This document shows, one piece after another, positions 1-64,000 of a stretch of 64,000 nt of DNA. How positions within the stretch are numbered: position 1 is the first letter of the stretch; the number at the start of each line of letters is the position of its first letter. The translations under genes and the position numbers were made by a program. A model generated the notes under the pieces. It had not been told where the DNA came from. It made no database searches and worked only from the letters and a program-made list of their open reading frames with translations. Source of the stretch: Polyangiaceae bacterium (GTDB lineage Bacteria > Myxococcota_A > Polyangia > Polyangiales > Polyangiaceae). The stretch lies in contig JBDHVE010000030.1 in the NCBI GenBank assembly GCA_039809485.1, forward strand, positions 1,752 to 65,751. The letters run 5' to 3'.

Positions 1-2
1 AC

Positions 3-833
3 GAGACGGCGTTCCGCTTCGTGATCGAAGGCTGCGGGCAGAGGCTCGGTTACGTCGAGGAGTGCGACCTCGTCGGCGAGCCCACGCCGCCCGGGTGGCG
101 CCAGGTCGACGGCTCTCTCGCCTGTCGCGACGTGCTCGTCACGCGTCTGGACCTCCGCGAACCGAACCGCCGTGCGTCGTCGCCCGCGGCCTCGACGAGA
201 GCGCCGACGACCACGGAGGAGCGCGCTTTCGCGGCGCTCCGGGCGAGCGGGAGGCGCGTGCTCTTCCTCGATCGCTGCACGGCGAACCCGTCGCGCGGGT
301 GCGTCCCGCGCGCGTGGTCCGACGCCGACGCGGTCCTCCTTCGTCTCGACGCGCCGCACACGCGCGGTGGCTCGGAGCTCCTCGACGGCGTCGAGATCGA
401 CTGGGCGTCGCCCGGCATCGACGGGCGCCTCGTGCTGCGCGTGTCGGACGAGCAGATGACACTCCGCTCCGGACACGACAACCCGCACGAGAACCGCCTC
501 TACTGGGTCGCGCCGTCCACCCCCGAGCAGCACGCGGCCGTGCGGGCGCTGGTCGCGAAGCCGGGCTCGATCCGGGACGTGCGGTGCGAGACCGAAGGCG
601 ACCGCCGGGACTGTCGCTTCGCGGGCCGCGTCGAGAAGACGGCATTCGGCGACGACCACGTCCCGGTCGTGCGCGCGAACGCGCGTACGCTCGTCGCGAA
701 CCTCAACCGCGCGCTGCCCCGAGGCGTGGAGCCCCTGACGAACCCGGCGTCCGAGGACGTCGCGCCGCGCCCTCTCGTCTCGCCGATGGCCGAGGAGATC
801 GCGGACTGGCTCCACGTCGCCGACGCCCCGTAG
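3..833 (+). CDS. Hypothetical protein, 5'-truncated by window edge
   Basis: Frame is open from base 3 (ETAFRFVIEG...) to TAG at 831-833 and converges on the next gene; no recognisable family motif. Confidence 0.6.
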   Translation, partial: ETAFRFVIEGCGQRLGYVEECDLVGEPTPPGWRQVDGSLACRDVLVTRLDLREPNRRASSPAASTRAPTTTEERAFAALRASGRRVLFLDRCTANPSRGCVPRAWSDADAVLLRLDAPHTRGGSELLDGVEIDWASPGIDGRLVLRVSDEQMTLRSGHDNPHENRLYWVAPSTPEQHAAVRALVAKPGSIRDVRCETEGDRRDCRFAGRVEKTAFGDDHVPVVRANARTLVANLNRALPRGVEPLTNPASEDVAPRPLVSPMAEEIADWLHVADAP

Positions 834-847
834 GCGGCACGCGGCGA

Positions 848-1588
848 TCAGCTCCGCCAGTGGCGGCGCGCGTCGGCCTGCGCCTGCGAGAGTCGGCGCT
901 GCTCCTGGACGAGCGCGCCGTACGCGCGCGGCATCCGCGGGTCGCGCGCGAGGCCGTAGAGGACCTTCAGCGCGGCCTCGGCGTCGTCCTCGGCGCGGTG
1001 GGCGTTCTCGAGCGAGATGCCGAGACGCGCGGCGACGTCGCCGAGCGCACGGGACTTCTCGCCTTCCTGGATGTCGCGCGCCCAGACGAGCGGGTCGAGC
1101 CAGTCGACCTGCTTCTCCATCGCGGCGACGCCGGTGACGTCGGCCTTCGCACGCGAGAACTCGCTCATCATGAACGCGCGGTCGAAGAGCGCGTTGTACG
1201 CGGCCGGGATGCGCCCGCGGAGCGCGGCGGCGATCTCGTGCGCGACCGCTTCGAAGCGCGGCTTGTCCGCCACCATCTCGTTCGTGATGTGGTGGATGGC
1301 GATGACCTCGTCGGGGATCGTCATCCCCGGGTTGATCAGCCAGTTCTTCTTCTCGATGACCTCACCGTTCTTGCCGACGACGATGCCGACCTCGACGACG
1401 CGATCGACCGAAGCGTCACGGCCCGTCGTCTCGACGTCGAGGAGCGCGACCTCGAGCTCCTGCCACGCGACGTCGGCGGCGAAGCCCGGCGCGAGACCGC
1501 GGATCTCCACCTTGAGGAGATGCGCGATCCCGGGGTAGTGCCTCCCCGTCGGGAAGCAGCCGCAGCCGTCGCCGAGCGACCGGGTCAC
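848..1588 (-). CDS. DEDDh 3'-5' exonuclease (DNA Pol III epsilon-like)
   Basis: Motifs LLDVETTG, AAYNALFD, HRAEDDA. GTG start at 1588 overlaps the TGA of the upstream gene (GTGA). Confidence 0.9.
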   Translation of the reverse strand: MTRSLGDGCGCFPTGRHYPGIAHLLKVEIRGLAPGFAADVAWQELEVALLDVETTGRDASVDRVVEVGIVVGKNGEVIEKKNWLINPGMTIPDEVIAIHHITNEMVADKPRFEAVAHEIAAALRGRIPAAYNALFDRAFMMSEFSRAKADVTGVAAMEKQVDWLDPLVWARDIQEGEKSRALGDVAARLGISLENAHRAEDDAEAALKVLYGLARDPRMPRAYGALVQEQRRLSQAQADARRHWRS

Positions 1589-2589
1589 TTCTTGGCGGCT
1601 CCGGCGTCCGTCTTCGCGGCGGCGTCGGGCTTCGGCGCGGTCTTCGCGGCGCCCGCGTCGAGGAGCGCGGCTGCGCTCCCGCTCGCGGCCGGGGCGGCGC
1701 GACCTTCGGAGGGCTTCACGCCGAGGAACGTCATCTCCATCGTGATCCAGTCGCCGAGCTCCTGGTGCCCGTCGAACGACCGGCCGTTCACGAAGATGCT
1801 CGGCGTCCCCTCGATCTTGAGGTCCTCGCCGAGCTTCTTGTCCTGCGCGATCCGCGCCGCCGTCTCGGGCGCCTGGAGGTCGGCGTGGAAGCGCGAGACG
1901 TCGAGCCCGAGCTCCTTCGCGTAGCTGTCGAGATCGGTCTGCTCCAGATGCTGCTGGTTCTTGAACAGCATGTGGTGCATCGGCCAGAACTTCCCCTGCT
2001 TCCAGGCCGCGATGCCCGCGCGCGCCGCGATGTCGGCGTGGGGGTGACCGGGCAGCGGGTAGAACTTGAAGACGAAGCGGACGTCGTTCTTCCGCTCCTC
2101 GACGACCTTGTCGAGCAGCGGCATCACCTGCGCGCAGTGCGGGCACTCGAAGTCCGCGAACTCGACGATCGTGATCGGCGCGTTGTCCGGGCCCATCGTC
2201 GGCGAGCCGTCGATCGGGACGTTCTTCACCGCGGCCGGATCGAAGCGGTTCTTGTAGCTCTTCTCGATCTGCTCGCGCGTCATGCCGTCCTTCACGCCCT
2301 TGAGGACGTACTTGGCGGCAGGCGTGCACTTGTTGCAGTCACGCTTCTCCTTCACGCACTGCGCGATCGGGACGGGGACGTTCGAGCACGGCGCGAGGAA
2401 CTCGCTGACGTACTTGCTCCAGTCCTTCTTCTCGCGCGGCGTGAGCTGCTTCGTGTCGACGCCGTCGAGCTGGACCTCCGGCGCGTTGTCCTTGTCCTTC
2501 GTGGCGTCCTCGGGCTCGTCCTTCCCGCACGTCGCGCCCGAGAGCGTGAAAAGCCCAAGGATTCCGGCAGCTAGCGCTTTGGTCCACAT
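1585..2589 (-). CDS. DsbA-family thioredoxin-fold lipoprotein
   Basis: IVEFADFECPHC active site, cis-Pro loop IEGTPSIFVNG, signal peptide with GATC lipobox, extra 4-Cys N-terminal domain. Confidence 0.9.
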   Translation of the reverse strand: MWTKALAAGILGLFTLSGATCGKDEPEDATKDKDNAPEVQLDGVDTKQLTPREKKDWSKYVSEFLAPCSNVPVPIAQCVKEKRDCNKCTPAAKYVLKGVKDGMTREQIEKSYKNRFDPAAVKNVPIDGSPTMGPDNAPITIVEFADFECPHCAQVMPLLDKVVEERKNDVRFVFKFYPLPGHPHADIAARAGIAAWKQGKFWPMHHMLFKNQQHLEQTDLDSYAKELGLDVSRFHADLQAPETAARIAQDKKLGEDLKIEGTPSIFVNGRSFDGHQELGDWITMEMTFLGVKPSEGRAAPAASGSAAALLDAGAAKTAPKPDAAAKTDAGAAKK

Positions 2590-2748
2590 GCGAGCGCGCG
2601 GAGAATAGCAAAGCTTTCCTCCGTTGGGGCCCCCCACGTCGTCGTGGGGGACGGGACAAGTCGAGACCCTCGGCCGCGGTCAGGTGCGGCCCACGGCAGC
2701 AGCCGAGGGGTGACGCACGTTTGCAGTGGAAACCGCGAGCGGCTAGAC

Positions 2749-3573
2749 ATGGCGCCCGTGAGGTCCGTCGTCTTTCGCTTCGAAGACATCGCGGCCTTCG
2801 AAGGCGCGCTCGCCGACGCCCCGGGGGCGCTGCCGCTCCCGGCGGGCGAGACCGCCAAGGACGGCGAGTGGGTGCTCGCGATCTTCGAGATCGGCTCGCG
2901 CAAGCGCGCGACCGCGGCCGCCGCGCGTGCGGTCCGCGCGGCCGGTGACCCGCACCTCGCGTTCGAGCGCCGCGACTGGGACCGCCTCGTCGGCTTCGTC
3001 GCCGCCCGCAGCGAGCACATGCGCGCGGCGCGTCCGATCAGCTCGATGCCGACCTCCTCGGGCCGGATCCCGATCGCGACGCCGAATCCGCCGGAGTCGC
3101 TCGAGGCGCTTCCGCCGAGCAGCCAGTCCGCTGCGAGCATGTCCCCGCACTCGACGCGCGCGCCGCTCGCCGCCTGCGTCCTGCTCGTCGACGACGACGA
3201 GGACACGCGCGACGAGGTGCAGAAGACGCTCACCGAGGTCGGGCTCCGCGTCGAGATGGCGGAGACGGCCCAGGCCGCGCGTGAGAAGGTGCGCGGCCAG
3301 GTCTTCGACGCGGTCGTGCTCGACCTCCACACGCCGGGGATGTCGACGCTCGACTTCGTGCGCGACCTCCGTCGCGACGCACGCAGTGCGAGCATCCCGG
3401 TCCTGCTCCTCGCCGACAGCGCGTCGTCGCGTGACGTCGTGCAGGCCTTCGCGAGCGGCGCGGACGACTTCCTCTCGAAGCCGATCCGCGGGCCCGAGCT
3501 CGGCGCGCGCATCATCGGCCTCCTCCGCCGCGCCCGCGCCGCGCTGGCGACCGCGCCGGGAGGGCGCGCGTGA
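2749..3573 (+). CDS. Response regulator: C-terminal receiver domain, unknown N-terminal domain
   Basis: VLLVDDD, VVLDLHTPG, ADDFLSKP receiver motifs in the C-terminal half; stop overlaps the next start (GTGA). Confidence 0.8.
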   Translation: MAPVRSVVFRFEDIAAFEGALADAPGALPLPAGETAKDGEWVLAIFEIGSRKRATAAAARAVRAAGDPHLAFERRDWDRLVGFVAARSEHMRAARPISSMPTSSGRIPIATPNPPESLEALPPSSQSAASMSPHSTRAPLAACVLLVDDDEDTRDEVQKTLTEVGLRVEMAETAQAAREKVRGQVFDAVVLDLHTPGMSTLDFVRDLRRDARSASIPVLLLADSASSRDVVQAFASGADDFLSKPIRGPELGARIIGLLRRARAALATAPGGRA

Positions 3574-5186
3574 GCGACAGCATCCCGCCGGATTCGCTCG
3601 AGCCCGAGTCGATCGAGATCGATCCTGCCGGCCTCCGCGGCGCGCGGCGTCTGCTCGCCGTCGGCGGCGGACGCGGTGGCGTCGGCAAGAGCCTCGTCGC
3701 GCAGAACCTCGCCGTCTACCTCGCCCAGCTCGGCAAGACGGTCACGCTCGTCGACTGCGACCCGACCGGCGCGAACCTCCACACCCAGTTCGGCCTGTCC
3801 GCCCTCGCGCGCTCGATCGACGGCAACAGCGAGGACCTCTCGAAGCTCACGGTCACGACGAGCGTGCCAGGGCTGTCGATCCTCCCCGCGCCGCACGACG
3901 CGCTCGAAGCGCCGCTCCAGCTCCGCGCCGGCAGGAAGACGCGGTGGCTCTCGCGTCTCCGCGCGATCCCCGCCGACTACCTCGTCGTCGACGTCGGGCC
4001 CGGTCACTCGAGCCTCGCGGTCGATCTGATGCTCGCAGCGGACATCGGCATCTGCGTCACCGTCCCGGAGCCGCCCGCGATCGAGGCGACGTACCGCTTC
4101 GTGCGCGCGGCGTTCCGCCGCCGACTCCGGCGGGCGCTCGTGAAGGATCGCTTCCGGCTCGGCCTCGTCGAACGCGCCGCGAAGGAGATCGGCCGTCTCC
4201 CCTCGCCGCTCGAGCTCGTGAAGGTCCTCTGGAAGACGGACCGCTCGCTCGCCGAGCTCGCATGGGCCGAAGCCCATCGCACGCACTTCTACCTCGCGGT
4301 GAACCAGACGCGCGTGCGGACGGATCTCGAGCTCGCCGCGACGATGAGCGCGCTCTGCCGCCGCCACTACGGGATCGCGCTCGACGAGCTCGGGTGGGTC
4401 GAGCACGACGACACGGTGTGGCTCTCGGTGCGTCGCCGCCGTCCGCTCCTCGTCGACAGCCCGACGTCGAAGGCGGCGCGCAATCTCGAACGGCTCGCCC
4501 GGCGCGTCGTCGCCCTCACCGCCGCGAAGCAGGAGCGGCACGAGCCGGCGCCGCCCCTCGCGCTCCCGAGTGGGCTCGAGAACGCGCTCGCGCCGGGGCT
4601 CGCGCTCGATCAGCCCGATCTCTACGCCGTGCTCGGCGTCGGTCGCTCGTCGAACGACGAGGAGATCCGCCGCGCGTACAAGCGTCAGAAAGAGGTCTAC
4701 GCGACGGGCGGCCTCGTGACGACGTCCCTCCTCGACGACGCCGAGCTCGCCGCCGCGCAAGCGCGGATCGACGAAGCGCACGACACGCTCCTCGATCCGG
4801 TGCGCCGACGCGCCTACGACCTCTCGACCTTCCCGGAGCCCGAGACGCCGGCGCAGTCGGCGAGCATCGCGCGGCCCGCGCTCGCCGCCGAGCAGCTCCT
4901 CCTCCAGAGCGAGCTCGCACGGGAGATCGGCCCCGACACCGAGTTCTCCGGCTCGCTCCTCCGGAAGGTGCGCGAGTCGCAGGGGATCGAGCTCGCGGAG
5001 ATCAGCTCGCGCACGAAGATCTCGAAAGCGCACCTCGCCGCGCTCGAAGAGGAGTCGTACGGCGACCTGCCCGCGATGGTCTACGTCCGCGGCTTCGTCA
5101 GCGAGCTCGCGAAGTACCTGCGGCTCGATCCCGCCCAGGTCCAGCGCACGTACCTGCGACGCATGCGCGAGAAGACTCCGACGTGA
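3570..5186 (+). CDS. MinD/FlhG-type P-loop ATPase fused to a J-like domain and a RodZ-type HTH
   Basis: GGGRGGVGKS, LVDCD, LVVDVGPG; DLYAVLGV...EIRRAY...LLDPVRRRAYD (J-like); LLRKVRESQGIELAEISSRTKIS...YVRGFVSELAKYL (HTH_25-like). Confidence 0.85.
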   Translation: MSDSIPPDSLEPESIEIDPAGLRGARRLLAVGGGRGGVGKSLVAQNLAVYLAQLGKTVTLVDCDPTGANLHTQFGLSALARSIDGNSEDLSKLTVTTSVPGLSILPAPHDALEAPLQLRAGRKTRWLSRLRAIPADYLVVDVGPGHSSLAVDLMLAADIGICVTVPEPPAIEATYRFVRAAFRRRLRRALVKDRFRLGLVERAAKEIGRLPSPLELVKVLWKTDRSLAELAWAEAHRTHFYLAVNQTRVRTDLELAATMSALCRRHYGIALDELGWVEHDDTVWLSVRRRRPLLVDSPTSKAARNLERLARRVVALTAAKQERHEPAPPLALPSGLENALAPGLALDQPDLYAVLGVGRSSNDEEIRRAYKRQKEVYATGGLVTTSLLDDAELAAAQARIDEAHDTLLDPVRRRAYDLSTFPEPETPAQSASIARPALAAEQLLLQSELAREIGPDTEFSGSLLRKVRESQGIELAEISSRTKISKAHLAALEEESYGDLPAMVYVRGFVSELAKYLRLDPAQVQRTYLRRMREKTPT

Positions 5187-6694
5187 ACGGCAGCGCCGCG
5201 CGAGCGACCGACCCCGGAGACGAGGCGACCGCCGAGACGCGCGCCCAGGGCGGCGCCGCGGCTCGTCTCGACGCGCTCGCCTGCGTCGTGCTCTTCGTCG
5301 TCGCGTGGGTGCCGCGCATGCTCGCGGTGCGGGCGTGGGCGGCCGAGCCCGTGTGGGACGGCCACTACTACGACTTCGGCGCGCACCGGATCGCGGCGGG
5401 GCTCGGATACTCGGACGATCTCGTCGTCGGCGCGACGAAGGTCTGGCATCCGTGGTGCCACTACCCGGTCGGTTACAGCGGCTTCCTCGCCCTCGCCTAT
5501 CGGCTCTTCGGCGAGAGCCCGCACGTCGCGAACCTCGCGAACGTCGCCGTCGGCTCGCTCCTCGCGGTGATGACCTTCCTCCTCGCGCGCGAGGCGCTCC
5601 CGCGGTCGCGAGCGGTCCTCGCCGGCGCGCTCGTCGCGCTCCATCCGGGCCTCGTCCTCTACGGAGCGCTGGTGATGAGCGAGCCGCTCGCGGCGCTCCT
5701 CGTCCTCGTCGCGTTCTGGATCGCGCTCCGCGCGACGCGGGCGGAGCGGCCGTGGCTCGCGATGTCGACCGCCGGGCTCGTCCTCGGCCTCGGCGTCCTC
5801 GTGCGACCGCAAGCGCTCCTCTGCGCGCCGTTCCTCGCGCTCGCATTCCCGGCCGCGCGCCTCCGTGACCGCCTCCTCGCCGCCGTGCTCGCCTGCGCCG
5901 CGACGCTCGTTCCCGTGCTGCCGTGGACCGCGCGCAACTGCAAGGTGATGGACGCCTGTGCGCTCGTCAGCACGAACGCGGGGTGGAACCTCGCGATCGG
6001 CGCGTTCCCGCGCGCGACGGGCCGCTTCGAGACGCTCCGCTCGAGCGACGGGTGTCGCGAGGTGACCGGCCAGGTCCAGCAGGACCGCTGCTGGATGCAG
6101 TACGGGCTCGTGCACATCCGGCAGGATCCGTGGAGGTGGCTCTCGCTCGTGCCGGCGAAGCTCTCGTTCACGTTCGACCACGAGTCGTTCCCGGTCGAGT
6201 ACCTGCGCGAAGCGCGTCCCGCGGCGTGGCCGGAGGACAAGCGAAGCGGCGCGCGGACGGTGCTGACCACGTTCCATCGCCTCCTCTGCGTGGTGTCGCC
6301 GCTCGCGTTCGTCGCGTTCCTCGTCCCGCGACGTCGCGCCCGCGAGCCGCGCGCGGACGGGCGGGCGCGCGTCGTGCAGACGGCCCTCCTCGGCTCCGTC
6401 GCGCTCGCGGCCGTCGTCGGGCTCTCGGCGAGCAGCCCGGTCGTGTGGCCGCTCGTGCTCCTCACCTGCGTGCTCGCCGTGGTGCCGCTCCCCGGAAGGC
6501 CGCCGGTGCCGCCGGCGATCGGCCTCGGCGTCGTGCTCCTCGCGTCGACGGTCGTCGCACACGCGGTCTTCTTCGGCGAGGACCGCTACCACGTCGTCGT
6601 GATCCCGGTCCTCGCGCTGCTCGCCGCGTCGGCGCTCCGTAGCCCGGAAACACGCGCGGCGCGGTCACCGTCAGGTGCACGCGCCGCGGGCTGA
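5183..6694 (+). CDS. Multi-pass membrane glycosyltransferase (GT-C, PMT/ArnT-like)
   Basis: Many TM segments; WDGHYYD, YPVGYSGFLA, LVMSEPL, LVRPQALL, PWTARN and FFGEDRYH motifs typical of GT-C fold enzymes. Confidence 0.75.
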   Translation: MNGSAARATDPGDEATAETRAQGGAAARLDALACVVLFVVAWVPRMLAVRAWAAEPVWDGHYYDFGAHRIAAGLGYSDDLVVGATKVWHPWCHYPVGYSGFLALAYRLFGESPHVANLANVAVGSLLAVMTFLLAREALPRSRAVLAGALVALHPGLVLYGALVMSEPLAALLVLVAFWIALRATRAERPWLAMSTAGLVLGLGVLVRPQALLCAPFLALAFPAARLRDRLLAAVLACAATLVPVLPWTARNCKVMDACALVSTNAGWNLAIGAFPRATGRFETLRSSDGCREVTGQVQQDRCWMQYGLVHIRQDPWRWLSLVPAKLSFTFDHESFPVEYLREARPAAWPEDKRSGARTVLTTFHRLLCVVSPLAFVAFLVPRRRAREPRADGRARVVQTALLGSVALAAVVGLSASSPVVWPLVLLTCVLAVVPLPGRPPVPPAIGLGVVLLASTVVAHAVFFGEDRYHVVVIPVLALLAASALRSPETRAARSPSGARAAG

Positions 6695-6861
6695 AGCTCA
6701 AGCTATCTGGCGGGGGTTCTACCGCGAGCTGAGCCGTATGGACAAGAAAAAGGGAACGCGTGCCAGGCTGGGCCACGGGTGATCGCCGGGTCCGGGCGAT
6801 CTCCACCGCAGGCCCCGAAGTACCCGCCGGAATCCGGCCTATGCCCGCGTATTCGGCACAC

Positions 6862-6877
6862 TGGCGCGAGCTGTGCT
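6862..6877 (+). promoter_or_regulatory. Candidate sigma54 promoter upstream of the DUF2330 gene
   Basis: TGGCGCG-AGCT-GTGCT has GG-N10-GC spacing about 40 nt before the ATG; chance matches are common at this GC. Confidence 0.3.
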
Positions 6878-6918
6878 GTAGTGCGTCGGGTCGAGCCACG
6901 GGCACGGAGGTCTTTCTC

Positions 6919-8316
6919 ATGCGACGAGCACTTCTCATCAGCGCGATGCTCTTCTCCGGCGTCGCCGCGACGACGGCCTGGGAGTCGGAGGCCGAGGCCT
7001 GCGGCGGGTGCTTCGCCCCGCCCGAGACGCCGACGGTGGTGACCGATCACCGGATGATCCTCACCGTCGCGAAGGACCAGACGACGCTCTACGACCAGAT
7101 CCGCTACCAGGGCGACCCGGCGTCGTTCGCGTGGGTGCTGCCGATCGCGGGCACGGTCGACATCGGTCTCAGCTCGGACGCGCTCTTCAACACGCTCGAC
7201 CAGCAGACGCAGACCCAGATCCTCCCGCCGCCGCGGAACTGCCCGCCGCGCCCGGACGACTGCGACGACCAGAGCAGGTTCAACGCGCCGAGCGCGGCGG
7301 GCGGCGCCGAGGATGCGAGCGGCGTCGACGTCCTCAAGCGCGAGGTCGTCGGTCCGTACGAGACCGTGCAGCTCCGCTCCACGGACCCGCAGGCGCTCGA
7401 CGCCTGGCTCGCGAAGAACGGCTTCACCGTCCCGGACGCCGTGAAGCCCGTGATCGCGACCTACGTCGCCGAGAAGTACGATTTTCTCGCGCTGAAGCTC
7501 GTGCCCGGCAAGGGCGTCAACGACATGCGCCCCGTGCGCGTGACGACCCCGGGCGCGACCGCGGTGCTCCCGCTCCGGATGGTCGCCGCCGGCGCCGGCG
7601 CGAACGTGGGCATCACGCTCTTCGTGGTGAGCGAGGGACGCTACGAGCCGCAGAACTTCCCGACGTTCTCGATCCCCACGGACGAGATCCTGTGGAGCTG
7701 GGCTCAGAACAAGAGCAACTACATCGACGTCCGCGCGCAGAAGAACGCCGCGGGCGGCGGGCGCGCGTGGGAGCTCGAGAGCTCGGACGCCGTCTACACG
7801 AACAACGTCCGAGCGGGCGTCCAGGGCGCGACGTATCCGCGCTACCTTCCCGACGGCGGGACGACGCCTCCCCCGGGCGGCTACACGCCGATCGTCGACG
7901 GGCAGGGCACGCTCGTCGCGACCGCCGAGCAGGCGCGCGACCAGGACCTCGCCGTCCTCTTCCACGGCGTTCCGTATCAGCAGGCGCGCGTCACGCGCCT
8001 CCGCGCCGACCTCGCCTACCAGGCGCTGGACGCCGATCTCGTGCTGACCGCGTCCCTGGACCAATCGACGTTCTCGCGCGTCCGCCAGCTCACGCGCGAA
8101 GCCGATCAGCCGCTCTGCCCGGTGTGGGTCGGCTGCTCGAGCGCCGGACAGGCGCCGCGCGACGAAGCGATCGCGCGCAGCACGCCGGGCGGCAGCGGCT
8201 TCGGCTCGTCGTGCGCGACGACGCCGGCGCGCGGCGGCAACGCATGGCTCGCGGCCGGCGCCGGCTTCGTCACCCTCGCGCTCGCGAACGCGTTCCGCCG
8301 TCGCCGCGCGCGCTGA
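6919..8316 (+). CDS. DUF2330-family exported protein with MYXO-CTERM-like tail
   Basis: GGAGG RBS, signal peptide, ACGGCF...DQIRYQGDPASFAWVLP, VGPYETVQL, LPLRMVAAG; C-terminal SSCAT + TM + RRRRAR. Confidence 0.8.
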   Translation: MRRALLISAMLFSGVAATTAWESEAEACGGCFAPPETPTVVTDHRMILTVAKDQTTLYDQIRYQGDPASFAWVLPIAGTVDIGLSSDALFNTLDQQTQTQILPPPRNCPPRPDDCDDQSRFNAPSAAGGAEDASGVDVLKREVVGPYETVQLRSTDPQALDAWLAKNGFTVPDAVKPVIATYVAEKYDFLALKLVPGKGVNDMRPVRVTTPGATAVLPLRMVAAGAGANVGITLFVVSEGRYEPQNFPTFSIPTDEILWSWAQNKSNYIDVRAQKNAAGGGRAWELESSDAVYTNNVRAGVQGATYPRYLPDGGTTPPPGGYTPIVDGQGTLVATAEQARDQDLAVLFHGVPYQQARVTRLRADLAYQALDADLVLTASLDQSTFSRVRQLTREADQPLCPVWVGCSSAGQAPRDEAIARSTPGGSGFGSSCATTPARGGNAWLAAGAGFVTLALANAFRRRRAR

Positions 8317-8441
8317 CCGTGATCGCGCTGACAGGGGCGTCGGCGATGCTGATCCTGCCGCCCCGCACGCCGGCGCCGGTGAACACGGGCGGAGCGCGCG
8401 CGCCCGTCGGGCGGGCGCGCATCGTGCTACGAGCGGAGGCG

Positions 8442-8930
8442 ATGCCTTCGATGCGCTTCTACGCCGCTCTCCTCGGCCTCGTGCTCGCGGGCTGTCCGGC
8501 CGAGGAGGAGACCCCCGCGGGCGGCTGCCGCGAGGACGCGGTCCCGGCGGGTTTCGACGCGACGACGCCGACGTCGTTCGCGAAGGACGTGATGCCCGTC
8601 TTCGAGACCTCGTGCGCGTTCTCGTCGTGCCACGGCTCGAACGCCGGCAGCGCGAACGGGATCTACCTCGGGAGCTCCGACCCGGCTGCGACGCGGAAGG
8701 CGCTCCTCGACACGAAGGCCGAGCGCCTCCCTTCGATGCCGCTCGTCACCCCTGGCGATCCGGGCAAGAGCTTCCTCGTCCGCAAGATCGAGGGCACGCA
8801 GTGCGCGCTCGACGCCCAGTGCACGGGCGGAACGTGCGGCCGTAGCATGCCGCAAGGTCAGGACCTCCTCCCCGAAGCAGCGCGGTTCGCGATCCGCCGC
8901 TGGGTCGCGCAGGGCGCGAAAGAAGACTGA
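8442..8930 (+). CDS. Lipoprotein with a single c-type cytochrome-like domain
   Basis: LAGC lipobox; F..DV.P.F..SCAFSSCHG (CX4CH), PGDPGKSFLVRKI, RSMPQG (candidate distal Met), IRRWVAQGA. Confidence 0.7.
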   Translation: MPSMRFYAALLGLVLAGCPAEEETPAGGCREDAVPAGFDATTPTSFAKDVMPVFETSCAFSSCHGSNAGSANGIYLGSSDPAATRKALLDTKAERLPSMPLVTPGDPGKSFLVRKIEGTQCALDAQCTGGTCGRSMPQGQDLLPEAARFAIRRWVAQGAKED

Positions 8931-8956
8931 CCTGCCCGTGGTAAGGTGGCCGGCGC

Positions 8957-9574
8957 ATGATCGGCCGTCTCACGGGCAGAGTCGTCGAGGAACCCGATGG
9001 AGGACTGGTCGTCGACGTGAACGGCGTCGGCTACGAGGTCGTCGTCCCGCTCGGGACGCTCGGCCGCGCGGGTCGCGACGCCGAGGATCGCGTCACGCTC
9101 TTCGTCCACACGCACGTGCGCGAAGACGTCTTCTCGCTCTTCGGTTTCGCGAGCGACGCCGACCGCCTCGCGTTCCGCACGCTCATCGGCGTGAGCAGCG
9201 TCGGACCGAAGACGGCGATCCAGGTCCTCTCCGCCCTCCCCGCTCCGGAGCTCGGCGCCGCGATCGCGCGGAAGGAGCTCGGCAAGCTGACGAGCATTCC
9301 CGGCATCGGGAAGAAGACGGCCGAGCGCCTCCTCCTCGAGCTGAAGGACAAGCTCCCGGTGCTCGAAGCCGCGACGCCGCGGCCCCAGGGCGCTGCGGCG
9401 AAACCGCAGGCGGCGGCTTCCTCGTCGAGCGCCGAGCTGCTCGCGCGCGCGCTCGTCAACATGGGGTACCGGCAGGGCGAGGCCGATCGCGCCGTCGAGC
9501 AGCTGTCGTCACGCCTCGGCGAGGTCCCGCTGCCCGATCTCGTCAAGGAAGCGCTGGCCGTCCTGTCGAAATGA
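8957..9574 (+). CDS. ruvA: Holliday junction branch migration protein RuvA
   Basis: MIGRLTG...VNGVGYEV, HTHVRED..SLFGF, VSSVGPKTA, IPGIGKKTAERLLLELKDK, ALVNMGY. Confidence 0.97.
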   Translation: MIGRLTGRVVEEPDGGLVVDVNGVGYEVVVPLGTLGRAGRDAEDRVTLFVHTHVREDVFSLFGFASDADRLAFRTLIGVSSVGPKTAIQVLSALPAPELGAAIARKELGKLTSIPGIGKKTAERLLLELKDKLPVLEAATPRPQGAAAKPQAAASSSSAELLARALVNMGYRQGEADRAVEQLSSRLGEVPLPDLVKEALAVLSK

Positions 9575-9617
9575 GCGCTAGAACCGCCATGCGCGACGGC
9601 GTCCGAGGGATCACGCG

Positions 9618-10439
9618 ATGAGCAAGAAGAAGAAGAAGCACGAGCAGAAGCGCAGGCAGGAGCGGCGGTTCTATCCGCAGAGCACCTTCAGCCCCTGGCT
9701 CGTGCGCACCTTCGGTGCTCTCGGCGCGGCGACGATGGGCGCCGGCGCGCTCGGGATGTACAAGGAGATGTTCGCGGCGGACGAGAAGCTGAAGGCGATC
9801 CCTTCCTACCTCGTCGCCGGCGGCGCGGTCCTCACCGGCCTCGCGATCTGGCTCGGCACGAGCAGCGATCCGCCGATCCGCGTCGGCGCGCCCGGAATCG
9901 GGATGGACCGCGGCGAGGTCCGCCGGATGCCCTGGTACAACGTCGACGCGATCACGTTCGAGTCGGGTGCGCTGTCGCTCGTCGTCGTGGGCAAGGACGA
10001 CGCGGGCCAGAGCTGGACGCTGAAGGTGCCCGTCAAGGCGCAGCCCGAGGCGGTCGCGTGGATCGTCGACGAAGCGCAGCGGCGGATCCCGAAGAAGGTC
10101 GACATCTCGGACGAGATGCTCGCGAAGCTCCCGCGCGCCGAGGAGCACGCCGGCACGATCATCGATCTCGAGCCGCTCCAGGTCGTCGGCAAGCGCTGCG
10201 CGGCCTCGGGCAAGACGATCTCCTACGAGCCCGACGCGCGCATCTGCGAGCGCTGCGAGCGCGTGTACTTCAAGCGGTCGGTGCCGAAGAAGTGCAAGTG
10301 CGGCGCCGACCTCGCGCACCTCCGCGACAGCAAGGGCCAGGACGAGACGGAAGAGGAGCCCGCCGAGACGGACGAGGCGAGCGACGTGGCCGAGACCGGC
10401 GCGCCCGACTCCGAGCCCACGAAGACGGCGGAGGTCTGA
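9618..10439 (+). CDS. Hypothetical membrane protein with C-terminal Cys cluster (putative Zn finger)
   Basis: Basic N-terminus, two TM helices, CAASG...CERCERVY...CKCG, acidic tail. Confidence 0.75.
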   Translation: MSKKKKKHEQKRRQERRFYPQSTFSPWLVRTFGALGAATMGAGALGMYKEMFAADEKLKAIPSYLVAGGAVLTGLAIWLGTSSDPPIRVGAPGIGMDRGEVRRMPWYNVDAITFESGALSLVVVGKDDAGQSWTLKVPVKAQPEAVAWIVDEAQRRIPKKVDISDEMLAKLPRAEEHAGTIIDLEPLQVVGKRCAASGKTISYEPDARICERCERVYFKRSVPKKCKCGADLAHLRDSKGQDETEEEPAETDEASDVAETGAPDSEPTKTAEV

Positions 10440-10440
10440 G

Positions 10441-10830
10441 ATGGAGAAGAAGCTCCTCGTCCGTGGTGTGGGCGCGAGCCCCGGCGTCGCGACCGGCTGC
10501 ATCGTCTTCCGTTCGGAGGACGCGATCGCGCTCGCCGGTCAGGGCAAGTCCGTCGTCCTCGTCCGGATCGACACGACGCCGGAGGACGTGCCGGGGATGC
10601 AGGTCGCGGCGGGCATCATCACGACGCGCGGCGGCTTGACCGGCGACGCGGCGATCGTCGCGCGTACGCTCGGCAAGCCGTGCATCGCGGGCTGTCCGAC
10701 GATGCATGTGGACTACACCGCGAACACCTGCACGCTCTGGGGTGACTCGACCGAGGAGCAAGCGGACATCGTCCTCGCGAAGGGCGACGTCATCTCGTTC
10801 GACGGCGGCACCGGCGAGATCTGGCGCTGA
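10441..10830 (+). CDS. Stand-alone PEP-utilising enzyme mobile (phosphohistidine) domain, PPDK-like, His replaced by Asp
   Basis: GVGASPGVATGCIVF, VLVRIDTTPEDVPGM, GIITTRGGLTGDAAIVARTLGKPCIAG (canonical GGxTSHAAxVAR), GDVISFDGGTGEI. Confidence 0.88.
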   Translation: MEKKLLVRGVGASPGVATGCIVFRSEDAIALAGQGKSVVLVRIDTTPEDVPGMQVAAGIITTRGGLTGDAAIVARTLGKPCIAGCPTMHVDYTANTCTLWGDSTEEQADIVLAKGDVISFDGGTGEIWR

Positions 10831-10834
10831 CGCG

Positions 10835-11392
10835 CTACTCGTCGCCGCCGTAGCGACGGCTCATCTCGACGAGGATCGCGCGGATCTCGCCGCCGATCCG
10901 CAGCTTGCGATCGAGCGCGCGGAGCTCGGGATCGTTCGCAGCGGCCCTCGCGACGCGTGCCGCGTGCTCGCGGAGCGTCGCGGTCGCGACGGCGGCGAGC
11001 TCGCCCGCGTCGTACCACGTGCCGTGCGCATCGCAGACGTCGACGGTCATCCCGTGGACGACGCGCGCCCGGAGGTCGTCGCCGCAGTCGGGACAGCGAG
11101 CGCTCGCCCCCCGCGGGAGATCCGGCGTCCGTCGCGCTTCGGCGATCCGCGAGAGCTCGACCGGGACCATGCTCGCCTCGGCGAGCATGCGCGCAGCGGC
11201 TTCGTTCGCGAGCCACCCCCCGCCGCAGACGCCGCACGCGTCCAGACGATGCCCTTCACGGCGGGCGGCGAAGAGCGAGTCGCCGCAACGCGGGCAGACG
11301 CGCCGCGAGAGCCAGGTCTGGAGCAGCCAGGGCCGCGCCGGATCGGGGAGCGGCTCGTCGGGATCGCGCTCGCCGGGGACGCGATAGCTCAC
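10835..11392 (-). CDS. Protein with two zf-TFIIB-like zinc ribbons
   Basis: CPRC...DACGVCGGGWL and CPDC...DVCDAHGTWYDAGEL; GTG start overlaps the DGC stop. Confidence 0.8.
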   Translation of the reverse strand: MSYRVPGERDPDEPLPDPARPWLLQTWLSRRVCPRCGDSLFAARREGHRLDACGVCGGGWLANEAAARMLAEASMVPVELSRIAEARRTPDLPRGASARCPDCGDDLRARVVHGMTVDVCDAHGTWYDAGELAAVATATLREHAARVARAAANDPELRALDRKLRIGGEIRAILVEMSRRYGGDE

Positions 11393-12828
11393 GCCGTCTC
11401 GACGCGATTCCGACCGCGGTGCTTCGCGGCGTACATCGCCTTGTCGGCCCGCCCGAGGAGGTCGTCGAGCTGCCACTCGGGGCTCTCCGCGCTGGCGAGG
11501 CCGACCGACGCCGTCGCCTTGTGCTCCTGGCCGGACGGCAGCATGTAGCGAGCGTCCGCGATCGCGCGCCGGACGCGCTCGGCCGCGACGCGTGCACCGG
11601 CCTCCGCGGTCTGCGTGAGCGCGAGGACGAACTCCTCGCCGCCCCAGCGCGCGACGAAGTCGCTCTTCCGAGCGATGCTCGAGAGCGTCCGCGCGACGCC
11701 CTGGAGGACGGCGTCGCCGGCGTCGTGGCCGAGCGTGTCGTTCACCTTCTTGAAGTGATCGACGTCGAGGAGGAGCACGCTGATCGGGAAGAGCTGCTTG
11801 TCGCTCGCTGCGCGTGCCTTGTCGAGGCGCTCGACGAACGCGCGGCGGTTGAGGAGGCCCGTCAGCGTGTCGGTCGACGCGAGGCGGCGCGCCTCCGCGA
11901 CCAGGGCGGCCATCCGGAGCGGACCGCCCAGCTCGTTGGCGAGGAGCGCGATGAGGCGTCGGTCGTCGTGCGAGGCGCCACGGCGCGCCGGCGCGAGCGC
12001 GATGTGGCCGATGTTCGACGTGCCGAAGCGCACCGGCAGCGAGATCGGCGGCGTCGACCACTCGGCCTCGACCGCTCGGCGGTCGGTCACGAAGTACGCG
12101 TCGCCTTCGTCCGGCTTCCGGCGCTCGGGGGGAGGCGGGACGTCGAGGGCGTCACGCGCTTCGCGCTCGGCGGCGTCACGCAGATCGGGATGGGTGTGGA
12201 TGAAGAGGCGCGTCTTCACCTTCACCTGCGGCGGTGCCGCCGCGTCGGTCGAGAGCGCGAGCCAGCGGTAGCCGGCGACGTCCGACGCGAGCGCGACGAG
12301 GCTCTCGAAGAGCGTCTCGAGCTCCTCGGCCTTCTGCGAGAGGGCGCGGACCTCGCCCGCGATCGTCGAGTCGAAGAGCGACGCGTCGAGCAGCTGCGAG
12401 AGCCGCTCCTGGACGTTGCCGCGCGTGACGACGCCGGGGTTCGTCGCGGGCGGCGGACGCGTCATCGGCGACGACGTGAGATCGCCGAGGACCTCGGTGA
12501 GCCGGTCGATCTCCGTCTTCGTGACGTACGCGGTCGCGCCTGCGTGGCGCGCCCAGAAGCGCGAGCGCCGATCGTCCGACGCGGTGAGGAGGACGACGGG
12601 GACGTGGTGGGTGGCCGGCTCGGCGCGGAGGAGACGGCAGAGCTGGAGGCCCGAGATGCCGGGCATCCAGAGGTCGGTCACGACGGCGTCCGGCGGTCGC
12701 TCGAGCGCCATCTCGGCCGCGTCGGCGGCATGCGCGACCTCGACGACGTCGTGCCCCTTCTCACGAAGGCGGACGCCGAGGAGCGCACGCGCGCTCGCGC
12801 TGTCGTCGACGAGGAGAATCCGCGCCAC
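11389..12828 (-). CDS. Receiver-domain diguanylate cyclase
   Basis: RILLVDD...DLWMPG receiver; DTLTGLLNRR, LLDVDHFKKVNDTLGHDAGD, RKSD I-site, RWGGEEF, ADKAMYAAK. Confidence 0.95.
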   Translation of the reverse strand: MARILLVDDSASARALLGVRLREKGHDVVEVAHAADAAEMALERPPDAVVTDLWMPGISGLQLCRLLRAEPATHHVPVVLLTASDDRRSRFWARHAGATAYVTKTEIDRLTEVLGDLTSSPMTRPPPATNPGVVTRGNVQERLSQLLDASLFDSTIAGEVRALSQKAEELETLFESLVALASDVAGYRWLALSTDAAAPPQVKVKTRLFIHTHPDLRDAAEREARDALDVPPPPERRKPDEGDAYFVTDRRAVEAEWSTPPISLPVRFGTSNIGHIALAPARRGASHDDRRLIALLANELGGPLRMAALVAEARRLASTDTLTGLLNRRAFVERLDKARAASDKQLFPISVLLLDVDHFKKVNDTLGHDAGDAVLQGVARTLSSIARKSDFVARWGGEEFVLALTQTAEAGARVAAERVRRAIADARYMLPSGQEHKATASVGLASAESPEWQLDDLLGRADKAMYAAKHRGRNRVETA

Positions 12829-12886
12829 GGGACCTTGTGGTCTATGCTCGCGCGCCGACCTCGAAAAAGCAAAGGAGCAGCGACCG

Positions 12887-13768
12887 ATGACGGACAAGCA
12901 AGTGGTGACCGTGCTGGGGACGGGGACGATGGGCCAGGGAATCGCTCAGGTCTGCGCGGCCGCAGGGCACACGGTCCGCTTGTTCGACGCGGCGGAAGGC
13001 CGGGCCGCCACCGCGGTCCAGGCGATCGCCGACCAGCTCGAGAAGCTCGTCATCAAGGGCAAGGTCACCGCCGAAGCGAGGGCTACCACCCTCTCCCGCC
13101 TCACCGCGGCCGCGGCCGGCTCGGCGAAGGACGCCTGCGCGGGCGCGAACGTCGTGATCGAGGCCGTCCCGGAGGACATGGGCCTCAAGGTCGAGGTGCT
13201 CCGTAGTGTCCTGCCTGCGGCTGCTCCGGACGTGCTGGTCGCGTCGAACACGTCGTCGCTCTCGATCACCGAGCTCGGCGCTCGACTCGGCGTCCCCGAG
13301 CGCACGCTCGGCCTCCACTTCTTCAACCCGCCGCCCGTCATGGAGCTCGTCGAGGTCGTCCGCGGGCTCGGCACGAGCGAAGCGACGCTCGAGCGCGCGC
13401 TCGCGTTCGTGAAGGGGCTGCCGAAGACGCCGATCGTCGTCCGCGACGTGCCCGGCTTCGCGACGAGCCGGCTCGGTGTGATCCTCGGCGCCGAGGCGAT
13501 GCGCATGCTCGAGACCGGCGTCGCGAGCGCGGCCGACATCGACAAGGGGATGGAGCTCGGGTACCGCCACCCGATGGGCCCGCTGAAGCTGACGGATCTC
13601 GTCGGCCTCGACGTGCGGCTCGCCATCCTCGATCACCTCACGCGGGAGGTCGGCGATCAGTTCCGGGCGCCGACGATCCTGCGGACGATGGTGCGCGCCG
13701 GGAAGCTCGGGAAGAAGACCGGCGAGGGCTTCTACAAGTGGGTCGACGGACAGCCCGTCGCGAAGTGA
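12887..13768 (+). CDS. 3-hydroxyacyl/3-hydroxybutyryl-CoA dehydrogenase
   Basis: VLGTGTMGQGIA, VIEAVPED, ASNTSSLSIT, GLHFFNPPPVMELVEV, HPMGPLKLTDLVGLD. Confidence 0.95.
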   Translation: MTDKQVVTVLGTGTMGQGIAQVCAAAGHTVRLFDAAEGRAATAVQAIADQLEKLVIKGKVTAEARATTLSRLTAAAAGSAKDACAGANVVIEAVPEDMGLKVEVLRSVLPAAAPDVLVASNTSSLSITELGARLGVPERTLGLHFFNPPPVMELVEVVRGLGTSEATLERALAFVKGLPKTPIVVRDVPGFATSRLGVILGAEAMRMLETGVASAADIDKGMELGYRHPMGPLKLTDLVGLDVRLAILDHLTREVGDQFRAPTILRTMVRAGKLGKKTGEGFYKWVDGQPVAK

Positions 13769-13835
13769 AACGAGCGTGATCCCGGGCGGTTCGCGCGCGC
13801 GGGAATGAACGCGCGCGCCTGCTCGTAGCTCCTCG

Positions 13836-14612
13836 GTGAGCCCGAGATCCGAGGTGCCGGTCGCCGCTTCGCTCGCCGAGCCGTCGTTCCTCGCGCCCGC
13901 GATCATGGCGGGCGCGGGGCTGCTCGCGATCGTCCAGGGCGCGAGCCTCGCCTCGAGCCCGGGCGAGGGGCTCGTCATCGCGGTGCTCGGCCTCGGCGTG
14001 CCCACCCTCGGGACGACGGCGGCCGCCCGGGGGATCGTCGCGAAGGAGCCGATCGTCGGACTGCTCACGCCCGTCCTCCTCGCCTTCGCGCACTGCACGC
14101 TCGGCGCGCTGTGCATCGGCGACGGAATGGGCGGCTTCCTCCTCACCGGCGTCTTCTGGCTCGTCACGGCCGTCCTCGCCGCGCCGATGCTCGTCGCGAT
14201 CGCGATCATCGCGCGGCGGCGGGCGCACGACACCGGAGACGTCCTCCTCGGCTGGGCGGGCGCATGGCTCGTCTTGCTCCATGCTGCCGTCCTGACCATG
14301 GATTCGGGGCATCGGCCGACGCTCGGGACCGGGCTCGTCCTTGGTCTCGGCATGATGGTCGTCGCGGCGATCCGCGGAAGGCAGCGGCGCGCCTGGTGCG
14401 ACAAGGTCGCGCGCGGCGATGTCCGCGGCTTCCGCGTGCGCGCCGAGGCCCACGGTGACGATCTCGACGCGATCCCGGTCGTGTACGGGTCGCGGCGCGA
14501 GGCGGGGACGGTGATCGAGCGGATCGAGCTCGCGGCCGGCACGGCCTACCGCGATCGCCTGATCGGGGTCCCGGTCGGCCGCGCTCCGATCCCGGTCCCC
14601 GAACCGGTCTGA
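13836..14612 (+). CDS. Hypothetical multi-pass membrane protein
   Basis: About six hydrophobic segments plus a soluble C-tail; fills the gap between two co-oriented genes. Confidence 0.7.
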   Translation: MSPRSEVPVAASLAEPSFLAPAIMAGAGLLAIVQGASLASSPGEGLVIAVLGLGVPTLGTTAAARGIVAKEPIVGLLTPVLLAFAHCTLGALCIGDGMGGFLLTGVFWLVTAVLAAPMLVAIAIIARRRAHDTGDVLLGWAGAWLVLLHAAVLTMDSGHRPTLGTGLVLGLGMMVVAAIRGRQRRAWCDKVARGDVRGFRVRAEAHGDDLDAIPVVYGSRREAGTVIERIELAAGTAYRDRLIGVPVGRAPIPVPEPV

Positions 14613-14664
14613 GACCACGCTCCCGCTTCCGGGCGAGCCGGGGCGCGAGTAGGCTCCGCGCGCC

Positions 14665-15867
14665 ATGTCCTTGCGCGCAGCCTACGTCGTCTCCGCCCTC
14701 CGCACGCCGATCGGAAAGCACCGCGGTGCGCTCTCCCCCGTTCGTGCCGACGACCTCGCCGCGCACGTCGTCAACGAGCTGCTCGCGCGCACGCCCAGCC
14801 TGCGGTCGAGGCTCGAGCACGTCGTCTTCGGCGCGACGAACCAGGCCGGCGAGGACAATCGCAACGTCGCGCGGATGGCGGTCCTCCTCGCGGGGCTGCC
14901 CTACGAGATCCCCGCCGTCACCGTGAACCGCCTCTGCGGCTCGGGCCTCGAGGCGGTCTGCGACGCCGCGCGCCGGGTCGCGACCGGCGACGCGGACGTC
15001 GTCGTCGCCGGCGGCGTCGAGAGCATGACGCGCGCGCCGTTCGTCTTCGGCAAGAGCGACGAGCCGTTCCCGCGCTCCGCGCCGAAGGTGTTCGACACGA
15101 GCCTCGGCTGGCGGTTCGAGAACCCGAAGATGGCCGCACGCTTCCCGCTCCAGTCGATGGGCGAGACGGCCGAGAACGTCGCGGAGAAGTGGAAGGTCAC
15201 GCGCGAGGAGCAGGACGCGTTCGCGCTCGCCTCGCACCAGAAGGCCGCCGCAGCGTGGGACCGCGGCGACTTCGCCGCCGAGGTCGCGCCCGTGTCGATC
15301 ACGCAGAAGAAGGGCGAGCCCGTCGTCGTGAAGACCGACGAGAGCGTCCGCGCCGATGCGTCGCTTCCCGCTCTCGCGAAGCTCTCCCCCGTCTTCCGGA
15401 CGGGCGGCACCGTCACAGCCGGCAACAGCTCCCCCTTGAACGACGGCGCGAGCGGCGTGCTCGTCGTCAGCGAGGAGGTGCTGAAGAGCGAGGGGCTCGA
15501 GCCGCTCGCGCGCATCGTCTCCCACGCGACGGCAGGTGTGGAGCCGAACCTGATGGGCGAGGGCCCGATCCCGGCCGGCAAGAAGGCGCTCGCGCGGGCC
15601 GGCATCGGCGTGAACGACCTCGACCTCGTCGAGCTGAACGAGGCGTTCGCCGCGCAGGCGATCGCGTGCCTGCGCGGTCTCGAGCTCGACCCCGCGCGCG
15701 TCAACGTCCGTGGCGGCGGGATCGCGCTCGGGCACCCGATCGGCTCGAGCGGCTGCCGGATCCTCGTCACGCTCGTCCACGCGATGAAGGCGCGGAACGC
15801 GAAGCGCGGGATGGCTGCACTCTGCATCGGTGTCGGCCAGGGCATCGCGATGACCGTCGAGCGCTGA
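14665..15867 (+). CDS. Thiolase (acetyl-CoA C-acyltransferase, PaaJ/PcaF-like)
   Basis: TVNRLCGSG, GGVESMTRAP, TAGNSSPLNDGA, ELNEAFA, GHPIGSSG, LCIGVGQG. Confidence 0.96.
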   Translation: MSLRAAYVVSALRTPIGKHRGALSPVRADDLAAHVVNELLARTPSLRSRLEHVVFGATNQAGEDNRNVARMAVLLAGLPYEIPAVTVNRLCGSGLEAVCDAARRVATGDADVVVAGGVESMTRAPFVFGKSDEPFPRSAPKVFDTSLGWRFENPKMAARFPLQSMGETAENVAEKWKVTREEQDAFALASHQKAAAAWDRGDFAAEVAPVSITQKKGEPVVVKTDESVRADASLPALAKLSPVFRTGGTVTAGNSSPLNDGASGVLVVSEEVLKSEGLEPLARIVSHATAGVEPNLMGEGPIPAGKKALARAGIGVNDLDLVELNEAFAAQAIACLRGLELDPARVNVRGGGIALGHPIGSSGCRILVTLVHAMKARNAKRGMAALCIGVGQGIAMTVER

Positions 15868-15870
15868 CCC

Positions 15871-16743
15871 TTGGCGTCGTCGCCTGCGCCCCCGGCGAGG
15901 ACGAGCGAAGGTGGCATCGCGCCGCCTCCGTCCGGCGTGCCGTGGGACGAGCCGCTCGGCGAGGCGCCGCTCGCGTTCGTCGACCTCGAGATGACCGGGC
16001 TCGATCCCGCACGTGACCACGTCGTGGAGGTCTGCATCGAGCGCGTCCGCGGCGAGCGCGTCGACGGACGGATCCACACGCTCGTTCGCCCGACCACGCT
16101 CGAAGGCGAGGTCGGCAACGTCCACGTGCACGGGATCGGGGCGCCCGAGCTCGAGAGCGCGCCGACCTTCGCGGACATCGCAGAAGAGATCGAACGGCTC
16201 CTCGAAGGTGCGGTGCTCGTCGCACACGGTGCGGCGTGGGACGTCGCGTTCCTCCGGTCCGAGCTCGCGCGCGCAGGACGCGAGCCGCGGATCACGCACT
16301 GGCTCGACACGCTGCACCTGTCGCGCCGCTCGTTCGCGCTGCCGCGCCACTCGCTCGACGCGCTCCGGGTCGAGATGGGCCTCGACAAGTCGCGGGCGCA
16401 TCGCGCCGATGCCGACGTCGCCGCGCTCCGCTCCGTCTTCGCGAAGTGCGTCACCGCGCTCGAGCCGCGGACGCCGCGCGATCTCTGGGAGGTGCGGATC
16501 GCGGAGCGGAAGGCACGCGAGCAGATCGTCGTGCAGTGCGAGGCCGCGGTCGCGGCCGGCAAGCCCGTCGTCGTGATCTACCGACCGCGGGCGAAGCCGC
16601 AGCAGGAGATGCGGATGGTGCTCACCGAAGTGCGTCGGTCGAGCGACCCGCCGCGCGTCGTCGGCTACATGCTCCCCGGCCGCGGTCGCCGCGAGCTGCG
16701 CGCCGACCGGATCCTCCGCGTCGAGCCGATCGCGACGAGCTGA
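15871..16743 (+). CDS. DEDDh exonuclease fused to a C-terminal WYL-like domain
   Basis: FVDLEMTG, LVAHGAAWD, HRADADV; C-terminal V.V.Y...VVGY...RRELRADRILRVE. Start codon uncertain. Confidence 0.82.
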   Translation: MASSPAPPARTSEGGIAPPPSGVPWDEPLGEAPLAFVDLEMTGLDPARDHVVEVCIERVRGERVDGRIHTLVRPTTLEGEVGNVHVHGIGAPELESAPTFADIAEEIERLLEGAVLVAHGAAWDVAFLRSELARAGREPRITHWLDTLHLSRRSFALPRHSLDALRVEMGLDKSRAHRADADVAALRSVFAKCVTALEPRTPRDLWEVRIAERKAREQIVVQCEAAVAAGKPVVVIYRPRAKPQQEMRMVLTEVRRSSDPPRVVGYMLPGRGRRELRADRILRVEPIATS

Positions 16744-16785
16744 CTTAACGCCTCGCGGAGGCGAAGAGGGTTCACCATCTGGGAC

Positions 16786-17595
16786 GTGAGCACCTCCTCC
16801 GCGGTCACGGGTCTCGTCCTCGCCGTCGTCGTCGCCGCCTGCGGCGGCAAGATCCAGGGCGAAGCCGCGCCCGATCGAGGCGAGACGGCGGACCTCCCCC
16901 GCGGCCCGCAGAGCTCGACGGACCGGACGTACCCGCCCACGCCGGAGCGGGCCGAGTCACCTCCCGCGCCGTCGTCGAAGCCGTCCGAGCTCGCGCCGAC
17001 CTGCAGCAGCCTCCGGCTCCGCACGGCGCCGCCCGTCACGCGTACCTGCGCCGAGTGGAGCGTGACGGACAAGCACCCCGACATCACGGTCTACAGCGAT
17101 CGCCGGATCGTGACGACGCTCGCCGGCAGCGTCGAGCGGTCCGTCCGCGCGACGCTCGGGAAGAAGACCGGCACGGCCTACTTCGAAGCTTGGGTGCTCG
17201 CGCTCTCGAACGCGCCCTCCGGGATCGGGTTCGCGAACGCCGCCCATCCGCTCACGTCCGGGTTCGGCAGCGCGACCGCGTGCGGCTTCACGTCGAACGA
17301 GGAGGTCCGGTGCCCGGGCGAGGCCGTCGCGCCTCCGCTCCGCGTCGGTGCGGTCCTCAGCGTCGCGGCGGACGTCTCGACGCATCGTGCGTGGTTCGCC
17401 CTCGACGGCCAGTGGGTCGGCTGCGAACGCGGGAGCACGCCGACGGCGTTCGCGCTCCCGCCCGGCGAGGTGTTCCCGCTCGCGACGCTCTCGCAGCCGT
17501 ACACCATCACGGGCGACTCGTACCGCGCGGCCTTCGCGCCGAACGAGCTCGCGTTCGATCCGCCGAGGGGGTTCGAAGCAGGGTGGTGCGAATAG
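16786..17595 (+). CDS. Lipoprotein with a SPRY/B30.2-like domain
   Basis: VAAC lipobox, Pro-rich linker, GTAYFEAWV...GIGF...VGAVLSVAAD...WFALDGQW...AF...GEVFPLATL. Confidence 0.6.
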   Translation: MSTSSAVTGLVLAVVVAACGGKIQGEAAPDRGETADLPRGPQSSTDRTYPPTPERAESPPAPSSKPSELAPTCSSLRLRTAPPVTRTCAEWSVTDKHPDITVYSDRRIVTTLAGSVERSVRATLGKKTGTAYFEAWVLALSNAPSGIGFANAAHPLTSGFGSATACGFTSNEEVRCPGEAVAPPLRVGAVLSVAADVSTHRAWFALDGQWVGCERGSTPTAFALPPGEVFPLATLSQPYTITGDSYRAAFAPNELAFDPPRGFEAGWCE

Positions 17596-17604
17596 TCCGC
17601 CGGC

Positions 17605-17634
17605 GGGGACGGGCACGGGCACGGGCACGGGCAC
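17605..17634. repeat. Intergenic hexamer tandem repeat GGGGAC+(GGGCAC)4
   Basis: Directly visible between the stop at 17595 and the next gene. Confidence 0.9.
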
Positions 17635-17694
17635 GGAATTGTGGGGCTCGACCCCCCCCGGAAGGTGGGCTATCTGCACCGCCCGGGAGCCCCC

Positions 17695-19125
17695 ATGCGC
17701 CGTCTCTGCCTTGCCGTCTGCCTGACCGGAAGCTTCGTCGTCGCATGTGGCGACGGCCCCGATGCGAACACGCCCGCCCGCCCGCCGATTGCCGACAAGT
17801 GGCTCGCGCGCGCGAAGAACGCCTATCGCACGGGCGATCTCGAGGACGCGAGCTCCTCGATCGAGGGGGCGCTCAAGGCGGCGCCGAAGGATCCCGAGAC
17901 GCGCATCCTCGCCGCGAAGGTCGCGCTCGCTCGCCTCGACTACCCGACGACGATCAAGCTGACCGAGGGGATGGCGACGACCGACTCGCGTGCCCTCCGC
18001 GGTCGCGCGTTCTGGTACCAGGGCGACATCGAGCGCGCCGCCGACGAGCTCGAGGAGATGCTCCGCGACCCGGCGGTGAAGGATCCGTGGGCGCGCGACG
18101 TGTCGAAGCTCGCGCGGCGCGGTCAGGGACGGCACCCGTTCGCGCTCGAGGGCGGCGTCATCGCGTCGGTCGAGATGCCGCCCGCCGGCCCCGCGATGGT
18201 CGTCCCGTGCGAGCTCGACGGCGAGCGCATCCTCGCTCTCGTCGCGACCGCGATGGGCGAGGTGATGATCGACAACACCTCGCGCAAGGAGCCCTCCTGG
18301 GTGAGCCTGCGGTTCGGCGAGCGCCTCGAGGTGAAGGACGTCCCCGCCCTGCCGTACGATCTCTCCGCGCTCTCGAAGCAGCTCGGCGCGCCGATCAAGG
18401 CGCTCCTCGGCGTGAACCTCCTCCGCCACGCGCACACGACGTTCGACCGCCGCGGCTCGCAGTTCGTCGTGCGGAAGTTCGATCCGCCGGCGCCGCCGGA
18501 AGCCGCGAAGGTCCCCGTCTTCTACGTGCGCGGCGGCGGGATGATGGTGCGCGCGCAGGTGTCGAAGCAGGACGACGGCTCGCTCCTCTTCGTCGACTCC
18601 GCCGCCTTCTACCCGCTCGCGCTCGACGACCAGCTCCTCAAGCGCTCCGGCGCGGACCTCGCGTCGTTCCGCAACGAGCCGGGCGCGCCGCCGAACTGGA
18701 AGATGGGCTTCCTCCCCTTCTTCAAGCTGGGTCCGCTCGATCTCCCGCAGGTCCCCGTGATGCAGGGCGCGCCGCTCACCGAGTACCGCGGCAACTTCGA
18801 GGGCATCGAGCTCGGAGGCGTCCTCGGGGCGGGTCTCATGTCGGCGTTCCGCGTGACGTTCGCCGAGGACGGCCGCTACGTGTGGATGGAGCTCGATCCG
18901 TCGCTCTCCGAGCCGCCGCGCGAGGAGCGCCCCGCGCCGCCTCCGGCCGGCGCCGCGCCGGCGCCGGCAGGTGCACCGCTGAAGCTCGAGCCGCCGAAGC
19001 CCGGCTCGACGCCCGCTCCGGCCGCGACGCCGGCGAAGCCCGCGACGCCCGCGAAGCCCGCCCCGACGAGCGCCGCGCCGACGAAGCCCGCCCCCGCGAC
19101 CGAGAGCAAGGGAGCCGCGAAGTGA
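17695..19125 (+). CDS. Lipoprotein with TPR region and two retropepsin-like (aspartyl protease fold) domains
   Basis: VVAC lipobox; TPR-like helices; ILALVATAM...ALLGVNLLRH and LLFVDSAA...GVLGAGLMSAFRVTF; Pro/Ala/Lys-rich tail. Confidence 0.65.
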   Translation: MRRLCLAVCLTGSFVVACGDGPDANTPARPPIADKWLARAKNAYRTGDLEDASSSIEGALKAAPKDPETRILAAKVALARLDYPTTIKLTEGMATTDSRALRGRAFWYQGDIERAADELEEMLRDPAVKDPWARDVSKLARRGQGRHPFALEGGVIASVEMPPAGPAMVVPCELDGERILALVATAMGEVMIDNTSRKEPSWVSLRFGERLEVKDVPALPYDLSALSKQLGAPIKALLGVNLLRHAHTTFDRRGSQFVVRKFDPPAPPEAAKVPVFYVRGGGMMVRAQVSKQDDGSLLFVDSAAFYPLALDDQLLKRSGADLASFRNEPGAPPNWKMGFLPFFKLGPLDLPQVPVMQGAPLTEYRGNFEGIELGGVLGAGLMSAFRVTFAEDGRYVWMELDPSLSEPPREERPAPPPAGAAPAPAGAPLKLEPPKPGSTPAPAATPAKPATPAKPAPTSAAPTKPAPATESKGAAK

Positions 19126-19610
19126 GCGCACGGCTCGCCGTCTATGCCGGCAGCTTCGATCCCGCGACGCTCGGGCACCTCGACATCATCGAGCGCGCCT
19201 CGGCGCTGTTCGAGAACGTGATCGTCGCGATCGGCGTCCACCCGACGAAGCACCCGCTCTTCTCGCCGGACGAGCGCAAGTCGCTCATCGAGCAGATCTC
19301 GAGCCACCTCCCGAACGTGAAGGTGGACCACTTCGACGGCCTGCTCATCGACTACTGCCAGAAGAAGGGCGCGAGCGTCATCGTCCGCGGCCTCCGGATC
19401 ACGACCGACTTCGAGTACGAGCTCCAGATCGCGCACGCGAACGCGGACCTCTGCCCGCAGGTCGACACGATCTTCCTCCCGACCCGCACGAAGCACGGCT
19501 TCGTCAGCGCCTCGCTCGTCCGCGAGATCGCGAGCCACGGCGGCGACGTGAGCCGTTATGCGCCGAAGGTCGTCTGCGACGCGCTCGGCGCGAAGTTCGC
19601 GAAGAAGTAG
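19122..19610 (+). CDS. coaD: Phosphopantetheine adenylyltransferase
   Basis: AVYAGSFDPATLGHLDII, IVRGLRITTDFEYE, FVSASLVREIA. Confidence 0.97.
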   Translation: MSARLAVYAGSFDPATLGHLDIIERASALFENVIVAIGVHPTKHPLFSPDERKSLIEQISSHLPNVKVDHFDGLLIDYCQKKGASVIVRGLRITTDFEYELQIAHANADLCPQVDTIFLPTRTKHGFVSASLVREIASHGGDVSRYAPKVVCDALGAKFAKK

Positions 19611-19611
19611 G

Positions 19612-21195
19612 TCACGCGAGGGCGCGCGCGGCGGCGCGGTCGTCGACGCGGCTCTTCGGGAGATACTTCCCGCCTTCGTGATCGCGGAGCCACGCGACGA
19701 GCGCCTCGCGCACGTGGACGCGGAGGTTCCAGAGATCGCCTGCGTTCGAAGCCGAGACGAGCACGCGCACTTCGAGCGTGCGCTCCTTCGAGTCGGTCAC
19801 GACCACGCTCTTCGTGCGCTTGTCCCAGCACGGGTGGTCCGTCACGACCCGGTCGACCTCGGCGCGGAGCTCGTCGATCGGCAGCGTCCAGTCGACGTGG
19901 AGGAAGACCGTGCCGTGGAGCTCGGCGGCGACCTTGGTCCAGTTCTCGAACGGCTGCTCGAGGAAGCGGGTCATCGGCACGATCAGCCGGCGCTCGTCCC
20001 ACACCTTCACGACGACGAACGTGAGCGTGATCTCCTCGATCGTGCCCCACTCCTTCTCGACGACGACGACGTCGCCGATCCGGATCGGCTGCGTCGCCGA
20101 GAGCTGGATCCCGGCGATGAGCGACCCGATCGTGCGCTGCGCCGCGAAGCCGAGGACGACGCCGGCGAGACCGGCGGACGCGAGGAGGGAGAGACCGACG
20201 TTGCGGACGACGTCGAACTGGAGGAGGACGAGCGCTGCCGCGAAGATGCCGATCGAGACGTTCACGACGCGGCGGAGCACCCGCACCTGCGTCGTGAGCC
20301 CGCGCGAGCGCATCTCGAGCGACGCGGCGCCCTTCGCGGTCTCGACCGCGCGCCGCTCGACGATCCGCGACAGCACCGCGACGACGCGGATGACGACCCA
20401 CGCGGAGACGATGATCGTGAGCGACGAGACGATGCGCGCGATGACGGTCGTCGAGAGCGCGGAGAGGCCGAGCGGCTCGAGTAGGGCGCGGAACGCGAGC
20501 AGCGCGAAGCCGACCCGCGCCGGGCTGCGGAGGCTCTCGACGAGCTCGTCGTCCCAGCGCGGCGTCGTCTTCGCCGCGATCCGCGAGCCGATCCGCCAGC
20601 CGACCCACGCCGCGAAGCGTCCGACGACGACGGCGACGAAGAGCGCGAGCGCGAGGCCGAGCCACTGCCACGTCTCGAGCGCGCCGATGCGCGATCGGAG
20701 CGCACCGGGGACGCGCGTCTCGAGCCATCCGGCGCCGAACTCGTCGTGGAGCTTCGGGATCCGCGCGACGGTCGCGGCGGAGAACACCCACGAGGTCTCG
20801 GCGCCCGACTGCACGCGCGCGAGCGTGATCGGAACGTCGGTGCCGTTCAGGCGGACGACGCCGATGCGCTCGGCGTTGACGCCGTCCTCCGGCCGCCCCG
20901 CCGGCTCGTCCGACAGCTGCGCCGGCTCGAGGACGAGCGTGCGGTCGAGGACCTCGTAGAGCATCCGCGCGAGCTCGGGGCCGCGCGTTCCGCGCTGCGA
21001 AGGCGGGACCTGACGCAGATCGAGGAGCTCGGCCGCGCGAGCGTCGTCCCCGGCCTGCTCCGCCTCGAGGAACGAGGCGACGGCGCGACGTGGCGTCGCG
21101 CGCTCGAGCGGCCCCTCGACGTGCTCGGCGCGCGCGGAGGCAGGGAGGGACGCGACGAGGACGATGATCAACACGAGGAGTCGACGGAGACGCAC
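19612..21195 (-). CDS. MscS-family mechanosensitive channel with N-terminal periplasmic domain
   Basis: Signal peptide, TPRRAVASFL, TM helices, LGFAAQRTIGSLIAG, PIRIGD, GTIEEITL, IVPMT..LEQPFENW. Confidence 0.93.
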   Translation of the reverse strand: MRLRRLLVLIIVLVASLPASARAEHVEGPLERATPRRAVASFLEAEQAGDDARAAELLDLRQVPPSQRGTRGPELARMLYEVLDRTLVLEPAQLSDEPAGRPEDGVNAERIGVVRLNGTDVPITLARVQSGAETSWVFSAATVARIPKLHDEFGAGWLETRVPGALRSRIGALETWQWLGLALALFVAVVVGRFAAWVGWRIGSRIAAKTTPRWDDELVESLRSPARVGFALLAFRALLEPLGLSALSTTVIARIVSSLTIIVSAWVVIRVVAVLSRIVERRAVETAKGAASLEMRSRGLTTQVRVLRRVVNVSIGIFAAALVLLQFDVVRNVGLSLLASAGLAGVVLGFAAQRTIGSLIAGIQLSATQPIRIGDVVVVEKEWGTIEEITLTFVVVKVWDERRLIVPMTRFLEQPFENWTKVAAELHGTVFLHVDWTLPIDELRAEVDRVVTDHPCWDKRTKSVVVTDSKERTLEVRVLVSASNAGDLWNLRVHVREALVAWLRDHEGGKYLPKSRVDDRAAARALA

Positions 21196-21248
21196 GCCGC
21201 CGTCTTACCGGGGCTGGCGCCGCGGCGCCATGCTCCCGCCGCGCTGCG

Positions 21249-21524
21249 TCACTCGTCCGCCCAATCCCCGTCCTCTACCCCGTACTCGCGGGCGGCGCGT
21301 CCCTTCGCCTCCGCAAGGGAGGAATGCCAGGTGTGGCTCACGCTGACGCCGCTCGCGTCGACCCGGAGGAGCGTGACGCCCGCGCCGTCCGGGACGATGC
21401 GGAGCGCGACGGGATCCGGCACGTCGGCCATCCCTCCACGACCGAGGACGATGCTGCGCTGCGCCTTCGATCCGATCACGTGCTTCAGACTCGCCCGCAG
21501 CATCGTCACGCCCTCGCGAAGCAT
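21249..21524 (-). CDS. Small hypothetical protein
   Basis: C-terminal HTWHSSLAEAKGRAAREYGV..GDW resembles a recurring small-protein pattern; fills the gap between mscS and the phosphorylase gene. Start uncertain. Confidence 0.5.
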   Translation of the reverse strand: MLREGVTMLRASLKHVIGSKAQRSIVLGRGGMADVPDPVALRIVPDGAGVTLLRVDASGVSVSHTWHSSLAEAKGRAAREYGVEDGDWADE

Positions 21525-21561
21525 GGCACGGCACGCGGGGGCACGGTAACGTGGCGACCTC

Positions 21562-22404
21562 ATGAGCTCGTCCGAACCGACCGTCACTGCGCGCCTCGAG
21601 GAGACCGTCGCCGCCGTCCGAAAGAAGGTGAGCGCCGCGCCGAAGATCGGCCTCGTCCTCGGCAGCGGCCTCGGCGCGTTCGCCGACACGCTCGAAGACC
21701 TCGTGAAGGTGCCGTACGCGGAGCTGCCCCACCTCCCCGCCTCGAAGGTCGTCGGTCACGCCGGCAACCTCTGCTTCGGAAATGTCTCTGGCGTGCCCGT
21801 CATCGCGATGCAGGGACGCGTGCACGTCTACGAGGGGCATCCGATCTGGCAGGTCGTCCACGGCGTGCGCGTGATGGCGCGCCTCGGCGTCTCCGCCGTG
21901 CTCGTCACGAACGCGGCCGGTGGTCTCGAGGACGGATGGGCGCCGGGCGACCTGATGCTCGTCACCGATCACTTGAACCTCATGTACACGCACCCGCTGA
22001 TCGGCCCGAACGAGGACGGCCTCGGCACGCGCTTCCCCGACATGACCCACGCCTACGATCCCGAGCTCCGGCGCATGGCGCTCGAGGTCTCGCGCGAGGA
22101 GAGCATCCCGCTCCGCGAGGGCGTGTACGCGGCGCTGATGGGACCTTCGTATGAGACGCCGGCGGAGATCCGGATGTTCAAGACCCTCGGCGCGCAGGCG
22201 GTCGGGATGAGCACCGTCCCGGAGGTCATCGCGCTCCGCCACATGCGCACGCGCGTCGCGGCGCTCTCGTGCATCACGAACCTCGCGGCCGGCATCTCGA
22301 AGCACCCGCTCGACCACAAGGAGGTCGAGGAGACGGCCCGCGCACGGCGCGCCGATCTCGAGCGCCTCCTCCGCGGCTGGATCGTGAAGGTAGGTCGCTC
22401 GTGA
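21562..22404 (+). CDS. punA: Purine nucleoside phosphorylase (trimeric, PunA/XapA type)
   Basis: LVLGSGLG, GHAG, QGRVHVYEG, VTNAAGG, GPSYETPAE, AVGMSTVPE, ITNLAAG. Confidence 0.95.
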   Translation: MSSSEPTVTARLEETVAAVRKKVSAAPKIGLVLGSGLGAFADTLEDLVKVPYAELPHLPASKVVGHAGNLCFGNVSGVPVIAMQGRVHVYEGHPIWQVVHGVRVMARLGVSAVLVTNAAGGLEDGWAPGDLMLVTDHLNLMYTHPLIGPNEDGLGTRFPDMTHAYDPELRRMALEVSREESIPLREGVYAALMGPSYETPAEIRMFKTLGAQAVGMSTVPEVIALRHMRTRVAALSCITNLAAGISKHPLDHKEVEETARARRADLERLLRGWIVKVGRS

Positions 22405-22910
22405 GCGCGACGAAGAAGCGGGTCCGCGTCGCCGCCGGCGTGAAGCAGGCGAAGCCGAAGGCGAGCAGCCGTCGCCCCGGCAAGGCGAAGCCGAAGGCGA
22501 ACGTCCCGTCCGCGCTCCTCGACGACCTCGTCGCGCGCGCGACCGAGATCCGCGAGAACGCCTACGCGCCGTACTCCAAGTACCAGGTCGGGGCCGCGAT
22601 CGCGACGAAGAGCGGCCGCGTCTACGCCGGGTGCAACGTCGAGAACTCCACCTTCGGCGCGTCGATCTGCGCGGAGCGGAACGCCGTCGTGCAGATGGTC
22701 GCCGCCGGGGACCGCGAGATCGTCGCCGTCGCGGTCGTGACCGGCGACGAGGGCGCCTCGCCGTGCGGGATCTGCCGCCAGGTGCTCGCCGAGTTCGCCG
22801 CCGACGACGTCCCGGTCGTGATGGTCGGCCTCGGGGCGGAAGGCGGCGAGGCCGGACGCGTCGTCGCGCTCGGGGATCTGCTCCCGCTCGCGTTCCGGCT
22901 CGAGGCCTGA
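22401..22910 (+). CDS. cdd: Cytidine deaminase
   Basis: AYAPYSKYQVGAA, GCNVENS, ICAERNA, SPCGICRQ; GTG overlaps the upstream stop. Confidence 0.95.
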   Translation: MSATKKRVRVAAGVKQAKPKASSRRPGKAKPKANVPSALLDDLVARATEIRENAYAPYSKYQVGAAIATKSGRVYAGCNVENSTFGASICAERNAVVQMVAAGDREIVAVAVVTGDEGASPCGICRQVLAEFAADDVPVVMVGLGAEGGEAGRVVALGDLLPLAFRLEA

Positions 22911-23498
22911 TCAGTTGCAGCGACGCTGCTGCCGGTACTCCTGGAGCGAGAACGAGCACTCCTGCTCGTCGGCGTAGTTGACCCACTTCTCGCAGACACG
23001 CGAGGTCGAGTCGCCGCGCTGGTTCATCTGCTGGCAGCAGCGCGCGAGCTCCGAGCACGAGCCGCCGCTCTCGCCGTCGAAGAAGCCGCCGATCCCGACC
23101 CCGCCGCCCTGACAGACGACGAGCGCCGGCTGACAGACGGACGGGTCGTTCGCGAGCGCGACCCCGATGCACGCGAGGCGGTCGTAGAAGTCGCCGAGCT
23201 GGCCGCAGCACGAGCTGAGCTGCGCGCAGGACTGCCCGTTCGGCGGGGCCGCGTCGACGCGCGCATCGGTGCCCGCGTCGGTCGTCGTCGGCGCAGGCGG
23301 CGTGCTCGCGTCCTCTCTCTCACCGCGCTTCGTCGTGACGTCGCTCTCCTGCTTGCCCTCGTCGCGCGACGAATCGTCGTCGCCGTCGTCGGCGGTGCCG
23401 TTCCCGTTCGGGAGCGGAGGAGCTGCCGTACACGCGAACACGACGGACGCGAGGGCGGGTGCGGCGAGCAGACGAACGAAACGGAACGCGGAACGCAT
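22911..23498 (-). CDS. Cys-rich lipoprotein with two tandem CxxLxxCC repeats
   Basis: GGAGG RBS, VFAC lipobox, acidic linker, SCAQLSSCC and SCSELARCC modules. Confidence 0.7.
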   Translation of the reverse strand: MRSAFRFVRLLAAPALASVVFACTAAPPLPNGNGTADDGDDDSSRDEGKQESDVTTKRGEREDASTPPAPTTTDAGTDARVDAAPPNGQSCAQLSSCCGQLGDFYDRLACIGVALANDPSVCQPALVVCQGGGVGIGGFFDGESGGSCSELARCCQQMNQRGDSTSRVCEKWVNYADEQECSFSLQEYRQQRRCN

Positions 23499-23651
23499 CG
23501 GGAGACCTCCAGGGATGAAGGGCTCCGATACAGGGGCCGTGCCACTCGGCGGATCGCCGGCGCAGCAGGCTTTTCCAGGGGTGCGGGCGTGATGTGGCGT
23601 CGAGCACGCGGGGAGCACGATCCAACTACGTCGGTGCCGGCAGAAACGTGG

Positions 23652-23773
23652 GAACAGAGAAAACAGGAAACAGGGAACGGGCAACCGGCAACGGGCAATG
23701 CGCGCCCGGACGTGCGGCGTGCTGAAATATCGCCGGTTGCCGGTTCCCTGTTTCCTGTTTCCTGTTCTCTCTC
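23652..23773. repeat. Intergenic inverted-repeat element built from heptamer repeats
   Basis: Arm 23662-23689 AACAGGAAACAGGGAACGGGCAACCGGC pairs with 23732-23759 with one mismatch; 42-nt spacer. Confidence 0.9.
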
Positions 23774-23784
23774 TCCCGAGAGGG

Positions 23785-25221
23785 TCACGTACCGCGCAGC
23801 ACCAGCAGTCGCTCTTCGGTCATGTCGGCCATCGCCCACCGCACGCCTTCCCGCCCGAAGCCCGAGCCCTTCACGCCGCCGTACGGCATGTTGTCGACGC
23901 GGAAGCTCGGGACGTCGCCGACGACGACGCCGCCGACCTCGAGCTCGTCCCACGCACGCATCGCGTGTCCGAGGTCGGACGTGAAGAGGCCCGCCTGGAG
24001 CCCGTAGTCGCCCTCGTTCGCGATCCGGAGCGCCTCGTCGAGGTCGTCGAACGGCGCGAGCGTCACGACGGGACCGAACGCCTCCTCGCACGCGAGCTTC
24101 GCGTCGTGCGGCACGCCCTCGACGACGGTGGCGTCGAGCATCGAGCCCTTCCGCGAGCCGCCGACGAGGACGCGCGCGCCGCGCTCCTTCGCCTCCGCGA
24201 GCCAGCCCTCGAGGCGCTTCGCTGCGGGCTCGTCGATCATCGGGCCGAGGAACGTACCTTCGTCCTTCGGATCGCCGGCGGCGAGGCCGCAGACCCTGGT
24301 GACGAGCGCATCGCGGAACGCGTCGTAGAGCGACCGGTGGACGAGGACACGCTGCACCGAGATGCAGCTCTGCCCCGACTGGTAGAACGCGCCGAAGACG
24401 ACGCGGTCGACGACGGCGTCGAGGCACTTGCCCTGGTCGGCGTCGACGATGCACGCGGCGTTGCCGCCGAGCTCGAGCACGACGCGCTTCCGTCCGGCCC
24501 GCGCGCGCAGATCCCACCCGACCTTCGACGAGCCGGTGAACGACAGGAGCGCGATCCGCGGGTCCTCGATGAACGGCGCGACGTGCTCGATCCGCGAAGG
24601 CAGGATCGAGAACGCCCCTTCCGGCAGCTCGGTCTCGGCCAGCACTTCGCCGAGGACGAGCGACGAGAGCGGCGTCCGGTCCGACGGCTTCAGCACGAAC
24701 GGGCAGCCTGCCGCGATCGCGGGCGCGACCTTGTGCGCGACGAGGTTGAGCGGGAAGTTGAACGGCGTGATGAACGAGCAGACGCCGACCGGCACACGCT
24801 TCGTCATCCCGCGGGTGCCGCGCGCACGCGCGGAGATCTCGAGCTCGAGGACCTCGCCGGTCGGCCGGGTCACCTCGTCGGACGCGGCCTCGAACGTGTC
24901 GACGAGGCGGGTGACCTCGCCGCGCGCGTCGCGGATCGGCTTGCCTGCTTCGACCGCGAGGATCCTCGCGAGCTCCTCGCTGCGCTCGCGGAAGCGACGC
25001 GCGGCGTGCCGGAGCACGTCACGCCGCGCGTAGGGAGGGAGCTTCCGCATCGCTTCGCGTGCGCCGTGGGCGGCGGCGATCGCGCGCTCGATCTCGGCGG
25101 GGCCCGCGAGCGCGATCTCGGCGACGACCTCCCCCGAGTACTTGTCGGTGACGGGGAGACGGCCTTCGGTCGTCTCCGCGACCTGTCGATTGGCGAGCCA
25201 GAACGGGTGACGCTTGGTCAT
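23785..25221 (-). CDS. Aldehyde dehydrogenase (ALDH21-like)
   Basis: ITPFNFPLNL, LKPSDRTP, SFTGS, LELGGNA, SGQSCIS, EEAFGP, YGGVKGSGFGREG. Confidence 0.95.
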   Translation of the reverse strand: MTKRHPFWLANRQVAETTEGRLPVTDKYSGEVVAEIALAGPAEIERAIAAAHGAREAMRKLPPYARRDVLRHAARRFRERSEELARILAVEAGKPIRDARGEVTRLVDTFEAASDEVTRPTGEVLELEISARARGTRGMTKRVPVGVCSFITPFNFPLNLVAHKVAPAIAAGCPFVLKPSDRTPLSSLVLGEVLAETELPEGAFSILPSRIEHVAPFIEDPRIALLSFTGSSKVGWDLRARAGRKRVVLELGGNAACIVDADQGKCLDAVVDRVVFGAFYQSGQSCISVQRVLVHRSLYDAFRDALVTRVCGLAAGDPKDEGTFLGPMIDEPAAKRLEGWLAEAKERGARVLVGGSRKGSMLDATVVEGVPHDAKLACEEAFGPVVTLAPFDDLDEALRIANEGDYGLQAGLFTSDLGHAMRAWDELEVGGVVVGDVPSFRVDNMPYGGVKGSGFGREGVRWAMADMTEERLLVLRGT

Positions 25222-25236
25222 GGTTTCTCTCCGACG

Positions 25237-26910
25237 TCATGCGGCGAGGCAGGCGCGCCCGAGCGCGCGGAGCTCGTCTCCGAGGATGCGGTGGTTCGCT
25301 TCATAGTCGATCGGCACGTCGACGAGGTGGATGCCGGGCGTGCGGAGCGTCCGCGCGAGGAGCGGCCCGAGATCGCTCGCGCGTTCGAGCCGGTGCCCCT
25401 CGGCGCCGAACGCCTCGGCGAGGCGGACGAAGTCGGGGTTGCCGAACGTCATCGCGTGATCGGGGAGCGCCATCTCGACCTGCTTCCAGCGGATCATCCC
25501 GTAGCCGTCGTCGCGTACGACGAGGACGGTCAGGTCGAGGCCGAGCCGCTTCGCCGTCTCGAGCTCCTGCACGCTCATCATCAGCCCGCCGTCGCCGACG
25601 ACGGCGACGACCTTCCGCTCCGGGTGCACGAGCTTCGCGGCGATCGCGGACGGGAGCCCCGCGCCCATCGTCGCGAGCGCGTTGTCGAGGAGCAGCGTCC
25701 GCGGTGCACGCGCGCGGTAGCTCCGCGCGAACCACAGCTTGTACATCCCGTTGTCGAGGCACACGATGCCGTCGTCCGGCATCGCACGCCGGACCTCCGC
25801 GACGAGCCGCGGCGGATGGATCGGGAAGCGCGCGTCGTCCTCCTCGCGCGCGAGGTGCTCGAGGAGCCGCGCGCGGACGGCTTCGAACGGCGCGAGCCGC
25901 GACGGGACGGCCGGGCCCGGCAGCGCCGCCGCGAGACGCGTCACGGCGTCGGCGAGATCGCCGACGAGCTCGAGGTCGGGCGCGTAGACCGCGTCGACTC
26001 CGGGTGAGGTCGCGCCGACGTGGACGAGGACCGGCCCTCCCGGCCGAGGAAGGAACGGCGGCTTCTCGGTCGTGTCGTGACCGACGACGAGGACGACGTC
26101 GGCGCGCGCGATCGCGGCGTGCACCGCGTCGCCGGAGGATGTCGCCGTCGTCCCGAGCCAGAGCGGATCGGCTTCGTCGAGGACGCCCTTGCCCATCTGC
26201 GTCGTCACGAACGGGATCCCCGTCCGCTCGACGAGCGAGCGGAGCGCACGCGGGACGCGCTCACCTCGGCTCGCGCCTTCCCCGACGACGAGGAGCGGCC
26301 GCTCCGCGGCGGCGAGGAGGTCGCGCGCCTTCCAGAGCGCGCGCTCGTCGACGATCGGACGCGACGCACCGTGCGCGCGCGACGAGGCGTGGACGCTCGC
26401 GCGCTCGCGCGCGACGTCGTCGGGGAGCTCGAGCAGCACGGCCCCGGGGCGCTCGTCCTCCGCACGGCGGAACGCGTCGTGGACGCGCGCGGTCACCTCG
26501 GCCGCGGAGGCGAGCGTCCGCGCGAGCTTCGTCACGGGGCGGAGCGCGCCGACGACGTCGACGGTCTGGAACCGCCCCTGCGCGCCGCCGCGGAGCGGCT
26601 TCTGCCCGGTCACGAACAGCGCCGGGAAGCCGCCGAGCTGCGCGTACGCCGCGGCGGTGACGAGGTTCGTCGCGCCGGGCCCGAGCGTCGCGAGCGCGAC
26701 GCCGGCGCGGCCGGTGAGGCGTCCCACCGTCGCGGCCATGATCCCCGCCGCCTGCTCGCTCCGCGTCACCACGAGCGGGAGCCCTGCCGCGCGCATCGCC
26801 TCGACGAGGTCGAGCGTCTCCTCGCCGGGCACACCGAACACTCGCGTCACGCCTTCGGCCCGCAGCGCTGCGACGAGCAGCTCGGCCGAGGTCGCCTCGA
26901 TTCGTTCCAT
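25237..26910 (-). CDS. ThDP-dependent enzyme, acetolactate synthase-like
   Basis: FGVPGEE, TRSEQAAG, TLGPGATN, ITGQ-like VTGQ, ATMGAGLP, VVGDGGLMMS, FGNPDF. Confidence 0.93.
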   Translation of the reverse strand: MERIEATSAELLVAALRAEGVTRVFGVPGEETLDLVEAMRAAGLPLVVTRSEQAAGIMAATVGRLTGRAGVALATLGPGATNLVTAAAYAQLGGFPALFVTGQKPLRGGAQGRFQTVDVVGALRPVTKLARTLASAAEVTARVHDAFRRAEDERPGAVLLELPDDVARERASVHASSRAHGASRPIVDERALWKARDLLAAAERPLLVVGEGASRGERVPRALRSLVERTGIPFVTTQMGKGVLDEADPLWLGTTATSSGDAVHAAIARADVVLVVGHDTTEKPPFLPRPGGPVLVHVGATSPGVDAVYAPDLELVGDLADAVTRLAAALPGPAVPSRLAPFEAVRARLLEHLAREEDDARFPIHPPRLVAEVRRAMPDDGIVCLDNGMYKLWFARSYRARAPRTLLLDNALATMGAGLPSAIAAKLVHPERKVVAVVGDGGLMMSVQELETAKRLGLDLTVLVVRDDGYGMIRWKQVEMALPDHAMTFGNPDFVRLAEAFGAEGHRLERASDLGPLLARTLRTPGIHLVDVPIDYEANHRILGDELRALGRACLAA

Positions 26911-26967
26911 GCCGAGAAGATGGGAGCGGACCGCGTGGCGGCCCAGACGTTTGTTCGGATGCGAGCG

Positions 26968-26982
26968 ATAAGCATTGCTTAT
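26968..26982. promoter_or_regulatory. LysR-type binding site (T-N11-A palindrome)
   Basis: ATAAGC-ATT-GCTTAT, an AT-rich perfect dyad 9 nt upstream of the LysR ATG in the divergent intergenic region. Confidence 0.75.
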
Positions 26983-26991
26983 GATCGACGC

Positions 26992-27888
26992 ATGGAGCTC
27001 CGCCACCTCCGCTACTTCCTCGCCGTCGCGGACACGCTCCACGTCGGGCGCGCCGCGCGAAAGCTCCACATCTCCCAGCCCGCCGTCTCCCAGCAGCTCC
27101 GCGAGCTCGAGGGCGAGCTCGGCGAGACGCTCTTCGAGCGGCACGCGCGTGGCGTGCGCCTCACGCCGGCAGGTGAGGTCTTCCGCGTGCACGCCTCGCG
27201 CGTGCTCGAGGACGTACGCGCGGGCGAACGCGCGCTCGCCGCCTTCGCGAACAAGCAGGTCGGCGAGCTCCGCGTCGCGTACCTGCCGAGCACGACCGCG
27301 AACCTCGTCATCCCCGCCGTCGCGGCGGTGATGAAGCGCTACCCCGGCGCACGCGTGATCGCGTACGAAGGCGTCTCACGCCGCGTGGAGCGCCTCGTCG
27401 CCGAGGGCCGCGCGGACGTCGGCCTCGGCCTGCTCCCGGTGCGGCGGACCGATCTCGTGACGGAGCCGGTGGTCGAAGGTCGCCTCTCCCTCGTGGTGCA
27501 CGCGAAGCACCCGCTCGCAGGCGAGGCCTCCGCTTCGCTCCGCGACGTCGCGAAGGAGCCCTTCGCGCTCCTCTCGCGATCGCTCCGCGCGCGCGCGCTC
27601 GCCGACGCGGCGCTCGCGCGTGCGGGCGTCGAGCCGACGATCGCGCTCGAGGCGGATGCGGTCGCGACCGTCCTCGCCGTCGTGCGCGCGGGGCTCGCCG
27701 TCGCCGTCCTCCCCGAGCCGCGCGTCCGGCGCGGCGACGACCTCGCCGTCGTCCCGCTCCGCCCCCGCGCGCCGCCGCACGTGACGGCGCTCCTCTACCG
27801 CGCGTCCGCCCTGCGCTCGCCGCTGACGGAGGCGTTCGGCGAAGAGGTGCGCGCCGTCGCCGGTCGCCGACTCGACGAGGTCCGCTGA
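26992..27888 (+). CDS. LysR-family transcriptional regulator
   Basis: MELRHLRYFLAVA...AARKLHISQPAVSQQLRELE..LG..LFER...VRLTPAG; divergent from the ThDP enzyme/ALDH pair. Confidence 0.96.
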   Translation: MELRHLRYFLAVADTLHVGRAARKLHISQPAVSQQLRELEGELGETLFERHARGVRLTPAGEVFRVHASRVLEDVRAGERALAAFANKQVGELRVAYLPSTTANLVIPAVAAVMKRYPGARVIAYEGVSRRVERLVAEGRADVGLGLLPVRRTDLVTEPVVEGRLSLVVHAKHPLAGEASASLRDVAKEPFALLSRSLRARALADAALARAGVEPTIALEADAVATVLAVVRAGLAVAVLPEPRVRRGDDLAVVPLRPRAPPHVTALLYRASALRSPLTEAFGEEVRAVAGRRLDEVR

Positions 27889-27988
27889 CAACGGCTTGGG
27901 GGGAAACGCCTACGGCCGAGGGGCCCGCCCGCCCCTCACAGCCCTCAGGGCGAGGGTGGAAGGCCGCGGAAAGGCCCCGATCGCGCGC

Positions 27989-28004
27989 TGGCCCGAGTCC
28001 TGCT
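27989..28004 (+). promoter_or_regulatory. Candidate sigma54 promoter for the HzsA-like operon
   Basis: TGGCCCG-AGTC-CTGCT, GG-N10-GC spacing, about 70 nt upstream of the ATG at 28073. Confidence 0.4.
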
Positions 28005-28072
28005 CTAATCCGCGAGCGGCCGAGTTCCAACGCGAGGTGGGAAGCGTCACTCAGGCCGACACCGGAGCCGTC

Positions 28073-30409
28073 ATGCGACATCTCTCTGGCCTCTTCACCA
28101 AGACGCGCGTCACCGCCCTCGTCCTCGTCCTCGGCGCCGCCTTCGGCCCCTCGGCCGTCGTCGCGTGCGGCAGCTCCGAGAAGGAGGAGACGAGCGTCAA
28201 CGTGTCGGCCATCGTCTTCGAGTCGCGCGCGCACACCGTGATCGCCGAGAACGGCGAGGTGTCCGTCAACGTGGCGGGCGGCAACGGGCAGGTCCTCGAC
28301 TACACGCGCTACGTCCCCGGCGCGAAGCTCCGCGTGCTCTCGCCGCCGCGTCCGGACGGCGCGGTCCGGAACCTGATCGAGGCGTTCCCGCAGGCCGACC
28401 TGAACGGCTTCGACGTCTCGTTCGACGCGAAGCAGGTCGTCTTCTCGATGAAACGCGACCCGAACGATCGCTACCACATCTACACGGTGCAGCTCGACAC
28501 GGGCGAGATCCACCAGAAGACGGGCGGCGATCAGAACGACATCACGCCGATCTACCTCCCCGGCGGCCGGATCGCCTTCGCGACGGACCAGATGTACACG
28601 CCGATGGGCACGCGCGCCGACGAGTACAACCACTCGCGTCAGGTCACGCAGCTCGCGACGATCAGCATCGACGGCGGTGACGCCGACCGCCGCCTCGCGT
28701 CGCAGAACCTCTCGCACTCCGTCTCGCTCTTCTCGCGCCACAACGGGAAGATCGGCTACTCGCGCTGGGAGCACCTCGGCGGCGTCAACGACGTGAAGCT
28801 GTTCGAGGCCGCGCCGGACGGCGCGCAGATGACGGCGATCGCGGGCCAGCACGGCAAGCCGTCGAACTCGCTCGTCAACGTGCGCGAGCTCGAGCCGAAC
28901 GTCTTCATCGGGATCGCGACGAACCGCTCGCGCACGATCCACGCGGGCGCGCTCGTGAAGATCGACGCGCGCAACCATGCCGACCCGATCTGCATGGACG
29001 CCAAGATCCTCGACAAGGCGGGGCACGCCTGCCTCGACGAGGAGAACGTCCAGTACGAGCTCCTCACGCCCGAGGTCCCGACCGGCGCGGGCCCCTCGCC
29101 CGTCGGCCGCTACCGGACGCCGAGCGCTCTCCCGGACGGCCGCCTCCTCGTCTCGTGGGCCGACGGCGCGGTGAACGACCTCGCCGAGCAGTCGCTCACG
29201 CCGCCGAACTTCGGCATCTACATGTTCGACCCGGCGACGAAGAAGAACCAGCTGATCTTCGACGACCGTGACATGTGGGATCTGAACGCGATGGCCGTCG
29301 CGCCGCGTCCCGAGCCGCCGGTGATCGGCGCGCTCACGGCGCGGGCGCCCGATCCCGGTACGCCGGTCCGGATCGGCTCCGTCGACATCACGCGCACGAG
29401 CCTCACCGATCGCGTGAGCGGCGGCATGTTCGGCGACGGCGTTCCGCTGAACGAGGCGCTCAAGGCGGCGGTGAAGGTCCGCGTCATCGAGGGCTTCTCG
29501 AGCGAGGCCGCGAAGGGCGTCACGATGTTCGGCCTCACGATGGACGAAGGCGCCGCGATCCTCGGCGAGGCCGACGTGAACCCGGACGGGAGCTGGCTCG
29601 CGGAGATCCCGCCGTACCTGCCGGTCCACCTCCAGCCGATCGACAAGTTCGGGATGTCGATCCGCAACCAGCGCCTCTGGATCCAGGGCATGCCCGGCGA
29701 GGACCGCCGCTGCATCGGCTGCCACGAGAGCCGCACGCAGTCGGTCGCGGCGCGCGCCGGAAACCCCACCGTCGCCGAGCAGCGTCAGGCGCAGCAGTTC
29801 CTCGCGCCGGTCTCCGACCGCGCGGAGATCTCGTGGAGCCTCGACCGCACGAAGTACCCCGACGCGAAGCCGAAGGCGGTCGTCCAGGACATCCTCAACG
29901 CGAAGTGCGCGTCGTGTCACTCGGGCGGCGCGAACGACCCCTTCGCCGGCAAGACGTACAGCGTCACGCAGACGACGCCGGGGACCGGCACGACGCAGCA
30001 GTACACGATCCCGTACCTCGACCTCAGCGAGAAGCCGATCACCGTCGTCTACGACCGCATGGTCGCGACCTATCCGTCCTCCTACGTCTCGCTCTTCTTC
30101 CCCGCCACGCTCGAGATGGGGATGGGGATGGGCGCGGCACCGGTCGGTGAGGTCCCGCCGAAGTGGGCGATCGTGAACGACGCGCGCAACTCGGCGCTGA
30201 TCAAGAAGCTGAACGTGAAGGCGCCGGACGGCTCGTTCGCCTACGGCAACCCGGCGATGCACCCCGAGGACAAGGGCGTCACCCTCACCGACGAAGAGCG
30301 CCTGCAGCTCGTCCGCGCGATCGACATCGGAGGCCAGTTCTACACGCGACAGAACACCGGCTTCGTCCCCTTCAACGACACCCGCTACGCCGGGCAGGCG
30401 TACCCCTGA
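28073..30409 (+). CDS. Hydrazine synthase alpha-like lipoprotein (PD40/TolB propeller + HZS-alpha middle domain + C-terminal c-heme domain)
   Basis: VVAC lipobox; DVSFDAKQVVFSMK, DITPIYLPGGRIAF propeller repeats; VNPDGSWLAEIP...LQPIDKFG...PGEDRRCIGCHE; CASCH. Confidence 0.82.
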   Translation: MRHLSGLFTKTRVTALVLVLGAAFGPSAVVACGSSEKEETSVNVSAIVFESRAHTVIAENGEVSVNVAGGNGQVLDYTRYVPGAKLRVLSPPRPDGAVRNLIEAFPQADLNGFDVSFDAKQVVFSMKRDPNDRYHIYTVQLDTGEIHQKTGGDQNDITPIYLPGGRIAFATDQMYTPMGTRADEYNHSRQVTQLATISIDGGDADRRLASQNLSHSVSLFSRHNGKIGYSRWEHLGGVNDVKLFEAAPDGAQMTAIAGQHGKPSNSLVNVRELEPNVFIGIATNRSRTIHAGALVKIDARNHADPICMDAKILDKAGHACLDEENVQYELLTPEVPTGAGPSPVGRYRTPSALPDGRLLVSWADGAVNDLAEQSLTPPNFGIYMFDPATKKNQLIFDDRDMWDLNAMAVAPRPEPPVIGALTARAPDPGTPVRIGSVDITRTSLTDRVSGGMFGDGVPLNEALKAAVKVRVIEGFSSEAAKGVTMFGLTMDEGAAILGEADVNPDGSWLAEIPPYLPVHLQPIDKFGMSIRNQRLWIQGMPGEDRRCIGCHESRTQSVAARAGNPTVAEQRQAQQFLAPVSDRAEISWSLDRTKYPDAKPKAVVQDILNAKCASCHSGGANDPFAGKTYSVTQTTPGTGTTQQYTIPYLDLSEKPITVVYDRMVATYPSSYVSLFFPATLEMGMGMGAAPVGEVPPKWAIVNDARNSALIKKLNVKAPDGSFAYGNPAMHPEDKGVTLTDEERLQLVRAIDIGGQFYTRQNTGFVPFNDTRYAGQAYP

Positions 30410-30425
30410 GGACGAGGAGAACCCC

Positions 30426-31358
30426 ATGATCTCCAAGACGACCAAGCTCGGCCTCACGGTCTCCACCTTCGCGTCCGTCGCGTTCGCGTGCCTGTCGCTC
30501 TTCACGCCGGCAGCCCACGGCGGCCCGGCGGAGGCGACCGGCGGCGCCGCGCGGATGTACCCGGGCATCGCCCCCGACCAGATCGAGAAGCTCTCCTCCG
30601 GCGACCGCATCAAGACGGTCACCGCGCAGCGCGGATCGATGACGGCGATCTGGGAAGCGCTCGAGGAGGGCGAGAAGGTCGAGTGCCTCGACTGCATCCC
30701 ATCCGTCGAGCCGCTCATGTACGACGCCGATCCGCGGACGCGCGAGATCGCCGCGTGGTGGCTCCGCCGCCGGATCTTCGGCGTGTTCGGCCCGGGCGAG
30801 GTCTACGAGCGCACGATCAAGCGGCTCTCGTCGGACGGGAACCCGAAGGTCCGCGCCTACGCGGCCGAAGCCCTCGGCGAGTTCCTGCTCGCGCCGGGCG
30901 TCGAAGCCGTCGCGCTCGCGGTCGAGAAGGATCCGGAGCCCACCGTCCGCGCGGCGGCGGCGAGCGCGCTCGGTCGTCTCAACGACGACGGTCGCGACGC
31001 GATCACGAAGGCGCTCGGGGACAGCGACCCGCGCGTGAAGCTCGCCGGCCTCTCGTCGGCGACGCGGGTGAACTCGTTCTCCGACGTCTCGGCGGTCGCG
31101 AAGCTCCTCGGCGACGGGGACGCGAAGGTGCGCCGGCGCGCGGCCGAAGCGCTCGGCTCGATGAACGCGAAGGACTCGACGGCAGGCCTGATGGCCCTCG
31201 CGAAGAACGACCCGGACGCGAACGTCCGCAACTCGGCCGTCCACACCCTCGGCATGCTCCGCGACCCCAACGCGCGGCCCGTGCTCGAGGACGTCGCGAA
31301 GACCGACGCCGACTCGCTCGTCCGCGATCAGGCCGCGATCGCGCTCCGCCGACTCTGA
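30426..31358 (+). CDS. Exported HEAT-repeat protein with CxxC
   Basis: Signal peptide; ECLDC; repeated D.dp.VR..AA.ALG units. Confidence 0.88.
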   Translation: MISKTTKLGLTVSTFASVAFACLSLFTPAAHGGPAEATGGAARMYPGIAPDQIEKLSSGDRIKTVTAQRGSMTAIWEALEEGEKVECLDCIPSVEPLMYDADPRTREIAAWWLRRRIFGVFGPGEVYERTIKRLSSDGNPKVRAYAAEALGEFLLAPGVEAVALAVEKDPEPTVRAAAASALGRLNDDGRDAITKALGDSDPRVKLAGLSSATRVNSFSDVSAVAKLLGDGDAKVRRRAAEALGSMNAKDSTAGLMALAKNDPDANVRNSAVHTLGMLRDPNARPVLEDVAKTDADSLVRDQAAIALRRL

Positions 31359-31362
31359 AAGA

Positions 31363-31447
31363 AGGCTCCAGGCTACAGGCTTCAGCAGCGAGAGATTTCG
31401 CCGACCGCAACCGCTCTCTCGTTCCTGAAGCCTGTAGCCTGGAGCCT
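31363..31447. repeat. Intergenic inverted-repeat element built from heptamer repeats
   Basis: Perfect 23-bp IR: AGGCTCCAGGCTACAGGCTTCAG (31363-31385) and its complement (31425-31447); inner CGAGAGA/TCTCTCG pair. Confidence 0.92.
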
Positions 31448-31464
31448 GTGGCGTTTCCGCTACA

Positions 31465-34400
31465 ATGCCGACCGTGCGCTTTCCTTCCGCCATCACCGCG
31501 GCCGTTGCAGCCGGCGCCGTCTTCGTCGCCCTCTCGCCGCTCTCGTGCTCCGAGAAGGAGCCGCAGTCGTCGACGTACTTCGATCGTACGATCAGCCCGA
31601 TCCTGACGACGGGGTGCTCGCGGACGAACACGGGCGCGAGCTGTCACGTCGCGGACGCGAAGGGCAACGCGCTCGGCAACCTCGACACCGCGAGCTACGC
31701 CGGGATCGCGAAGCGGCGCGATCTCCTCGTCGACTACGGCCCGTACGGGCAGCCGGCCCTCCTCCTCAAGAACGTCGATCCGCTCCAGGTCGCGGTCACG
31801 ACGTACGACGGCAAGAAGGTCACCGTCACGACCGACATCAAGCACGCGGGCGGCTCCGTCCTCGACGCGACCGGCACCGCGTACACGACGCTCCGGCGCT
31901 GGCTCCAGAACGGCGCGACCGAGAACAACACCGGCGCCACCGCGAAGCAGCTCGAGAAGCAGGCCTGCAGCACGTTCCTCCCGTCGCGCGAGTTCGATCT
32001 CACGAAGGACCCGCCGCGCGCGGACTTCGCGCTGTTCCGCGACAAGGTGAATCCGCTCCTCACGAGGCCTTCGGAGTCCGGCACCGACAAGAGCTGCGCG
32101 GCCTCGAACTGCCACGGCACGGTGGCGAACTCGCTCTACCTCTCGTGCGGCGACACCCCCGAGCAGCTCCGCTTCAACTACTACGCGTCCCAGGAGTACC
32201 TCGCCGCGACGCCGGAGCAGAGCGAGCTGCTCCGCCGTCCGCTCTCGCCGTCGGCGGGAGGCGCGTACCACGAGGGCGGCGTCGTCTTCGACAGTCCGAG
32301 CGACGACGTCTACCAGGCGCTGAACGAGTGGGCGAAGGCGCACGGCCCGGCGATCGTCCCGGAGAGGGACGCCGGCTTCGACTTCTTCTCGCAGAAGGTG
32401 CAGCCGATCCTCGTCAAGAAGGGCTGCATGATGATGCAGTGCCACTCGGCGACGCTGTTCCACGACTACCGGCTCCGCGGCGGATCGGGCGGGAGCTTCT
32501 CGCTCAGCGCGACGCGGAAGAACTACGAGCTGTCGCTCACGCAGCTGGCGGTCGAGAGCGACGATCCGAGCGCGAGCCGGATCGTGAAGAAGAACCTCTA
32601 CCGCCCGGAGGTGTGCGGCGTCGCCGGGTGTGACAAGCCCTCGGGCATCACGCACCGCGGCGGTCCGCTCTTCGAGGACTTCGGCAACCAGACCGCGAGC
32701 CCGAAGGCGTGCGCGGAGGGGAAGTACGACTACGACAACGGCGATCTCGACAAGATCCCCGCGTACTGCGTCGTCGCCGAATGGCTCCGGCGCGAGCGCG
32801 AGACCCACAAGCTCGCGCCGCTCAGCGCCGTCGTGTACGTGAAGCGCCCGCTCGGCAGCTACAAGCGCGTGCAGGACTTCGACGTCTATTCGCCGGGCGC
32901 CGATCTGCGTCGCGCGGCGGTGACCGTCGCTGCCGACGGCCGGATCACGGCGGGGAACGACACCTCGCTCGCGCAGGGCTGCGGCCTCAGCCCTGCGACC
33001 GCGGACATCCAGCGCCCGCAGGTGTCGTGGGACGGCGCGAAGATCGCGTTCGCCGCGCGCTCGTCGGCGAGCGAGCCGCTCGCCGTCTACGAGATGAACG
33101 CGGACGGCTCCGCGTGCGCGAAGCACCCGGTGATCAACGCGACGCCGCCGACGCAGAACGGCCTCCTCGTCCACAACTTCGACCCGACCTATGCGCCGCC
33201 GGAGAACGGCGTGACGCGCATCGTCTGGGCCTCGACGCGCGGAAACCTTCCGATCGTCCAGACCGACTACCAGGGGCCGCAGCGGCAGCCCGCCGATCCT
33301 TCGAAGCCGAACCCGAACCTCTACGTGCTCGAGGCGGGCGACAAGATCCGGCAGCTCACGTTCCTCCTCAACATGGAGCGACGTCCGAGCTTCATGAACG
33401 ACGGCCGGTTGATCTTTCCGGCCGAGAAGCGCGCGCCGCAGTTCCACCAGGTCGCGCTCCGCCGCATCAACATCGACTCGGGTGACTATCACCCGCTCTA
33501 CGCGCAGCGCAGCTCGATCGGCTACTCGGAGGCCTCCGAGGTCGTCGAGCTCTCGGACAAGAACTTCGCGACCATCTTCCGCGAGCCGAGCACGCCCCAC
33601 GGCGGCGGCGTCCTCGCGATCTTCAATCGGTCGCTCGGCCTCGACTTCAGGAGCACGAATCCGGCGGACTACCTCGTCGACCCCGGCGTCCTCGATCCGG
33701 CGGCGCTCCAGTCCCCCGACCCGCAGTTCTTCCTCCGATCCCTGAAGTTCCCCGATCCGGCTGCGGACGCGCGGCCCGGCAAGCCGACGACGGGCGTCTA
33801 CACGTCGCCGTCGATGCTCCCGAACGATCGCCTGCTCGTCAGCTTCGGCCCCGCGGCGGACGCGGCGGCCTTCGACGGCAACTACGACGTCTGGGTCATG
33901 AGCTCGGTGACCGGCGCGAAGGAGAAGCTCCTCGGCGACGCGGGCTCCGCGGAGGTCGAGGCCGTCGGCGTGTACGGCAAGCTCGTCCGGCCGATCTTCA
34001 AGTCGTCGCTCGACGAGCCGAACGGCCACACCCGCATCACGGACGGCGTCGCGGAAGCGCAGCTCCACGTCGTCGACTTCGGGATCCTCGCGACGCTCCT
34101 CTTCCAGAACACGCCGACGGGTCGGGTCATCGATCCCGACCTCACGTCGGTGGAGCTCTACGAGGACATGCCTCCCCCGCCCGAGATGGACTCGTTCGAG
34201 AAGGGCGGCGCCAACATCGCGACCGACGCGTACGGCCGGGTCTACGTCCGGCGGCGCCTCCTCGGCACGGTGCCGTTCGCGAGCGACGGCTCGGCGAAGT
34301 TCACGGTTCCGGGTGGCGTGCCGCTCGTCATCCACGCGCCCGACACACCGCTCTCGCGCGAGAAGAAGCTTCCGCGCTGGCAGCGTGAGCAGTACGTGTT

Positions 34401-34623
34401 CGCGCCGGGCGAGTACGCGCACCAGTCGTTCAAACGCGAGCTGTTCGGTTCGCTCTGCGGGGCGTGCCACGGGTCGGTCACCGGCAAGCCGGTCGACGCC
34501 GCGCTGATCCCGGACTTCGTCACCCAGGCGTCGTCGACGCTCTCACGTTCGCAGCCGCCGCTCGGCCTCGCGATCCCGCCGGCCCAGCGCACGCAGGTCC
34601 TCGAAGGCGCGCCGAAGGAGTAG
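31465..34623 (+). CDS. Multiheme lipoprotein: three N-terminal c-heme modules + PD40/TolB propeller + HZS-alpha-like middle domain
   Basis: PLSC lipobox; CX8CH, CX4CH, CX4CH each followed by H.GG; PQVSWDGAKIAFAAR, HNFDPTYAP; VPFASDGSAKFTVP...FAPGE...LCGACH. Confidence 0.8.
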   Translation: MPTVRFPSAITAAVAAGAVFVALSPLSCSEKEPQSSTYFDRTISPILTTGCSRTNTGASCHVADAKGNALGNLDTASYAGIAKRRDLLVDYGPYGQPALLLKNVDPLQVAVTTYDGKKVTVTTDIKHAGGSVLDATGTAYTTLRRWLQNGATENNTGATAKQLEKQACSTFLPSREFDLTKDPPRADFALFRDKVNPLLTRPSESGTDKSCAASNCHGTVANSLYLSCGDTPEQLRFNYYASQEYLAATPEQSELLRRPLSPSAGGAYHEGGVVFDSPSDDVYQALNEWAKAHGPAIVPERDAGFDFFSQKVQPILVKKGCMMMQCHSATLFHDYRLRGGSGGSFSLSATRKNYELSLTQLAVESDDPSASRIVKKNLYRPEVCGVAGCDKPSGITHRGGPLFEDFGNQTASPKACAEGKYDYDNGDLDKIPAYCVVAEWLRRERETHKLAPLSAVVYVKRPLGSYKRVQDFDVYSPGADLRRAAVTVAADGRITAGNDTSLAQGCGLSPATADIQRPQVSWDGAKIAFAARSSASEPLAVYEMNADGSACAKHPVINATPPTQNGLLVHNFDPTYAPPENGVTRIVWASTRGNLPIVQTDYQGPQRQPADPSKPNPNLYVLEAGDKIRQLTFLLNMERRPSFMNDGRLIFPAEKRAPQFHQVALRRINIDSGDYHPLYAQRSSIGYSEASEVVELSDKNFATIFREPSTPHGGGVLAIFNRSLGLDFRSTNPADYLVDPGVLDPAALQSPDPQFFLRSLKFPDPAADARPGKPTTGVYTSPSMLPNDRLLVSFGPAADAAAFDGNYDVWVMSSVTGAKEKLLGDAGSAEVEAVGVYGKLVRPIFKSSLDEPNGHTRITDGVAEAQLHVVDFGILATLLFQNTPTGRVIDPDLTSVELYEDMPPPPEMDSFEKGGANIATDAYGRVYVRRRLLGTVPFASDGSAKFTVPGGVPLVIHAPDTPLSREKKLPRWQREQYVFAPGEYAHQSFKRELFGSLCGACHGSVTGKPVDAALIPDFVTQASSTLSRSQPPLGLAIPPAQRTQVLEGAPKE

Positions 34624-34626
34624 CGG

Positions 34627-35205
34627 GTGGACGCGCGCGAGCTCGCGAGGCGGCGCCCGGTGTGGAAGGCGCTCTCGGACCTGTTCCTCGACACGGAGGC
34701 ACGGCCGTGGATCCCGTCGATGGCGCTCGTCGTCCTCGACGCCGGGTACTCCGACGACGAGATGCGGCGGATCTGGCGAAACGAGATCGTCCCCGAGTTC
34801 TCGCCGAACCTCCTCTCGATCGCGGGCGAGTGGGCGGACCTGCCGCTCGACGAAGAAAGCCTCGTCGCGCGCGCGGAAGGGGGAGGCAGCATGCTCGGCG
34901 CCGTCGCTTCGAAGAACGCGCCCTCGCTCGACGAGCAGCTCGAGGCGGTCCTCGCCGTGCGGCGTGTCCTCGGCGAGACGAGGCCGGAGGCCCGCGGAGA
35001 GCTCGCCCACGAGCTCGGCAAGGTCCTCGACGTCTGGGTCGACGGCGCGATCGGAGGCCGCGAGCCCGCGTCCGAGGCGATCCGGCCGCTCGTGGGTGCT
35101 GCGTTCCGTCGGCTGCAGCCGACGTTCGTCGACCTCTTGATCGGCGAAAGACGCGCGACGGCGGCCGAGCGCGTCGCATTGGTCGAACGCTTCCTCGGGT
35201 GCTAA
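34627..35205 (+). CDS. Hypothetical protein
   Basis: RRPVWKALSDLFLDT N-terminal motif resembles a conserved uncharacterised family; starts 3 nt after the upstream stop. Confidence 0.65.
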   Translation: MDARELARRRPVWKALSDLFLDTEARPWIPSMALVVLDAGYSDDEMRRIWRNEIVPEFSPNLLSIAGEWADLPLDEESLVARAEGGGSMLGAVASKNAPSLDEQLEAVLAVRRVLGETRPEARGELAHELGKVLDVWVDGAIGGREPASEAIRPLVGAAFRRLQPTFVDLLIGERRATAAERVALVERFLGC

Positions 35206-35214
35206 GCCTCCGGC

Positions 35215-35667
35215 GTGAGGTGGCCGGCTGTCATCGCGCTCTTCGCCCTCGCGGGCTGCCGAGCGGGAGGGTGCGCTGCCGCGTCGCTCGGCGACGTGGT
35301 CGGCGCGACCGGCGACGCGTACTGCGACCGTCGCTACGTGCCGGACGATCGCGAGCCCGGCTCGTTCTGCCAGGAGATCGTCGACACGCTCGCCGCGAGC
35401 CAGTTCCAGGACGACTGCCGCGAGAAGCACGCGGCGCGCTCCGAGGAGGGGCGCTGCCCGCGTGAGCGCGTCCTCGGCGGCTGCAAGCTGCTGAAGGAGA
35501 ACGACGACGGCAGCGAGGTCATCGACTGGTACTACGACGTGGTCGGCTTCGAGCGGGACGACGGGGGCAAGCCGTTCGTCGATCCCGCGCGGACGAAGGA
35601 CGACGTGAAGAGCCTCTGCTCGGACAAGACGCGCTACGACGAGGGCGCCACGTTCGTGGAGCCCTGA
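35215..35667 (+). CDS. Small Cys-rich lipoprotein
   Basis: LAGC lipobox; six further Cys in the mature C-terminal domain. Confidence 0.7.
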   Translation: MRWPAVIALFALAGCRAGGCAAASLGDVVGATGDAYCDRRYVPDDREPGSFCQEIVDTLAASQFQDDCREKHAARSEEGRCPRERVLGGCKLLKENDDGSEVIDWYYDVVGFERDDGGKPFVDPARTKDDVKSLCSDKTRYDEGATFVEP

Positions 35668-35781
35668 TCGCAGGAGCCCCGGTCTTCGACCGGTCGGGAT
35701 ACGCGGCAGCGGAGATCACTCCCTTCCTGCGAAACACGCTCGATGGACTCGTGTTACGACGTTGTGTCTCGGGAGGGGGAC

Positions 35782-36579
35782 ATGACGAGCAGCGACACGC
35801 GCTTCCAGGGATCGATCCCGCGGACCTACGACGAGCTGCTCGGCCCCCTGCTCTTCGAGCCCTACGCGCTCGACCTCGCGGCGCGGCTCGGCGAGATCAC
35901 CGAAGGCGCCGTGCTCGAGACGGCTGCTGGCACGGGCCGGGTCACGCGTGCGCTCTCGAGCGTGCTGCCTTCGCGCGTTCGCATCCTCGCGACCGACCTC
36001 AACGAAGCGATGCTCGAGGTCGCGCGCACGCGCGTGAACGCCCCTTCCGTCACGTTCCGGCAGGCGGACGCCGCGGCGCTGCCCTTCCGCGACACGGAGT
36101 TCGACGCCGTGGTCTGCCAGTTCGGCGTCATGTTCATGGACAAGGGCGCTTGCTTCCGGGAAGCGAAGCGCGTGCTCCGGCGTGGGGGTCGCTTCGTCTT
36201 CAACGTGTGGGACTGCCTCGAGCAGAACGAGGTCAGCAAGGTCGTCCACGACGCGTGCGGAGCGATGTTCCCCGACGACCCGCCTCGCTTCTACGAGCGC
36301 GTCCCGTTCGCCTATCGCGACGAGGCGCGCATCCGCGAGGACCTCACCGCGGCCGGGTTCGAGGACATCGCGATCGAGGTCGTCGACAAGGTGACGCGGG
36401 CGCCTTCGGCGGAGATCGCCGCGATCGGCCTCTGCCGGGGCACTCCGCTCTTCGGCGAGCTCCAGGCGCGCGGCCGGGTCGACGAAGCGGTCTCGCACGT
36501 CGCTCGAGCGCTCGCCGCGCAGTTCGGCTCCGCGTCGTTCGACAACCGGATGCGCGCGCTCGTCGTCAGCGCGCGGTGA
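35782..36579 (+). CDS. Class I SAM-dependent methyltransferase
   Basis: VLETAAGTG, ATDLNEAML, QADAAALPF, FDAVVCQFGVMF; GGAGG RBS. Confidence 0.92.
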   Translation: MTSSDTRFQGSIPRTYDELLGPLLFEPYALDLAARLGEITEGAVLETAAGTGRVTRALSSVLPSRVRILATDLNEAMLEVARTRVNAPSVTFRQADAAALPFRDTEFDAVVCQFGVMFMDKGACFREAKRVLRRGGRFVFNVWDCLEQNEVSKVVHDACGAMFPDDPPRFYERVPFAYRDEARIREDLTAAGFEDIAIEVVDKVTRAPSAEIAAIGLCRGTPLFGELQARGRVDEAVSHVARALAAQFGSASFDNRMRALVVSAR

Positions 36580-36588
36580 ACGCGCGGC

Positions 36589-37662
36589 TCACCAGACGAC
36601 GAGCTCGTCGCGGTGCACCATCACGAACGGGTCGGCAGCCTCGTCGCGCCTTCCCGCGAGCACGACCGCCTCCGTCGAGGAGCACCGCGCGAGGCCGCGC
36701 CCGATCTCCTCGCCGCTGGGAGCGAGGAGCCTGACCGAGTCGCCCGCACGGAAGTCGCCGCGCACGCCCGCGACGCCGACGCCGAGCACGCTCTTGCCCT
36801 TCTCGCGAACGGCGCTCGCCGCGCCCTCGTCCAGCAACATCGCGCCGCGCGGCCGGAGCGTGAACGCGATCCAGTGCTTCTTCGCGGGGAGCCGGCGCGA
36901 GGCGGCGACGAACACCGTCCCTTCGTCCTCCCCGGCGAAGATGCGGCCGAGGACGTCGTCCTTCCGCGCGTCGGCGATGACGACGTGCGCGCCGGCCAGC
37001 GTCGCGCGCCGCGCGGCTTCGATCTTGCTCGCCATCCCTCCGGTCCCGACGTCGCTCTTCTTCGCGCGGACGAGCGGGAGGGCCTCGGTGCTCACGTCGC
37101 GCACGACCGGCACGCGCGTCCCACTCGCGTCGAGGAGGCCTTCGACGTCGGAGAGGAGGACCAGCACGTCCGCGGCGACGAGCGGCGTGACCATCGCGGA
37201 GAGCTCGTCGTTGTCGCCGAACTTGATCTCCTCGACCGAGACCGAGTCGTTCTCGTTCAGGACCGGCACCGCGCCCGCGTCGAGCAGCGCCGAGAGCGCA
37301 GCGCGCGCGTTGTTCGCCCGCACGCGATCGGCGAGGTCGGCATGGGTGAGGAGCACCTGCGCGACGGAAAGGCCCACCGTCCCGAACGCCTCCTCGTAGG
37401 CGCGCATGAGGAGGCTCTGCCCCGCCGCGGCGGCCGCCTGGAGGCGCGCCATCTCCTTCGGCCGCGCGCGATAGCCGAGCTTCCGCGTCCCGAGCGCGAT
37501 CGCGCCGCTCGAGACGATGACGACGGAGCGTCCCGCGTCGACGAGCTCGCGGACGGCGCGCGCGAGGCGGGCATGCGCCTGCGGGTCTCGTGCGAGGGAG
37601 CTCGACCCGATCTTGACGACGACCCGACGCGCCTTCCGCACGTCCTTCCGCGGCTCGGTCAT
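36589..37662 (-). CDS. proB: Glutamate 5-kinase with PUA domain
   Basis: VVVKIGSS, VSSGAIALG, AAAAGQ, PVLNENDSV, FGDND, GTGGMASKI, C-terminal PUA ending HRDELV. Confidence 0.96.
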   Translation of the reverse strand: MTEPRKDVRKARRVVVKIGSSSLARDPQAHARLARAVRELVDAGRSVVIVSSGAIALGTRKLGYRARPKEMARLQAAAAAGQSLLMRAYEEAFGTVGLSVAQVLLTHADLADRVRANNARAALSALLDAGAVPVLNENDSVSVEEIKFGDNDELSAMVTPLVAADVLVLLSDVEGLLDASGTRVPVVRDVSTEALPLVRAKKSDVGTGGMASKIEAARRATLAGAHVVIADARKDDVLGRIFAGEDEGTVFVAASRRLPAKKHWIAFTLRPRGAMLLDEGAASAVREKGKSVLGVGVAGVRGDFRAGDSVRLLAPSGEEIGRGLARCSSTEAVVLAGRRDEAADPFVMVHRDELVVW

Positions 37663-37664
37663 GG

Positions 37665-38321
37665 TCACGCGCGGACGCTGGCGAGCACGTCGTCGAACGC
37701 GGCGTCGAGCCGGCGGACGAGCCAACCGGGCAGGCTCGCCATCGAGATGAGCACGCCGTCGACGACCTGCGTCGTCTGGTCCCGGAGGTCCTCCGCCGGA
37801 CGCGGCGGGTCTTCGCGCGAGGCGTTGCCCTCGGTCGTGAGCGCGTAGACGAGCGCCTGATCGATCGCGCGGCGGACGCGGCGCGCCTCGTCGACGTCGA
37901 TCCGCACCGCCCGCGCAGTGCGCGCCGTGTCGAGATAGCGCTGGAGGAGGTGACCGAGCACGAACGTGCCGAGCGCGGAGCGGACGGGCGGCACCGCCGA
38001 GAGCGGACCGAAGCGGCCGAGGACACGCGTGACCGCGAAGGCGACGCCCTGCGAGAGCACGCCCTTCGAGCCGTCACCCGCGAGCGGGTCCGCGAGCACC
38101 TCGCGCGCTTCGGGGGTGAGCGAGAGGCCGTGGCGCGCCGTGATGTCGTGGGCGAGCGCGCCACGGACGCGCTTCACGATCACGTTCGGGACCCACGGGA
38201 GCGGGACGATCCCGCTCGCCGCGCCGAGCACGGTGTAGGTGCCGAGGCGGCCGCCGTCGAGCTGCCGCTTCACGAGCGCGTCGCCGCGACGCGACGCGAC
38301 CTCGAAGTCGTCCTTCTCCAT
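37665..38321 (-). CDS. Hypothetical protein (DUF697-like helical hairpin motif)
   Basis: LGAASGIVPLPWVP...AHDITARHGL; stop overlaps the proB start region. Confidence 0.65.
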   Translation of the reverse strand: MEKDDFEVASRRGDALVKRQLDGGRLGTYTVLGAASGIVPLPWVPNVIVKRVRGALAHDITARHGLSLTPEAREVLADPLAGDGSKGVLSQGVAFAVTRVLGRFGPLSAVPPVRSALGTFVLGHLLQRYLDTARTARAVRIDVDEARRVRRAIDQALVYALTTEGNASREDPPRPAEDLRDQTTQVVDGVLISMASLPGWLVRRLDAAFDDVLASVRA

Positions 38322-38339
38322 CCCGGCCACGTTACCACC

Positions 38340-39212
38340 TCACGCGAGCGCGCGCGCGAGCGGCAACAGCTCGAGGAACACGACCTTGGCCTCGGCGGCG
38401 AGGCCGAGCAGCTCGGCGGTCGTGAGGCTCTCGCCGAGGTCGATCGTGACGTGGGCGCCGTTCGCCTCGGCGAGGCCGCCGCGCTCGGCGAGACGCGCGG
38501 CGAGGACGGGGACGGCCGCGGCGGCGTCCCCCGCGATGCGCGCCGTGAACCGCCTTCGCGCGCGGACGAGCGTGGCCGGAGATCCCTGCGCTTCGATCCG
38601 CGAGCCCGAGACCACGGCCGCCTCGCCGGCGGCGACGGCGAGCGGCGACGCGAGCGCGACGCGGGGAGCGAAGACGATCCACGCGCGGCCTTCGACGGCC
38701 GCGGCGAGGACGCGCGCGAACGTGCTCGCGACGTCCTCGGCGAGATCGGCGAGCGGGTCCTCGAGCAGGATCGTATCCGCGCCGGTCGCGAGGGCGGCGG
38801 CGACGGCCGCGGCGCGCCGGGCCGCGGTCGGGAGGCGGTCGAGGCGCGTCTTCGTGGCCGCCGCGAGGTCGAGCTTCGCGATCGCGGCCGCCGCACGCGC
38901 GTCCGCTTCGCGTCGCGACGCGCCCGCGAGCCGCGCGTTCCACGCGACGTACTCGAGGGTGCTCCACTTCGCGGGTACGGCGAGGTCGATCGGGACGAGC
39001 GCGACGGCGTTCGCACGCGCCGCCTCGGCCGCCACGGCGCCACGCACGAGGAGCCGCCCGCGGACGACCGGACGGAGCCCCGCCGCCGCTTCGAGCAGGG
39101 CACGTGGCGCGCCGAGGACGAGGGCGCTCCCGGCTTCGAGCCGGAGCGAGAGGCCCTCGACGGCAGGCACGCCGTCGACGTCGACGCGAAGGTCCTCGGC
39201 CTCGAGCAGCAT
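38340..39212 (-). CDS. Degenerate ABC-type ATPase-like protein
   Basis: LEAEDLRV...AVEGLSL.L..G scaffold, but Walker A reads LGAPRALL, signature LPTAARR, Walker B LLEDP. Confidence 0.75.
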   Translation of the reverse strand: MLLEAEDLRVDVDGVPAVEGLSLRLEAGSALVLGAPRALLEAAAGLRPVVRGRLLVRGAVAAEAARANAVALVPIDLAVPAKWSTLEYVAWNARLAGASRREADARAAAAIAKLDLAAATKTRLDRLPTAARRAAAVAAALATGADTILLEDPLADLAEDVASTFARVLAAAVEGRAWIVFAPRVALASPLAVAAGEAAVVSGSRIEAQGSPATLVRARRRFTARIAGDAAAAVPVLAARLAERGGLAEANGAHVTIDLGESLTTAELLGLAAEAKVVFLELLPLARALA

Positions 39213-39351
39213 CCGACCCCACGGTACCAGGCCCAAAGGCGCCGATGGACGGTGAAGTGCCCCATTTCTCGGGTCCGGAGCGGCGGGAAGGGCACCGTTC
39301 TCCTCGGCCCCGGCGCGGGCGTCGGATATCCTGATTCACGAGGTGGATCGA

Positions 39352-40200
39352 ATGAGCCCGAAGCGCATCCCCGCTCTCTGCCTCTCGCTCGCGATGCTCG
39401 CGGCGTGCGCGAGCTCCGAGGAGGAGCAGGTGCTCCCGCCTGTCGTGCTCGGCATGACGGAGACGACGCCGCCGGCCTTCGACGACGGCCAGACGCAGAT
39501 CTACCAGGTGACGAAGGAGGTCTCGCTCCCGATGCGGGCGCCGCTGTCGAGCGAGCGAACGAACGGCGACGTCGATCCCTACCCGCGCGCGCCGTTCCAC
39601 CTCGCACGCGACACGCGCATCACGGTGCGCTTCACGCTGTCGAACCTCGAGGACAAGCAGAACATCGTCGAGCTGCTGTTCGATCCGTGGAACGAGTTCG
39701 TCCGCTACCAGCCGGGCGTGAACGCGAGCGGCGAAGAGGCGCTCCCGAACTTCAGCGGCAACCAGCGCTTCGTGATCCTGCCGCCGCTCGGCCGGGTCGA
39801 AGGCATCCTCACCCCCGACGACATGCTCGAGCTCGCGACCGACCTCGCGACGGCGATGTCGCTCGATCGGCGGCGGCCGGCGGCCGGCGCGACGCCGGGT
39901 GAGGACGATCCGCTCGGCGGCCCGACGCTCTACAACCGCGCGATGAACACGCAGAACCGGTCGACGGTGCAGTTCGATCCGGTGCTCGCGCCGTTCATCC
40001 CCCAGGTCGTCGCCGGCCTGACCGGGTTCGACGTGGGCCTCCGGACGAGCGGCCCGGCCAAGGTAGCGGTCGAGCTCCTGGTGGACGTCGAGGACCTGAA
40101 GGGCGACCGGGTCGTGCCATCGGGCGACAACCTCGAGACGCTCGACCCGCCGGGCGACGTCCTGAGCCCGCCCGCCCCCACCGGGATGATGGCGCAATAA
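39352..40200 (+). CDS. Hypothetical lipoprotein
   Basis: LAAC lipobox; no family recognised. Confidence 0.75.
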   Translation: MSPKRIPALCLSLAMLAACASSEEEQVLPPVVLGMTETTPPAFDDGQTQIYQVTKEVSLPMRAPLSSERTNGDVDPYPRAPFHLARDTRITVRFTLSNLEDKQNIVELLFDPWNEFVRYQPGVNASGEEALPNFSGNQRFVILPPLGRVEGILTPDDMLELATDLATAMSLDRRRPAAGATPGEDDPLGGPTLYNRAMNTQNRSTVQFDPVLAPFIPQVVAGLTGFDVGLRTSGPAKVAVELLVDVEDLKGDRVVPSGDNLETLDPPGDVLSPPAPTGMMAQ

Positions 40201-40223
40201 CGAGCCGCCGGGCCCCGTGCGCC

Positions 40224-40252
40224 TTGACAGAGGGGGCCGGGTTTGGGAATTT
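40224..40252 (+). promoter_or_regulatory. Probable sigma70 promoter of tRNA-Ser
   Basis: Perfect TTGACA at 40224-40229; only a weak AT-rich -10 candidate (GAATTT) 17 nt downstream. Confidence 0.45.
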
Positions 40253-40259
40253 GCGCGGC

Positions 40260-40346
40260 GGAGAGCTGACCGAGTGGCCGAAGGTGCCTGATTCGAAATC
40301 AGGTGTACCTGCAAGGGTACCAAGGGTTCGAATCCCTTGCTCTCCG
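40260..40346 (+). tRNA. tRNA-Ser(CGA)
   Basis: Acceptor GGAGAGC/GCTCTCC, anticodon arm CCTGA-TTCGAAA-TCAGG, long variable arm GTACC/GGTAC, T arm AAGGG-TTCGAAT-CCCTT, G discriminator; CCA not encoded. Confidence 0.95.
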
Positions 40347-40447
40347 CTAGACCGAGCCGCCCGTTCTCCGAGAGGAGGCGAGCGGCTCGTGTGCTTTCGG
40401 GGTTCCGGTCGCGCGCCGCGAAGAGGAATGCGGCGCCGACCACGCGT

Positions 40448-41650
40448 ATGCTCTCCTCCATGCGTAGCGTTCTCGGACTGACGCTCGGTCTCGGAGCACT
40501 CGTCGCGATCGCCTGCGGGAGTGAGGGCTCGAACGGGGGAACCGCGGGCCCGGGGACGGACGGGGGCGCGTCGTCGTCCTCGTCGTCGTCGAGCGGCAGC
40601 TCGTCCTCGAGCGGGGGCTCGAGCTCCGGCGGCGGCGGCGGCAACACGGAGGTGTGCGGCGCGCCCCTCGGGGCGCCCTGCGACGCGGGGAACGCCTGCG
40701 ACCTCGGGCTCGCGTGCGTCTCGGGCTCGTGCGCGTGCACGAGCCCGCCGTGCAGCGTGGCGTGTTGGACGGACCGCGTCGTCGACCATCTCGTCCTCGG
40801 CGGAGACACGCTCTTCGTCTCGCAGAGGGACGCGAACGAAACGAACTGGGAAGTCGACCGCGTCGAGGTGGCGGGCGGAGGCCCGAAGCGCATCGTGGAC
40901 GGCAACGGCTCGGCGAAGATCGCGACCGCAGCGGACCGCCTCTACGTCGGCGCCGGCCTTCGCGGCGTGGACAACACCCTCACGCAGATGGGCTTCGACG
41001 GCAGCGCCCCGAAGGTGCTGAACGCGAAGCTGCCCTTCGTTCGATGGGTCACCGCGACGCCCACGAACCTCGTCCTCTCGTCGGACCGGAGCGTGCGTCT
41101 CTACGGCCTGGACGGCGTGCTGGTCCGCAGCCTCGCCGACGACAACCTCCAGTACGTCCCGCGCTGGCTCACGGTCGACGGGAACGACGTCGTCTGGGTG
41201 AACGACAACGCCGACCGCCCGAGCGACGAGATCTACAAGGCCGACCTCGGCGGCGGAGGAGTGACCCGTCTCGCGGGCGGCGCCGGAAGCGGCGCGATCA
41301 AGCTGCTCACGGTCTGCTCGGACGCCTACTACTGGGCGACCAACGACCGCGTCGTGCGCTTCGAGCGCGGCGCTCCGCCCGACACCACGGGCGGAGCCGG
41401 GTCTGCGAAGAACGGCATCGCGTGCGCGGACGGCGGCGCGCTCTTCCTGACCGGCTTCGGCGAGGCGGGGTCGTCCATCCAGGATCCCTTCGGCGTGTGG
41501 CTCCGCTCGGCGGACGGCACGATGCGCCAGCTCCACCAGCCCCCGCAGGTGGGCCAGGCGCTCAGGGAGATCGTCGCGAACGCGACGTTCCTCTACTGGG
41601 TCCAGAGCGCCGGGACGATCGAGCGCGTCATGCGTTTGCCGCGCCCTTGA
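40448..41650 (+). CDS. Lipoprotein with Cys-rich module and beta-propeller-like C-terminal region
   Basis: AIAC lipobox, Ser/Gly linker, 8-Cys cluster, repeated LTVDGNDVVWV / CSDAYYW / NATFLYWV blades. Confidence 0.75.
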   Translation: MLSSMRSVLGLTLGLGALVAIACGSEGSNGGTAGPGTDGGASSSSSSSSGSSSSSGGSSSGGGGGNTEVCGAPLGAPCDAGNACDLGLACVSGSCACTSPPCSVACWTDRVVDHLVLGGDTLFVSQRDANETNWEVDRVEVAGGGPKRIVDGNGSAKIATAADRLYVGAGLRGVDNTLTQMGFDGSAPKVLNAKLPFVRWVTATPTNLVLSSDRSVRLYGLDGVLVRSLADDNLQYVPRWLTVDGNDVVWVNDNADRPSDEIYKADLGGGGVTRLAGGAGSGAIKLLTVCSDAYYWATNDRVVRFERGAPPDTTGGAGSAKNGIACADGGALFLTGFGEAGSSIQDPFGVWLRSADGTMRQLHQPPQVGQALREIVANATFLYWVQSAGTIERVMRLPRP

Positions 41651-41681
41651 GCGGTGGCGCGGGGACGACGAGCGCTAGGCT

Positions 41682-42407
41682 TCACCGACGACGGCGGCCG
41701 CGCGTGAGGCCCGCGAGGGCGAGGCCGACGATGCCGGCGAGCGCGAGGCCGCCGCCGGGACCGGTGCCCGACGTCGAGCAGCCACCGTCGTCCTCGGCCG
41801 CCGGCGTCGTGGTCTCGCTCGGCGGCCGCGTCGTGACCGCGCCGTTGCTGCCGCCGCTCGAAGACGTCGTCCCGGAGGAACCGCCCGACGACGTCGACGA
41901 CGTGCCGGACGATCCGCCGGACGACGTGCCGCCCGAGCTCGACGAGGTCGACGACGCGTCGGTGCCCGCATCCTTCGGCGCCTCGCTCGCGCAGGTCTGC
42001 ACCGTGCCCATCGGGTCCGGGACGATGTCACCGGAGATCTCTCCACCCGGGTTCGCGGCGGTGTGGATGTTCACGTACGTCTCCTCGGCCGCCACCTTCG
42101 CGTAGTCGGCCGCCGAGAACGCGATCTCGACGACGAGCGGCGAAGCCGAGAGCGTGATCGTCTTCGGCGCGAAGGCGTCGGTGACGTGGTGGACGTGCGC
42201 GTTCGTCGGGGCGCCCGTGAGGCCCTGGTACGTCACCGTCCCGCAGAGCTTGCCGGTGACGTCGTCGTACGTCAGCGCGGCGACGCCGGTTCCGCCGCCT
42301 CCGCCGTTCTTCGCGAGGGCAGCCTTGTAGTTGGTCTTCGCAGCGAACGACGAGGACGCGAACAGGAGCGAAGAGATGGTGAACGCGGAGAGGAGGAAGC
42401 GCTTCAT
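41682..42407 (-). CDS. CHRD-domain protein with MYXO-CTERM tail
   Basis: GLTGAPTNAHVH...YVNIHTAANPGGEISG; Ser/Gly/Thr linker; GGCS + TM + RRRR. Confidence 0.88.
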   Translation of the reverse strand: MKRFLLSAFTISSLLFASSSFAAKTNYKAALAKNGGGGGTGVAALTYDDVTGKLCGTVTYQGLTGAPTNAHVHHVTDAFAPKTITLSASPLVVEIAFSAADYAKVAAEETYVNIHTAANPGGEISGDIVPDPMGTVQTCASEAPKDAGTDASSTSSSSGGTSSGGSSGTSSTSSGGSSGTTSSSGGSNGAVTTRPPSETTTPAAEDDGGCSTSGTGPGGGLALAGIVGLALAGLTRGRRRR

Positions 42408-42494
42408 GCGCAGCATCGTCGCCTGCGGTGGGCGAGACGGCAACAACGGCGCGCTCTCGACGCGACGCACATGCCGTGCGAAGTCCCTTCCGCG

Positions 42495-43556
42495 ATGGGA
42501 GCCTTCTTCACCAACCTGCTCGTCCGGACGCAGGATGTCGAGGCGGTCGTGCGGGCGGTCAGCAGCATGCTCGCCGTCGGCGGCTGGAAGCGAGTGGAGA
42601 CGGCGGAGGACGGGCGCAACGTGCTCGTCGTCGCTGCCGGCGAGTGGGTCGCCGTCTACGACCAGGGGACGGAGGAGCAGCTCGCTGGTGTCCTCGAGGA
42701 CGTCGCGAAGGACGTGTCCATGTTCCTCGGCGCGCATGCCGTGGCGACGCTCGTCGAGGACGGGAGCTACCTGCTCGTCCAGCTCTTCGACGCGGGTGAA
42801 GCGATCGGCTTCGTCGAGCGCGGCGAGAGCGGCGTGTCGATCAACACGGGGGCCCTCCGACCGTGGCTGCGCCTCTTCCCCGATCCCGCCCGCCTCACGG
42901 CTGCGGCGGAGGCGATGAAGGCGGAGCACGTCCTCGTCGAAGACAACCTGCGCGCCTTCGCCTCTGCGCTCGACCTCCCGCGCGACGCGATCGCGACCGG
43001 GTTCCGGTACGCGACCGAGTCGCCCGCCACCGGCGCCCGCATGCTCTCGTTCGTCCCGGCACCGCCGGAGACGCCGCGCTCACCGGACGTGCGGCCCGTC
43101 CACGCGCAGGAACCCGCACCTCACGAGGAGGGCGGCGTGACGTGGGGGTGCACGTTCCGCAACCACGGCGCCGGCTTCCGCGGCGTCCGCGTCGTCCTCG
43201 GGCGCACGAACGGTGACGTCCGCATCGCGCGCGTGTCGATCACGGTCGGGGGCAGCGAGTTCTCTTCCGGGGAGCCGGCGTCCGTCGAACGCCGCTTCGA
43301 TCCGCCACTCGCGCTCGAAGCCCCGCTGGTCCTCGATCTGGAGGACCTCCAGGTTCCCGCCGGCGCGCCCGAGGAGTACCTCGCGAAGCTGAAGCTGATC
43401 GGCTTCGAGGCCTGGGCCCGTACCGCGATGCCCGCGCTCCTCACGTTCGATATCGAAGTGACCTCCCCCGCGACCGGGCTCGGCATGCTCACGCTGGCGA
43501 CCGGTCCTCTCGGCGAAACGGCGCTCGCGCAGCTGGACGTCGTCGTCGTCGCGTGA
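42495..43556 (+). CDS. Hypothetical protein
   Basis: Coding-like composition; fills the gap between convergent neighbours; no motif recognised. Confidence 0.7.
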   Translation: MGAFFTNLLVRTQDVEAVVRAVSSMLAVGGWKRVETAEDGRNVLVVAAGEWVAVYDQGTEEQLAGVLEDVAKDVSMFLGAHAVATLVEDGSYLLVQLFDAGEAIGFVERGESGVSINTGALRPWLRLFPDPARLTAAAEAMKAEHVLVEDNLRAFASALDLPRDAIATGFRYATESPATGARMLSFVPAPPETPRSPDVRPVHAQEPAPHEEGGVTWGCTFRNHGAGFRGVRVVLGRTNGDVRIARVSITVGGSEFSSGEPASVERRFDPPLALEAPLVLDLEDLQVPAGAPEEYLAKLKLIGFEAWARTAMPALLTFDIEVTSPATGLGMLTLATGPLGETALAQLDVVVVA

Positions 43557-43559
43557 AGC

Positions 43560-45206
43560 TCACACCACCTTCGGCGCCGCGCCCTCGCGCGGCGGAAGCG
43601 GCCCGCCGGCCTCGACGAGATGCGAGGTGCCGCTCGCGCACGAGAAGGCGGCCGCGAATTCCTCGATGTTCGTCTTCGTCAGGTGGTCGCCGACGAAGTA
43701 CCACTCGCCCTGGACGCGCTCGCGCGTGATGTCGACGACGAGGTACCCCTTGCGCGTGACCTCGTTGTACTTGATGTGCGGGTTCGCGTTCTGGAGGAGC
43801 GCGGGCGCGACGGACGCGAGCGGGTCGCCCTCGAGCCCCTGCGAGGTCACGGCGGGGCCGACCATCTCGACCGCGACCGAGCCCTCACCCGTGTCCGGCT
43901 TGTACGTCGCGATGTCCGCCGGCACGTCCAGCGCCCACGACGTGTGGATGTCGCCGGTGAGGATGACGAGATTTCCGATCTTCTCGTTCTGGAGGTGCTC
44001 GACGATCCGCTTCCGGGTCGCCTGGTAGCCGTCCCAGAAGTCGGTCGAGACGACCTTCTTGTCACGCGGATCGATCGTCGGCGAGAAGATGACCTGGTTG
44101 CCGAAGAAGCGCCACGCCGCGCCGCGGGCCTTCGACGCGGTGAGCTGGCCCTTCAGCCACGTCTCCTGCTCCGCGCCGAGCATCTCGCGCGAAGGGTCCG
44201 CCCACTGCTCCGGCGTCCCCTTGTCCGACCCGTTCACGACGTCGGTCGTGCCGATCTGCTTGTCGCGTCCGATGAGGCGCGTGTCGAGCATCATCAGGTC
44301 CATCAGGTTGCCGAACGCGAACGAGCGGAAGATCTTCGGTACGTCGTTCGTCGGGACCGGCACGCGGATCGGGAGCCACTCGACGAACGCGCGCGTGCCC
44401 GCGAGCTTGCGCGCCTGGTAGTCGCCTTCGTCGGGCTGGTGGTTCTCGGCGCCGCCCTTCCACGCGTCGTTCGCGACCTCGTGGTCGTCCCAGACCGCGA
44501 TGAGCGGGTGCTGGCGGTGGATCTCCTGGAGGTCGGTGTCGCGCTTGTAGTGCGCGTACCGCCGCCGGTAGTCCTCGAGCTTCACGCACTCGTTCTTCGG
44601 GTCGAGCGGCCGTTCCGCCGCCGCCTTCCCGTACACGCCGTCGGCGTACTCGTAGATGTAGTCACCGAGGTGGATCCAGACGTCGAGGTCGGCGCGGTCG
44701 GCGATCCGCGCGTAGGCGTTGAACCAGCCATTGTTGTAGTTCGCACACGACGTCATCGCGACGCGGAGCCGGGCGACCTCACCGCTCGGCAGCGTCCGCG
44801 TCCGGCCGACCACCGTCCGCCCTTTCCCCTCGAGCGCGAACGCGTAGTAGTACGTCGTGCCGGCGGTGAGGCCGGTCGCGTCCACCTTCACCGTGTGGTC
44901 CGCGTCGGCGGACGCCATCGCGTCGCCGCGGTTCACGACGTTCGTGAGCGCAGGGTCCGATGCGATCACCCAGAGCACCTTCACTGGCGCGGGGTCGGTG
45001 GTCGTCACGCGCGTCCAGAGGATGACGCGATCGACGAGCGGGTCGCCGCTCGCGATGCCGTGCGCGAACGTCGTCGTGTCGACCGGCAGCGGCCCGATCT
45101 CGGGGCCGCCCGTCGTGACGGGCTCCGCCGAATCGGAGCAGCCGGCTCCGGTGACGACGACGGAGGCAGCGGTACCGACGAGTAGATCACGACGACGGAT
45201 GCGCAT
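43560..45206 (-). CDS. phoD: Alkaline phosphatase D, Tat-exported
   Basis: RRRDLL Tat motif; FAHGIASGDP, ILWTR, HLGDYIYE, WDDHEVAND, LDTR, LTGDIHTSW. Confidence 0.95.
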   Translation of the reverse strand: MRIRRRDLLVGTAASVVVTGAGCSDSAEPVTTGGPEIGPLPVDTTTFAHGIASGDPLVDRVILWTRVTTTDPAPVKVLWVIASDPALTNVVNRGDAMASADADHTVKVDATGLTAGTTYYYAFALEGKGRTVVGRTRTLPSGEVARLRVAMTSCANYNNGWFNAYARIADRADLDVWIHLGDYIYEYADGVYGKAAAERPLDPKNECVKLEDYRRRYAHYKRDTDLQEIHRQHPLIAVWDDHEVANDAWKGGAENHQPDEGDYQARKLAGTRAFVEWLPIRVPVPTNDVPKIFRSFAFGNLMDLMMLDTRLIGRDKQIGTTDVVNGSDKGTPEQWADPSREMLGAEQETWLKGQLTASKARGAAWRFFGNQVIFSPTIDPRDKKVVSTDFWDGYQATRKRIVEHLQNEKIGNLVILTGDIHTSWALDVPADIATYKPDTGEGSVAVEMVGPAVTSQGLEGDPLASVAPALLQNANPHIKYNEVTRKGYLVVDITRERVQGEWYFVGDHLTKTNIEEFAAAFSCASGTSHLVEAGGPLPPREGAAPKVV

Positions 45207-45224
45207 GACGCGCGAGCGTAGCCC

Positions 45225-46175
45225 TCAGCGCAGCACGATCAAGAGAAGCCCCACGTAGACGGCGGGAAACACGATCGCACCGATCTTGTCGAGCCGCCGG
45301 TGCGCCTGCTCCTTCCCGGCGTAGTGGAGGGCGAGCGCCGCGACCGTCGTGAGGAGCGAGACCGCGATCATCCCGAGGCTCGTGAACACGGTCTTGTCCG
45401 TGAACGTCGCGTACTCGAGCTCGGGGAGCTGCGCGTTGATCGCCACCGTGCCCGCCGCCGCGGCGAAGAGCGCACCGACCGACGCCGACACCCGCGGGCT
45501 CGCGTCCTTCGGCCGGATGAAGAACGCGCACCACGCGACGATGACCGCGATGAAGAGCGGGAACGTCGACTTCACGAAGAGCGCGTTGCTCTTCCGCGTC
45601 GCCCACACGCGCGCGACGTAGCGGCTGTAGCGCGCCTCCGCGTTCACCGCGATCGACGTGTCGCCGTAGTTCGAAGGATAGAGGTGGTCGTTCACCTCCG
45701 ACTCGAACGTGTCGATCCGCCAACCGGAGACGGCGACGTTCGGGTCGACGCCGCCCGTGGTGTCCGCGACGAAGACACCGCGCGCGACGTCGAGCTCCGA
45801 GTCCTCGATCACGATCTCGAGCGGATGCTTGTCGAACGGGTAACGGCGCAGATCGAAGACGCGCTGGATCGTCGCGTTCACGCGCGCGGCCGCGTACTCG
45901 TTGCCGTCGGGCAGCGTCTTCTTGATCAGGTTGGTCTTCGAGTTGATGCGCCCGCCGATCAGCTCGAAGCTGTCGATCGGGCTCGGGCCGAGCCGCGGCG
46001 CGAAGCGGAACCAGATCCAGAAGTCGATCGTGAAGGTGCCGCCCTTCAGATCGACCCCGTTCACCTGATCGACGTAGACGCCGACCGTCGTCTTGTCCGG
46101 CGCCGCCGCCGAAGCGCGCCCGGACGTGAGGAGGAGGACGAGAGCGGCCAGCGCGGCGACGACAAAACGAGTCAC
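45225..46175 (-). CDS. Bacterial pentameric ligand-gated ion channel (GLIC/ELIC-like)
   Basis: Signal peptide; VGVYVDQV.GVDLK..TFTIDFWIW; DLRRYPFD Pro-loop; SGW; four TM helices with PR-M2-LPE and D at M3. Confidence 0.85.
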   Translation of the reverse strand: MTRFVVAALAALVLLLTSGRASAAAPDKTTVGVYVDQVNGVDLKGGTFTIDFWIWFRFAPRLGPSPIDSFELIGGRINSKTNLIKKTLPDGNEYAAARVNATIQRVFDLRRYPFDKHPLEIVIEDSELDVARGVFVADTTGGVDPNVAVSGWRIDTFESEVNDHLYPSNYGDTSIAVNAEARYSRYVARVWATRKSNALFVKSTFPLFIAVIVAWCAFFIRPKDASPRVSASVGALFAAAAGTVAINAQLPELEYATFTDKTVFTSLGMIAVSLLTTVAALALHYAGKEQAHRRLDKIGAIVFPAVYVGLLLIVLR

Positions 46176-46221
46176 TGTGCCGCAGGCTACGAGGTCGGAA
46201 AGCGCGCGTGCAAGTCGGCGC

Positions 46222-46530
46222 CTACTGACGCGCGACCGCGCCGCCGGCGACCGCCGCGAACACGTAGACGAGCACCCAGACGATGAAGCGAGACCGATCC
46301 TTCGTGCGCGCGGGCAAGGTCGTCGGCGTCGCCTCCGCCACGGCGCGATCGAGCGCATTCCAGCCCTGGTACATCGCAATCCACGCGATGCACGGGACGA
46401 GGAGGCCGATCCACGAGAGCACCACGGTGCCGCCACCGTAGTGTGGCGAGCGCCGCGCGATGCGCCCCGTCGCGAGATAGGCGACGAGGGAGATGATCCA
46501 GAACCCCGCCCCGACCATCTTCGTCTCCAT
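46222..46530 (-). CDS. Small hypothetical membrane protein
   Basis: Three hydrophobic segments; co-oriented with neighbours. Confidence 0.55.
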   Translation of the reverse strand: METKMVGAGFWIISLVAYLATGRIARRSPHYGGGTVVLSWIGLLVPCIAWIAMYQGWNALDRAVAEATPTTLPARTKDRSRFIVWVLVYVFAAVAGGAVARQ

Positions 46531-46548
46531 GACGGCGAAGCGTAGCGG

Positions 46549-47529
46549 TCACGCCGCGTCCGCGAAATACTCCTCGACCCGACGATGCGCCGCGCGTCCG
46601 AGCCTCGCCACCTCGGCATCGGAGGGCGGGGAGAGCTGCGGCGGGAGCCCCGCCGTCGAGCCGGTGTGGAGCGCCGCGCGCATCTCGGCGTCGACGCGCG
46701 CGCGCTCACCCGCAGACAACCGTGCGCGGAGCCAGCGCTGCATCCGGAGCGAGACGGCAGCGTGACGAACCTCGTCGGTCGCGATCTGCGCGAACGCGGC
46801 GCGGACGACGGGATCGAGGGCCGCCTCCGCGATGTGGAGCCCGACGGCGGCGCCGAGGAGCTCGCGCCCGCAGCCCTCGCGCGCGTTCTCGAGCGCGATG
46901 TCGAGGAGCGTCCGCGGCGCGATGGCCTCGACGCACGGCACGAGCGGCTCCTTCCCGAAGCGCCGCGCGAGCGACGAGGCGATTGCCGCGTGACGGACCT
47001 CGTCGCGCTCGGCGCGCCGGAGGGCACGGACGAGGCTCGCCGGAGCGCGGTGGGCGCGGAGCTCGCGCGCGAGCTGCGCGAAGGCATGCGCCGCGGCGGC
47101 CTCGTGGTACGCCATCACCGCGAAATGGGCGCCGAGATCGTCGCCTGCGCGCGGCGGCGCGACGAGCCCCTCAGGCCGGCGACCGTCGACGGCGCAGCCG
47201 CTCCCGCACCAGACCTCTGGATAGGTCGTCGTGAGGCCCGAGACATAGCAGGAGGGCACGCTCTGCCCGCACAGCTGCGCGCACTCGGTGGACGACGGCG
47301 CCGTCGGACACTGCGCGGCCTCCCCGACGATCTTCCGGCGGTACGTCCGGCACGGGCCGGCATCGCCGACGTCGCCCTCGACCTCGCAGCCGGGCAGTCC
47401 CGATTCGACGGCGCCCCCGCACGCGACGACGGTGGCGATCGCGATCGCGGACGACGTCGACGCCGCGAGCAGCATGCGAAGCACCGGGCCGAGGGTGCGT
47501 GCGTTCCCGAGATTCGTCGACTTCGACAT
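46549..47529 (-). CDS. Myxobacterial ferritin-like domain exported protein
   Basis: Cys-rich N-part, DGRRPEGL, HEAAAAHAF, DEVRH twice, ENAREGC..E di-metal-type motifs. Confidence 0.82.
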   Translation of the reverse strand: MSKSTNLGNARTLGPVLRMLLAASTSSAIAIATVVACGGAVESGLPGCEVEGDVGDAGPCRTYRRKIVGEAAQCPTAPSSTECAQLCGQSVPSCYVSGLTTTYPEVWCGSGCAVDGRRPEGLVAPPRAGDDLGAHFAVMAYHEAAAAHAFAQLARELRAHRAPASLVRALRRAERDEVRHAAIASSLARRFGKEPLVPCVEAIAPRTLLDIALENAREGCGRELLGAAVGLHIAEAALDPVVRAAFAQIATDEVRHAAVSLRMQRWLRARLSAGERARVDAEMRAALHTGSTAGLPPQLSPPSDAEVARLGRAAHRRVEEYFADAA

Positions 47530-47704
47530 CGACCGCGCTCTCAGCAACGACCGGGCCACGCGCGAAATCCCTTTGCGGCGCGCGGCCAGCTCATCCAGAG
47601 CCTGATCGTGGTGTCGTGGAATCGCGCGCGCAATCCGGGCGTTCGAGCCCGAAAGGCGACACGATCGGCGCCCTGCGGTACACATCCGAGGCCGAGAAAA
47701 TCCC

Positions 47705-49645
47705 GTGAAGCGCGTCCTCACCGCCACGCTCGCCGCCCTCGCGGCGTGCTCTCCGTCGCCACCTCCGGCCGGGACCGCGAACGCGCCCGCCCCTGCGCCG
47801 AAGGCAGCAACGCTCGCGGACGCAGCGGCGTCCGAGGGTGCCGCGGCCGCGCCGGTGAAGACGCGCGCCGCCGCGCGCCCCGAGCCTCGCTGCGAGGAGG
47901 CGAAGGACGTCGTCCTCTTCGTGAGCCCGCGCGCGCCGGCGGTGGGCACGCCCGTCCACGTCCTCGCCGTGAGCGAGCGCCCGATCGCGGGCGAGCTCCG
48001 CCTCCGGAGCGCGAAGGGAGAAGGGACGGTCGCGACGACGACGAGCATCCACGGCGGCCCGCCGTACTTCCTGGCGCTCGAGACGAAGCTCGATGCGCCG
48101 ACCTCGCTCGTCGCCGAGCTCGTGCAGAGCGCATGCGCGGCCGATGCGAAGCCGATGACGTCGCGCGTCGACGTCGCGCGGCGCGGCACGTCCACGCTGC
48201 CCGCCCCGGAAGCCACGGTGTGGAAGGCGCGCTCCGGATGGAACCGGCGGATGGAGAATCTGTACTCTGCATGGGTCGAGGTCCTCTTCGACGCGCCCGA
48301 CGGCGAGATGCCGAGCTGGCCTGCGCTCCACGAAGTGCTCCGCGATCCGTCGCGGAACGCGCTCTTCGACCACCTCGGGGCCGGCGAGGACGCGGCGCCC
48401 AACGCGCCCGTCGTCCGTCCCGACTGCGCCGACCTCCCCTACACGCTCCGCGCGTACTTCGCGTGGAAGCTCGGGCTGCCGTTCGGCGTGGGCACCTGCA
48501 ACCGCGGCGGCGGCGGACAGCCGCCTTCGTGCAAGGGCCTCCTCACGAACGAGACGGCGCCGGTGAAGAGCAGCGGAAGCGGCGTCGCGACCTTCGGCAC
48601 CTTCGTCCGCGGGACGCTCGCCGATCGCGCACACTCCGGTTCGGCCCGCGCGCCGTTCGACGAGCCCGAGTCCGACTACTACGGCGTCCCCGTCACGTGG
48701 GAGAGCCTCCGCCCCGGCACCGTCTACGCCGATCCGTACGGCCACGTCCTCGTCGTCGCGAAGCGGATCCCGCAGACGGAGACGCACGGCGGAACGCTCC
48801 TCGCCGTCGACGGCCAGCCGGACGGCACCGTCGCGCGCAAGCGCTTCTGGCGCGGCAACTTCCTCTTCGCGACCGAGCGCGAGCTCGGGAGCCCGGGGTG
48901 GAAGCGCTTCCGCCCGCTCGTCCGTCGTGGCGAAGGGCTCGCGCGTCTCGACGACGCGTCGATCGCCAAGCATCCCGACTACGGCGACGTCTCGCACGAG
49001 TCGGCGAAGCTCGACGTCGAGGGCTTCTACGACCGGATGGAGGACGTGCTCTCGCCCGAGCCGCTCGATCCGGAGCGTGCGATGCTCGAGACGATCGGCG
49101 CGCTCGAGGAGCAGGTGCGCACGCGCGTGAAGTCGGTCGACAACGGTCGGAAGTGGCTCGAGAAGAAGGAGCCCCCCGCACCGATGCCGGACGGTCCGGA
49201 GATCTTCGAGACGACCGGCCCGTGGGAGGACTTCTCGACGCCGTCGCGCGATCTCCGCCTCCTCATCGCCGTCGACGTCGCGCGCGGCTTCCCTGCCCGC
49301 GTCGAGCGGCGACCTGCGCGCTACGCGATGCCGGAGGGGAAGACGCCGGCGCAGGTGAAGCAGGCGCTCGAAGAGCGCCTCGCGCGCGAGCTCGCCTCGC
49401 GCTCCGTCTCGTACACACGGACGGACGGCTCGTCGTTCCCCCTCACGCTCGCCGAGGTCGTGAAGCGCGCGCCGCTCCTCGAGACCGCGTACGATCCGAA
49501 CGACTGCGTCGAGACGCGGTGGGGCGCGGCGCCCGGCTCGGACGAGGCGAGCACGTGCAGAGCGCAGGCGCCGGCCGACCAGCGCGTGCGGATGGAGCAG
49601 TACCGCGCGTGGTTCCGCGATCGGAAACGTCCGCCGCGGAAGTAG
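47705..49645 (+). CDS. Large hypothetical lipoprotein, possible Cys-His hydrolase
   Basis: LAAC lipobox; DCADLPYTLRAYFAWK and PGTVYADPYGHVLVV motifs. Confidence 0.75.
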   Translation: MKRVLTATLAALAACSPSPPPAGTANAPAPAPKAATLADAAASEGAAAAPVKTRAAARPEPRCEEAKDVVLFVSPRAPAVGTPVHVLAVSERPIAGELRLRSAKGEGTVATTTSIHGGPPYFLALETKLDAPTSLVAELVQSACAADAKPMTSRVDVARRGTSTLPAPEATVWKARSGWNRRMENLYSAWVEVLFDAPDGEMPSWPALHEVLRDPSRNALFDHLGAGEDAAPNAPVVRPDCADLPYTLRAYFAWKLGLPFGVGTCNRGGGGQPPSCKGLLTNETAPVKSSGSGVATFGTFVRGTLADRAHSGSARAPFDEPESDYYGVPVTWESLRPGTVYADPYGHVLVVAKRIPQTETHGGTLLAVDGQPDGTVARKRFWRGNFLFATERELGSPGWKRFRPLVRRGEGLARLDDASIAKHPDYGDVSHESAKLDVEGFYDRMEDVLSPEPLDPERAMLETIGALEEQVRTRVKSVDNGRKWLEKKEPPAPMPDGPEIFETTGPWEDFSTPSRDLRLLIAVDVARGFPARVERRPARYAMPEGKTPAQVKQALEERLARELASRSVSYTRTDGSSFPLTLAEVVKRAPLLETAYDPNDCVETRWGAAPGSDEASTCRAQAPADQRVRMEQYRAWFRDRKRPPRK

Positions 49646-50065
49646 TCATGGCTTCGCGAGGCGCTTCCCGTCCGTGAGCGAGACGTCCTCGTACTCGTAC
49701 CAGTTGCCGCTCGCGGCATCGATGACGAGCGGTACGAGCCCGGTGAGGATCCCGAGGACGACCCAACCTGCGCCGACGAAGCGACGCGCAGGCAACTGCG
49801 TGACGGTGCCTCCCGACGTGACGCGCACGGTACGCGGTGGGTCGCTCACGGAGAGGAGCACGGTGTCGGTGGGAGGACGCCGAGGCGTGAGCGGCTTCGT
49901 CCTCTCGACGGCAATCCCGTCGGCGGTCTCGACGACGGCGTCCGTGGGAAGCCCCTCGATCCGCATCGAGCTCGTGTTGCCCTTCAGGATCGTCGCGCAG
50001 CCCGCGTTGGTGAGAGCGAGGACGAGCACGAGCGATCGCAACACGAAGCGAGGGTAGGAATGCAT
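49646..50065 (-). CDS. Small lipoprotein
   Basis: NAGC-ATI lipobox pattern; C-terminal hydrophobic GWVVLG...IDAASGNWY. Confidence 0.65.
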   Translation of the reverse strand: MHSYPRFVLRSLVLVLALTNAGCATILKGNTSSMRIEGLPTDAVVETADGIAVERTKPLTPRRPPTDTVLLSVSDPPRTVRVTSGGTVTQLPARRFVGAGWVVLGILTGLVPLVIDAASGNWYEYEDVSLTDGKRLAKP

Positions 50066-50254
50066 GAGCGGCGCGCTCGTGCAGCACCGGTGCCAAGGCG
50101 AGAGTCCGCTCGATTTCACCGGACCGGCGCGCGCGGGTGAGAACGCGCTACCACGACACGGGTGAGGAGCCGCGTTCTCGCTCGTCGACTACGAACGATC
50201 CGATCGTGATCACCCCCCACGCGCTCGCGGAGACGCGGATGTGCCTCGGGCGAG

Positions 50255-50923
50255 ATGGAAACGCTGCGTCTCGCGTGGCATGACCGGCGCGTGCGAACGA
50301 TCCTCGCCCTCAGCTTCTTCGCCGTCGCGTGCAGCGGAGCGACCTCGAAAGTCGACCCGCAGGCCGACCCGCCCGGGGTGCCGGCGCAGACCACGAATCC
50401 GACGACGCCGCCCCCCGATCCGACGTCGGCGCCGAGCGCTCCCGGTGTCGACGCGGGTTCGCCCGCCGACGCGAGCACACCGCTCGAGGTCCACGATCGC
50501 GCGGCGCCCGAGTGCCACGACCTCACGCAGCGAGCGACGATGGTGGTGACGAAGACGAGCCAGGGCTCTCCGCCCGAGGGGACGCCGCTGACGACACCAC
50601 CGTCGGGGCTCTACGTCGCGACCGAGCTCGTCGAATGGGAGTTGCCGCAGGGCGCGCCTCCGTCCGATCCGCCTTCCCGCACGACCGTCTTCGTCACGCC
50701 GAAGAAGTGGTACTACCTCACCGAGACGGCGAGCGCGCGAGACGTCGTCACCGCGAGCTGGCGCCTCGAGGACGGTTGGCTCGTGCGCGATGCGCTCTGC
50801 CGGAGCGACAGCACAGGCCTCGCGTCCTATGACCAGCCGGTCTACGCGTCGCCGAACGGGTTCACCGTCGTCGCGTCCTCGCGCAAGGGCAATCCCCTCA
50901 CGGTCCGCTACGAGAAACGCTGA
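50255..50923 (+). CDS. Hypothetical lipoprotein
   Basis: AVAC lipobox, Pro-rich linker; start may be GTG at 50291. Confidence 0.65.
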   Translation: METLRLAWHDRRVRTILALSFFAVACSGATSKVDPQADPPGVPAQTTNPTTPPPDPTSAPSAPGVDAGSPADASTPLEVHDRAAPECHDLTQRATMVVTKTSQGSPPEGTPLTTPPSGLYVATELVEWELPQGAPPSDPPSRTTVFVTPKKWYYLTETASARDVVTASWRLEDGWLVRDALCRSDSTGLASYDQPVYASPNGFTVVASSRKGNPLTVRYEKR

Positions 50924-50964
50924 CGCCTCGGTCTCCAGCGTGTGCTGGAGACCGAAGCAGGCCG

Positions 50965-51831
50965 TCACTTGTGCGGCTGGACGATGATCTCGACGCGACG
51001 GTTGTTCGCGCGGCCTTCCGCGCTCTTGTTGTCGGCGACGGGGCGGTCCGGCCCGATGCCCACCGCCTTGATCCGGTCGGCGGCGACGCCGCGCGCGACG
51101 AGCTGGTCGCGCACCGCGTCCGCCCGCTTCTGCGCGAGGTTCATGTTGTAGTCGCGCTGGCCCTGCGAGTCGGTGTGGCCCTCGACCGTGATGTTCGCGT
51201 CGGGGTTGCCCTTGATGAGGGCCTCGGCGACCTCGTTCAGCTTGATGATCGCCGCCGGGAGCAGGGTCGCCTCGTTCGACGCGAAGAGCACGCCGCCCGA
51301 GAGGGTGATGACCATGCCGCGCTGCTCCTGCTTCACGCTGGCGATCTTCTGGAGATCGGCGAGCGCCTGCGCGGCCTTCTTCTCGGCCTCTTCGCGGGCA
51401 GCCTTCTCGCGCGCGAGCTGGTCCTGCGTCTTCTCGAGGTTCGACTTCGTGCTCTGCAGCTCGCCGCGCGCGCGCGAGAGCTGATCGTCACGGAGGTTCG
51501 ACGCCTCGCGCTCGGCCGCGTCCTTGTCCTTCGCGGCGAGCGCCGCGCGGGCCGAGGCCTCCGCGAGCTGCGCCTTGCGGATCGCGATGTACGCGAAGTC
51601 CTTCGTCGGGGCGGAGTCGCCCTCGTCGTTGAACGAGCGCTCCGCCTGGTCGAGCGCCTGCTTCGCGACGTGGAGCTCCGCGGGGCTCTGCTGCGCAGCA
51701 GGGCCCTTGGCGGCGGTCTGGTACGCCGCGCGCGCGTCGACGAGCTCCTTCGGCGGAAGGGTGCTGCCGCATGCGACGACGAGCGACGCGAGGACGAGGG
51801 AAGACGAACGGATCCCGAACCTTTTCAGCAT
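50965..51831 (-). CDS. OmpA-family lipoprotein with DUF4398-like N-terminal domain
   Basis: VVAC lipobox, coiled coil, VLFAS, VEGHTDSQG, NMNLAQKRA, NNRRVEI. Confidence 0.92.
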   Translation of the reverse strand: MLKRFGIRSSSLVLASLVVACGSTLPPKELVDARAAYQTAAKGPAAQQSPAELHVAKQALDQAERSFNDEGDSAPTKDFAYIAIRKAQLAEASARAALAAKDKDAAEREASNLRDDQLSRARGELQSTKSNLEKTQDQLAREKAAREEAEKKAAQALADLQKIASVKQEQRGMVITLSGGVLFASNEATLLPAAIIKLNEVAEALIKGNPDANITVEGHTDSQGQRDYNMNLAQKRADAVRDQLVARGVAADRIKAVGIGPDRPVADNKSAEGRANNRRVEIIVQPHK

Positions 51832-51839
51832 CGTGCTCC

Positions 51840-52220
51840 TCACTTCCCGTTCTTCATCGACTTGAGCTTCTCCTGCGCCTTCTCGGCCTCGCCCCTCGCG
51901 TTGTGCTCCTTCGCGAGCATGACGGAGAGCTCGGCGTCGGAGCCGGCGCGCTGGAGGACGAGGTCGGCGCGCTTGTTGTCGCCGTCGGCCATCAGCTTCT
52001 TCGCCGCTTCGATTTGCTCCTGGGCGAGCTTGAGGTGGAGAGCGGCCTTCGGCTCGCGCTCGGCGCCGAGCTCACGCGCGCTGCGCGACGCGGCTTCCGC
52101 GCTCGCGAGACGGTCGGAGGGCGGAGGCAGGCTGCTGCCACAAGCGGAGACCGCGATGCCGAGCGCCGACGCGCTGGCGAACAGAGCGAGATTCGTCCGG
52201 ATGTTCACGGCGCCGAGCAT
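51840..52220 (-). CDS. DUF4398-like lipoprotein
   Basis: VSAC lipobox; A.ELGA...A..HLKLAQEQ...A..D; stop abuts the OmpA gene RBS. Confidence 0.8.
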   Translation of the reverse strand: MLGAVNIRTNLALFASASALGIAVSACGSSLPPPSDRLASAEAASRSARELGAEREPKAALHLKLAQEQIEAAKKLMADGDNKRADLVLQRAGSDAELSVMLAKEHNARGEAEKAQEKLKSMKNGK

Positions 52221-52271
52221 ACCGCACCTCATTCCTCGGGCGGAAGAAGGCTTCCGCCCTGTTCGACGGGT

Positions 52272-52583
52272 TCAGCGCTTCTTGCCCGTCAGGAGCTTGT
52301 CGATCAGGTCCTTCGAATACGCATTCAGCTCGCGGAAGACGACGCCCATGCCGTCCTTCTCGACGCGGACGACCTCGCCGACCCCCTCGATCGTCTCGAT
52401 GTCATCCATGATCACGGTGAAGCGCAGGTTCACGCGCGTTCCGACCGGGAGCGGGTTCTGCGCACGGATGAAGACGCCCGTGCGCGAGATGTTCGTCACG
52501 TACTCCTGGATGAACGCGTCGAACGACTCGAACTCCTTGTTGATCGTGACGCGCTCGTCGGCTCGCTTCTCGTCGCTGCTCAT
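52272..52583 (-). CDS. Single-domain PilZ protein (myxobacterial type)
   Basis: RADER (RxxxR), NISRTG ([D/N]xSxxG), GMGVVF. Confidence 0.88.
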   Translation of the reverse strand: MSSDEKRADERVTINKEFESFDAFIQEYVTNISRTGVFIRAQNPLPVGTRVNLRFTVIMDDIETIEGVGEVVRVEKDGMGVVFRELNAYSKDLIDKLLTGKKR

Positions 52584-52593
52584 CGACGGCGCC

Positions 52594-55047
52594 TCACTTG
52601 CCTTGGATGTCGAACTGTTCGAGGTGGTACTCCTTGCGCGGCGTCACGAGGATCTTCCGCATGAAGCGGTTCTCCGCCTCCTGGAGCGCGGCCTTTTCCG
52701 TGCCGTTCAGGACGTCCGCGACCGCGGGGTGCGCGTTCACGACCACGGAGTAGCCGGGGAGCGTGCTCTTCTTCCGCCGGATCTCGCGGAGGATCTCGTA
52801 GGCGATCGTCTCCTTCGACTGCAGCTGGCCGGTGCCGTCGCAGTAGAAGCAGGGCTCGTGCATGAGCCGGCCGAGGCTCTCGCGCGTGCGCTTGCGCGTC
52901 ATCTCGATGAGGCCGAGGTCCGAGATGCGGTTGAGCGTCGTCTTCGCCTTGTCCTTCTGGAGCAGCTCCTCGAGGGTCCTCCGGACCTTCTCGCGATTGG
53001 AGTGCTTCTCCATGTCGATGAGGTCGAGGATGATGAGGCCGCCGATGTTCCGGAAGCGGAGCTGGTAGGCGATCTCGTTGACGGCCTCGAGGTTGGTCTT
53101 GAGGATCGTCTCCTCCATGTCCTTCGAGCCCTTGCCGACGAACCGACCCGTGTTGACGTCGATCGCGGTGAGCGCCTCGGCCTGATCGATGATCAGGTAG
53201 CCGCCCGAGGGCAACGGCACCTTGCGGGAGAGCGCCCGACCGATCTCGTCCTCGATCCCGTACTCGTCGAAGATCGGCTCGTCCTCGTCGTAGAACTTCA
53301 CGTCCTTGATGCGGTCGGGCGCGAACATCTCGACGAAGCGGATGAGCCGCTCGTACTGCTGCTTGTCGTCGATGACGACCTCGTCGACCTCGTCGGTGAA
53401 GAGGTCGCGCGCGACCTTGAGGACGAGATCCAGCTCGCTGGAGAGCAGGTAGGGCGCGCGCGTGTTCTGTTCACGCTTCTTCGCGATCTCGCCCCAGAGG
53501 CGGACGAGATAGCCCACGTCCTGCTTGAGCTGCTTCTTCGTGAGGCCCTCGGCCACCGTGCGCACGATGAGGCCACCGTGCGGCGGCTTCATGCTCTCGA
53601 TCGTCTCGCGGAGACGTGCGCGCTCGCGGTCCGAGCCGATGCGCTTCGAGACGCCGACGTGATCGACCGTCGGCAGGTACACGACGTAGCGGCCCGGCAG
53701 CGAGACGTGGCTCGAGCAGCGCGCGCCCTTCGTGCCGATCGGATCCTTCGTGACCTGGACGATGATGTCCTGGCCCTCCTTGACGACGTCGCGGATCGGC
53801 GTGGTCTTGGAGATGCGCCCCGGGAGCGACGTGTTGCGGCTGCCGCGACCACGATCGCCGCCGCGACCTTCACGGCCGCCCTCGCGACCGCCGCGGCCTT
53901 CGCGGCCGCCGCGCTCGCTGCGTCCCTGCTCGCCGCCGCGCGCTTCGGCGCCGCCGCTCCGGCCACGCCGCCGCCGACGACGACCACCACGCTCGCGATC
54001 GGCGGCGACCCGCGCCGGCGCGGGCGCGCGCGGGACGGGCTCACCGGGATCCGAGATCGTGAAGCCCGGGAGGTCGCCCTCCGGGAGATCGTCGTCTTCC
54101 TCGTCCTCGTCGGCGCCGGCGGCCACGAGGGTCTCGTCGCTCGTCGCCGCTTCGGGCACGGGCGTATCGATCGCGTCCTCGTCCTCGTCGTCTTCCTCGT
54201 CCTCGTCGTCCTCGCCGGGCAGCTCGTCCAGCGTGGGCGCGGAGCTCGTCGCCCGCGGGCTCACGTCGGAGAGGTCGTCGAGCGAGCCCGTCGGCTCCGG
54301 GATCGGCAGCTCTGCATAGGAGCCGGGCGACGACGGAAGCGCGCCGCTCAGGTCCCGACCACTCTCGAGCGCCGCGACGATCGGCGGCGGAACGGAGCTG
54401 CTCCGCGGACTCGGCTCGGCGTCCTCGCTCGCGACCGCGACCTCGTCGCCGCCGAGCGCACGCTTCACCGTCGTCGAACCGTTCGCGCGGCGCGGTCCGT
54501 CCTTCGACTTGAGGGGCGGGAGCGGCCAGTTCGGGTACGAGACCGTCGTCTCGAGATCCTCGGTCGCCGCCGCCGGAGGCGACGAGTCGGTCGCCTCCTC
54601 GCCCTCCTCGCTCGGCGCGACGGAGACGACGGGTCCGTCGGGATCGCCGGCGACCTCGAGGATCGCGCTCGGCTCGTCCTTGATCGCCTCGGGGAGGAGC
54701 GACGCGTTCGGCACCTCGACGACGTCTTCGTCCCCTTCGTCCTCGCTCTCGCCCTCGGCGCGCTCGCCGCGGGCGAGCTTTCGGCCGCCGGCGAGGTACT
54801 CGTCGAAGTCGTCGGGACGGATCAGGTCTTCGACATGGAGGAACGCCGCGCGCTCCTGCCCGATGTCGATGAACGCCGCCTGGAGCCCGGGAAGGACACG
54901 GGTGACCTTGCCGAGGTAGACGTTGCCGACCGTGCTCGACTGCCGGCCCTTACGTTCGATGTGGAGCTCGGCGATGATGCCGTTTTCGATCAGCGCCGCG
55001 CGGGTTTCGCGGATGTCACAAGAGATGACGAGGATGTTCTTGGCCAT
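52594..55047 (-). CDS. rng: Rne/Rng-family ribonuclease with a large S1-domain insertion
   Basis: GNVYLGKVTRVLPGLQAAFIDIG, QVTKDPIGTKGAR, GGYLII...IDVNTG, IILDLIDM, IEMTRKR, CFYCDGTG; no C-terminal scaffold. Confidence 0.93.
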   Translation of the reverse strand: MAKNILVISCDIRETRAALIENGIIAELHIERKGRQSSTVGNVYLGKVTRVLPGLQAAFIDIGQERAAFLHVEDLIRPDDFDEYLAGGRKLARGERAEGESEDEGDEDVVEVPNASLLPEAIKDEPSAILEVAGDPDGPVVSVAPSEEGEEATDSSPPAAATEDLETTVSYPNWPLPPLKSKDGPRRANGSTTVKRALGGDEVAVASEDAEPSPRSSSVPPPIVAALESGRDLSGALPSSPGSYAELPIPEPTGSLDDLSDVSPRATSSAPTLDELPGEDDEDEEDDEDEDAIDTPVPEAATSDETLVAAGADEDEEDDDLPEGDLPGFTISDPGEPVPRAPAPARVAADRERGGRRRRRRGRSGGAEARGGEQGRSERGGREGRGGREGGREGRGGDRGRGSRNTSLPGRISKTTPIRDVVKEGQDIIVQVTKDPIGTKGARCSSHVSLPGRYVVYLPTVDHVGVSKRIGSDRERARLRETIESMKPPHGGLIVRTVAEGLTKKQLKQDVGYLVRLWGEIAKKREQNTRAPYLLSSELDLVLKVARDLFTDEVDEVVIDDKQQYERLIRFVEMFAPDRIKDVKFYDEDEPIFDEYGIEDEIGRALSRKVPLPSGGYLIIDQAEALTAIDVNTGRFVGKGSKDMEETILKTNLEAVNEIAYQLRFRNIGGLIILDLIDMEKHSNREKVRRTLEELLQKDKAKTTLNRISDLGLIEMTRKRTRESLGRLMHEPCFYCDGTGQLQSKETIAYEILREIRRKKSTLPGYSVVVNAHPAVADVLNGTEKAALQEAENRFMRKILVTPRKEYHLEQFDIQGK

Positions 55048-55454
55048 GGACGGGGGCTTTCCCGCCCGCGGGAACGCGAGTCGACGTCGCCGTTCGTCGT
55101 CGGAACGACCTCGGCAGGGCTCCGCGCCAGGAACGACCGCATCTTCGGCTCTTCCTTCGGCCTGTGCATGTCGGGTTTGGCGGAGCTCGGTGCCATGTCA
55201 GAGACGACAGCCACCTCGAGAGGTGGGGAAAGCGCGTCACGCCCACGGGCGCCGGCCAGAGACGAAGAGACGAGGCAACCTCGCCGCGGCCGCTTTTGAA
55301 ACGAGACGACGCCCAGCGCAGAACGCTGGGCAGGAACCTGCGGGGGCGAACCCCCTACGCCCTTTGGTACCGGAACTCGCGCGGCCGCGCCAGAGGAAAG
55401 GCTGGCTGGGCTGCGGCGCGAGGAGACGAGAAGAGCGGAGCCTTAAATAGGGAA

Positions 55455-55532
55455 GGCCCTGTCACACCCTTCCGCGCTACCGTTGCTCCCTCTCGGGCCT
55501 GGCGGGGTTCACGTTTCCGGGTCGACAGGGCC
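55455..55532 (-). ncRNA. ffs: Signal recognition particle RNA (4.5S)
   Basis: Minus strand reads GGCCCUGUC...GAACCCCGCCAGGCCCGAGAGGGAGCAACGGUAGC...GACAGGGCC: SRP helix-8 core (CAGG...GNRA loop...AGCA) inside a closing stem. Ends approximate. Confidence 0.85.
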
Positions 55533-55815
55533 ATGTGAATCCGCGCTCCCGTTCCCTCGCAGGACCGAGCTCGCGTCTTTCGAATGGCTGCTGGAGGTCC
55601 TGTACGTCGTCTCACCGAGGGCGTCCAATCTTTTTGCGATGCGTTCGAGACCGTCGCGATTGTCATCATGATCCCGAGCACTTGAGCTGCCGGGTCTGCC
55701 GAGCGGCCGGGTCCGGGCCGAAGCTCGCGTTGACCTGGCCACCCGAGCTGCCAGAGTGCCGCCCGCTTCGAGGCCGGCGACGGGGAAATCGACGGCTTCG
55801 GGGCTCGGAGGACAC

Positions 55816-58116
55816 ATGCGAACGATCGCTATGCGCCGGCTCTTCGCCGGAGCTTCGCTGCTCTCGGTTTCATTTCTCGGGACCGTGGCGATGGCCGGGC
55901 CCACCATCCACGTCGGCGCGCACGCGACCGTCACGGGGCCGTCCGCGCGGTCGCTCGCCGCGATCGAAGCGCATGCGCGGAAGGAGCTCACCGCGACCTC
56001 GATGACGGCGGCGCGTCTCGGATCCGCGCTCGTCCGCACCTCCGTCGATCACTTCGGCGACGGCGACACGCTCGTCCGCTTCGAGCAGTCGCACCTCGGC
56101 CTGCCCGTCATCGGCCGTGGCGCCACCGTCCGTCTCGCGACCGCGCCGGCGCGCACGGTCACGACGGTCGACCTCGAGGAGAAGCTCCCGTCGTCGGCGG
56201 TGCCGAGCATCGACGCCGCCTCCGCCGCGAAGACGGCAGGTCGCCTCTCTCCCCTCGCCGCGAGCGCAGACGACGCGCACCTCGTCTTCTGGCCGACGCG
56301 GAGCGGAGCACGCCTCGCATGGGTGGTGCTGCCGCGGGTGACGGGCCTGCCGACCGCGCCTCGCGTCGTCGTCGACGCCGAGAGCGGGAAGATCCTCGAG
56401 GCTCGTGACCTCGTCGTCTTCGCGAAGGCGCAGATGTACCGGACGAACCCGACCAAGAGCCCGACGCTCGAGCTCCTGGACCTCCCGATCGAGCCGACCG
56501 GCGCGACGCTCACGAGCGACTTCCTCGATGCGGTGAACTGCATCGACAAGAAGGCCGTTCGCCCGGTGAAGTTCTACGGGTTCAACCAGAACATGCGCGC
56601 CTGCGATCTCGACCAGGTCGCGACCCGCGACGAAAGCGGCGACTTCGTCACGTCGCCGACCGACGAGCCCGGCTCGCTCGACGCGAAGAGCGATCCGTTC
56701 AGCGAGGTCTCGATCTACTTCCACGCGTCGAAGGCCTACGCGTACTTCCGCGACCTCCAGGGCGACCCCGCCGCACAGGTGACGAGCGACAAGCCGCTCC
56801 GCCTCGTCGCGAACCTCCAGCTCCCGCCCGGCGTGAGCAAGGGCAGCTTCGCGCAGGCGGGTGACCCGAACAAGCCGCTCGAGCCGTTCTCGAACGCGTT
56901 CTTCTCGCCAGCGACGGGCGGGATGGGCGACCTCTTCGCGCAGCTCTACAACTACAACGGCGGCGCGCTCTGGTTCGGCCAGGGCCCCGAGCGCGACTAC
57001 GCCTACGACGGCGACGTCGTCTACCACGAGTTCGGCCACGCCGTCGTCGACCACACCGTGCGGCTCGGGCAGTGGAGCGCCGACGAGCGCGGGATCGTCG
57101 ATGCGCCGGGCGCGATGAACGAGGGCCTCGCCGACTACTTCTCGTCGGCGATCGCAGGCGACCCCGACGTCGGCGAGTACGCGTCGAAGGACATGGCGCC
57201 GAACATGACCGTCATCCGGACGCTCGCGAACCAGGACAAGTGCCCGACGTCGATCGCCGGCGAAGTGCACTTCGACTCGACGCTCTTCTCGGGCGGCCTC
57301 TGGCAGGCGCGCTCGGCGCTCGCGAACGACGGCGACAAGAAGAAGTTCGATGCCGCGCTCTACAAGGCGCTCCGCACGAACCCGGGCCGCTCCGACCTCG
57401 GCTACACGGACATGGTGAAGCTGTTCATGGCGACGCTCGGCACGGACTTCCCGGCCGGCGCCGCCGCGCTCGACGCGGCGATGACCGCGCGTGGCGTGCT
57501 CCCGACCTGCGAGCGCATCCTCTCGTTCGAGGGCAAGGAGCTCCGGTCGCCCTACGAGCGTGCAGGCTTCGCAGCGCCCTCCGGCCAGCAGCTCGGGCTC
57601 GACGTCGCGCCCGGCATCGTCCAGGTGAAGGCGAAGGTCGCGGCGTGGACGTCGAAGGTGACGTTCGCGGTCGCGACGCTCGATTCCGCGCGCGGCGGCG
57701 GCGGCTTCGGCGGCGGCGGCACGTTCGCGCCGACCGTCCTCGTGAAGTTCGGCAAGCCGATCTCCTGGAAGGAAGGCAAGGGCGGCCTCGTCGACGACGC
57801 GGACGCGAAGAAGGAGCTCGAGGCGAGCGTCACGTTCGACGTCCCCGAGAGCGCGACCGAGACCGAGGTCTACTTCCAGATCGTGAACACGGGCGACGCC
57901 GACGGCTCGTACGACGGGATCGACATCACGTCGACGCCGGGCACCGCGCCGCCGCCGGAGGACGCGCCGGGCGACCCCGCGGCGCCGTCGTCCGCGACCG
58001 AGACCCAGAGCGGCTGCGCGTGCACGACGCCGGGCACGCCGCCCGCACGGTCCGGCACCTCCGCGCTCGCGCTCCTCGCCCTCGGTGCCGTCGTCGGCCT
58101 CCGCCGCCGTCGCTGA
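55816..58116 (+). CDS. Secreted thermolysin/fungalysin-like zinc metallopeptidase with MYXO-CTERM
   Basis: GGAGGA RBS, signal peptide, FTP-like VRFEQSHLGLPVIG, VVYHEFGH, MNEGLADYF, EVHFDS; SGCAC + TM + RRRR. Confidence 0.9.
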   Translation: MRTIAMRRLFAGASLLSVSFLGTVAMAGPTIHVGAHATVTGPSARSLAAIEAHARKELTATSMTAARLGSALVRTSVDHFGDGDTLVRFEQSHLGLPVIGRGATVRLATAPARTVTTVDLEEKLPSSAVPSIDAASAAKTAGRLSPLAASADDAHLVFWPTRSGARLAWVVLPRVTGLPTAPRVVVDAESGKILEARDLVVFAKAQMYRTNPTKSPTLELLDLPIEPTGATLTSDFLDAVNCIDKKAVRPVKFYGFNQNMRACDLDQVATRDESGDFVTSPTDEPGSLDAKSDPFSEVSIYFHASKAYAYFRDLQGDPAAQVTSDKPLRLVANLQLPPGVSKGSFAQAGDPNKPLEPFSNAFFSPATGGMGDLFAQLYNYNGGALWFGQGPERDYAYDGDVVYHEFGHAVVDHTVRLGQWSADERGIVDAPGAMNEGLADYFSSAIAGDPDVGEYASKDMAPNMTVIRTLANQDKCPTSIAGEVHFDSTLFSGGLWQARSALANDGDKKKFDAALYKALRTNPGRSDLGYTDMVKLFMATLGTDFPAGAAALDAAMTARGVLPTCERILSFEGKELRSPYERAGFAAPSGQQLGLDVAPGIVQVKAKVAAWTSKVTFAVATLDSARGGGGFGGGGTFAPTVLVKFGKPISWKEGKGGLVDDADAKKELEASVTFDVPESATETEVYFQIVNTGDADGSYDGIDITSTPGTAPPPEDAPGDPAAPSSATETQSGCACTTPGTPPARSGTSALALLALGAVVGLRRRR

Positions 58117-58185
58117 GCGCGGGCCGAGAAGAGGCCGTCGCGCGTCGTTTGCGCCACGGCCCAGCTCGGTCTACGGTTCCGCGCC

Positions 58186-59097
58186 ATGAGCCCTCTGCGC
58201 GAGATCTGGATCATCTTCCTCCGCGAGCTGCGAAGGAACTTCCGAAGCGTGAAGGGCATCATCCTGGCCGCGATCACGGTCCTCGGCGGCGCTCTCGTCG
58301 CCTACGGCCTCTCGCAGTCGCAGGACGTCCGGAAGAGCAACTTCGCGAAGCTCGTCGCCGGCAGCGGCAAGGATCTCTCGTACGAAGAGACCACGCTCGA
58401 GATCAAGAAGCTGTTCCTCAACTGGTGGTTCGCAGACCCGACGACGGGCGCGCACCTCGCGCCTGCGCCGTTCCTCCTCCTCGTCCTCTTCACCGTCTCC
58501 TTGTGGCTCATCCCGGCCGTCGTCCTCGTCCTCGGGTTCGACAGCGTGTCGGGCGACGTTCAGCACCGCACCGTGCGCTACTGGGCGCTCCGCGCGCGGC
58601 GCTGGTCGTTCGTCACGAGCAAGTTCCTCGGCCTCTGGGTGACGTGCTCGGCCGTCGCGCTCGCGATGCACGTCCTCATCTGGGTCATCGTCATCGCACG
58701 CGGCGAGGCGACGTTCGGCGCGACGTTCGCGTGGGGCTTCCGCTTCTGGATCGCGTCGATCCCGATCCTCGGCGTCTGGTGCGCGACGTCGGTCCTCCTC
58801 TCGAGCTTCTTCCGCCAGCCGATCCTCTCCTTGCTCCTGAACGGCGGCGTCTTCTTCCTCTGGTGGCTCGTCCACGTGCCGGCGTGGGTCCGCACGTTCC
58901 TCGACATCCCGCAGGACGCGGACGCGACCTGGGTGCCGACGCCGAGCAAGTTCCTCTTCATCTACCCGAACTTCTACGACCGCTACCTGCTCTCGCCGCA
59001 GGTGTCCCACGCCCTCGTCGGTCTCGGTGTGACGCTCGGCTTCGCGGCAGCGTGCATCGGCGCGAGCTCGTTCCTCTTCGCGAAGCGAGACCTGTGA
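58186..59097 (+). CDS. ABC-2-type transporter permease
   Basis: RELRRNFRS, LGFDSVSGD...TVRY...RARRWSFVTSKF, six TM segments, ends FAKRDL. Confidence 0.88.
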   Translation: MSPLREIWIIFLRELRRNFRSVKGIILAAITVLGGALVAYGLSQSQDVRKSNFAKLVAGSGKDLSYEETTLEIKKLFLNWWFADPTTGAHLAPAPFLLLVLFTVSLWLIPAVVLVLGFDSVSGDVQHRTVRYWALRARRWSFVTSKFLGLWVTCSAVALAMHVLIWVIVIARGEATFGATFAWGFRFWIASIPILGVWCATSVLLSSFFRQPILSLLLNGGVFFLWWLVHVPAWVRTFLDIPQDADATWVPTPSKFLFIYPNFYDRYLLSPQVSHALVGLGVTLGFAAACIGASSFLFAKRDL

Positions 59098-60176
59098 TGC
59101 CGGAAGAGACTGCCCAGCTCGAGAAGGAAGCCGCTGCGCCCGAGGCGCCCATCGCGCCCGCGGCCGAGCCGCCGAAGGCCGAGGAGGCTTCGCCGAAGAA
59201 GAAGCGGAAGAAGAGCAGCGTCGAGGTCGCCGTCCGCCTGAACGGCGTGACGAAGCGCTTCGGCTCGAAGACCGCCGTCGATGGCGTCAGCTTCAAGATC
59301 CCCGCCGGCAGCGTCTACGGCCTGATCGGCCCGAACGGCGCCGGCAAGACGACGACGTTCTCGATGCTCGCCGGCTTCCTCCAGCCGACCGCGGGCGCGC
59401 TCGAGATCCTCGGCTACCCGCCCTCGGCGATCGACGAGCTCCGCTCGCGCGTCGGCGTCCTCCCGCAGGACGCCGTCCTCCCCGGCTCGGACAAGGTCGG
59501 CGAGTTCCTCGTCCACATGGCGCTCCTCCAGAACACGCCGAGCGATCTCGCGGAGCGCATGGCGCGCGAGGTCCTCGCCGAGGTCGAGGGCAAGGACTGG
59601 TGGGACATGCGCTGCTCGAGCCTGTCCCACGGCATGGCGAAGCGCGTGCAGCTCGCGCAGGCGCTCCTCGGCGATCCCGAGGTCGTCCTCCTCGACGAGC
59701 CGACCGCCGGCCTCGATCCGAAGGTCGCCTACGAGGTCCGTCAGATCATCAAGTCGCGGAAGGGCCGCTGCACACTCGTCGTGTCGAGCCACAACCTCCA
59801 GGAGCTCGAAGAGGTCTGTGACGCCGCCTGCATCCTCGACCGCGGTCGCATCGTCGCGCAGGGCACGATCGCGGAGCTCACCGCCGCGAGCGAGGAAGTC
59901 CGCGTCAAGGTCGCGCCCTCGAAGGACCCGCAGACCGGCGCGTACCGGTCTGCGTTCGCGCTCGTCCCGCTCGATGCGCTCCGCGCCGTCCCCGGCGTCA
60001 CGCGCGTCGAGCTCGAGGACGAGCGCAGCGAGCTCATCGTCTACTTCGACCGGAAGAACACGGACGCCGAGGCGGTGATCAGCCACGTGCTCTGGGCGCT
60101 CTTGAACGCCCAGGTCCGGATCAGCGCAGTGTCGAAGGGACGTGGCCTCGAGCAGCGCGTGATGGACCTCACCTAG
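59097..60176 (+). CDS. ABC transporter ATP-binding protein
   Basis: GPNGAGKT, LSHGMAKR, LLDEPTAGLDP, SSH; ATG overlaps the permease TGA. Confidence 0.95.
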   Translation: MPEETAQLEKEAAAPEAPIAPAAEPPKAEEASPKKKRKKSSVEVAVRLNGVTKRFGSKTAVDGVSFKIPAGSVYGLIGPNGAGKTTTFSMLAGFLQPTAGALEILGYPPSAIDELRSRVGVLPQDAVLPGSDKVGEFLVHMALLQNTPSDLAERMAREVLAEVEGKDWWDMRCSSLSHGMAKRVQLAQALLGDPEVVLLDEPTAGLDPKVAYEVRQIIKSRKGRCTLVVSSHNLQELEEVCDAACILDRGRIVAQGTIAELTAASEEVRVKVAPSKDPQTGAYRSAFALVPLDALRAVPGVTRVELEDERSELIVYFDRKNTDAEAVISHVLWALLNAQVRISAVSKGRGLEQRVMDLT

Positions 60177-60179
60177 AGG

Positions 60180-61487
60180 TCACTTCACGCAGCGGCAGTA
60201 CGAGACCGACTTCGTCGAGCCGCAGACGAGGACCTGCGAGCCACGGCATGCGCCGCCGCTGCTCGCGCGCGACGTCGAGACCGCGCGCAGGCCGAGCTTC
60301 GCACGGAGGCTCGCGACGAGCGCGCCTTCGTCGCTCGCGGGCGGCGGGTCCTCCGCGGCGGGCTCCTGCGACTCCTCCTGCGGCTCCTCCTGGGCCTCCT
60401 CCTCCGGCGCCTCCTCCTGCGCCTCCGGCGGGTCGGGGTCGACCTCGTCGTCGGTCGTGGCCTGCTCTTCGCTCTGCTCCTCGACCTCCTCTTCGACCGG
60501 CGCGTCCTCGGGATCCTCCTCGGCGGCCTGCTGGTCCTCCTGCTGCTCCTCGGGCGAGAGCGCGGCCGCCGTCTCGGGGTCCTCGTCGGCGGACGCGACC
60601 TCGGTGCCGTCCTCTTTCTTCTCCGGATCGTCGGAAGCGACGAGCGGCTCGTCCTCCTTCGGCCCCGCGTCCTGATCCTCGGGCTTCGGCTCCTCGGTGC
60701 CCGCGTCCGGCTGCTCGTCGGGCTTCGGCTCTTCCTTCGGATCGTCGACCGGCTTGTCCTTCTCCTTGTCCTCCGGCGGCGGGTTCTTCTGCTCGTCCTT
60801 CTTGTCCTTGTCGGTGAAGGCTTCCTTGCACGTCGAGACCGCGTCGTACGTCTTGTAGGCGCAGTTCACGACCGCGCCCTTGTTCTGCCAGAGGCAGCGG
60901 CCGGTGTTGAGGAGCGCGCCCGGGACGCCGAGCCGCGAGCCCTGCACGGCGGCGCGGACGCACTTCGCCGCGACCGGCGCACACGTCTTCACCGCCTTGC
61001 CGGCCCCCTTCAAGCAGTCGGAGCCGTCAGCGAACGCGATGTTCTTCGTGCCGGTGCCCGAGCCGGTGTCGAGGCCGCGCGCCCACTTCTCGAGCACGCG
61101 CGTCGCGCCGAAGAGGACCTTGCCGTCCTCGACCGTCATCGTGTCGCGGATGACCTTGCCCTTCTTGTCGATCTGGACGGCGCCGTTGCCCTTCACCATC
61201 TCGAGCGACACGGCCCACTTGCGCGCCTTCGTCGACGCGTAGCGGAAGCGCATCCCGTTGACGGGCTTCTTGTCCTTGCCGAAGCCGAGGACGACGACGC
61301 TCGTGCGCCCTTCGTAGATGCGCCACTTCGTGATCCCGCCGCTCACCTTCTTGGTGATCGCCGAGGAGCTCGCGCGCGCGCTCGCGCCGGGCTTCGGGGC
61401 GGACTCCGCTTTCGGCGGCGGCGCGATGCATCCGGCGCCCACGGCGAGGATCCCGACGAACAACCCGAGCTTCGACCAAGTGCGCAT
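60180..61487 (-). CDS. Hypothetical lipoprotein with Cys-rich segment and long acidic low-complexity region
   Basis: GGAGG RBS, GAGC lipobox, six-Cys amphipathic block, about 140-aa E/D/P/Q-rich stretch, 4-Cys C-terminus. Confidence 0.7.
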   Translation of the reverse strand: MRTWSKLGLFVGILAVGAGCIAPPPKAESAPKPGASARASSSAITKKVSGGITKWRIYEGRTSVVVLGFGKDKKPVNGMRFRYASTKARKWAVSLEMVKGNGAVQIDKKGKVIRDTMTVEDGKVLFGATRVLEKWARGLDTGSGTGTKNIAFADGSDCLKGAGKAVKTCAPVAAKCVRAAVQGSRLGVPGALLNTGRCLWQNKGAVVNCAYKTYDAVSTCKEAFTDKDKKDEQKNPPPEDKEKDKPVDDPKEEPKPDEQPDAGTEEPKPEDQDAGPKEDEPLVASDDPEKKEDGTEVASADEDPETAAALSPEEQQEDQQAAEEDPEDAPVEEEVEEQSEEQATTDDEVDPDPPEAQEEAPEEEAQEEPQEESQEPAAEDPPPASDEGALVASLRAKLGLRAVSTSRASSGGACRGSQVLVCGSTKSVSYCRCVK

Positions 61488-61512
61488 GTCTTCCGCCTCC
61501 GCACGAGCTCGT

Positions 61513-61529
61513 CGCATCGAACGCGCCAA
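61513..61529 (-). promoter_or_regulatory. Candidate sigma54 promoter
   Basis: Minus strand TTGGCGCG-TTCG-ATGCG (GG-N10-GC) just upstream of the RBS of 60180-61487; tandem 10-mer GACGATGTGC x2 at 61547-61566 lies upstream. Confidence 0.35.
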
Positions 61530-61767
61530 CGCGAGCGGGACGCGTCGACGATGTGCGACGATGTGCCGAGCGACGACGAAAGGCCTGGAAAAAGCTGGCC
61601 CCGTGAGGCGTGGGGCTCCGGTGCTCCGGCCCGGTCCGATCCAAGACGTCACCCGTGAGTGACACCGACCGAGAGCGCGCGGGACGAGGAGAGAACGTGC
61701 TCGGAGGACGCACGCGCAGCCCGGTGAAATCAGCAGCCGAGCTCGTCACGACGCAGCCCGTCGAGGC

Positions 61768-61796
61768 TTGACGCGGTCGCCCTCGACGCAGATAGT
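61768..61796 (+). promoter_or_regulatory. Candidate sigma70 promoter of the MFE-2-like gene
   Basis: TTGACG-N17-GATAGT, about 70 nt upstream of the ATG. Confidence 0.5.
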
Positions 61797-61868
61797 TCGC
61801 ACGCTAAGCTTTTCGGCACGAACGCTGTTTCGCGCGCTGAATCGGGCGCGCCGGTGGAGGGAATTCCC

Positions 61869-64000
61869 ATGTCCGAGCTGCGTTTCGATGGAAGGGTCGC
61901 GATCGTCACGGGGGCCGGGAACGGCCTTGGTCGCTCGCATGCCCTCCTCCTCGCGTCCCGCGGGTGCAAGGTGGTCGTCAACGACCTCGGCGGCGCCGCG
62001 ACGGGCGGTGGGCGCTCGAGCGCTGCCGCCGACAAGGTGGTCGAGGAGATCAAGGCGGCCGGGGGCGAGGCGATCGCGAACTACGACTCGGTCGAAGAGG
62101 GCGAGAAGATCGTCCAGGCCGCGCTCGATACCTGGAAGCGGATCGACATCGTCGTCAACAACGCCGGCATCCTCCGCGACACCTCGTTCCGGAAGATGTC
62201 GCTCGAGGACTGGGACCTCATCTACCGCGTGCACGTCGCCGGCAGCATGCGCGTGACGAAGGCCGCCTGGGAGCCGATGCTCGAGGCCGGCTACGGCCGC
62301 ATCCTCTTCACCGCGAGCGCCGCGGGCATCTACGGCAACTTCGGCCAGGCGAACTACGCGATGGCGAAGCTCGGTCTCGTCGGCTTCTCGAACACGCTCG
62401 CGATCGAGGGTCTGAAGAAGAACGTGCGCGTGAACACGATCGCGCCGATCGCCGGCTCGCGCCTCACCGAGACCGTTCTGCCGAAGAACATCACCGACGC
62501 GCTCCGGCCCGAGTACGTCTCGCCGCTCGTCGCCTACCTCGCGCACGAGAGCTGCGAGGAGACCGGCGGCCTCTTCGAGGTCGGCGGCGGGCTCTACGCG
62601 AAGCTCCGCTGGGAGCGCACCGAAGGGAAGCTCTTCAAGCTCGGTCGCGCGATCACGCCCGAGCAGGTCGAGAAGAGCTGGAAGACGATCGTCGACTTCG
62701 GCAAGGCGACGCACCCCTCGAACATCAACGACTCGATGGGGCCGATCCTCGGCAACCTCGAGTCGAAGGCTCTCGGCGGGAACGAATTCATCGACGTCGA
62801 CGCCGCGCTCGGCTTCGAGCTCCCGCCCCAGACGTCGCGTTACGACGAGAAGGACCTCGCGCTCTACGCGCTCGGCGTCGGCGTCGGCGCGAACCCGCTC
62901 GACGCGAAGGAGCTCCAGTACGTCTACGAGAACGCGCCCGACTTCAAGGCGCTCCCCACGTTCGGCGTCGTGCCGGCGCTCGGCGCCGTGTTCGACATGT
63001 ACAAGCGTGGCGAGAACGCCCCGGGGATGAACTACGGCTTCGACCGGATCCTCCACGGCGAGCAGTACACGGAGCTGAAGCGCCCGCTGCCGCCGAGCGC
63101 GAAGCTAACGCACAAGGGCAAGATCAAGGAGATCTGGGACAAGGGAAAGGGCGCGGTCGTCGTGATCGCGATCACGACCTACGACGAGGACGGCAACGAG
63201 CTCGTCTACAACGAGGTCTCGACGTTCGTCCGCGGCGCGGGCGGCTGGGGCGGGGAGCGCGGTCCCTCGACCGAGGTGAACGTGCCGCCGAACCGCGCGC
63301 CCGACGCGACGATCGAGGAGAAGATCAGCGCGAGCCAGGCGCTCCTCTATCGCTTGTCGGGGGACATCAACCCGCTCCACGCGGATCCGGGCTTCGCGAA
63401 GGCGTTTGGCTTCGACAAGCCGATCCTCCACGGGCTCTGCACCTTCGGCTACGCCGGGCGCCACGTCGTGAAGGCGTTCGCGAACGACGACCCGCGCACG
63501 TTCAAGAGCATCAAGGCGCGCTTCTCGGACAGCGTCTTCCCCGGCGAGACGCTCGTGACCGAGATGTGGAAGGAGGGCGACAAAATCGTCTTCCGCTGCA
63601 AGGTGAAGGAGCGCGACAAGACCGTCATCTCGAACGCCGCGATCGAGCTCTACAAGGAGATCCCGAAGGCGCCGGAGAAGAAGAAGCCGACAGCTGCCCC
63701 GGCGCCGGCTGCAGCTTCGGGCGAGGCGACGAGCGCCGAGGCGTTCGCCGTCATCCGCGATCACATCGAGCAGAACGGCGGCCTGGCGGGCGAGATCGGG
63801 AAGACGTTCTTGTTCCGGCTCTCGGCGCCGGACTCGGCGTGGCTCGTCGATCTCAAGAACGGCAAGGGCTCGGTCGTCGAGGCGACGAAAGACACGAAGG
63901 CGGACTGCCTCCTCGATCTCTCGGACGCGGACTTCTGCGCGATGGTCGCCGGCAAGGCCGACCCGATGAAGCTCTGGACGGACAAGAAGCTGAAGATCGG
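61869..64000 (+). CDS. MFE-2/HSD17B4-like multifunctional enzyme (SDR + MaoC-type hydratase 2 + SCP2), 3'-truncated by window edge
   Basis: Not in the ORF track (no stop in window). MSELRFDGRVAIVTGAGNGLG, VVVNDLGG, GNFGQANYAMAK, YRLSGDINPLH, ILHGLCTFG, and SCP2-like WLVDLKNGKG...ADPMKLWTDKKLKI. Confidence 0.92.
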   Translation, partial: MSELRFDGRVAIVTGAGNGLGRSHALLLASRGCKVVVNDLGGAATGGGRSSAAADKVVEEIKAAGGEAIANYDSVEEGEKIVQAALDTWKRIDIVVNNAGILRDTSFRKMSLEDWDLIYRVHVAGSMRVTKAAWEPMLEAGYGRILFTASAAGIYGNFGQANYAMAKLGLVGFSNTLAIEGLKKNVRVNTIAPIAGSRLTETVLPKNITDALRPEYVSPLVAYLAHESCEETGGLFEVGGGLYAKLRWERTEGKLFKLGRAITPEQVEKSWKTIVDFGKATHPSNINDSMGPILGNLESKALGGNEFIDVDAALGFELPPQTSRYDEKDLALYALGVGVGANPLDAKELQYVYENAPDFKALPTFGVVPALGAVFDMYKRGENAPGMNYGFDRILHGEQYTELKRPLPPSAKLTHKGKIKEIWDKGKGAVVVIAITTYDEDGNELVYNEVSTFVRGAGGWGGERGPSTEVNVPPNRAPDATIEEKISASQALLYRLSGDINPLHADPGFAKAFGFDKPILHGLCTFGYAGRHVVKAFANDDPRTFKSIKARFSDSVFPGETLVTEMWKEGDKIVFRCKVKERDKTVISNAAIELYKEIPKAPEKKKPTAAPAPAAASGEATSAEAFAVIRDHIEQNGGLAGEIGKTFLFRLSAPDSAWLVDLKNGKGSVVEATKDTKADCLLDLSDADFCAMVAGKADPMKLWTDKKLKI

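Follow-up and report, generated by a model that had tools for sequence, protein, structure and literature searches.

In cyanobacteria, a bypass consisting of a 2-oxoglutarate decarboxylase (OgdA or KGD) and SsaD has been described for Synechococcus PCC 7002 (A2770/A2771), Synechocystis (Sll1981), and Microcystis (MaKGD) (PMC5160925, PMC10418658). MaKGD is crippled by mutation of E50, M410, D435, D462, or Y465, and 2-oxoglutarate docked into it contacts Q254, V382, K386, A408, L467, and K471 (PMC10418658). Activity of 2-oxoglutarate decarboxylase has also been reported for Bradyrhizobium (Green 2000, as cited in PMC10418658). For the second step, moss ALDH21 (PpALDH21A1, PDB 5MZ5) is an NADP+-dependent succinic semialdehyde dehydrogenase (SSADH) (PMC7823795; bioRxiv 10.64898/2026.01.13.699213).

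The locus described here lies in a 64,000-nucleotide window, the whole stretch of DNA analyzed, from a sludge myxobacterium whose genome is 9.5 Mb and 99.95% complete. Three neighboring genes, all intact, encode a LysR regulator, an enzyme labeled "acetolactate synthase", and an aldehyde dehydrogenase (ALDH). The features are the following:

23651-23777, no strand: long inverted repeat with 49-nt arms, just 3' of the ALDH stop
23785-25221, minus strand: ALDH, 478 aa, ALDH21-type; candidate SSADH, probably NAD+-preferring
25227-25232, minus strand: ALDH ribosome-binding site GGAGAG, 5 nt before the ATG
25237-26910, minus strand: ThDP-dependent enzyme, 557 aa, PRK08322, "DNGMYK" clade; candidate 2-oxoglutarate decarboxylase
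26948-26955, no strand: second conserved motif, CGTTTGTT, on the enzyme side of the box; candidate activation site
26968-26982, no strand: palindromic T-N11-A box ATAAGC-ATT-GCTTAT; likely LysR recognition site (predicted)
26992-27888, plus strand: LysR-type regulator, 298 aa, divergent, 81 nt from the enzyme gene

The start of the ThDP enzyme is the ATG at 26910; a 651-aa reading frame beginning at GTG 27192 was rejected, because it runs into lysR and because the alignment with homologues begins only near ATG 26910. The sequence-only reading that preceded this work had noted a divergent LysR gene and a 15-nt gap between enzyme and ALDH genes. Both were confirmed; the distance from enzyme stop to ALDH start is exactly 15 nt, and the ALDH ribosome-binding site lies within it. 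That reading had also seen no small regulatory subunit gene nearby, and we found none there or genome-wide. The inverted repeat (RNA fold −84.8 kcal/mol, z −10) is a dispersed genomic repeat with 185 BLAST pieces across the genome, and it probably marks the 3' end of the operon. A contig from another study was identical over 24751-27535, and one from a third study matched 26620-26780.

We consider it fairly probable that the products of these genes convert 2-oxoglutarate to succinate by way of succinic semialdehyde, without CoA and under induction by LysR. The ThDP enzyme scored 700 bits in PRK08322 (NCBIfam NF006187; curated cut-off 509), the family in which Microcystis-type KGD scores 872 and is recovered with all 15 published residues, and it fell under the cut-offs of the AlsS and IlvB models. 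In the tree, the enzyme was placed in a separate DNGMYK clade with a long stem (support 100/100), not within the OgdA (DVGAHK) clade; the two clades were sisters (97/96), and identity to MaKGD and the OgdA clade was 38%. Topology tests rejected grouping with IlvB (p 0.0005) and, modestly, grouping with AlsS (p 0.032). The earlier proposal of an OgdA-like enzyme separate from IlvB thus stood for the family and for the separation, and had to be amended to a sister clade. Rhizobium plasmid records carry homologues of about 52% identity. No assay of any DNGMYK-clade member was found in the literature searched. A single-sequence fold prediction was unusable (pLDDT 40); the alignment-based model used instead (pLDDT 91.5) had an AlsS-like fold (TM 0.93). 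The best PDB sequence match, the "acetolactate synthase" 13BB (424 bits), was absent from the fold matches of this model.

Ten of the 15 published MaKGD site residues are kept (E30, E31, E52, K391, A413, M415, D440, D467, Y470, and K476), among them all five that are critical by mutagenesis (E52, M415, D440, D467, and Y470). Of the six contacts, which come from docking on a model, three are kept (K391, A413, and K476) and three are changed (Q254 to S258, V382 to N387, and L467 to M472). E30, E31, K391, and K476 showed no variation in 209 members of the DNGMYK clade and little or none in the OgdA clade; typical AlsS and IlvB have other residues there. The PGEE acid pair and the two lysines that contact docked 2-oxoglutarate are thus common to the two clades. 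The acid pair occupies the place of AK or GA in AlsS and IlvB, and E30 is presumably equivalent to Asp28 of pyruvate decarboxylase. With the enzyme in the sister clade, at 38% identity and with ten of the 15 residues, 2-oxoglutarate is a probable rather than a demonstrated substrate.

The closest characterized relative of the ALDH is ALDH21. A phmmer search gave 509 bits to the moss structure 5MZ5 and 623-629 bits to three bacterial ALDH structures; the next match was 305, and no other named ALDH exceeded that score. Because the ALDH is below the TIGR01780 SSADH cut-off, it is not GabD. R105, Y280, and R441 align with the succinate-binding carboxylate triad of the moss enzyme (R121, Y296, and R457); both triad arginines were invariant in the relatives covering them, as were C286, E250, and N155 in ALDH relatives. 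The arginine pair shows that the predicted substrate is an anionic aldehyde, not succinic semialdehyde specifically. Phosphono- and sulfo-acetaldehyde dehydrogenases, which are related to this ALDH type, were near the top of the family-profile matches.

At the cofactor site, D181 is found where the moss enzyme has Ser, and I211, next to R210, where it has Arg228. The NADP+ signature of ALDH21 is a Ser after KPx together with Arg228, the latter reportedly from Kopecna 2017. Arg228 falls at chain position 246, an offset of 18 that is the same as for Arg121, Tyr296, and Arg457. Given Asp181 and the missing Arg228, the ALDH is predicted to prefer NAD+ over NADP+, probably so; R210 adjoins I211, and the preference thus remains a prediction. 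The ALDH21 affinity proposed earlier was upheld together with the substrate triad, and the NADP+ dependence was not. Across sequences, the two cofactor positions separated perfectly, 27 against 35; because this arose once on the tree, it was rejected as independent covariation.

The sampled loci are related, not independent, and with that limit the ALDH partners in the DNGMYK clade were 58 ALDH21-like, 5 HAGQVC-type, and 2 SsaD-like, and in the OgdA clade 2, 7, and 36, respectively. The SsaD-like partners scored best against the NADP-SSADH PRK09406. Eighteen DNGMYK-clade members, mostly from Pseudomonas, had no adjacent ALDH.

The LysR protein has the Pfam domains HTH_1 and LysR_substrate, and its closest model was CynR (240 bits, under the cut-off of 277). 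Orthologues with 54-69% identity are divergent from the same enzyme-ALDH pair in nine of the ten best loci. A search of 150 sampled genomes with this LysR as query, at most 15 candidates being scored in each, found no orthologue and was uninformative. The perfect ATAAGC-N3-GCTTAT box pointed out by the sequence-only reading proved to be real. The 9.5-Mb genome has a single copy of it (0.03 copies expected), and even the relaxed form ATAA-N7-TTAT is found nowhere else. Related loci have an ATAG-N7-CTAT box at the same place, and two loci without an adjacent lysR still have the box beside the enzyme gene. In an alignment of 12 intergenic regions the second motif was conserved at near-constant spacing to the box. 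The center of the box is 9 bp from the lysR ATG and 65 bp upstream of the enzyme gene, the latter distance being measured to the ATG. Such an arrangement, a T-N11-A dyad some 65 bp before the start of the target plus a second site, is that of a divergent LysR unit. A sigma-70 promoter scan gave no match. In the helix-turn-helix, SQPA occurred with the ATAAG box and SQPT with the ATAG box; this pairing belongs to a single lineage and is a hint only.

In the route we favor, the ThDP enzyme would decarboxylate 2-oxoglutarate held by K391 and K476, and an acid of the E30/E31 pair would protonate the enamine, so that succinic semialdehyde is released. The ALDH would bind the semialdehyde carboxylate through R105, Y280, and R441 and oxidize the semialdehyde through C286, probably with NAD+. 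The LysR protein would bind the box and repress its own gene, and with an effector would activate a probably leaderless enzyme-ALDH transcript. Such a two-enzyme route from 2-oxoglutarate to succinate would be inducible and would need neither CoA nor lipoamide.

We found no ilvC, ilvD, ilvN, canonical ilvB, or alsD in the genome, and no ilvC, ilvD, or alsD in Minicystis and Corallococcus, which carry the same triple. Genomes that make branched-chain amino acids carry a separate ilvB-ilvC cluster. Branched-chain synthesis by the ThDP enzyme is thus very unlikely, in agreement with the earlier view. The suggestion of a bypass filling a gap in the TCA cycle failed: sucA (1043 bits; cut-off 770) and sucC (split in two by a contig break) are both present, so the route does not fill a missing TCA step and would be auxiliary. 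Because the normal dehydrogenase route is present, the side route may take up surplus 2-oxoglutarate or stand in as a back-up, the 2-oxoglutarate plausibly coming from amino-acid degradation. Besides sucA and sucC, the genome has a second SsaD-like gene, so that nothing forces a 2-oxoglutarate-to-succinate role. Decarboxylation of a 2-oxoacid followed by aldehyde oxidation, the overall reading proposed earlier, therefore found partial support, with clade, TCA role, and cofactor corrected.

The usual RHEQ reads RSEQ here, as had been noticed, with the catalytic E52 kept. The change to S51 is real, since the contig from another study shows no difference and the one from a third study matches as well, and it belongs to a set of about 20 changes by which a diverged sub-lineage is set apart. 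The ThDP enzyme is changed at 22 of 198 conserved positions (median for clade members, 1), and T32, S51, F95, L159, D164, E211, S214, and T280 are fixed changes common to the window protein and its two closest relatives. Judged by this divergence, the substrate of the window copy may have shifted relative to the clade.

The same two steps could instead serve another anionic 2-oxoacid. Examples are 2-oxoadipate, which would yield glutarate via glutarate semialdehyde, and a hydroxylated form of 2-oxoglutarate; the different substrate may apply to this widespread clade as a whole or be confined to the RSEQ sub-lineage. The long stem of the clade, its fixed pocket differences from OgdA (S258, N387, Y390, F114, and K283), the changes fixed in the sub-lineage, and an arginine pair that suits any anionic semialdehyde are consistent with this. 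However, of 172 conserved ALDH positions only 3 are changed, and no known pocket residue is among them; two DNGMYK-clade loci have SsaD-like ALDHs and two OgdA-clade loci have ALDH21; no neighboring catabolic gene points to a different substrate; and other ThDP enzymes have either T32 or S51 alone. A catabolic route of this kind, which would be undescribed, under LysR control, independent of CoA, and with an NAD+-linked ALDH21, is distinctly less probable than the 2-oxoglutarate route.

The enzyme of the sub-lineage might instead be weakened or drifting, the unit serving mainly as a regulated semialdehyde-detoxifying ALDH. Its terminal branch is 0.73 (sister, 0.16), its dN of 0.20 is about twice that of the ALDH (0.10), and lysR is displaced or not adjacent in the two closest relatives. 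We regard this as unlikely: every comparison gave a dN smaller than dS, the GC3 of 93% is like that of neighboring genes, three separate sequence clusters carry an uninterrupted frame, no catalytic residue has been lost, and the enzyme gene still has the box in front of it. Still less likely is that the annotation is right and the enzyme is a carboligase or a genuine acetolactate synthase: AlsS is the nearest group outside the clade, rejected only modestly, and the closest fold, and F114 matches IlvB and K283 resembles its arginine, at positions that we take to bind the acceptor 2-oxoacid in IlvB, but the genes to use acetolactate were not found here or in Minicystis or Corallococcus, branched-chain producers have their own ilvB-ilvC cluster, E30/E31 stand in place of AK or GA, and an ALDH partner fits aldehyde release.

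If the 2-oxoglutarate route is correct, a common "acetolactate synthase large subunit" gene is misnamed in myxobacteria, Xanthomonadales, sphingomonads, planctomycetes, and Pseudomonas, an annotation that can wrongly point to branched-chain amino acid synthesis in genomes that, like this one, lack the rest of the pathway. The pathway logic of the cyanobacterial shortcut is already known; heterotrophs with a complete TCA cycle would have it as an inducible side route. Bacterial ALDH21 would gain a physiological partner, and an NAD+ branch of its family is predicted.

Among known systems, biosynthetic AHAS (IlvB, IlvG, and IlvI) shares with the window enzyme the three-domain ThDP fold, the database annotation, and F114, but differs in score (309 bits; cut-off 538), in the rejected grouping, and in the ilvN, ilvC, and ilvD genes, which were not found here. 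Catabolic AlsS/BudB with AlsR/BudR is the closest solved fold and likewise has no small subunit and a divergent LysR; its family cut-offs were missed (396 vs. 510; 347 vs. 551), AlsS has PGAK for PGEE and Gln for K476, and here there is an ALDH partner and no alsD was found in the genome. The structure 13BB has PGDEN and DNG motifs, with Met where the DNGMYK clade has K391. Moss ALDH21 resembles the window ALDH in score, in the triad, and in the catalytic Cys and Glu; the window ALDH differs in Asp181 and Ile211, with NAD+ predicted, and in being bacterial and in an operon with a presumed aldehyde source. The OgdA/KGD bypass has in common with this locus PRK08322, a ThDP enzyme beside an ALDH, the mutagenesis-critical residues, both docked lysines, and the PGEE motif. 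The differences are the sister clade, with DNGMYK for DVGAHK, and here an ALDH21-type partner, LysR control, and a host with sucA and sucC.

The three genes of the trio were each intact:

23785–25221, minus strand: ALDH21-type aldehyde dehydrogenase (ALDH)
25237–26910, minus strand: ThDP enzyme labelled acetolactate synthase
26992–27888, plus strand: LysR regulator

We propose, with moderate confidence, that LysR would induce the enzyme and the ALDH, which would convert 2-oxoglutarate to succinic semialdehyde (SSA) and then succinate. The 15-nt gap between the enzyme and ALDH genes, the palindrome (ATAAGC-ATT-GCTTAT, 26968–26982) and the RSEQ motif, all described in the sequence-only reading, were seen again. 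The genome (9.5 Mb, 71% GC) has a completeness rating of 99.95%, and the nearest named relatives are Polyangiaceae/Labilithrix. The window DNA was found in activated-sludge and bioreactor runs, and the enzyme gene and palindrome were identical base for base in contigs of other studies.

The enzyme scored above the NCBIfam PRK08322 cut-off (700 vs. 509) and below the cut-offs of the AlsS and IlvB models. Sequences of the Microcystis-type 2-oxoglutarate decarboxylase (KGD) were recovered from metagenomes with a peptide derived from published primers. Eight of these sequences, 550 aa long, agreed with PMC10418658 in both identity and position for every one of the 15 residues that it names. The recovered sequences were also PRK08322 members; the window protein was just 38% identical to them. 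PRK08322 fell into two clades: the cyanobacterial enzymes (OgdA) were in one, marked by DVGAHK, and the window enzyme was in the other, marked by DNGMYK. In trees these were sister clades (support 97/96), with AlsS next and IlvB distant; tree tests rejected placing the window clade together with either AlsS (p 0.032) or IlvB (p 0.0005). The phylogeny suggested earlier thus separated the enzyme from IlvB and placed it in the family of OgdA, but as a sister to the OgdA clade and not inside it. E30/E31, K391, A413 and K476 were common to both clades and absent from typical AlsS and IlvB; K391 and K476 correspond to the pair of lysines that contact 2-oxoglutarate when it is docked into the Microcystis enzyme (PMC10418658). 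Of the 15 named residues 10 were retained, including all five whose mutation is crippling. From clade position and these residues, the enzyme probably works like OgdA, although it lies outside the assayed clade.

Among named structures, moss ALDH21 was by far the nearest to the window ALDH. Residues R105, Y280 and R441 align with moss Arg121, Tyr296 and Arg457, which hold the SSA carboxylate (bioRxiv 10.64898/2026.01.13.699213). The proposed likeness to moss ALDH21 therefore held for the substrate triad, but not for the NADP+-type cofactor residues: the window ALDH has Asp181 where moss has Ser, and Ile211 where moss has Arg228. Asp181 has the same three-residue spacing after the lysine as Glu187 of NAD+-binding ALDH5 (bioRxiv 10.64898/2026.01.13.699213). 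The states at these two positions divided 62 relatives into 27 and 35 with no exceptions. Because this division had a single origin in the tree, covering most myxobacterial and Dyella/Rhodanobacter copies, preference for NAD+ stays a prediction.

In locus samples biased by the manner of retrieval, the ALDH adjoining the enzyme at distinct loci was ALDH21-like (58), HAGQVC-type (5) or SsaD-like (2) in the window clade, and ALDH21-like (2), HAGQVC-type (7) or SsaD-like (36) in the OgdA clade; 18 window-clade members, mainly Pseudomonas, had no adjoining ALDH. Because the partners are interchangeable, and two of the three are known SSA dehydrogenase (SSADH) types, both clades would release the same aldehyde; interchangeability is the strongest sign of this. 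In Pseudomonas putida QH1 (L037:2931–5641), the LysR divergent from a window-clade enzyme is a different one (31% identity), and no ALDH adjoins the enzyme gene. On a haloarchaeal plasmid (L276:1598–4581), an OgdA-clade gene overlaps a gene annotated as NAD-dependent SSADH.

The window enzyme was off-consensus at 22 of 198 columns conserved at 95% or more (median, 1), and its two closest relatives at 19–20 of the same columns; T32, S51, F95, L159, D164, E211, S214 and T280 were common to all three. This divergence may reflect retuning, relaxed constraint or an altered substrate, and it lowers our confidence for the window copy. That the substrate is another anionic 2-oxoacid is rather unlikely. 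A weakened enzyme is improbable: selection was purifying for the enzyme (dN 0.20, dS 0.52) and the ALDH (dN 0.10, dS 0.53). The known pocket residues of the ALDH were unaltered.

Carboligation is less probable still. In family searches of the window's genome, ilvC, ilvD, a small subunit, a canonical large subunit and acetolactate decarboxylase (alsD) all went undetected; in 14 control genomes the same searches detected the ilv families in 13 or 14 and alsD in 3. None of these genes was found in Minicystis rosea or Corallococcus exercitus, which carry the same trio. Related genomes able to make branched-chain amino acids had a separate ilvB-ilvC cluster, and the two further ThDP enzymes of the same fold in the window's genome were PRK05858-like and PRK08273. 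The PRK08322 score and the lack of ilv and alsD matches in the family searches bear out the earlier view that the enzyme does not serve branched-chain synthesis.

LysR was divergent from the pair in nine of the ten best loci. Related loci retain, at near-constant spacing, the box (as the consensus ATAG-N7-CTAT) together with a further motif, CGTTTGTT. In Polyangiaceae-type loci the box ends 57–58 nt upstream of the enzyme ATG, with no ribosome-binding site; in Myxococcaceae loci it ends 75–77 nt upstream, with a GGAG site. LysR recognition sites are usually centered near −65, and this geometry, with the box-to-ATG distance, implies a leaderless enzyme transcript at the window locus. In the closest relative (L277:4364–5796), two inserted genes (291 and 182 aa) without a Pfam match separate lysR from the enzyme gene; the full box stays with the enzyme and a degenerate copy with lysR, one on each side, which supports a role for the candidate box in both activation and autoregulation.

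The proposed bypass would not fill a gap in the citric acid cycle: sucA was present, as was sucC, spread over a contig break. An SsaD-like SSADH gene lies on another contig (L286, contig C25), on the opposite strand to an adjoining methylmalonyl-CoA mutase gene, and the trio was patchy (8 of 24 same-genus genomes searched). The presence of sucA and sucC, the second SsaD-like gene and the patchy occurrence fit an optional, regulated route.

Other features surround the trio. An A/G-rich long inverted repeat at 23651–23777, with units CAGGAAACAGG and GGCAACCGGCAAC, is a REP-like element dispersed genome-wide (185 BLAST pieces; an 11-mer 131 times on both strands). Downstream of it is a probable lipoprotein (22911–23498, minus strand) with repeated CxxLxxCC motifs and no Pfam match. 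At 21562–22910, reading the translations by eye identified genes for purine nucleoside phosphorylase and for cytidine deaminase; a deaminase is also near the enzyme-ALDH pair in the relative L278. At 27896–34623, a HEAT-repeat protein is encoded between two large proteins (837 and 1052 aa) that have middle domains of the hydrazine-synthase-alpha type and carry several CxxCH-like motifs, a possible extracytoplasmic haem complex. In L277, too, an HZS_alpha gene is near lysR.

The pathway itself is already known from other systems; new are the DNGMYK clade, the predicted NAD-type ALDH21, the candidate regulatory site and the diverged copy.

Follow-up and report, generated by a model that had tools for sequence, protein, structure and literature searches.

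What does a relative of the alpha subunit of hydrazine synthase (HZS) do in a myxobacterium, with no gene for a beta or gamma subunit nearby? To our knowledge, HZS was long thought to have no relatives outside anammox bacteria. The subunit HZS-alpha (HzsA, kuste2861; chain A of PDB entry 5C2V) from 'Ca. Kuenenia stuttgartiensis' is the sole characterised relative of the proteins studied here that we are aware of, and its middle-domain haem is catalytic; we know of no member of the HZS_alpha superfamily outside anammox bacteria with a tested function. In the Kuenenia structure, haem alphaI is reportedly ligated by a Tyr four residues past the CxxCH His, and catalysis is said to require HZS-beta/gamma. 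The Tyr ligand is Tyr591, the Zn site consists of His587 and Cys303, and alphaII is a bis-His haem with His772 as the distal ligand. The window, a 64,000-nucleotide stretch of DNA from a Polyangiaceae bacterium (GCA_039809485.1, JBDHVE010000030.1:1752-65751), contains a three-gene cassette that the original prediction described as an HZS-alpha-like operon and a candidate undescribed envelope redox system.

All sequence claims of that prediction held when checked against the DNA. The host is a myxobacterium (Polyangia), as had been claimed; its lineage occupies soil and freshwater, and the host itself is an aerobic-type soil myxobacterium. The cassette consists of three ORFs on the same strand with coding-type GC3 (0.90–0.95). 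As anticipated, they encode three exported proteins: lipoprotein A, the HEAT-repeat protein B and lipoprotein C. The signal peptides of A and C both end in a Cys (C28 in C, at least 90% conserved in 47 orthologues), and that of B is of the Sec type. Gene B begins 16 nt past the A stop codon. Nothing relevant emerged when the cassette region was scanned for promoters, terminators and Rfam families. The features are listed in Table 1.

Table 1. Positions of the cassette genes and their conserved motifs, counted from the first letter of the window.
Feature	Position	Strand	Evidence or conservation
Gene A, 778-aa lipoprotein, HZS-alpha architecture	28073..30409	+	PF18582, 5C2V profile and Foldseek matches
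A lipobox cysteine C32	28166..28168	+	invariant, 64 orthologues
A haem-1 motif CIGCH (C547, C550, H551)	29711..29725	+	invariant across orthologues
A haem-2 motif CASCH (C612, C615, H616), alphaII-type C-terminal domain	29906..29920	+	invariant
A H730, candidate distal ligand of haem 2	30260..30262	+	invariant, 64 orthologues
Gene B, 310-aa Sec-exported HEAT-repeat protein	30426..31358	+	HEAT_2 E 3.3e-38
B CxxC (C87-L-D-C90)	30684..30695	+	invariant, 33 orthologues; also six orthologues from other families
Gene C, 1052-aa lipoprotein	31465..34623	+	hhalign to A, Foldseek to 5C2V_A
C module 1, C51-X8-C60-H61	31615..31647	+	100% conserved, 47 orthologues
C module 1 partner, H127-x-G-G	31843-31854	+	100% conserved, 47 orthologues
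C module 2, C211-X4-C216-H217	32095..32115	+	invariant
C module 2 partner, H269-E-G-G	32269-32280	+	invariant
C module 3, C321-X4-C326-H327	32425..32445	+	invariant
C module 3 partner, H397-R-G-G	32653-32664	+	invariant
C canonical haem motif CGACH (C998, C1001, H1002)	34456..34470	+	invariant, 47 orthologues; aligns with A haem 1

Protein A is composed of a beta-propeller (about residues 45–410), a middle domain with haem 1 and a C-terminal cytochrome domain with haem 2. It scored 59.9 bits against PF18582 (HZS_alpha), above the cut-off of 26.6, and a profile of A matched 5C2V_A at E 2.2e-13 through six collinear segments over the propeller, middle and C-terminal domains. The AF2 model of A (pLDDT 81.7, pTM 0.82) was searched with Foldseek; the best PDB match was 5C2V (E 3.1e-25, TM 0.59, 851 columns), and the second best was TolB (E 6.6e-10). 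The collinear match and the Foldseek result bear out the proposed propeller/middle/C-terminal haem layout. As modelled, A is a genuine full-length HZS-alpha-fold protein; it shares the three-domain layout of HZS-alpha and nearly its length, at a sequence identity of only 15–18%.

Both haem motifs of A are where they had been placed (residues 547–551 and 612–616). Exactly two CxxCH motifs were found in 63 of 63 orthologues, and by these motifs in an exported protein A is predicted to be a c-type cytochrome. The haem-1 motif is followed by invariant E552 and R554, and 'CGGCHE.R' is retained here in orthologues of just 32–37% identity. The +4 position, the counterpart of Tyr591, is T555 (T, S, A or V among orthologues). 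Two further residues of the middle domain, M485 and M490, are invariant. The haem-2 motif aligns with the 'ILDAKCAMCH' segment of HZS-alpha, and H730 aligns to chain residue 745 of 5C2V_A, which is His772 of HZS-alpha (27-residue offset), suggesting that the bis-His alphaII site is kept. Most of the distant orthologues have a His near the H730 column. In a single orthologue the haem-2 site reads CATSGCH (CX4CH) instead of CxxCH.

In protein C, three cytochrome-like modules at the N-terminus precede a propeller and a middle haem domain; the alphaII-type C-terminal domain is absent. Alignment with hhalign matched A 42–561 to C 451–1012 at 99.6% probability. Foldseek with the AF2 model of C (pLDDT 76.9, poor around the N-terminal module motifs) again gave 5C2V_A as the best structural match (E 6.7e-22, 640 columns, propeller and middle domain only), so the expected structural match to HZS-alpha was obtained for both proteins. 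C is a paralogue of the propeller and middle haem domain of A. Its CGACH motif was found as described (residues 998–1002), and the one invariant CxxCH in an exported protein marks C as a probable c-type cytochrome. Thr at the Tyr591 position, claimed for both paralogues, was confirmed as T555 in A and T1006 in C; the latter is S in most C orthologues. The suggested PF18582 check came out for A but not for C, which at 21.9 bits fell under the cut-off. Neither protein reached the cut-off of 800 for the HZS-alpha equivalog model, NCBIfam NF052339 (A, 55.1 bits; C, 18.2 bits).

A Pfam search as permissive as E ≤ 10 and a profile search of PDB sequences both found no match for the N-terminal 450 residues of C. 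The same pattern recurs in all three modules of this region: an F-x3-V-x-P-I-L leader, then a C-Xn-C-H with widened spacing (n = 4 to 8), and at a distance an H-x-G-G. Conservation of the CXnCH and HxGG motifs, three of each, is 100% even at 32% identity; the two cysteines of module 1 are separated by X6 or X8 in distant orthologues. Hhalign also detects homology between modules 2 and 3 (probability 96%). The conservation of the motifs, the leader in common with canonical sites, and the CX4CH at the haem-2 site of one A orthologue point indirectly to putative haem attachment at the CX4-8CH sites. The predicted total of about six haems would hold only if these three non-canonical motifs bind haem; the canonical CxxCH motifs number three.

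The three genes are conserved together, as had been proposed. In a synteny survey, the order A-B-C was found in 56 of 58 loci with room for it, including families of just 32–37% identity, and also in five of the six loci that came from other Polyangia families. In a sample of 301 Myxococcota genomes, C was present in 26 of 26 A-positive genomes and in 0 of 275 others (counts uncorrected for shared ancestry), and this held even where A and C were unlinked; all positive genomes belonged to one class. Of the 80 loci, 72 had gene B next to A, and those lacking B ended close to A; B remained beside A where C was elsewhere. The coupling of A, B and C is thus suggested by genome evidence, namely gene order and the co-occurrence of A and C. 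When all ORFs of the 80 loci were clustered, the flanks proved to be unrelated housekeeping genes at variable distances, with no substrate hint, signalling domain or signalling partner among them. Linkage to the cassette was not conserved for the window's LysR, TPP-enzyme, aldehyde dehydrogenase, DUF7079 and methyltransferase genes, and guilt by association with neighbours was discarded.

We also looked for beta/gamma genes. As claimed, none was linked to the cassette, either in the window region or in the 80 related loci; the paralogue C and the HEAT protein B stand in their place. Elsewhere in the genome, on contig C51, a search for CCP_MauG domains turned up a lipoprotein of 663 aa that combines a YVTN propeller with a di-haem CCP domain. 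It matched 5C2V_C (HZS gamma) weakly, at E 8e-7, and the models NF052341 (32 bits), NF052340 (HZS beta, 27 bits) and the fusion model NF052342 (34 bits), far under cut-offs of 560 to 1250. Its family occurs phylum-wide, in 72 of the 301 Myxococcota genomes, but in only 13 of the 26 A-positive ones. For lack of co-occurrence with A, we rejected the protein as an obligate beta/gamma partner. A weak beta/gamma-like protein thus exists away from the cassette, as the original prediction had allowed for, but it is not co-inherited and no Tyr ligand is restored. With another residue in place of the Tyr ligand, a conserved trio, and neither linkage to nor co-inheritance with a beta/gamma partner, the claim of a chemistry other than hydrazine synthesis is well founded, and by these sequence criteria the cassette is not a hydrazine synthase.

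On balance, we think it probable that A, B and C form one cell-envelope module, a periplasmic multihaem oxidoreductase of HZS-alpha stock that makes no hydrazine. In the models, the core of A and C is a beta-propeller packed on a middle domain, which carries one predicted c-type haem. This haem, attached to an ordinary CxxCH, would have His as its axial ligand instead of the Tyr of HZS, and therefore should be reducible, unlike haem alphaI of HZS. In A, electrons could reach it via the C-terminal bis-His haem (H616 and H730), the counterpart of alphaII; in C, the three tandem N-terminal modules may take the role of that haem, giving the cassette up to six haems. B would be soluble and periplasmic, an obligate neighbour of A, and most likely an adaptor or a redox-active subunit docking on A. 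A small, diffusible molecule with access to the haem from the propeller side is the probable substrate. The heteromeric complex of the original prediction, and its N-oxide, peroxide or surface-electron-transfer chemistries, would be candidate possibilities. A more ambitious version, to which we give only a slight chance, is a self-sufficient HZS-alpha-type enzyme without beta-gamma, comprising two paralogous catalytic haem/propeller units, a new class of CX4-8CH plus HxGG modules and a CxxC HEAT subunit, and carrying out N-N/N-O or related small-molecule chemistry. The C modules would then wire the two catalytic units and B would hold or redox-tune both, for example in hydroxylamine or NO turnover in aerobic soil bacteria. 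If true, this would show the role of the alpha subunit prior to its recruitment into hydrazine synthase.

The cassette could instead be an electron conduit with no enzyme in it, in which the haems of A and C, all six of them six-coordinate, pass electrons to or from some other redox partner or an acceptor that is insoluble or extracellular, either within the periplasm or at the outer membrane; the propellers would then act as docking platforms. That A and C are lipoproteins would suit this, as would the distal His candidates available to four of the six haems (in A, H730; in C, the HxGG His of every module), the possible sixth ligands M485 and M490, and neighbouring genes without a substrate link. 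A conduit would, however, have just two to four haems per 80–115 kDa protein; its propeller surfaces and loops are highly conserved (mean column identity 48–52% across 47–64 species), which is more active-site-like than wire-like, and HZS-alpha uses its middle-domain haem in catalysis. We consider a pure conduit unlikely. A non-redox role is still harder to defend, and we regard it as quite improbable: TolB and prolyl-oligopeptidase-type propellers are the next structural matches past HZS-alpha, so that the propellers might bind envelope components or peptides with the haems as redox or gas sensors or structural cofactors, but these matches span the propeller only (TMq 0.2 to 0.3), it is difficult to see why a binding protein would have six invariant haem motifs with electron-transfer-type modules, and the neighbourhood lacks a signalling domain or partner.

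B raises a separate question, namely whether A and C are the sole functional proteins and B is a maturation factor, either a CpcE/F-lyase-like HEAT chaperone or a CxxC thiol reductant that loads haem on unusual sites. The E/F-type bilin lyases, which create Cys-tetrapyrrole thioethers, belong to the HEAT proteins, B gave weak HEAT_PBS, NblB and CpcE matches, its CxxC is invariant (and followed by the invariant motif REIAAWWLRRR.FGVFG), and C carries the non-canonical CX4-8CH motifs; motifs of the CX15CH kind require dedicated lyases in other bacteria (Wolinella MccA). CX4CH, however, is handled elsewhere by general maturation systems. The similarity of B to E/F-type lyases (CpcE, CpcF) and NblB, which are likewise built of HEAT-like repeats, is at the repeat level only: B scored 53, 34.5 and 20 bits against the NCBIfam models with cut-offs of 220 to 330, and the best comparison (53 versus 300 bits) is typical of any HEAT_PBS repeat. 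B also differs from these proteins in its export to the periplasm, its CxxC and its non-photosynthetic host. Because B tracks A, whose motifs are all canonical CxxCH, and not C, adjoining A also in cases where C is unlinked or missing locally, we downgraded B as a lyase for the atypical motifs of C, and a maturation role has in our estimate a small chance. Least plausible of all, to the point of being very nearly dismissed, is a cryptic hydrazine synthase or N-N coupling enzyme in which A, or A with C, would use the di-haem protein of contig C51 as its beta-gamma partner. The weak gamma, beta and fusion-model matches of that protein and the apparently retained alphaII site of A speak for it; the scores of the partner, its distribution, the absence of Tyr591 from A and C, and hosts that are soil and freshwater Polyangia, not anammox planctomycetes, all speak against it.

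Homologues of HZS-alpha outside anammox bacteria that lack Tyr591 have already been described, as clades I–IV in Planctomycetota, Desulfobacterota, Acidobacteriota and Verrucomicrobiota; these clades were delimited by the presence of a fused beta-gamma homologue at the same location, frequently accompanied by an FG-GAP protein and ABC binding proteins (Hagglund et al., 2025; PMC12758564). Myxococcota are not in the main text, and Polyangia proteins occur in the supplementary hit table only (PMC12758564). Like clades I–IV, the Polyangia cassette encodes HZS_alpha-domain haem/propeller proteins in a non-anammox host; unlike them, it has no co-located beta-gamma, and the partners of the alpha-like A are a tetra-motif paralogue and a HEAT protein. 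A also appears to keep the alphaII distal His that is reported absent from clade I (PMC12758564). In addition, 4,312 clusters at 50% identity matched the A profile at E ≤ 1e-3. An undescribed system was therefore an overstatement, given the published Tyr-less homologues and the thousands of clusters in PF18582, although the prediction was right in that no function of orthologues has been published. We conclude from the sequence comparison that the cassette is a real variant of the HZS-alpha family already known outside anammox bacteria. It represents a compact form, with three genes, no beta-gamma, an apparently retained alphaII site and a putatively His-ligated 'catalytic' haem. The named matches were all MAGs; if a cultured carrier exists, the cassette would offer a tractable system for the function of the HZS-alpha fold and for the changes that led to the hydrazine-forming enzyme.

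The supplement of the same study lists matches of about 1,240 aa in Pirellulales and Verrucomicrobia as 'HEAT repeat domain-containing' (PMC12758564). A HEAT/HZS-alpha fusion as a 'Rosetta stone' for A and B is at most a tentative lead. None of the 15 long PF18582 proteins scanned had a HEAT domain; in other Myxococcota classes, no B-like gene was found beside long PF18582 genes.

The leader of the C modules also precedes canonical CxxCH motifs, both in A and HZS-alpha and in further proteins of Myxococcota. The C modules have this leader and the Cys...Cys-His in common with CxxCH cytochrome c domains of the F-x3-V-x-P-I-L type, such as the HZS-alpha C-terminal domain, but differ in the Cys spacing, widened to 4, 6 or 8, and in the distal H-x-G-G. 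Pfam Cytochrome_CBB3 and Haem_bd match the CxxCH domains weakly. The C modules are recognised neither by Pfam models nor by PDB sequences. If the CXnCH modules bind haem, they would extend c-type haem attachment to motifs beyond those known so far.

Three co-oriented genes, A, B and C, make up the cassette, and their third-position GC of 0.90-0.95 is of the coding type. The signal peptides of both A and C end in a conserved cysteine (C32 in A, invariant among 64 orthologues; C28 in C, at least 90% conserved among 47), indicating that the two proteins are lipoproteins. B, which is built of HEAT repeats (HEAT_2, E 3e-38), has a signal peptide of the Sec type. The haem motifs named in the original prediction, CIGCH and CASCH in A and CGACH in C, were all located as described.

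Coordinates of the cassette genes, their motifs and other features
Feature	Position	Strand	Details
Gene A	28073-30409	+	778 aa
Gene B	30426-31358	+	310 aa; starts 16 nt past A stop
Gene C	31465-34623	+	1052 aa
A, CIGCH (haem 1)	residues 547-551		
A, CASCH (haem 2)	residues 612-616		
C, CGACH	residues 998-1002		
C, module 1	C51-X8-C60-H61		partner His H127; 100% conserved, 47 orthologues
C, module 2	C211-X4-C216-H217		partner His H269; 100% conserved, 47 orthologues
C, module 3	C321-X4-C326-H327		partner His H397; 100% conserved, 47 orthologues
Second C	own genome, contig C24:49387-52692	-	52% identical to C
YVTN/di-haem lipoprotein	own genome, contig C51:7027-9015	-	663 aa
YVTN/di-haem lipoprotein	own genome, contig C163:7090-8982	-	
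TPP-enzyme gene	25237-27192	-	
Shadow ORF	26020-27888	+	622 aa
DUF7079 gene	34627-35205	+	E 1e-18; starts 3 nt past C stop
Cys-rich lipoprotein	35215-35667	+	150 aa; starts 9 nt past previous gene
tRNA gene	40260-40346	+	Rfam
Small SRP RNA gene	55447-55537	-	Rfam

A resembles the alpha subunit of anammox hydrazine synthase (HZS) along its full length. It scored 59.9 bits with Pfam HZS_alpha (PF18582; cut-off 26.6), and a single-sequence PDB search matched A to chain A of 5C2V, the Kuenenia HZS structure, in three collinear pieces covering the propeller, middle and C-terminal domains. A profile of 64 A orthologues matched the same chain in six collinear segments (E 2.2e-13). Among PDB structures, 5C2V was by a wide margin the closest match to the AlphaFold2 model of A (pLDDT 81.7, pTM 0.82), with E 3.1e-25 and TM 0.59 over 851 aligned columns; the second-ranked match, TolB (E 6.6e-10), covered only the propeller. 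These results bore out the domain layout that had been predicted for A. In the last profile segment, the invariant H730 of A aligned with chain residue 745 of 5C2V_A, which is His772 (27-residue chain offset), the distal ligand of haem alphaII, suggesting that A has retained an alphaII-type haem with bis-His ligation. The His772 equivalent has been reported absent in the clade I homologues of Hagglund et al. (PMC12758564).

Profile-profile comparison aligned residues 451-1012 of C with residues 42-561 of A (99.6% probability), and the top structural match of the C model (pLDDT 76.9) was 5C2V_A (E 6.7e-22, 640 columns), indicating that C is a paralogue of the propeller and middle haem unit of A. 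C has no counterpart of the C-terminal domain of A. Its first 450 residues, which had no relative in Pfam and no sequence relative in the PDB, consist of three modules. Each combines the leader F-x3-V-x-P-I-L and a Cys...Cys-His motif with an H-x-G-G further on, and hhalign found modules 2 and 3 to be homologous (96% probability). This leader also stands ahead of the canonical CxxCH in the C-terminal domain of A and in HZS-alpha. HZS-alpha-like proteins from other Myxococcota classes contain the module with n = 2, 3, 4 and 10 inside one protein, and the haem-2 site of one A orthologue (L087, G210:C1) reads CATSGCH (CX4CH), with CxxCH in all others. From the common leader, the variable n and the CATSGCH site, we argue that the CXnCH motifs of C are putative haem sites with widened spacing. 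If they bind haem, C would have four haems and the A and C pair six. The original estimate of about six haems would agree with this count; only three of the motifs are canonical, and the other three are the predicted CXnCH sites. At loci L090-L094, from other Myxococcota classes, the HZS_alpha-domain proteins are 1,170 to 1,360 aa long, and their N-terminal modules combine the F-x3-V-x-P-I-L leader, CX3CH, CX4CH or CX10CH, and HxGG; therefore, the expanded-motif module is not confined to the Polyangia cassette.

In B, C87-x-x-C90 and the REIAAWWLRRR.FGVFG motif that follows were invariant among 33 orthologues, and both were kept in six orthologues from other families. The likeness of B to bilin lyases and NblB was limited to the repeats (53 bits; cut-off 300).

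In the protein database A has over 1,100 homologues, every one unnamed or 'hypothetical'; the named sources were Labilithrix and Polyangiaceae or Myxococcales MAGs. Relatives turned up in 228 stretches when species-representative genomes were scanned. We compared 80 loci, 58 of which had room for the full cassette, and the order A-B-C was present in 56 of these 58; the exceptions, L063 and L074, had A and B only. Of six further loci, taken from other families within the class (32-37% identity), five also had this order, and at the sixth A and B were together with C 44 kb off. Clustering of all neighbouring ORFs at the 80 loci found no further recurrent partner gene. Among 301 evenly drawn Myxococcota genomes, A was present in 26, every one in the window's own class, and a full-length C orthologue was present in 26/26 A-positive versus 0/275 A-negative genomes (Fisher p 4e-38, uncorrected for phylogeny). 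Both genes were retained even where they lay on separate contigs (G059, G125 and G255) or 44 kb apart (G115). Six genomes, the window's own among them, had two copies of C but always a single A. The second C of the window's genome stands alone beside an EAL-domain gene and has the same CX8CH, CX4CH, CX4CH and CxxCH motifs. B tracked A, not C. These results showed that A, B and C are co-inherited as a unit, in agreement with the expectation that the trio would be conserved together.

The ligand of haem alphaI in HZS is Tyr591, four residues past the CxxCH His (PMC12758564; PMC12607021). The equivalent residue is T555 in A (T, S, A or V among orthologues) and T1006 in C (mostly S among orthologues), so the Thr originally read at this position in both paralogues was correct. 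'CH-E-x-R' was invariant in A, including orthologues of only 32-37% identity. The NCBIfam HzsA equivalog model gave A 55 bits versus a cut-off of 800. The determinants specific to hydrazine synthase are missing from the cassette.

The window's own genome encodes four CCP_MauG-type proteins. One of them, on contig C51, and a protein on contig C163 are lipoproteins in which a YVTN-type propeller is joined to a di-haem CCP/MauG domain. They share this architecture with fused HZS beta-gamma, to which they have weak matches. The C51 protein matched 5C2V_C (HZS gamma) with E 8e-7 and 5C2V_B (HZS beta) with E 1e-3, and scored 27-34 bits on NF052340, NF052341 and NF052342 versus cut-offs of 560 to 1250. 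Its family occurred phylum-wide in 72/301 Myxococcota genomes but in just 13/26 A-positive genomes, which ruled it out as a dedicated beta-gamma partner; the distribution of the YVTN/di-haem family is unrelated to that of the cassette. The original prediction named hzsB and hzsC homologues elsewhere, together with a restored Tyr ligand, as grounds against it: a weakly similar protein does exist, but its spread is unrelated to A and the Tyr is not restored.

HZS-alpha homologues outside anammox bacteria were described by Hagglund et al. (2025; PMC12758564), who found Tyr591 missing in all of them and reported that none has had its function tested. Their focus was on four clades in which a fused beta-gamma homologue is co-located; Myxococcota are absent from the main text, and Polyangia proteins appear in a supplementary hit table. 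The superfamily proved large: in our search, the A profile retrieved 4,312 clusters (50% identity) at E <= 1e-3 and 306 at E <= 1e-30. Architectures were varied, and one joins an alpha unit to a lactonase-type propeller and cytochrome c. PF18582 was found in 53/301 Myxococcota genomes. Whereas clades I-IV have fused beta-gamma alongside, the Polyangia cassette has the HEAT protein and C. The cassette is a beta-gamma-less A/HEAT/C trio with expanded CXnCH modules, a new variant within an already known but uncharacterised kind.

The comparisons showed that A and C are paralogous lipoproteins of the HZS-alpha fold, that B is a HEAT protein, and that the haem motifs are invariant. We consider it reasonably probable that A, B and C together form a periplasmic multihaem oxidoreductase. 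The working site in A and in C would be a His-ligated c-haem at the propeller/middle-domain interface, fed by the alphaII-type bis-His haem of A and the three expanded-motif modules of C, and B would act as an adaptor or as a redox-active subunit of A. The original proposal is partly supported: the HZS-alpha fold, the replaced Tyr, the retained trio and beta/gamma that are not co-inherited agree with chemistry other than hydrazine synthesis, in what would be a redox complex. Less probably, the cassette could be a pure electron conduit, B could have a role in maturation, or the role could be non-redox. A cryptic hydrazine synthase is highly improbable: Tyr591 is replaced, the HzsA score falls far below its cut-off, and the C51 protein is not a dedicated partner.

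Upstream of the cassette, the 622-aa ORF is a long shadow ORF over the opposite-strand TPP-enzyme gene; only its last ~300 residues look real, as a LysR regulator from near 26975, which was not conserved beside the cassette at other loci. The Rfam scan of the window gave no matches beyond the tRNA and small SRP RNA genes. The DUF7079 gene is probably co-transcribed with C here because of its close start, and it followed C at only one other locus. The Cys-rich lipoprotein (lipobox LAGC, ~10 Cys) matched no Pfam family. It was kept just downstream of C in 7 of the closest related loci (54-79% identity), not in more distant ones, and could be an addition to the cassette particular to this lineage.

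Follow-up and report, generated by a model that had tools for sequence, protein, structure and literature searches.

HZS alpha of the anammox planctomycete Kuenenia stuttgartiensis (5C2V; PF18582, NF052339) combines a propeller with a middle domain ending in a c-type heme motif, and carries a further, bis-His heme domain (alpha-II) at its C-terminus. A 2025 survey of HZS-alpha homologues contains none with an experimentally confirmed function and does not mention Myxococcota (PMC12758564). Heme c motifs with an inter-Cys loop longer than that of CXXCH are known from other proteins. CX4CH, present at heme 3 of hydrazine dehydrogenase and in cytochromes c3, is established as a heme c motif (PMC6469936, PMC11492766). 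CX6CH, CX7CH and CX8CH are absent from the published list of heme motifs (PMC11492766), and the long-spaced motifs studied so far (CX15CH; Wolinella, Shewanella), as in MccA/SirA, need dedicated lyases (PMC6976685).

Two further groups of cytochromes bear on the locus described here. PSCyt1 (PF07635) and PccH (PF22297, 4RLR), both monoheme cytochromes of class I type, have an N-terminal helix with the attachment segment F..dI.PIL…C..CHG and, at the C-terminus, an L..W helix. The distal ligand in both families is Met. Acidobacterial three-module cytochromes (the P0228 family, ~400 aa), known from sequence alone, are stand-alone proteins with canonical CXXCH and the pattern F..V.PIF, heme motif, S.LL..PL…GG..H.GG…W. 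In a 64,000-nucleotide window, the whole stretch of Polyangiaceae DNA analysed, we found a protein, P0001, that joins an HZS-alpha-like body to three tandem modules of this acidobacterial kind with stretched motifs. These modules are real and conserved, and very probably a new variant among c-type heme domains.

An HzsA-like lipoprotein in a conserved operon

P0001 (Table 1) shares the propeller and middle domain with HZS alpha but has ~430 additional N-terminal residues with the three putative heme modules, lacks the C-terminal heme alpha-II domain, ending 50 residues past the middle-domain CXXCH, and has no adjoining beta or gamma subunit genes; its host is a myxobacterium of 71% GC rather than an anammox planctomycete. 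Curated models capture the relationship poorly: P0001 reaches 21.9 bits against Pfam HZS_alpha, under the cut-off, and 18.2 bits against the NF052339 equivalog, whose cut-off is 800 bits. The family profile finds 5c2v_A in the PDB (E 1e-6), and Foldseek aligns the body with 5c2v_D over 638 columns (E 1.9e-22). In the full-length model pLDDT exceeds 90 over most of the propeller and middle region and is low at module 1 and the motif loops. At E<=1e-3, P0001 has 806 homologues, and those with names belong to Myxococcota; its relatives include proteins with canonical lipoboxes (LAAC, ASGC, LSAC).

Table 1. Features of the P0001 locus, in window positions.
Feature	Position	Strand	Details	Basis
Upstream partner P0002	28073..30409	+	778-aa HzsA-like lipoprotein; 2 CXXCH (middle and C-terminal domains)	Pfam HZS_alpha E 3.7e-16
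HEAT-repeat protein	30426..31358	+	exported; between both HzsA-like genes	Pfam HEAT_2 E 3e-38
P0001 gene	31465..34623	+	1052-aa HzsA-like lipoprotein	ORF GC3 0.95
P0001 signal peptide	31465..31548	+	ends at lipobox Cys28 (…ALSPLSC)	C28 invariant in 120 homologues
Module 1	31570..31944	+	residues ~36-160; CSRTNTGASCH (CX8CH), residues 51-61, nt 31615-31647; HAGG, residue 127, nt 31843-31854; beta-hairpin insert	motifs (regular-expression scan), iterated HMM, m1 clade 100/99
Module 2	32014..32358	+	residues ~184-298; CAASNCH (CX4CH), residues 211-217, nt 32095-32115; HEGG, residue 269, nt 32269-32280	motifs (regular-expression scan), module HMM, alignment
Module 3	32362..32820	+	residues ~300-452; CMMMQCH (CX4CH), residues 321-327, nt 32425-32445; HRGG, residue 397, nt 32653-32664; Cys-rich insert; invariant FHDYRLRGGSGG	motifs (regular-expression scan), conservation, m3 clade 98/98
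HZS-alpha-like beta-propeller and middle domain	32827..34623	+	residues ~455-1052; sole CXXCH, CGACH, residues 998-1002, nt 34456-34470	Foldseek, profile

The gene lies in a conserved operon. The order of two HzsA-like genes with the HEAT gene between them is kept in Pendulispora rubella, and the HEAT protein occupies the same position at locus L004. The upstream HzsA-like protein, P0002, whose length of 778 aa is also that of the database's own gene call, shares 23% identity with P0001 over the propeller, so that the two are remote relatives only. Besides these two partners, the neighbours of P0001 comprise a DUF7079 protein, an unknown protein and a methyltransferase; none of the neighbours is a CCP/MauG-like or seven-bladed protein.

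Stretched motifs in three homologous modules

The first-pass annotation had placed three stretched motifs, each with a downstream H-x-GG, at the N-terminus, and its positions proved exact to the base. It was also right that a CXXCH-only scan counts one site where four are likely, the single CXXCH and the three stretched motifs. In all three modules C…CH is invariant, with a spacing of X8, X4 and X4 instead of X2. A comparison of 120 homologues (59-81% identity) leaves every Cys and His of the four motifs and of H-x-GG unchanged, including C51, C60, H61 and H127. In 67 diverged module copies, whose columns average 23% identity, full invariance is confined to three residues: the motif His, the second Cys of the motif and the His of H-x-GG. 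The Gly residues, the leading Phe and the first Cys of the motif reach at least 90% conservation. The H-x-GG His, the only invariant residue outside the attachment motif, fits a distal axial ligand, as had been suggested for it. It lies 52-70 residues past the motif His in the modules of P0001.

The spacing is not random within this genome. Genome-wide, there are 10 instances of the context F...V.P.L...C(X)nCH with n=2, six times with n=4 and twice with n=8, and not once with n=3, 5, 6, 7, 9 or 10, although as background those spacings are about as common; the enrichment of X4 and X8 in the cytochrome-type context is significant (Fisher p = 3e-5). Small CX4CH lipoproteins of the same genome have no Pfam matches.

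On sequence comparison, the three segments (~110-150 aa each) are true copies of one domain, so the homology of the repeats and their cytochrome-c-type character, both proposed at first reading, stand. An iterated HMM picks up all three. Alignments of one module with another by hhalign, built from close homologues, are moderate (P ~6e-5 to 6e-3) because alignment diversity is low, and iteration by way of diverse relatives was needed. Of the three, module 1 has diverged furthest, with 18% identity to module 2 in our alignment of diverged module copies (A4) and E 7.7e-6 against the module profile; a profile made from A4 would annotate the module. In the module tree, position 1 (100/99) and position 3 (98/98) form separate clades and position 2 a looser grouping, and the triplication therefore predates the radiation of the family.

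The same domain is found with canonical motifs outside Myxococcota. An HMM from module 2 alone matches CXXCH modules elsewhere with E 1e-11 to 1e-13. It matches all 119 listed acidobacterial three- and four-module proteins over nearly the full HMM length, and each module of these proteins has CXXCH with H-x-GG 64-66 residues further on. The P0228 family resembles P0001 in its pattern and tandem triplets, but is stand-alone, has no propeller and arose by an independent triplication (own clade, 96/93 support). All five acidobacterial relatives scanned exceed the whole-protein cut-off of Pfam Cytochrom_C (22.7-31.9 versus 21.3 bits), with the best stretches reaching profile positions 11-87 of 90; three of the five also pass the cut-off of Cytochrome_CBB3 and two that of PSCyt1. 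These are whole-protein scores, and no single Pfam stretch is significant alone. Several family members bear the JGI names cytochrome c553 or mono/diheme cytochrome c. P0001 and its isolated module 2 have no Pfam or NCBIfam cytochrome match in the module region (PF00034, PF13442 and PF07635 included), and among PDB sequences the module profile touches only PccH 4RLR, over the attachment segment and at a non-significant E of 0.74. The modules resemble PSCyt1 and PccH in the N-terminal helix with its attachment segment and in the C-terminal helix, but differ from them in motif spacing and putative distal ligand and score against neither model. The tie of P0001 modules to Pfam cytochrome c is, by these profile scores, transitive only, through the CXXCH relatives. 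Since those relatives pass the Pfam cytochrome c cut-offs, we take it as very probable that the modules are c-type heme domains of class I type with bis-His ligation, of a kind for which neither Pfam nor NCBIfam has a model.

The predicted structure of module 2 (AlphaFold2; pLDDT 88.4, pTM 0.82) has the order N-terminal helix, motif, middle helices and C-terminal helix, which is compatible with class I, and places the H-x-GG His between helices 254-257 and 281-293. Foldseek retrieved no solved cytochrome from the PDB with this model (best E ~2), neither 5C2V nor 4RLR among its matches. This lack of a structural match, together with the lack of a direct match to a curated model, lends something to a reading in which the Cys pairs form disulfides, or the Cys and His together hold Zn or some other metal, and the modules serve a structural or binding role: two Cys and two His are formally a metal-binding set, and P0001 has other pairs of Cys invariant in the 120 homologues (C168/C228, C416/C435, C506/C551) that are probably disulfides. 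We nevertheless hold this reading to be improbable, given that homologous CXXCH modules are recognised as cytochrome c, that an F...V.P.L helix of cytochrome type precedes the motif, and that CX4CH is known to carry heme in other proteins. In addition, the His follows the second Cys directly in every copy, which is a hallmark of c-type sites and awkward for the coordination of a single Zn.

Origin of the modules

The first-pass annotation derived the modules from HZS alpha, whose C-terminal heme alpha-II domain would have been transferred to the N-terminus of the P0001 paralogue and triplicated there, and it took the C-terminal domain of P0002 to be the same module. The latter holds for ~21 columns around the attachment motif (hhalign P 8e-5), where the V.P.L..C..CH segment is shared; beyond them the P0002 domain has no H-x-GG and matches the module HMM with E 0.32 only, so we rejected its identity with the module.

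A relocation would account for the missing C-terminal heme domain of P0001 and for the alignment of the attachment segment with those of HZS alpha and P0002, and the module HMM does match, in its first half, the C-terminal domains of two relatives, P0219 and P0262 (E ~1e-6). Yet these same two proteins and a third, P0240, carry N-terminal modules and an HZS-type C-terminal heme domain together. The module positions are old, separate clades; the nearest full-length relatives of the modules are acidobacterial CXXCH cytochromes; and the Foldseek search with module 2 gave no 5C2V match. With the likeness confined to the attachment segment, both kinds of domain coexisting in relatives and the triplication being old, an origin by relocation and triplication is largely refuted, and we consider it highly improbable.

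Heme maturation and a proposed four-heme protein

The genome encodes CcmC, CcmE and CcmF-CcmH, one general Ccm system (System I). Our search of the genome for a dedicated lyase or System II gave no ResB and only one CcmF. Two candidates were rejected: an ORF at 39343-40200 with a weak CcmH/NrfF match lacks a Cys motif and scores at the level of noise (13-18 bits), and on contig C79 a 334-aa PF01578 protein has no WWD motif. P0001 shares with MccA/SirA a longer loop between two Cys and a following His but differs in that no dedicated lyase is evident.

These results bear on module 1. With CX6-8CH missing from the described motifs (PMC11492766), with long motifs in Wolinella and Shewanella depending on dedicated lyases, and with one CcmF and no ResB in the genome, heme might be confined to the CX4CH modules 2 and 3. 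Module 1 would then be unmatured, attached through a single thioether or a heme-free structural copy, and the protein would hold three hemes instead of four; its divergence and poor modelling agree with this. The conservation of position 1 speaks for the opposite. Besides the invariance of C51, C60, H61 and H127 noted above, two Cys are kept in 68 of 69 representatives and H-x-[GA]-G in 61 of those 68, while the loop varies from five to eight residues (X6 in 38, X8 in 27, X7 in two, X5 in one). Conserved Cys around a variable loop are what one would predict for a loop that simply bulges out with both Cys in use, and we regard a module 1 without a full heme as unlikely.

Taken with the sequence relationships above, we think it fairly probable that P0001 is an exported four-heme lipoprotein in which three stretched-motif bis-His modules are joined to an HZS-alpha-like heme body. 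In this model, P0001 would be Sec-exported and lipid-anchored, acting as a periplasmic redox protein, and its first ~430 mature residues would be three ancient paralogous class-I-type cytochrome c domains. Each stretched motif (CX8CH, CX4CH, CX4CH) would bind a heme c with the motif His as proximal ligand, and the H-x-GG His, between the short 'S.LL..PL' helix and the C-terminal helix, would be the distal ligand. In classical class I cytochromes, the corresponding position is that of the distal Met. The modules would thereby hold three low-spin bis-His electron-transfer hemes, which may feed or drain the fourth heme at the CXXCH of the propeller/middle domain, the likely catalytic site. The single System I would mature all four sites, and the probable partners of P0001 are the diheme HzsA-like lipoprotein P0002 and the exported HEAT protein encoded alongside it. 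By analogy with HZS, one may guess at a small nitrogen or oxygen species as substrate.

A broader extension of the four-heme model is possible, though on balance we would not expect all of it to hold: (i) an ordinary System I, with no dedicated lyase, would attach heme c through two thioethers at CX6CH, CX7CH and CX8CH; (ii) the H-x-GG module would represent a widespread, uncurated family of bis-His cytochromes c with a large acidobacterial CXXCH branch; and (iii) its role in Polyangia would be to wire the HZS-alpha-like catalytic heme of a new periplasmic redox enzyme, in which two HzsA-like lipoproteins combine with the HEAT protein as scaffold. CX6-8CH sites, if true, would bridge the spacings from CX4CH to CX11-17CH, and their maturation by a plain Ccm system would widen the known range of Ccm substrates. 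The annotation of electron-transfer proteins is driven by counting hemes with CXXCH scans, and such scans miss three of the four likely sites in the P0001 family. The H-x-GG module itself is a domain without a Pfam or NCBIfam model, and a putative four-heme HZS-alpha-like protein with a conserved partner and a HEAT protein offers an expressible target for enzyme-class function outside anammox.

The only RNA runs, all tiny, contain none of the words of the P0001 gene. Of the 301 Myxococcota genomes sampled, 60 contain a member of the P0001 family. Matches to the three-module region amount to ~700 clusters at 50% identity. Myxobacteria with a P0001-type protein come from activated-sludge and wastewater metagenomes and from soil.

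The three-module lipoprotein and its HZS-alpha-like body

Codon usage in the P0001 frame is that of a genuine gene (GC3 0.95, in a window of ~71% GC), and its product has 1052 residues. A pattern scan found its motifs exactly where the first-pass annotation had placed them. All motif Cys and His residues and the H-x-GG His are invariant among 120 homologues of 59-81% identity, as is Cys28, which ends the signal peptide within a lipobox and identifies P0001 as an exported lipoprotein. At E<=1e-3 the protein has 806 homologues; those that carry a taxon name come from Labilithrix, Polyangiaceae and Pendulispora.

Residues ~455-1052 were modelled with high confidence. Their top structural match in Foldseek is hydrazine synthase alpha (5c2v_D, E 1.9e-22, 638 columns); the family profile matches 5c2v at E 1e-6, and the Pfam HZS_alpha match is sub-threshold. 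Since the protein ends only 50 residues past the middle-domain CXXCH, it lacks heme alpha-II, the C-terminal bis-His heme domain of HZS-alpha.

Motifs of P0001 and its upstream HzsA-like neighbour (nucleotide positions in the window)
Feature	Sequence	Residues	Nucleotides	Strand	Source
P0001 frame			31465-34623	+	
Module 1, CX8CH	CSRTNTGASCH	51-61	31615-31647	+	pattern scan
Module 2, CX4CH	CAASNCH	211-217	32095-32115	+	pattern scan
Module 3, CX4CH	CMMMQCH	321-327	32425-32445	+	pattern scan
Sole canonical CXXCH	CGACH	998-1002		+	pattern scan
H-x-GG motifs	HAGG / HEGG / HRGG	127 / 269 / 397		+	pattern scan
HzsA-like 778-aa protein, two CXXCH, lipobox …AVVAC	MRHLSG… (start ATG)		28073-30409	+	database gene call

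A module family with predicted heme binding

Direct profile comparison, restricted to close homologues, gave weak alignments: modules 2 and 3 share 78 columns (P 6e-5), modules 1 and 2 share 20, and modules 1 and 3 hardly align. When the N-terminal region served as the query of an exhaustive profile search, 692 cluster representatives came back; CX4CH is near-universal at their modules 2 and 3, and the spacing of their module 1 varies (X6 in 38, X8 in 27, X7 in 2 and X5 in 1). An HMM built from module 2 alone matches the two N-terminal modules of P0262, a relative that has just this pair. In P0228, a 399-aa protein of an acidobacterial family, it matches all three CXXCH modules along almost the full HMM (E 1e-11 to 1e-13); the iterated HMM recruits modules 3 and 1 with significant E-values. 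Across 67 diverged copies (mean column identity 23%), just three residues never change: the second Cys, the adjoining His and the H-x-GG His, which supports the earlier proposal of a distal His ligand. Conservation is 90% or higher for the first Cys, the leading Phe and the Gly residues.

The P0228 family, which numbers at least 1892 proteins and is largely acidobacterial (Vicinamibacterales), links the modules to cytochromes c, as several members are named cytochrome c553 or mono/diheme cytochrome c by JGI. The module-2 HMM matches 119/119 of the members listed, and every module in these has CXXCH followed by H-x-GG 64-66 residues on. All five members scanned with Pfam pass the whole-protein Cytochrom_C cut-off (22.7-31.9 bits vs 21.3), with the best stretches spanning profile positions 11-87 of 90, three of the five pass that of Cytochrome_CBB3 and two that of PSCyt1; none of the five has an individually significant stretch. 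The proposal of heme modules thus gains support from these CXXCH relatives. Among PDB sequences, the module profile touched only the monoheme cytochrome PccH, at its attachment segment and short of significance. With the 67-sequence alignment as input, module 2 was modelled confidently (pLDDT 88.4, pTM 0.82): the helices follow the class I order, and the H-x-GG His comes after a short helix and before the C-terminal one. Published work recognises CX4CH as a heme c motif (PMC6469936; PMC11492766). In this genome, the context F...V.P.L...C(X)nCH is found ten times with n=2, six times with n=4, twice with n=8 and at no other n; the other spacings are equally frequent as background (context enrichment, Fisher p = 3e-5). 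Of the maturation proteins, CcmC, CcmE and a CcmF-CcmH fusion are present, the fusion being the genome's sole CcmF-type synthase; no ResB was found. The fusion, on contig C91, is one open frame of ~1070 aa with CcmF and a CcmH-like C-terminal part (LRCMCGTCP).

Weighing against heme binding, no curated Pfam or NCBIfam model scores on the P0001 modules themselves, and Foldseek found no structural neighbour for the module 2 model. CX6-8CH is not among the described heme motifs (PMC11492766), and long-spaced motifs elsewhere require dedicated lyases (PMC6976685), none of which is evident in this genome. On balance, modules 2 and 3 very probably bind heme, and we consider it rather likely that all three do. 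An invariant stretch specific to module 3, FHDYRLRGGSGGSFS at residues 331-348 (window 32455-32508), holds an extra invariant His333 six residues past the motif His; this residue may serve as an alternative ligand or have a function special to module 3.

Judged by sequence, the N-terminus of P0001 appears to represent a family of cytochrome c domains that curated models do not cover, marked by stretched motifs and a predicted His distal ligand. A 2025 survey of HZS-alpha homologues described relatives from Planctomycetota and Desulfobacterota that carry two heme sites, none with experimentally confirmed function, and did not mention Myxococcota (PMC12758564). In P0001 the uncurated modules stand in triplicate, fused to an HZS-alpha-like enzyme body.

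Origin of the modules

The first-pass annotation had derived the modules from the HZS-alpha C-terminal domain, moved to the N-terminus and triplicated within this paralogue. This origin is not supported. The module matches the C-terminal heme domain of the upstream neighbour P0002 over no more than the 21 columns that surround the attachment motif, and the module HMM gives only E 0.32 on that domain. Three relatives (P0219, P0240 and P0262) carry N-terminal modules together with an HZS-type C-terminal heme domain; that of P0262 aligns with hydrazine_alpha positions 649-794 and has a CX4CH of its own. Maximum-likelihood analysis of 64 modules put position 1 (100/99) and position 3 (98/98) in separate, well-supported clades; position-2 modules fall mostly into one (87/85), and acidobacterial modules form their own (96/93), at odds with triplication inside the P0001 paralogue. 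Together, the limited match, the relatives with both domains and the position clades argue for an ancient triplication, and for a C-terminal domain more likely lost than moved in the P0001 lineage.

In a farmland metagenome locus (genes at 4312-11664), P0262 is flanked on one side by a DUF1501 protein and on the other by a 710-aa protein whose CCP_MauG match is weak. The arrangement is reminiscent of the alpha and beta-gamma gene pairs reported for HZS homologues.

Genomic context, distribution and single-module relatives

Upstream of P0001 lie the HzsA-like gene, whose longest ORF (27896-30409) begins at TTG 27896, ahead of the called start, and a gene for an exported HEAT-repeat protein. This order is kept in Pendulispora rubella, with an orthologue at 60% identity; the two HzsA-like proteins of the window share 23% identity, in the propeller only. 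A long inverted repeat at 31364-31448 (GGCTCCAGGCTACAGGCTTCAG … CTGAAGCCTGTAGCCTGGAGCC) takes up the greater part of the 106 nt that separate the HEAT gene from P0001, and no T-tract terminator was scored there. No transcript evidence for P0001 was found in the RNA runs, all of them tiny.

A second three-module paralogue (C24:49387-52665, minus strand, outside the window) is 52% identical and has CX8CH, CX4CH, CX4CH, CXXCH and all three H-x-GG motifs. It adjoins a BamA/TamA-like outer-membrane protein and an EAL-domain protein, with no adjoining HzsA-like or HEAT partner. Matches occur in 60/301 genomes of the phylum; the full three-module region is confined to the class, more distant members matching modules 2-3 only. 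Near-identical DNA turns up across several studies, in metagenomes of activated sludge, bioreactors and wastewater.

Single modules also occur in this genome. At 8442-8930 (+) the window encodes a 162-aa lipoprotein (signal peptide …LVLAGC) with CX4CH as FAKDVMPVFETSCAFSSCHG and a PSCyt1-like tail (…CGRSMPQG…IRRWVAQGA), which no Pfam model matches and the module profile matches at E 4.7e-7. It has a close paralogue on contig C66, and contig C38 encodes a lipoprotein with a single H-x-GG module (CGSMDCH…HKGG).
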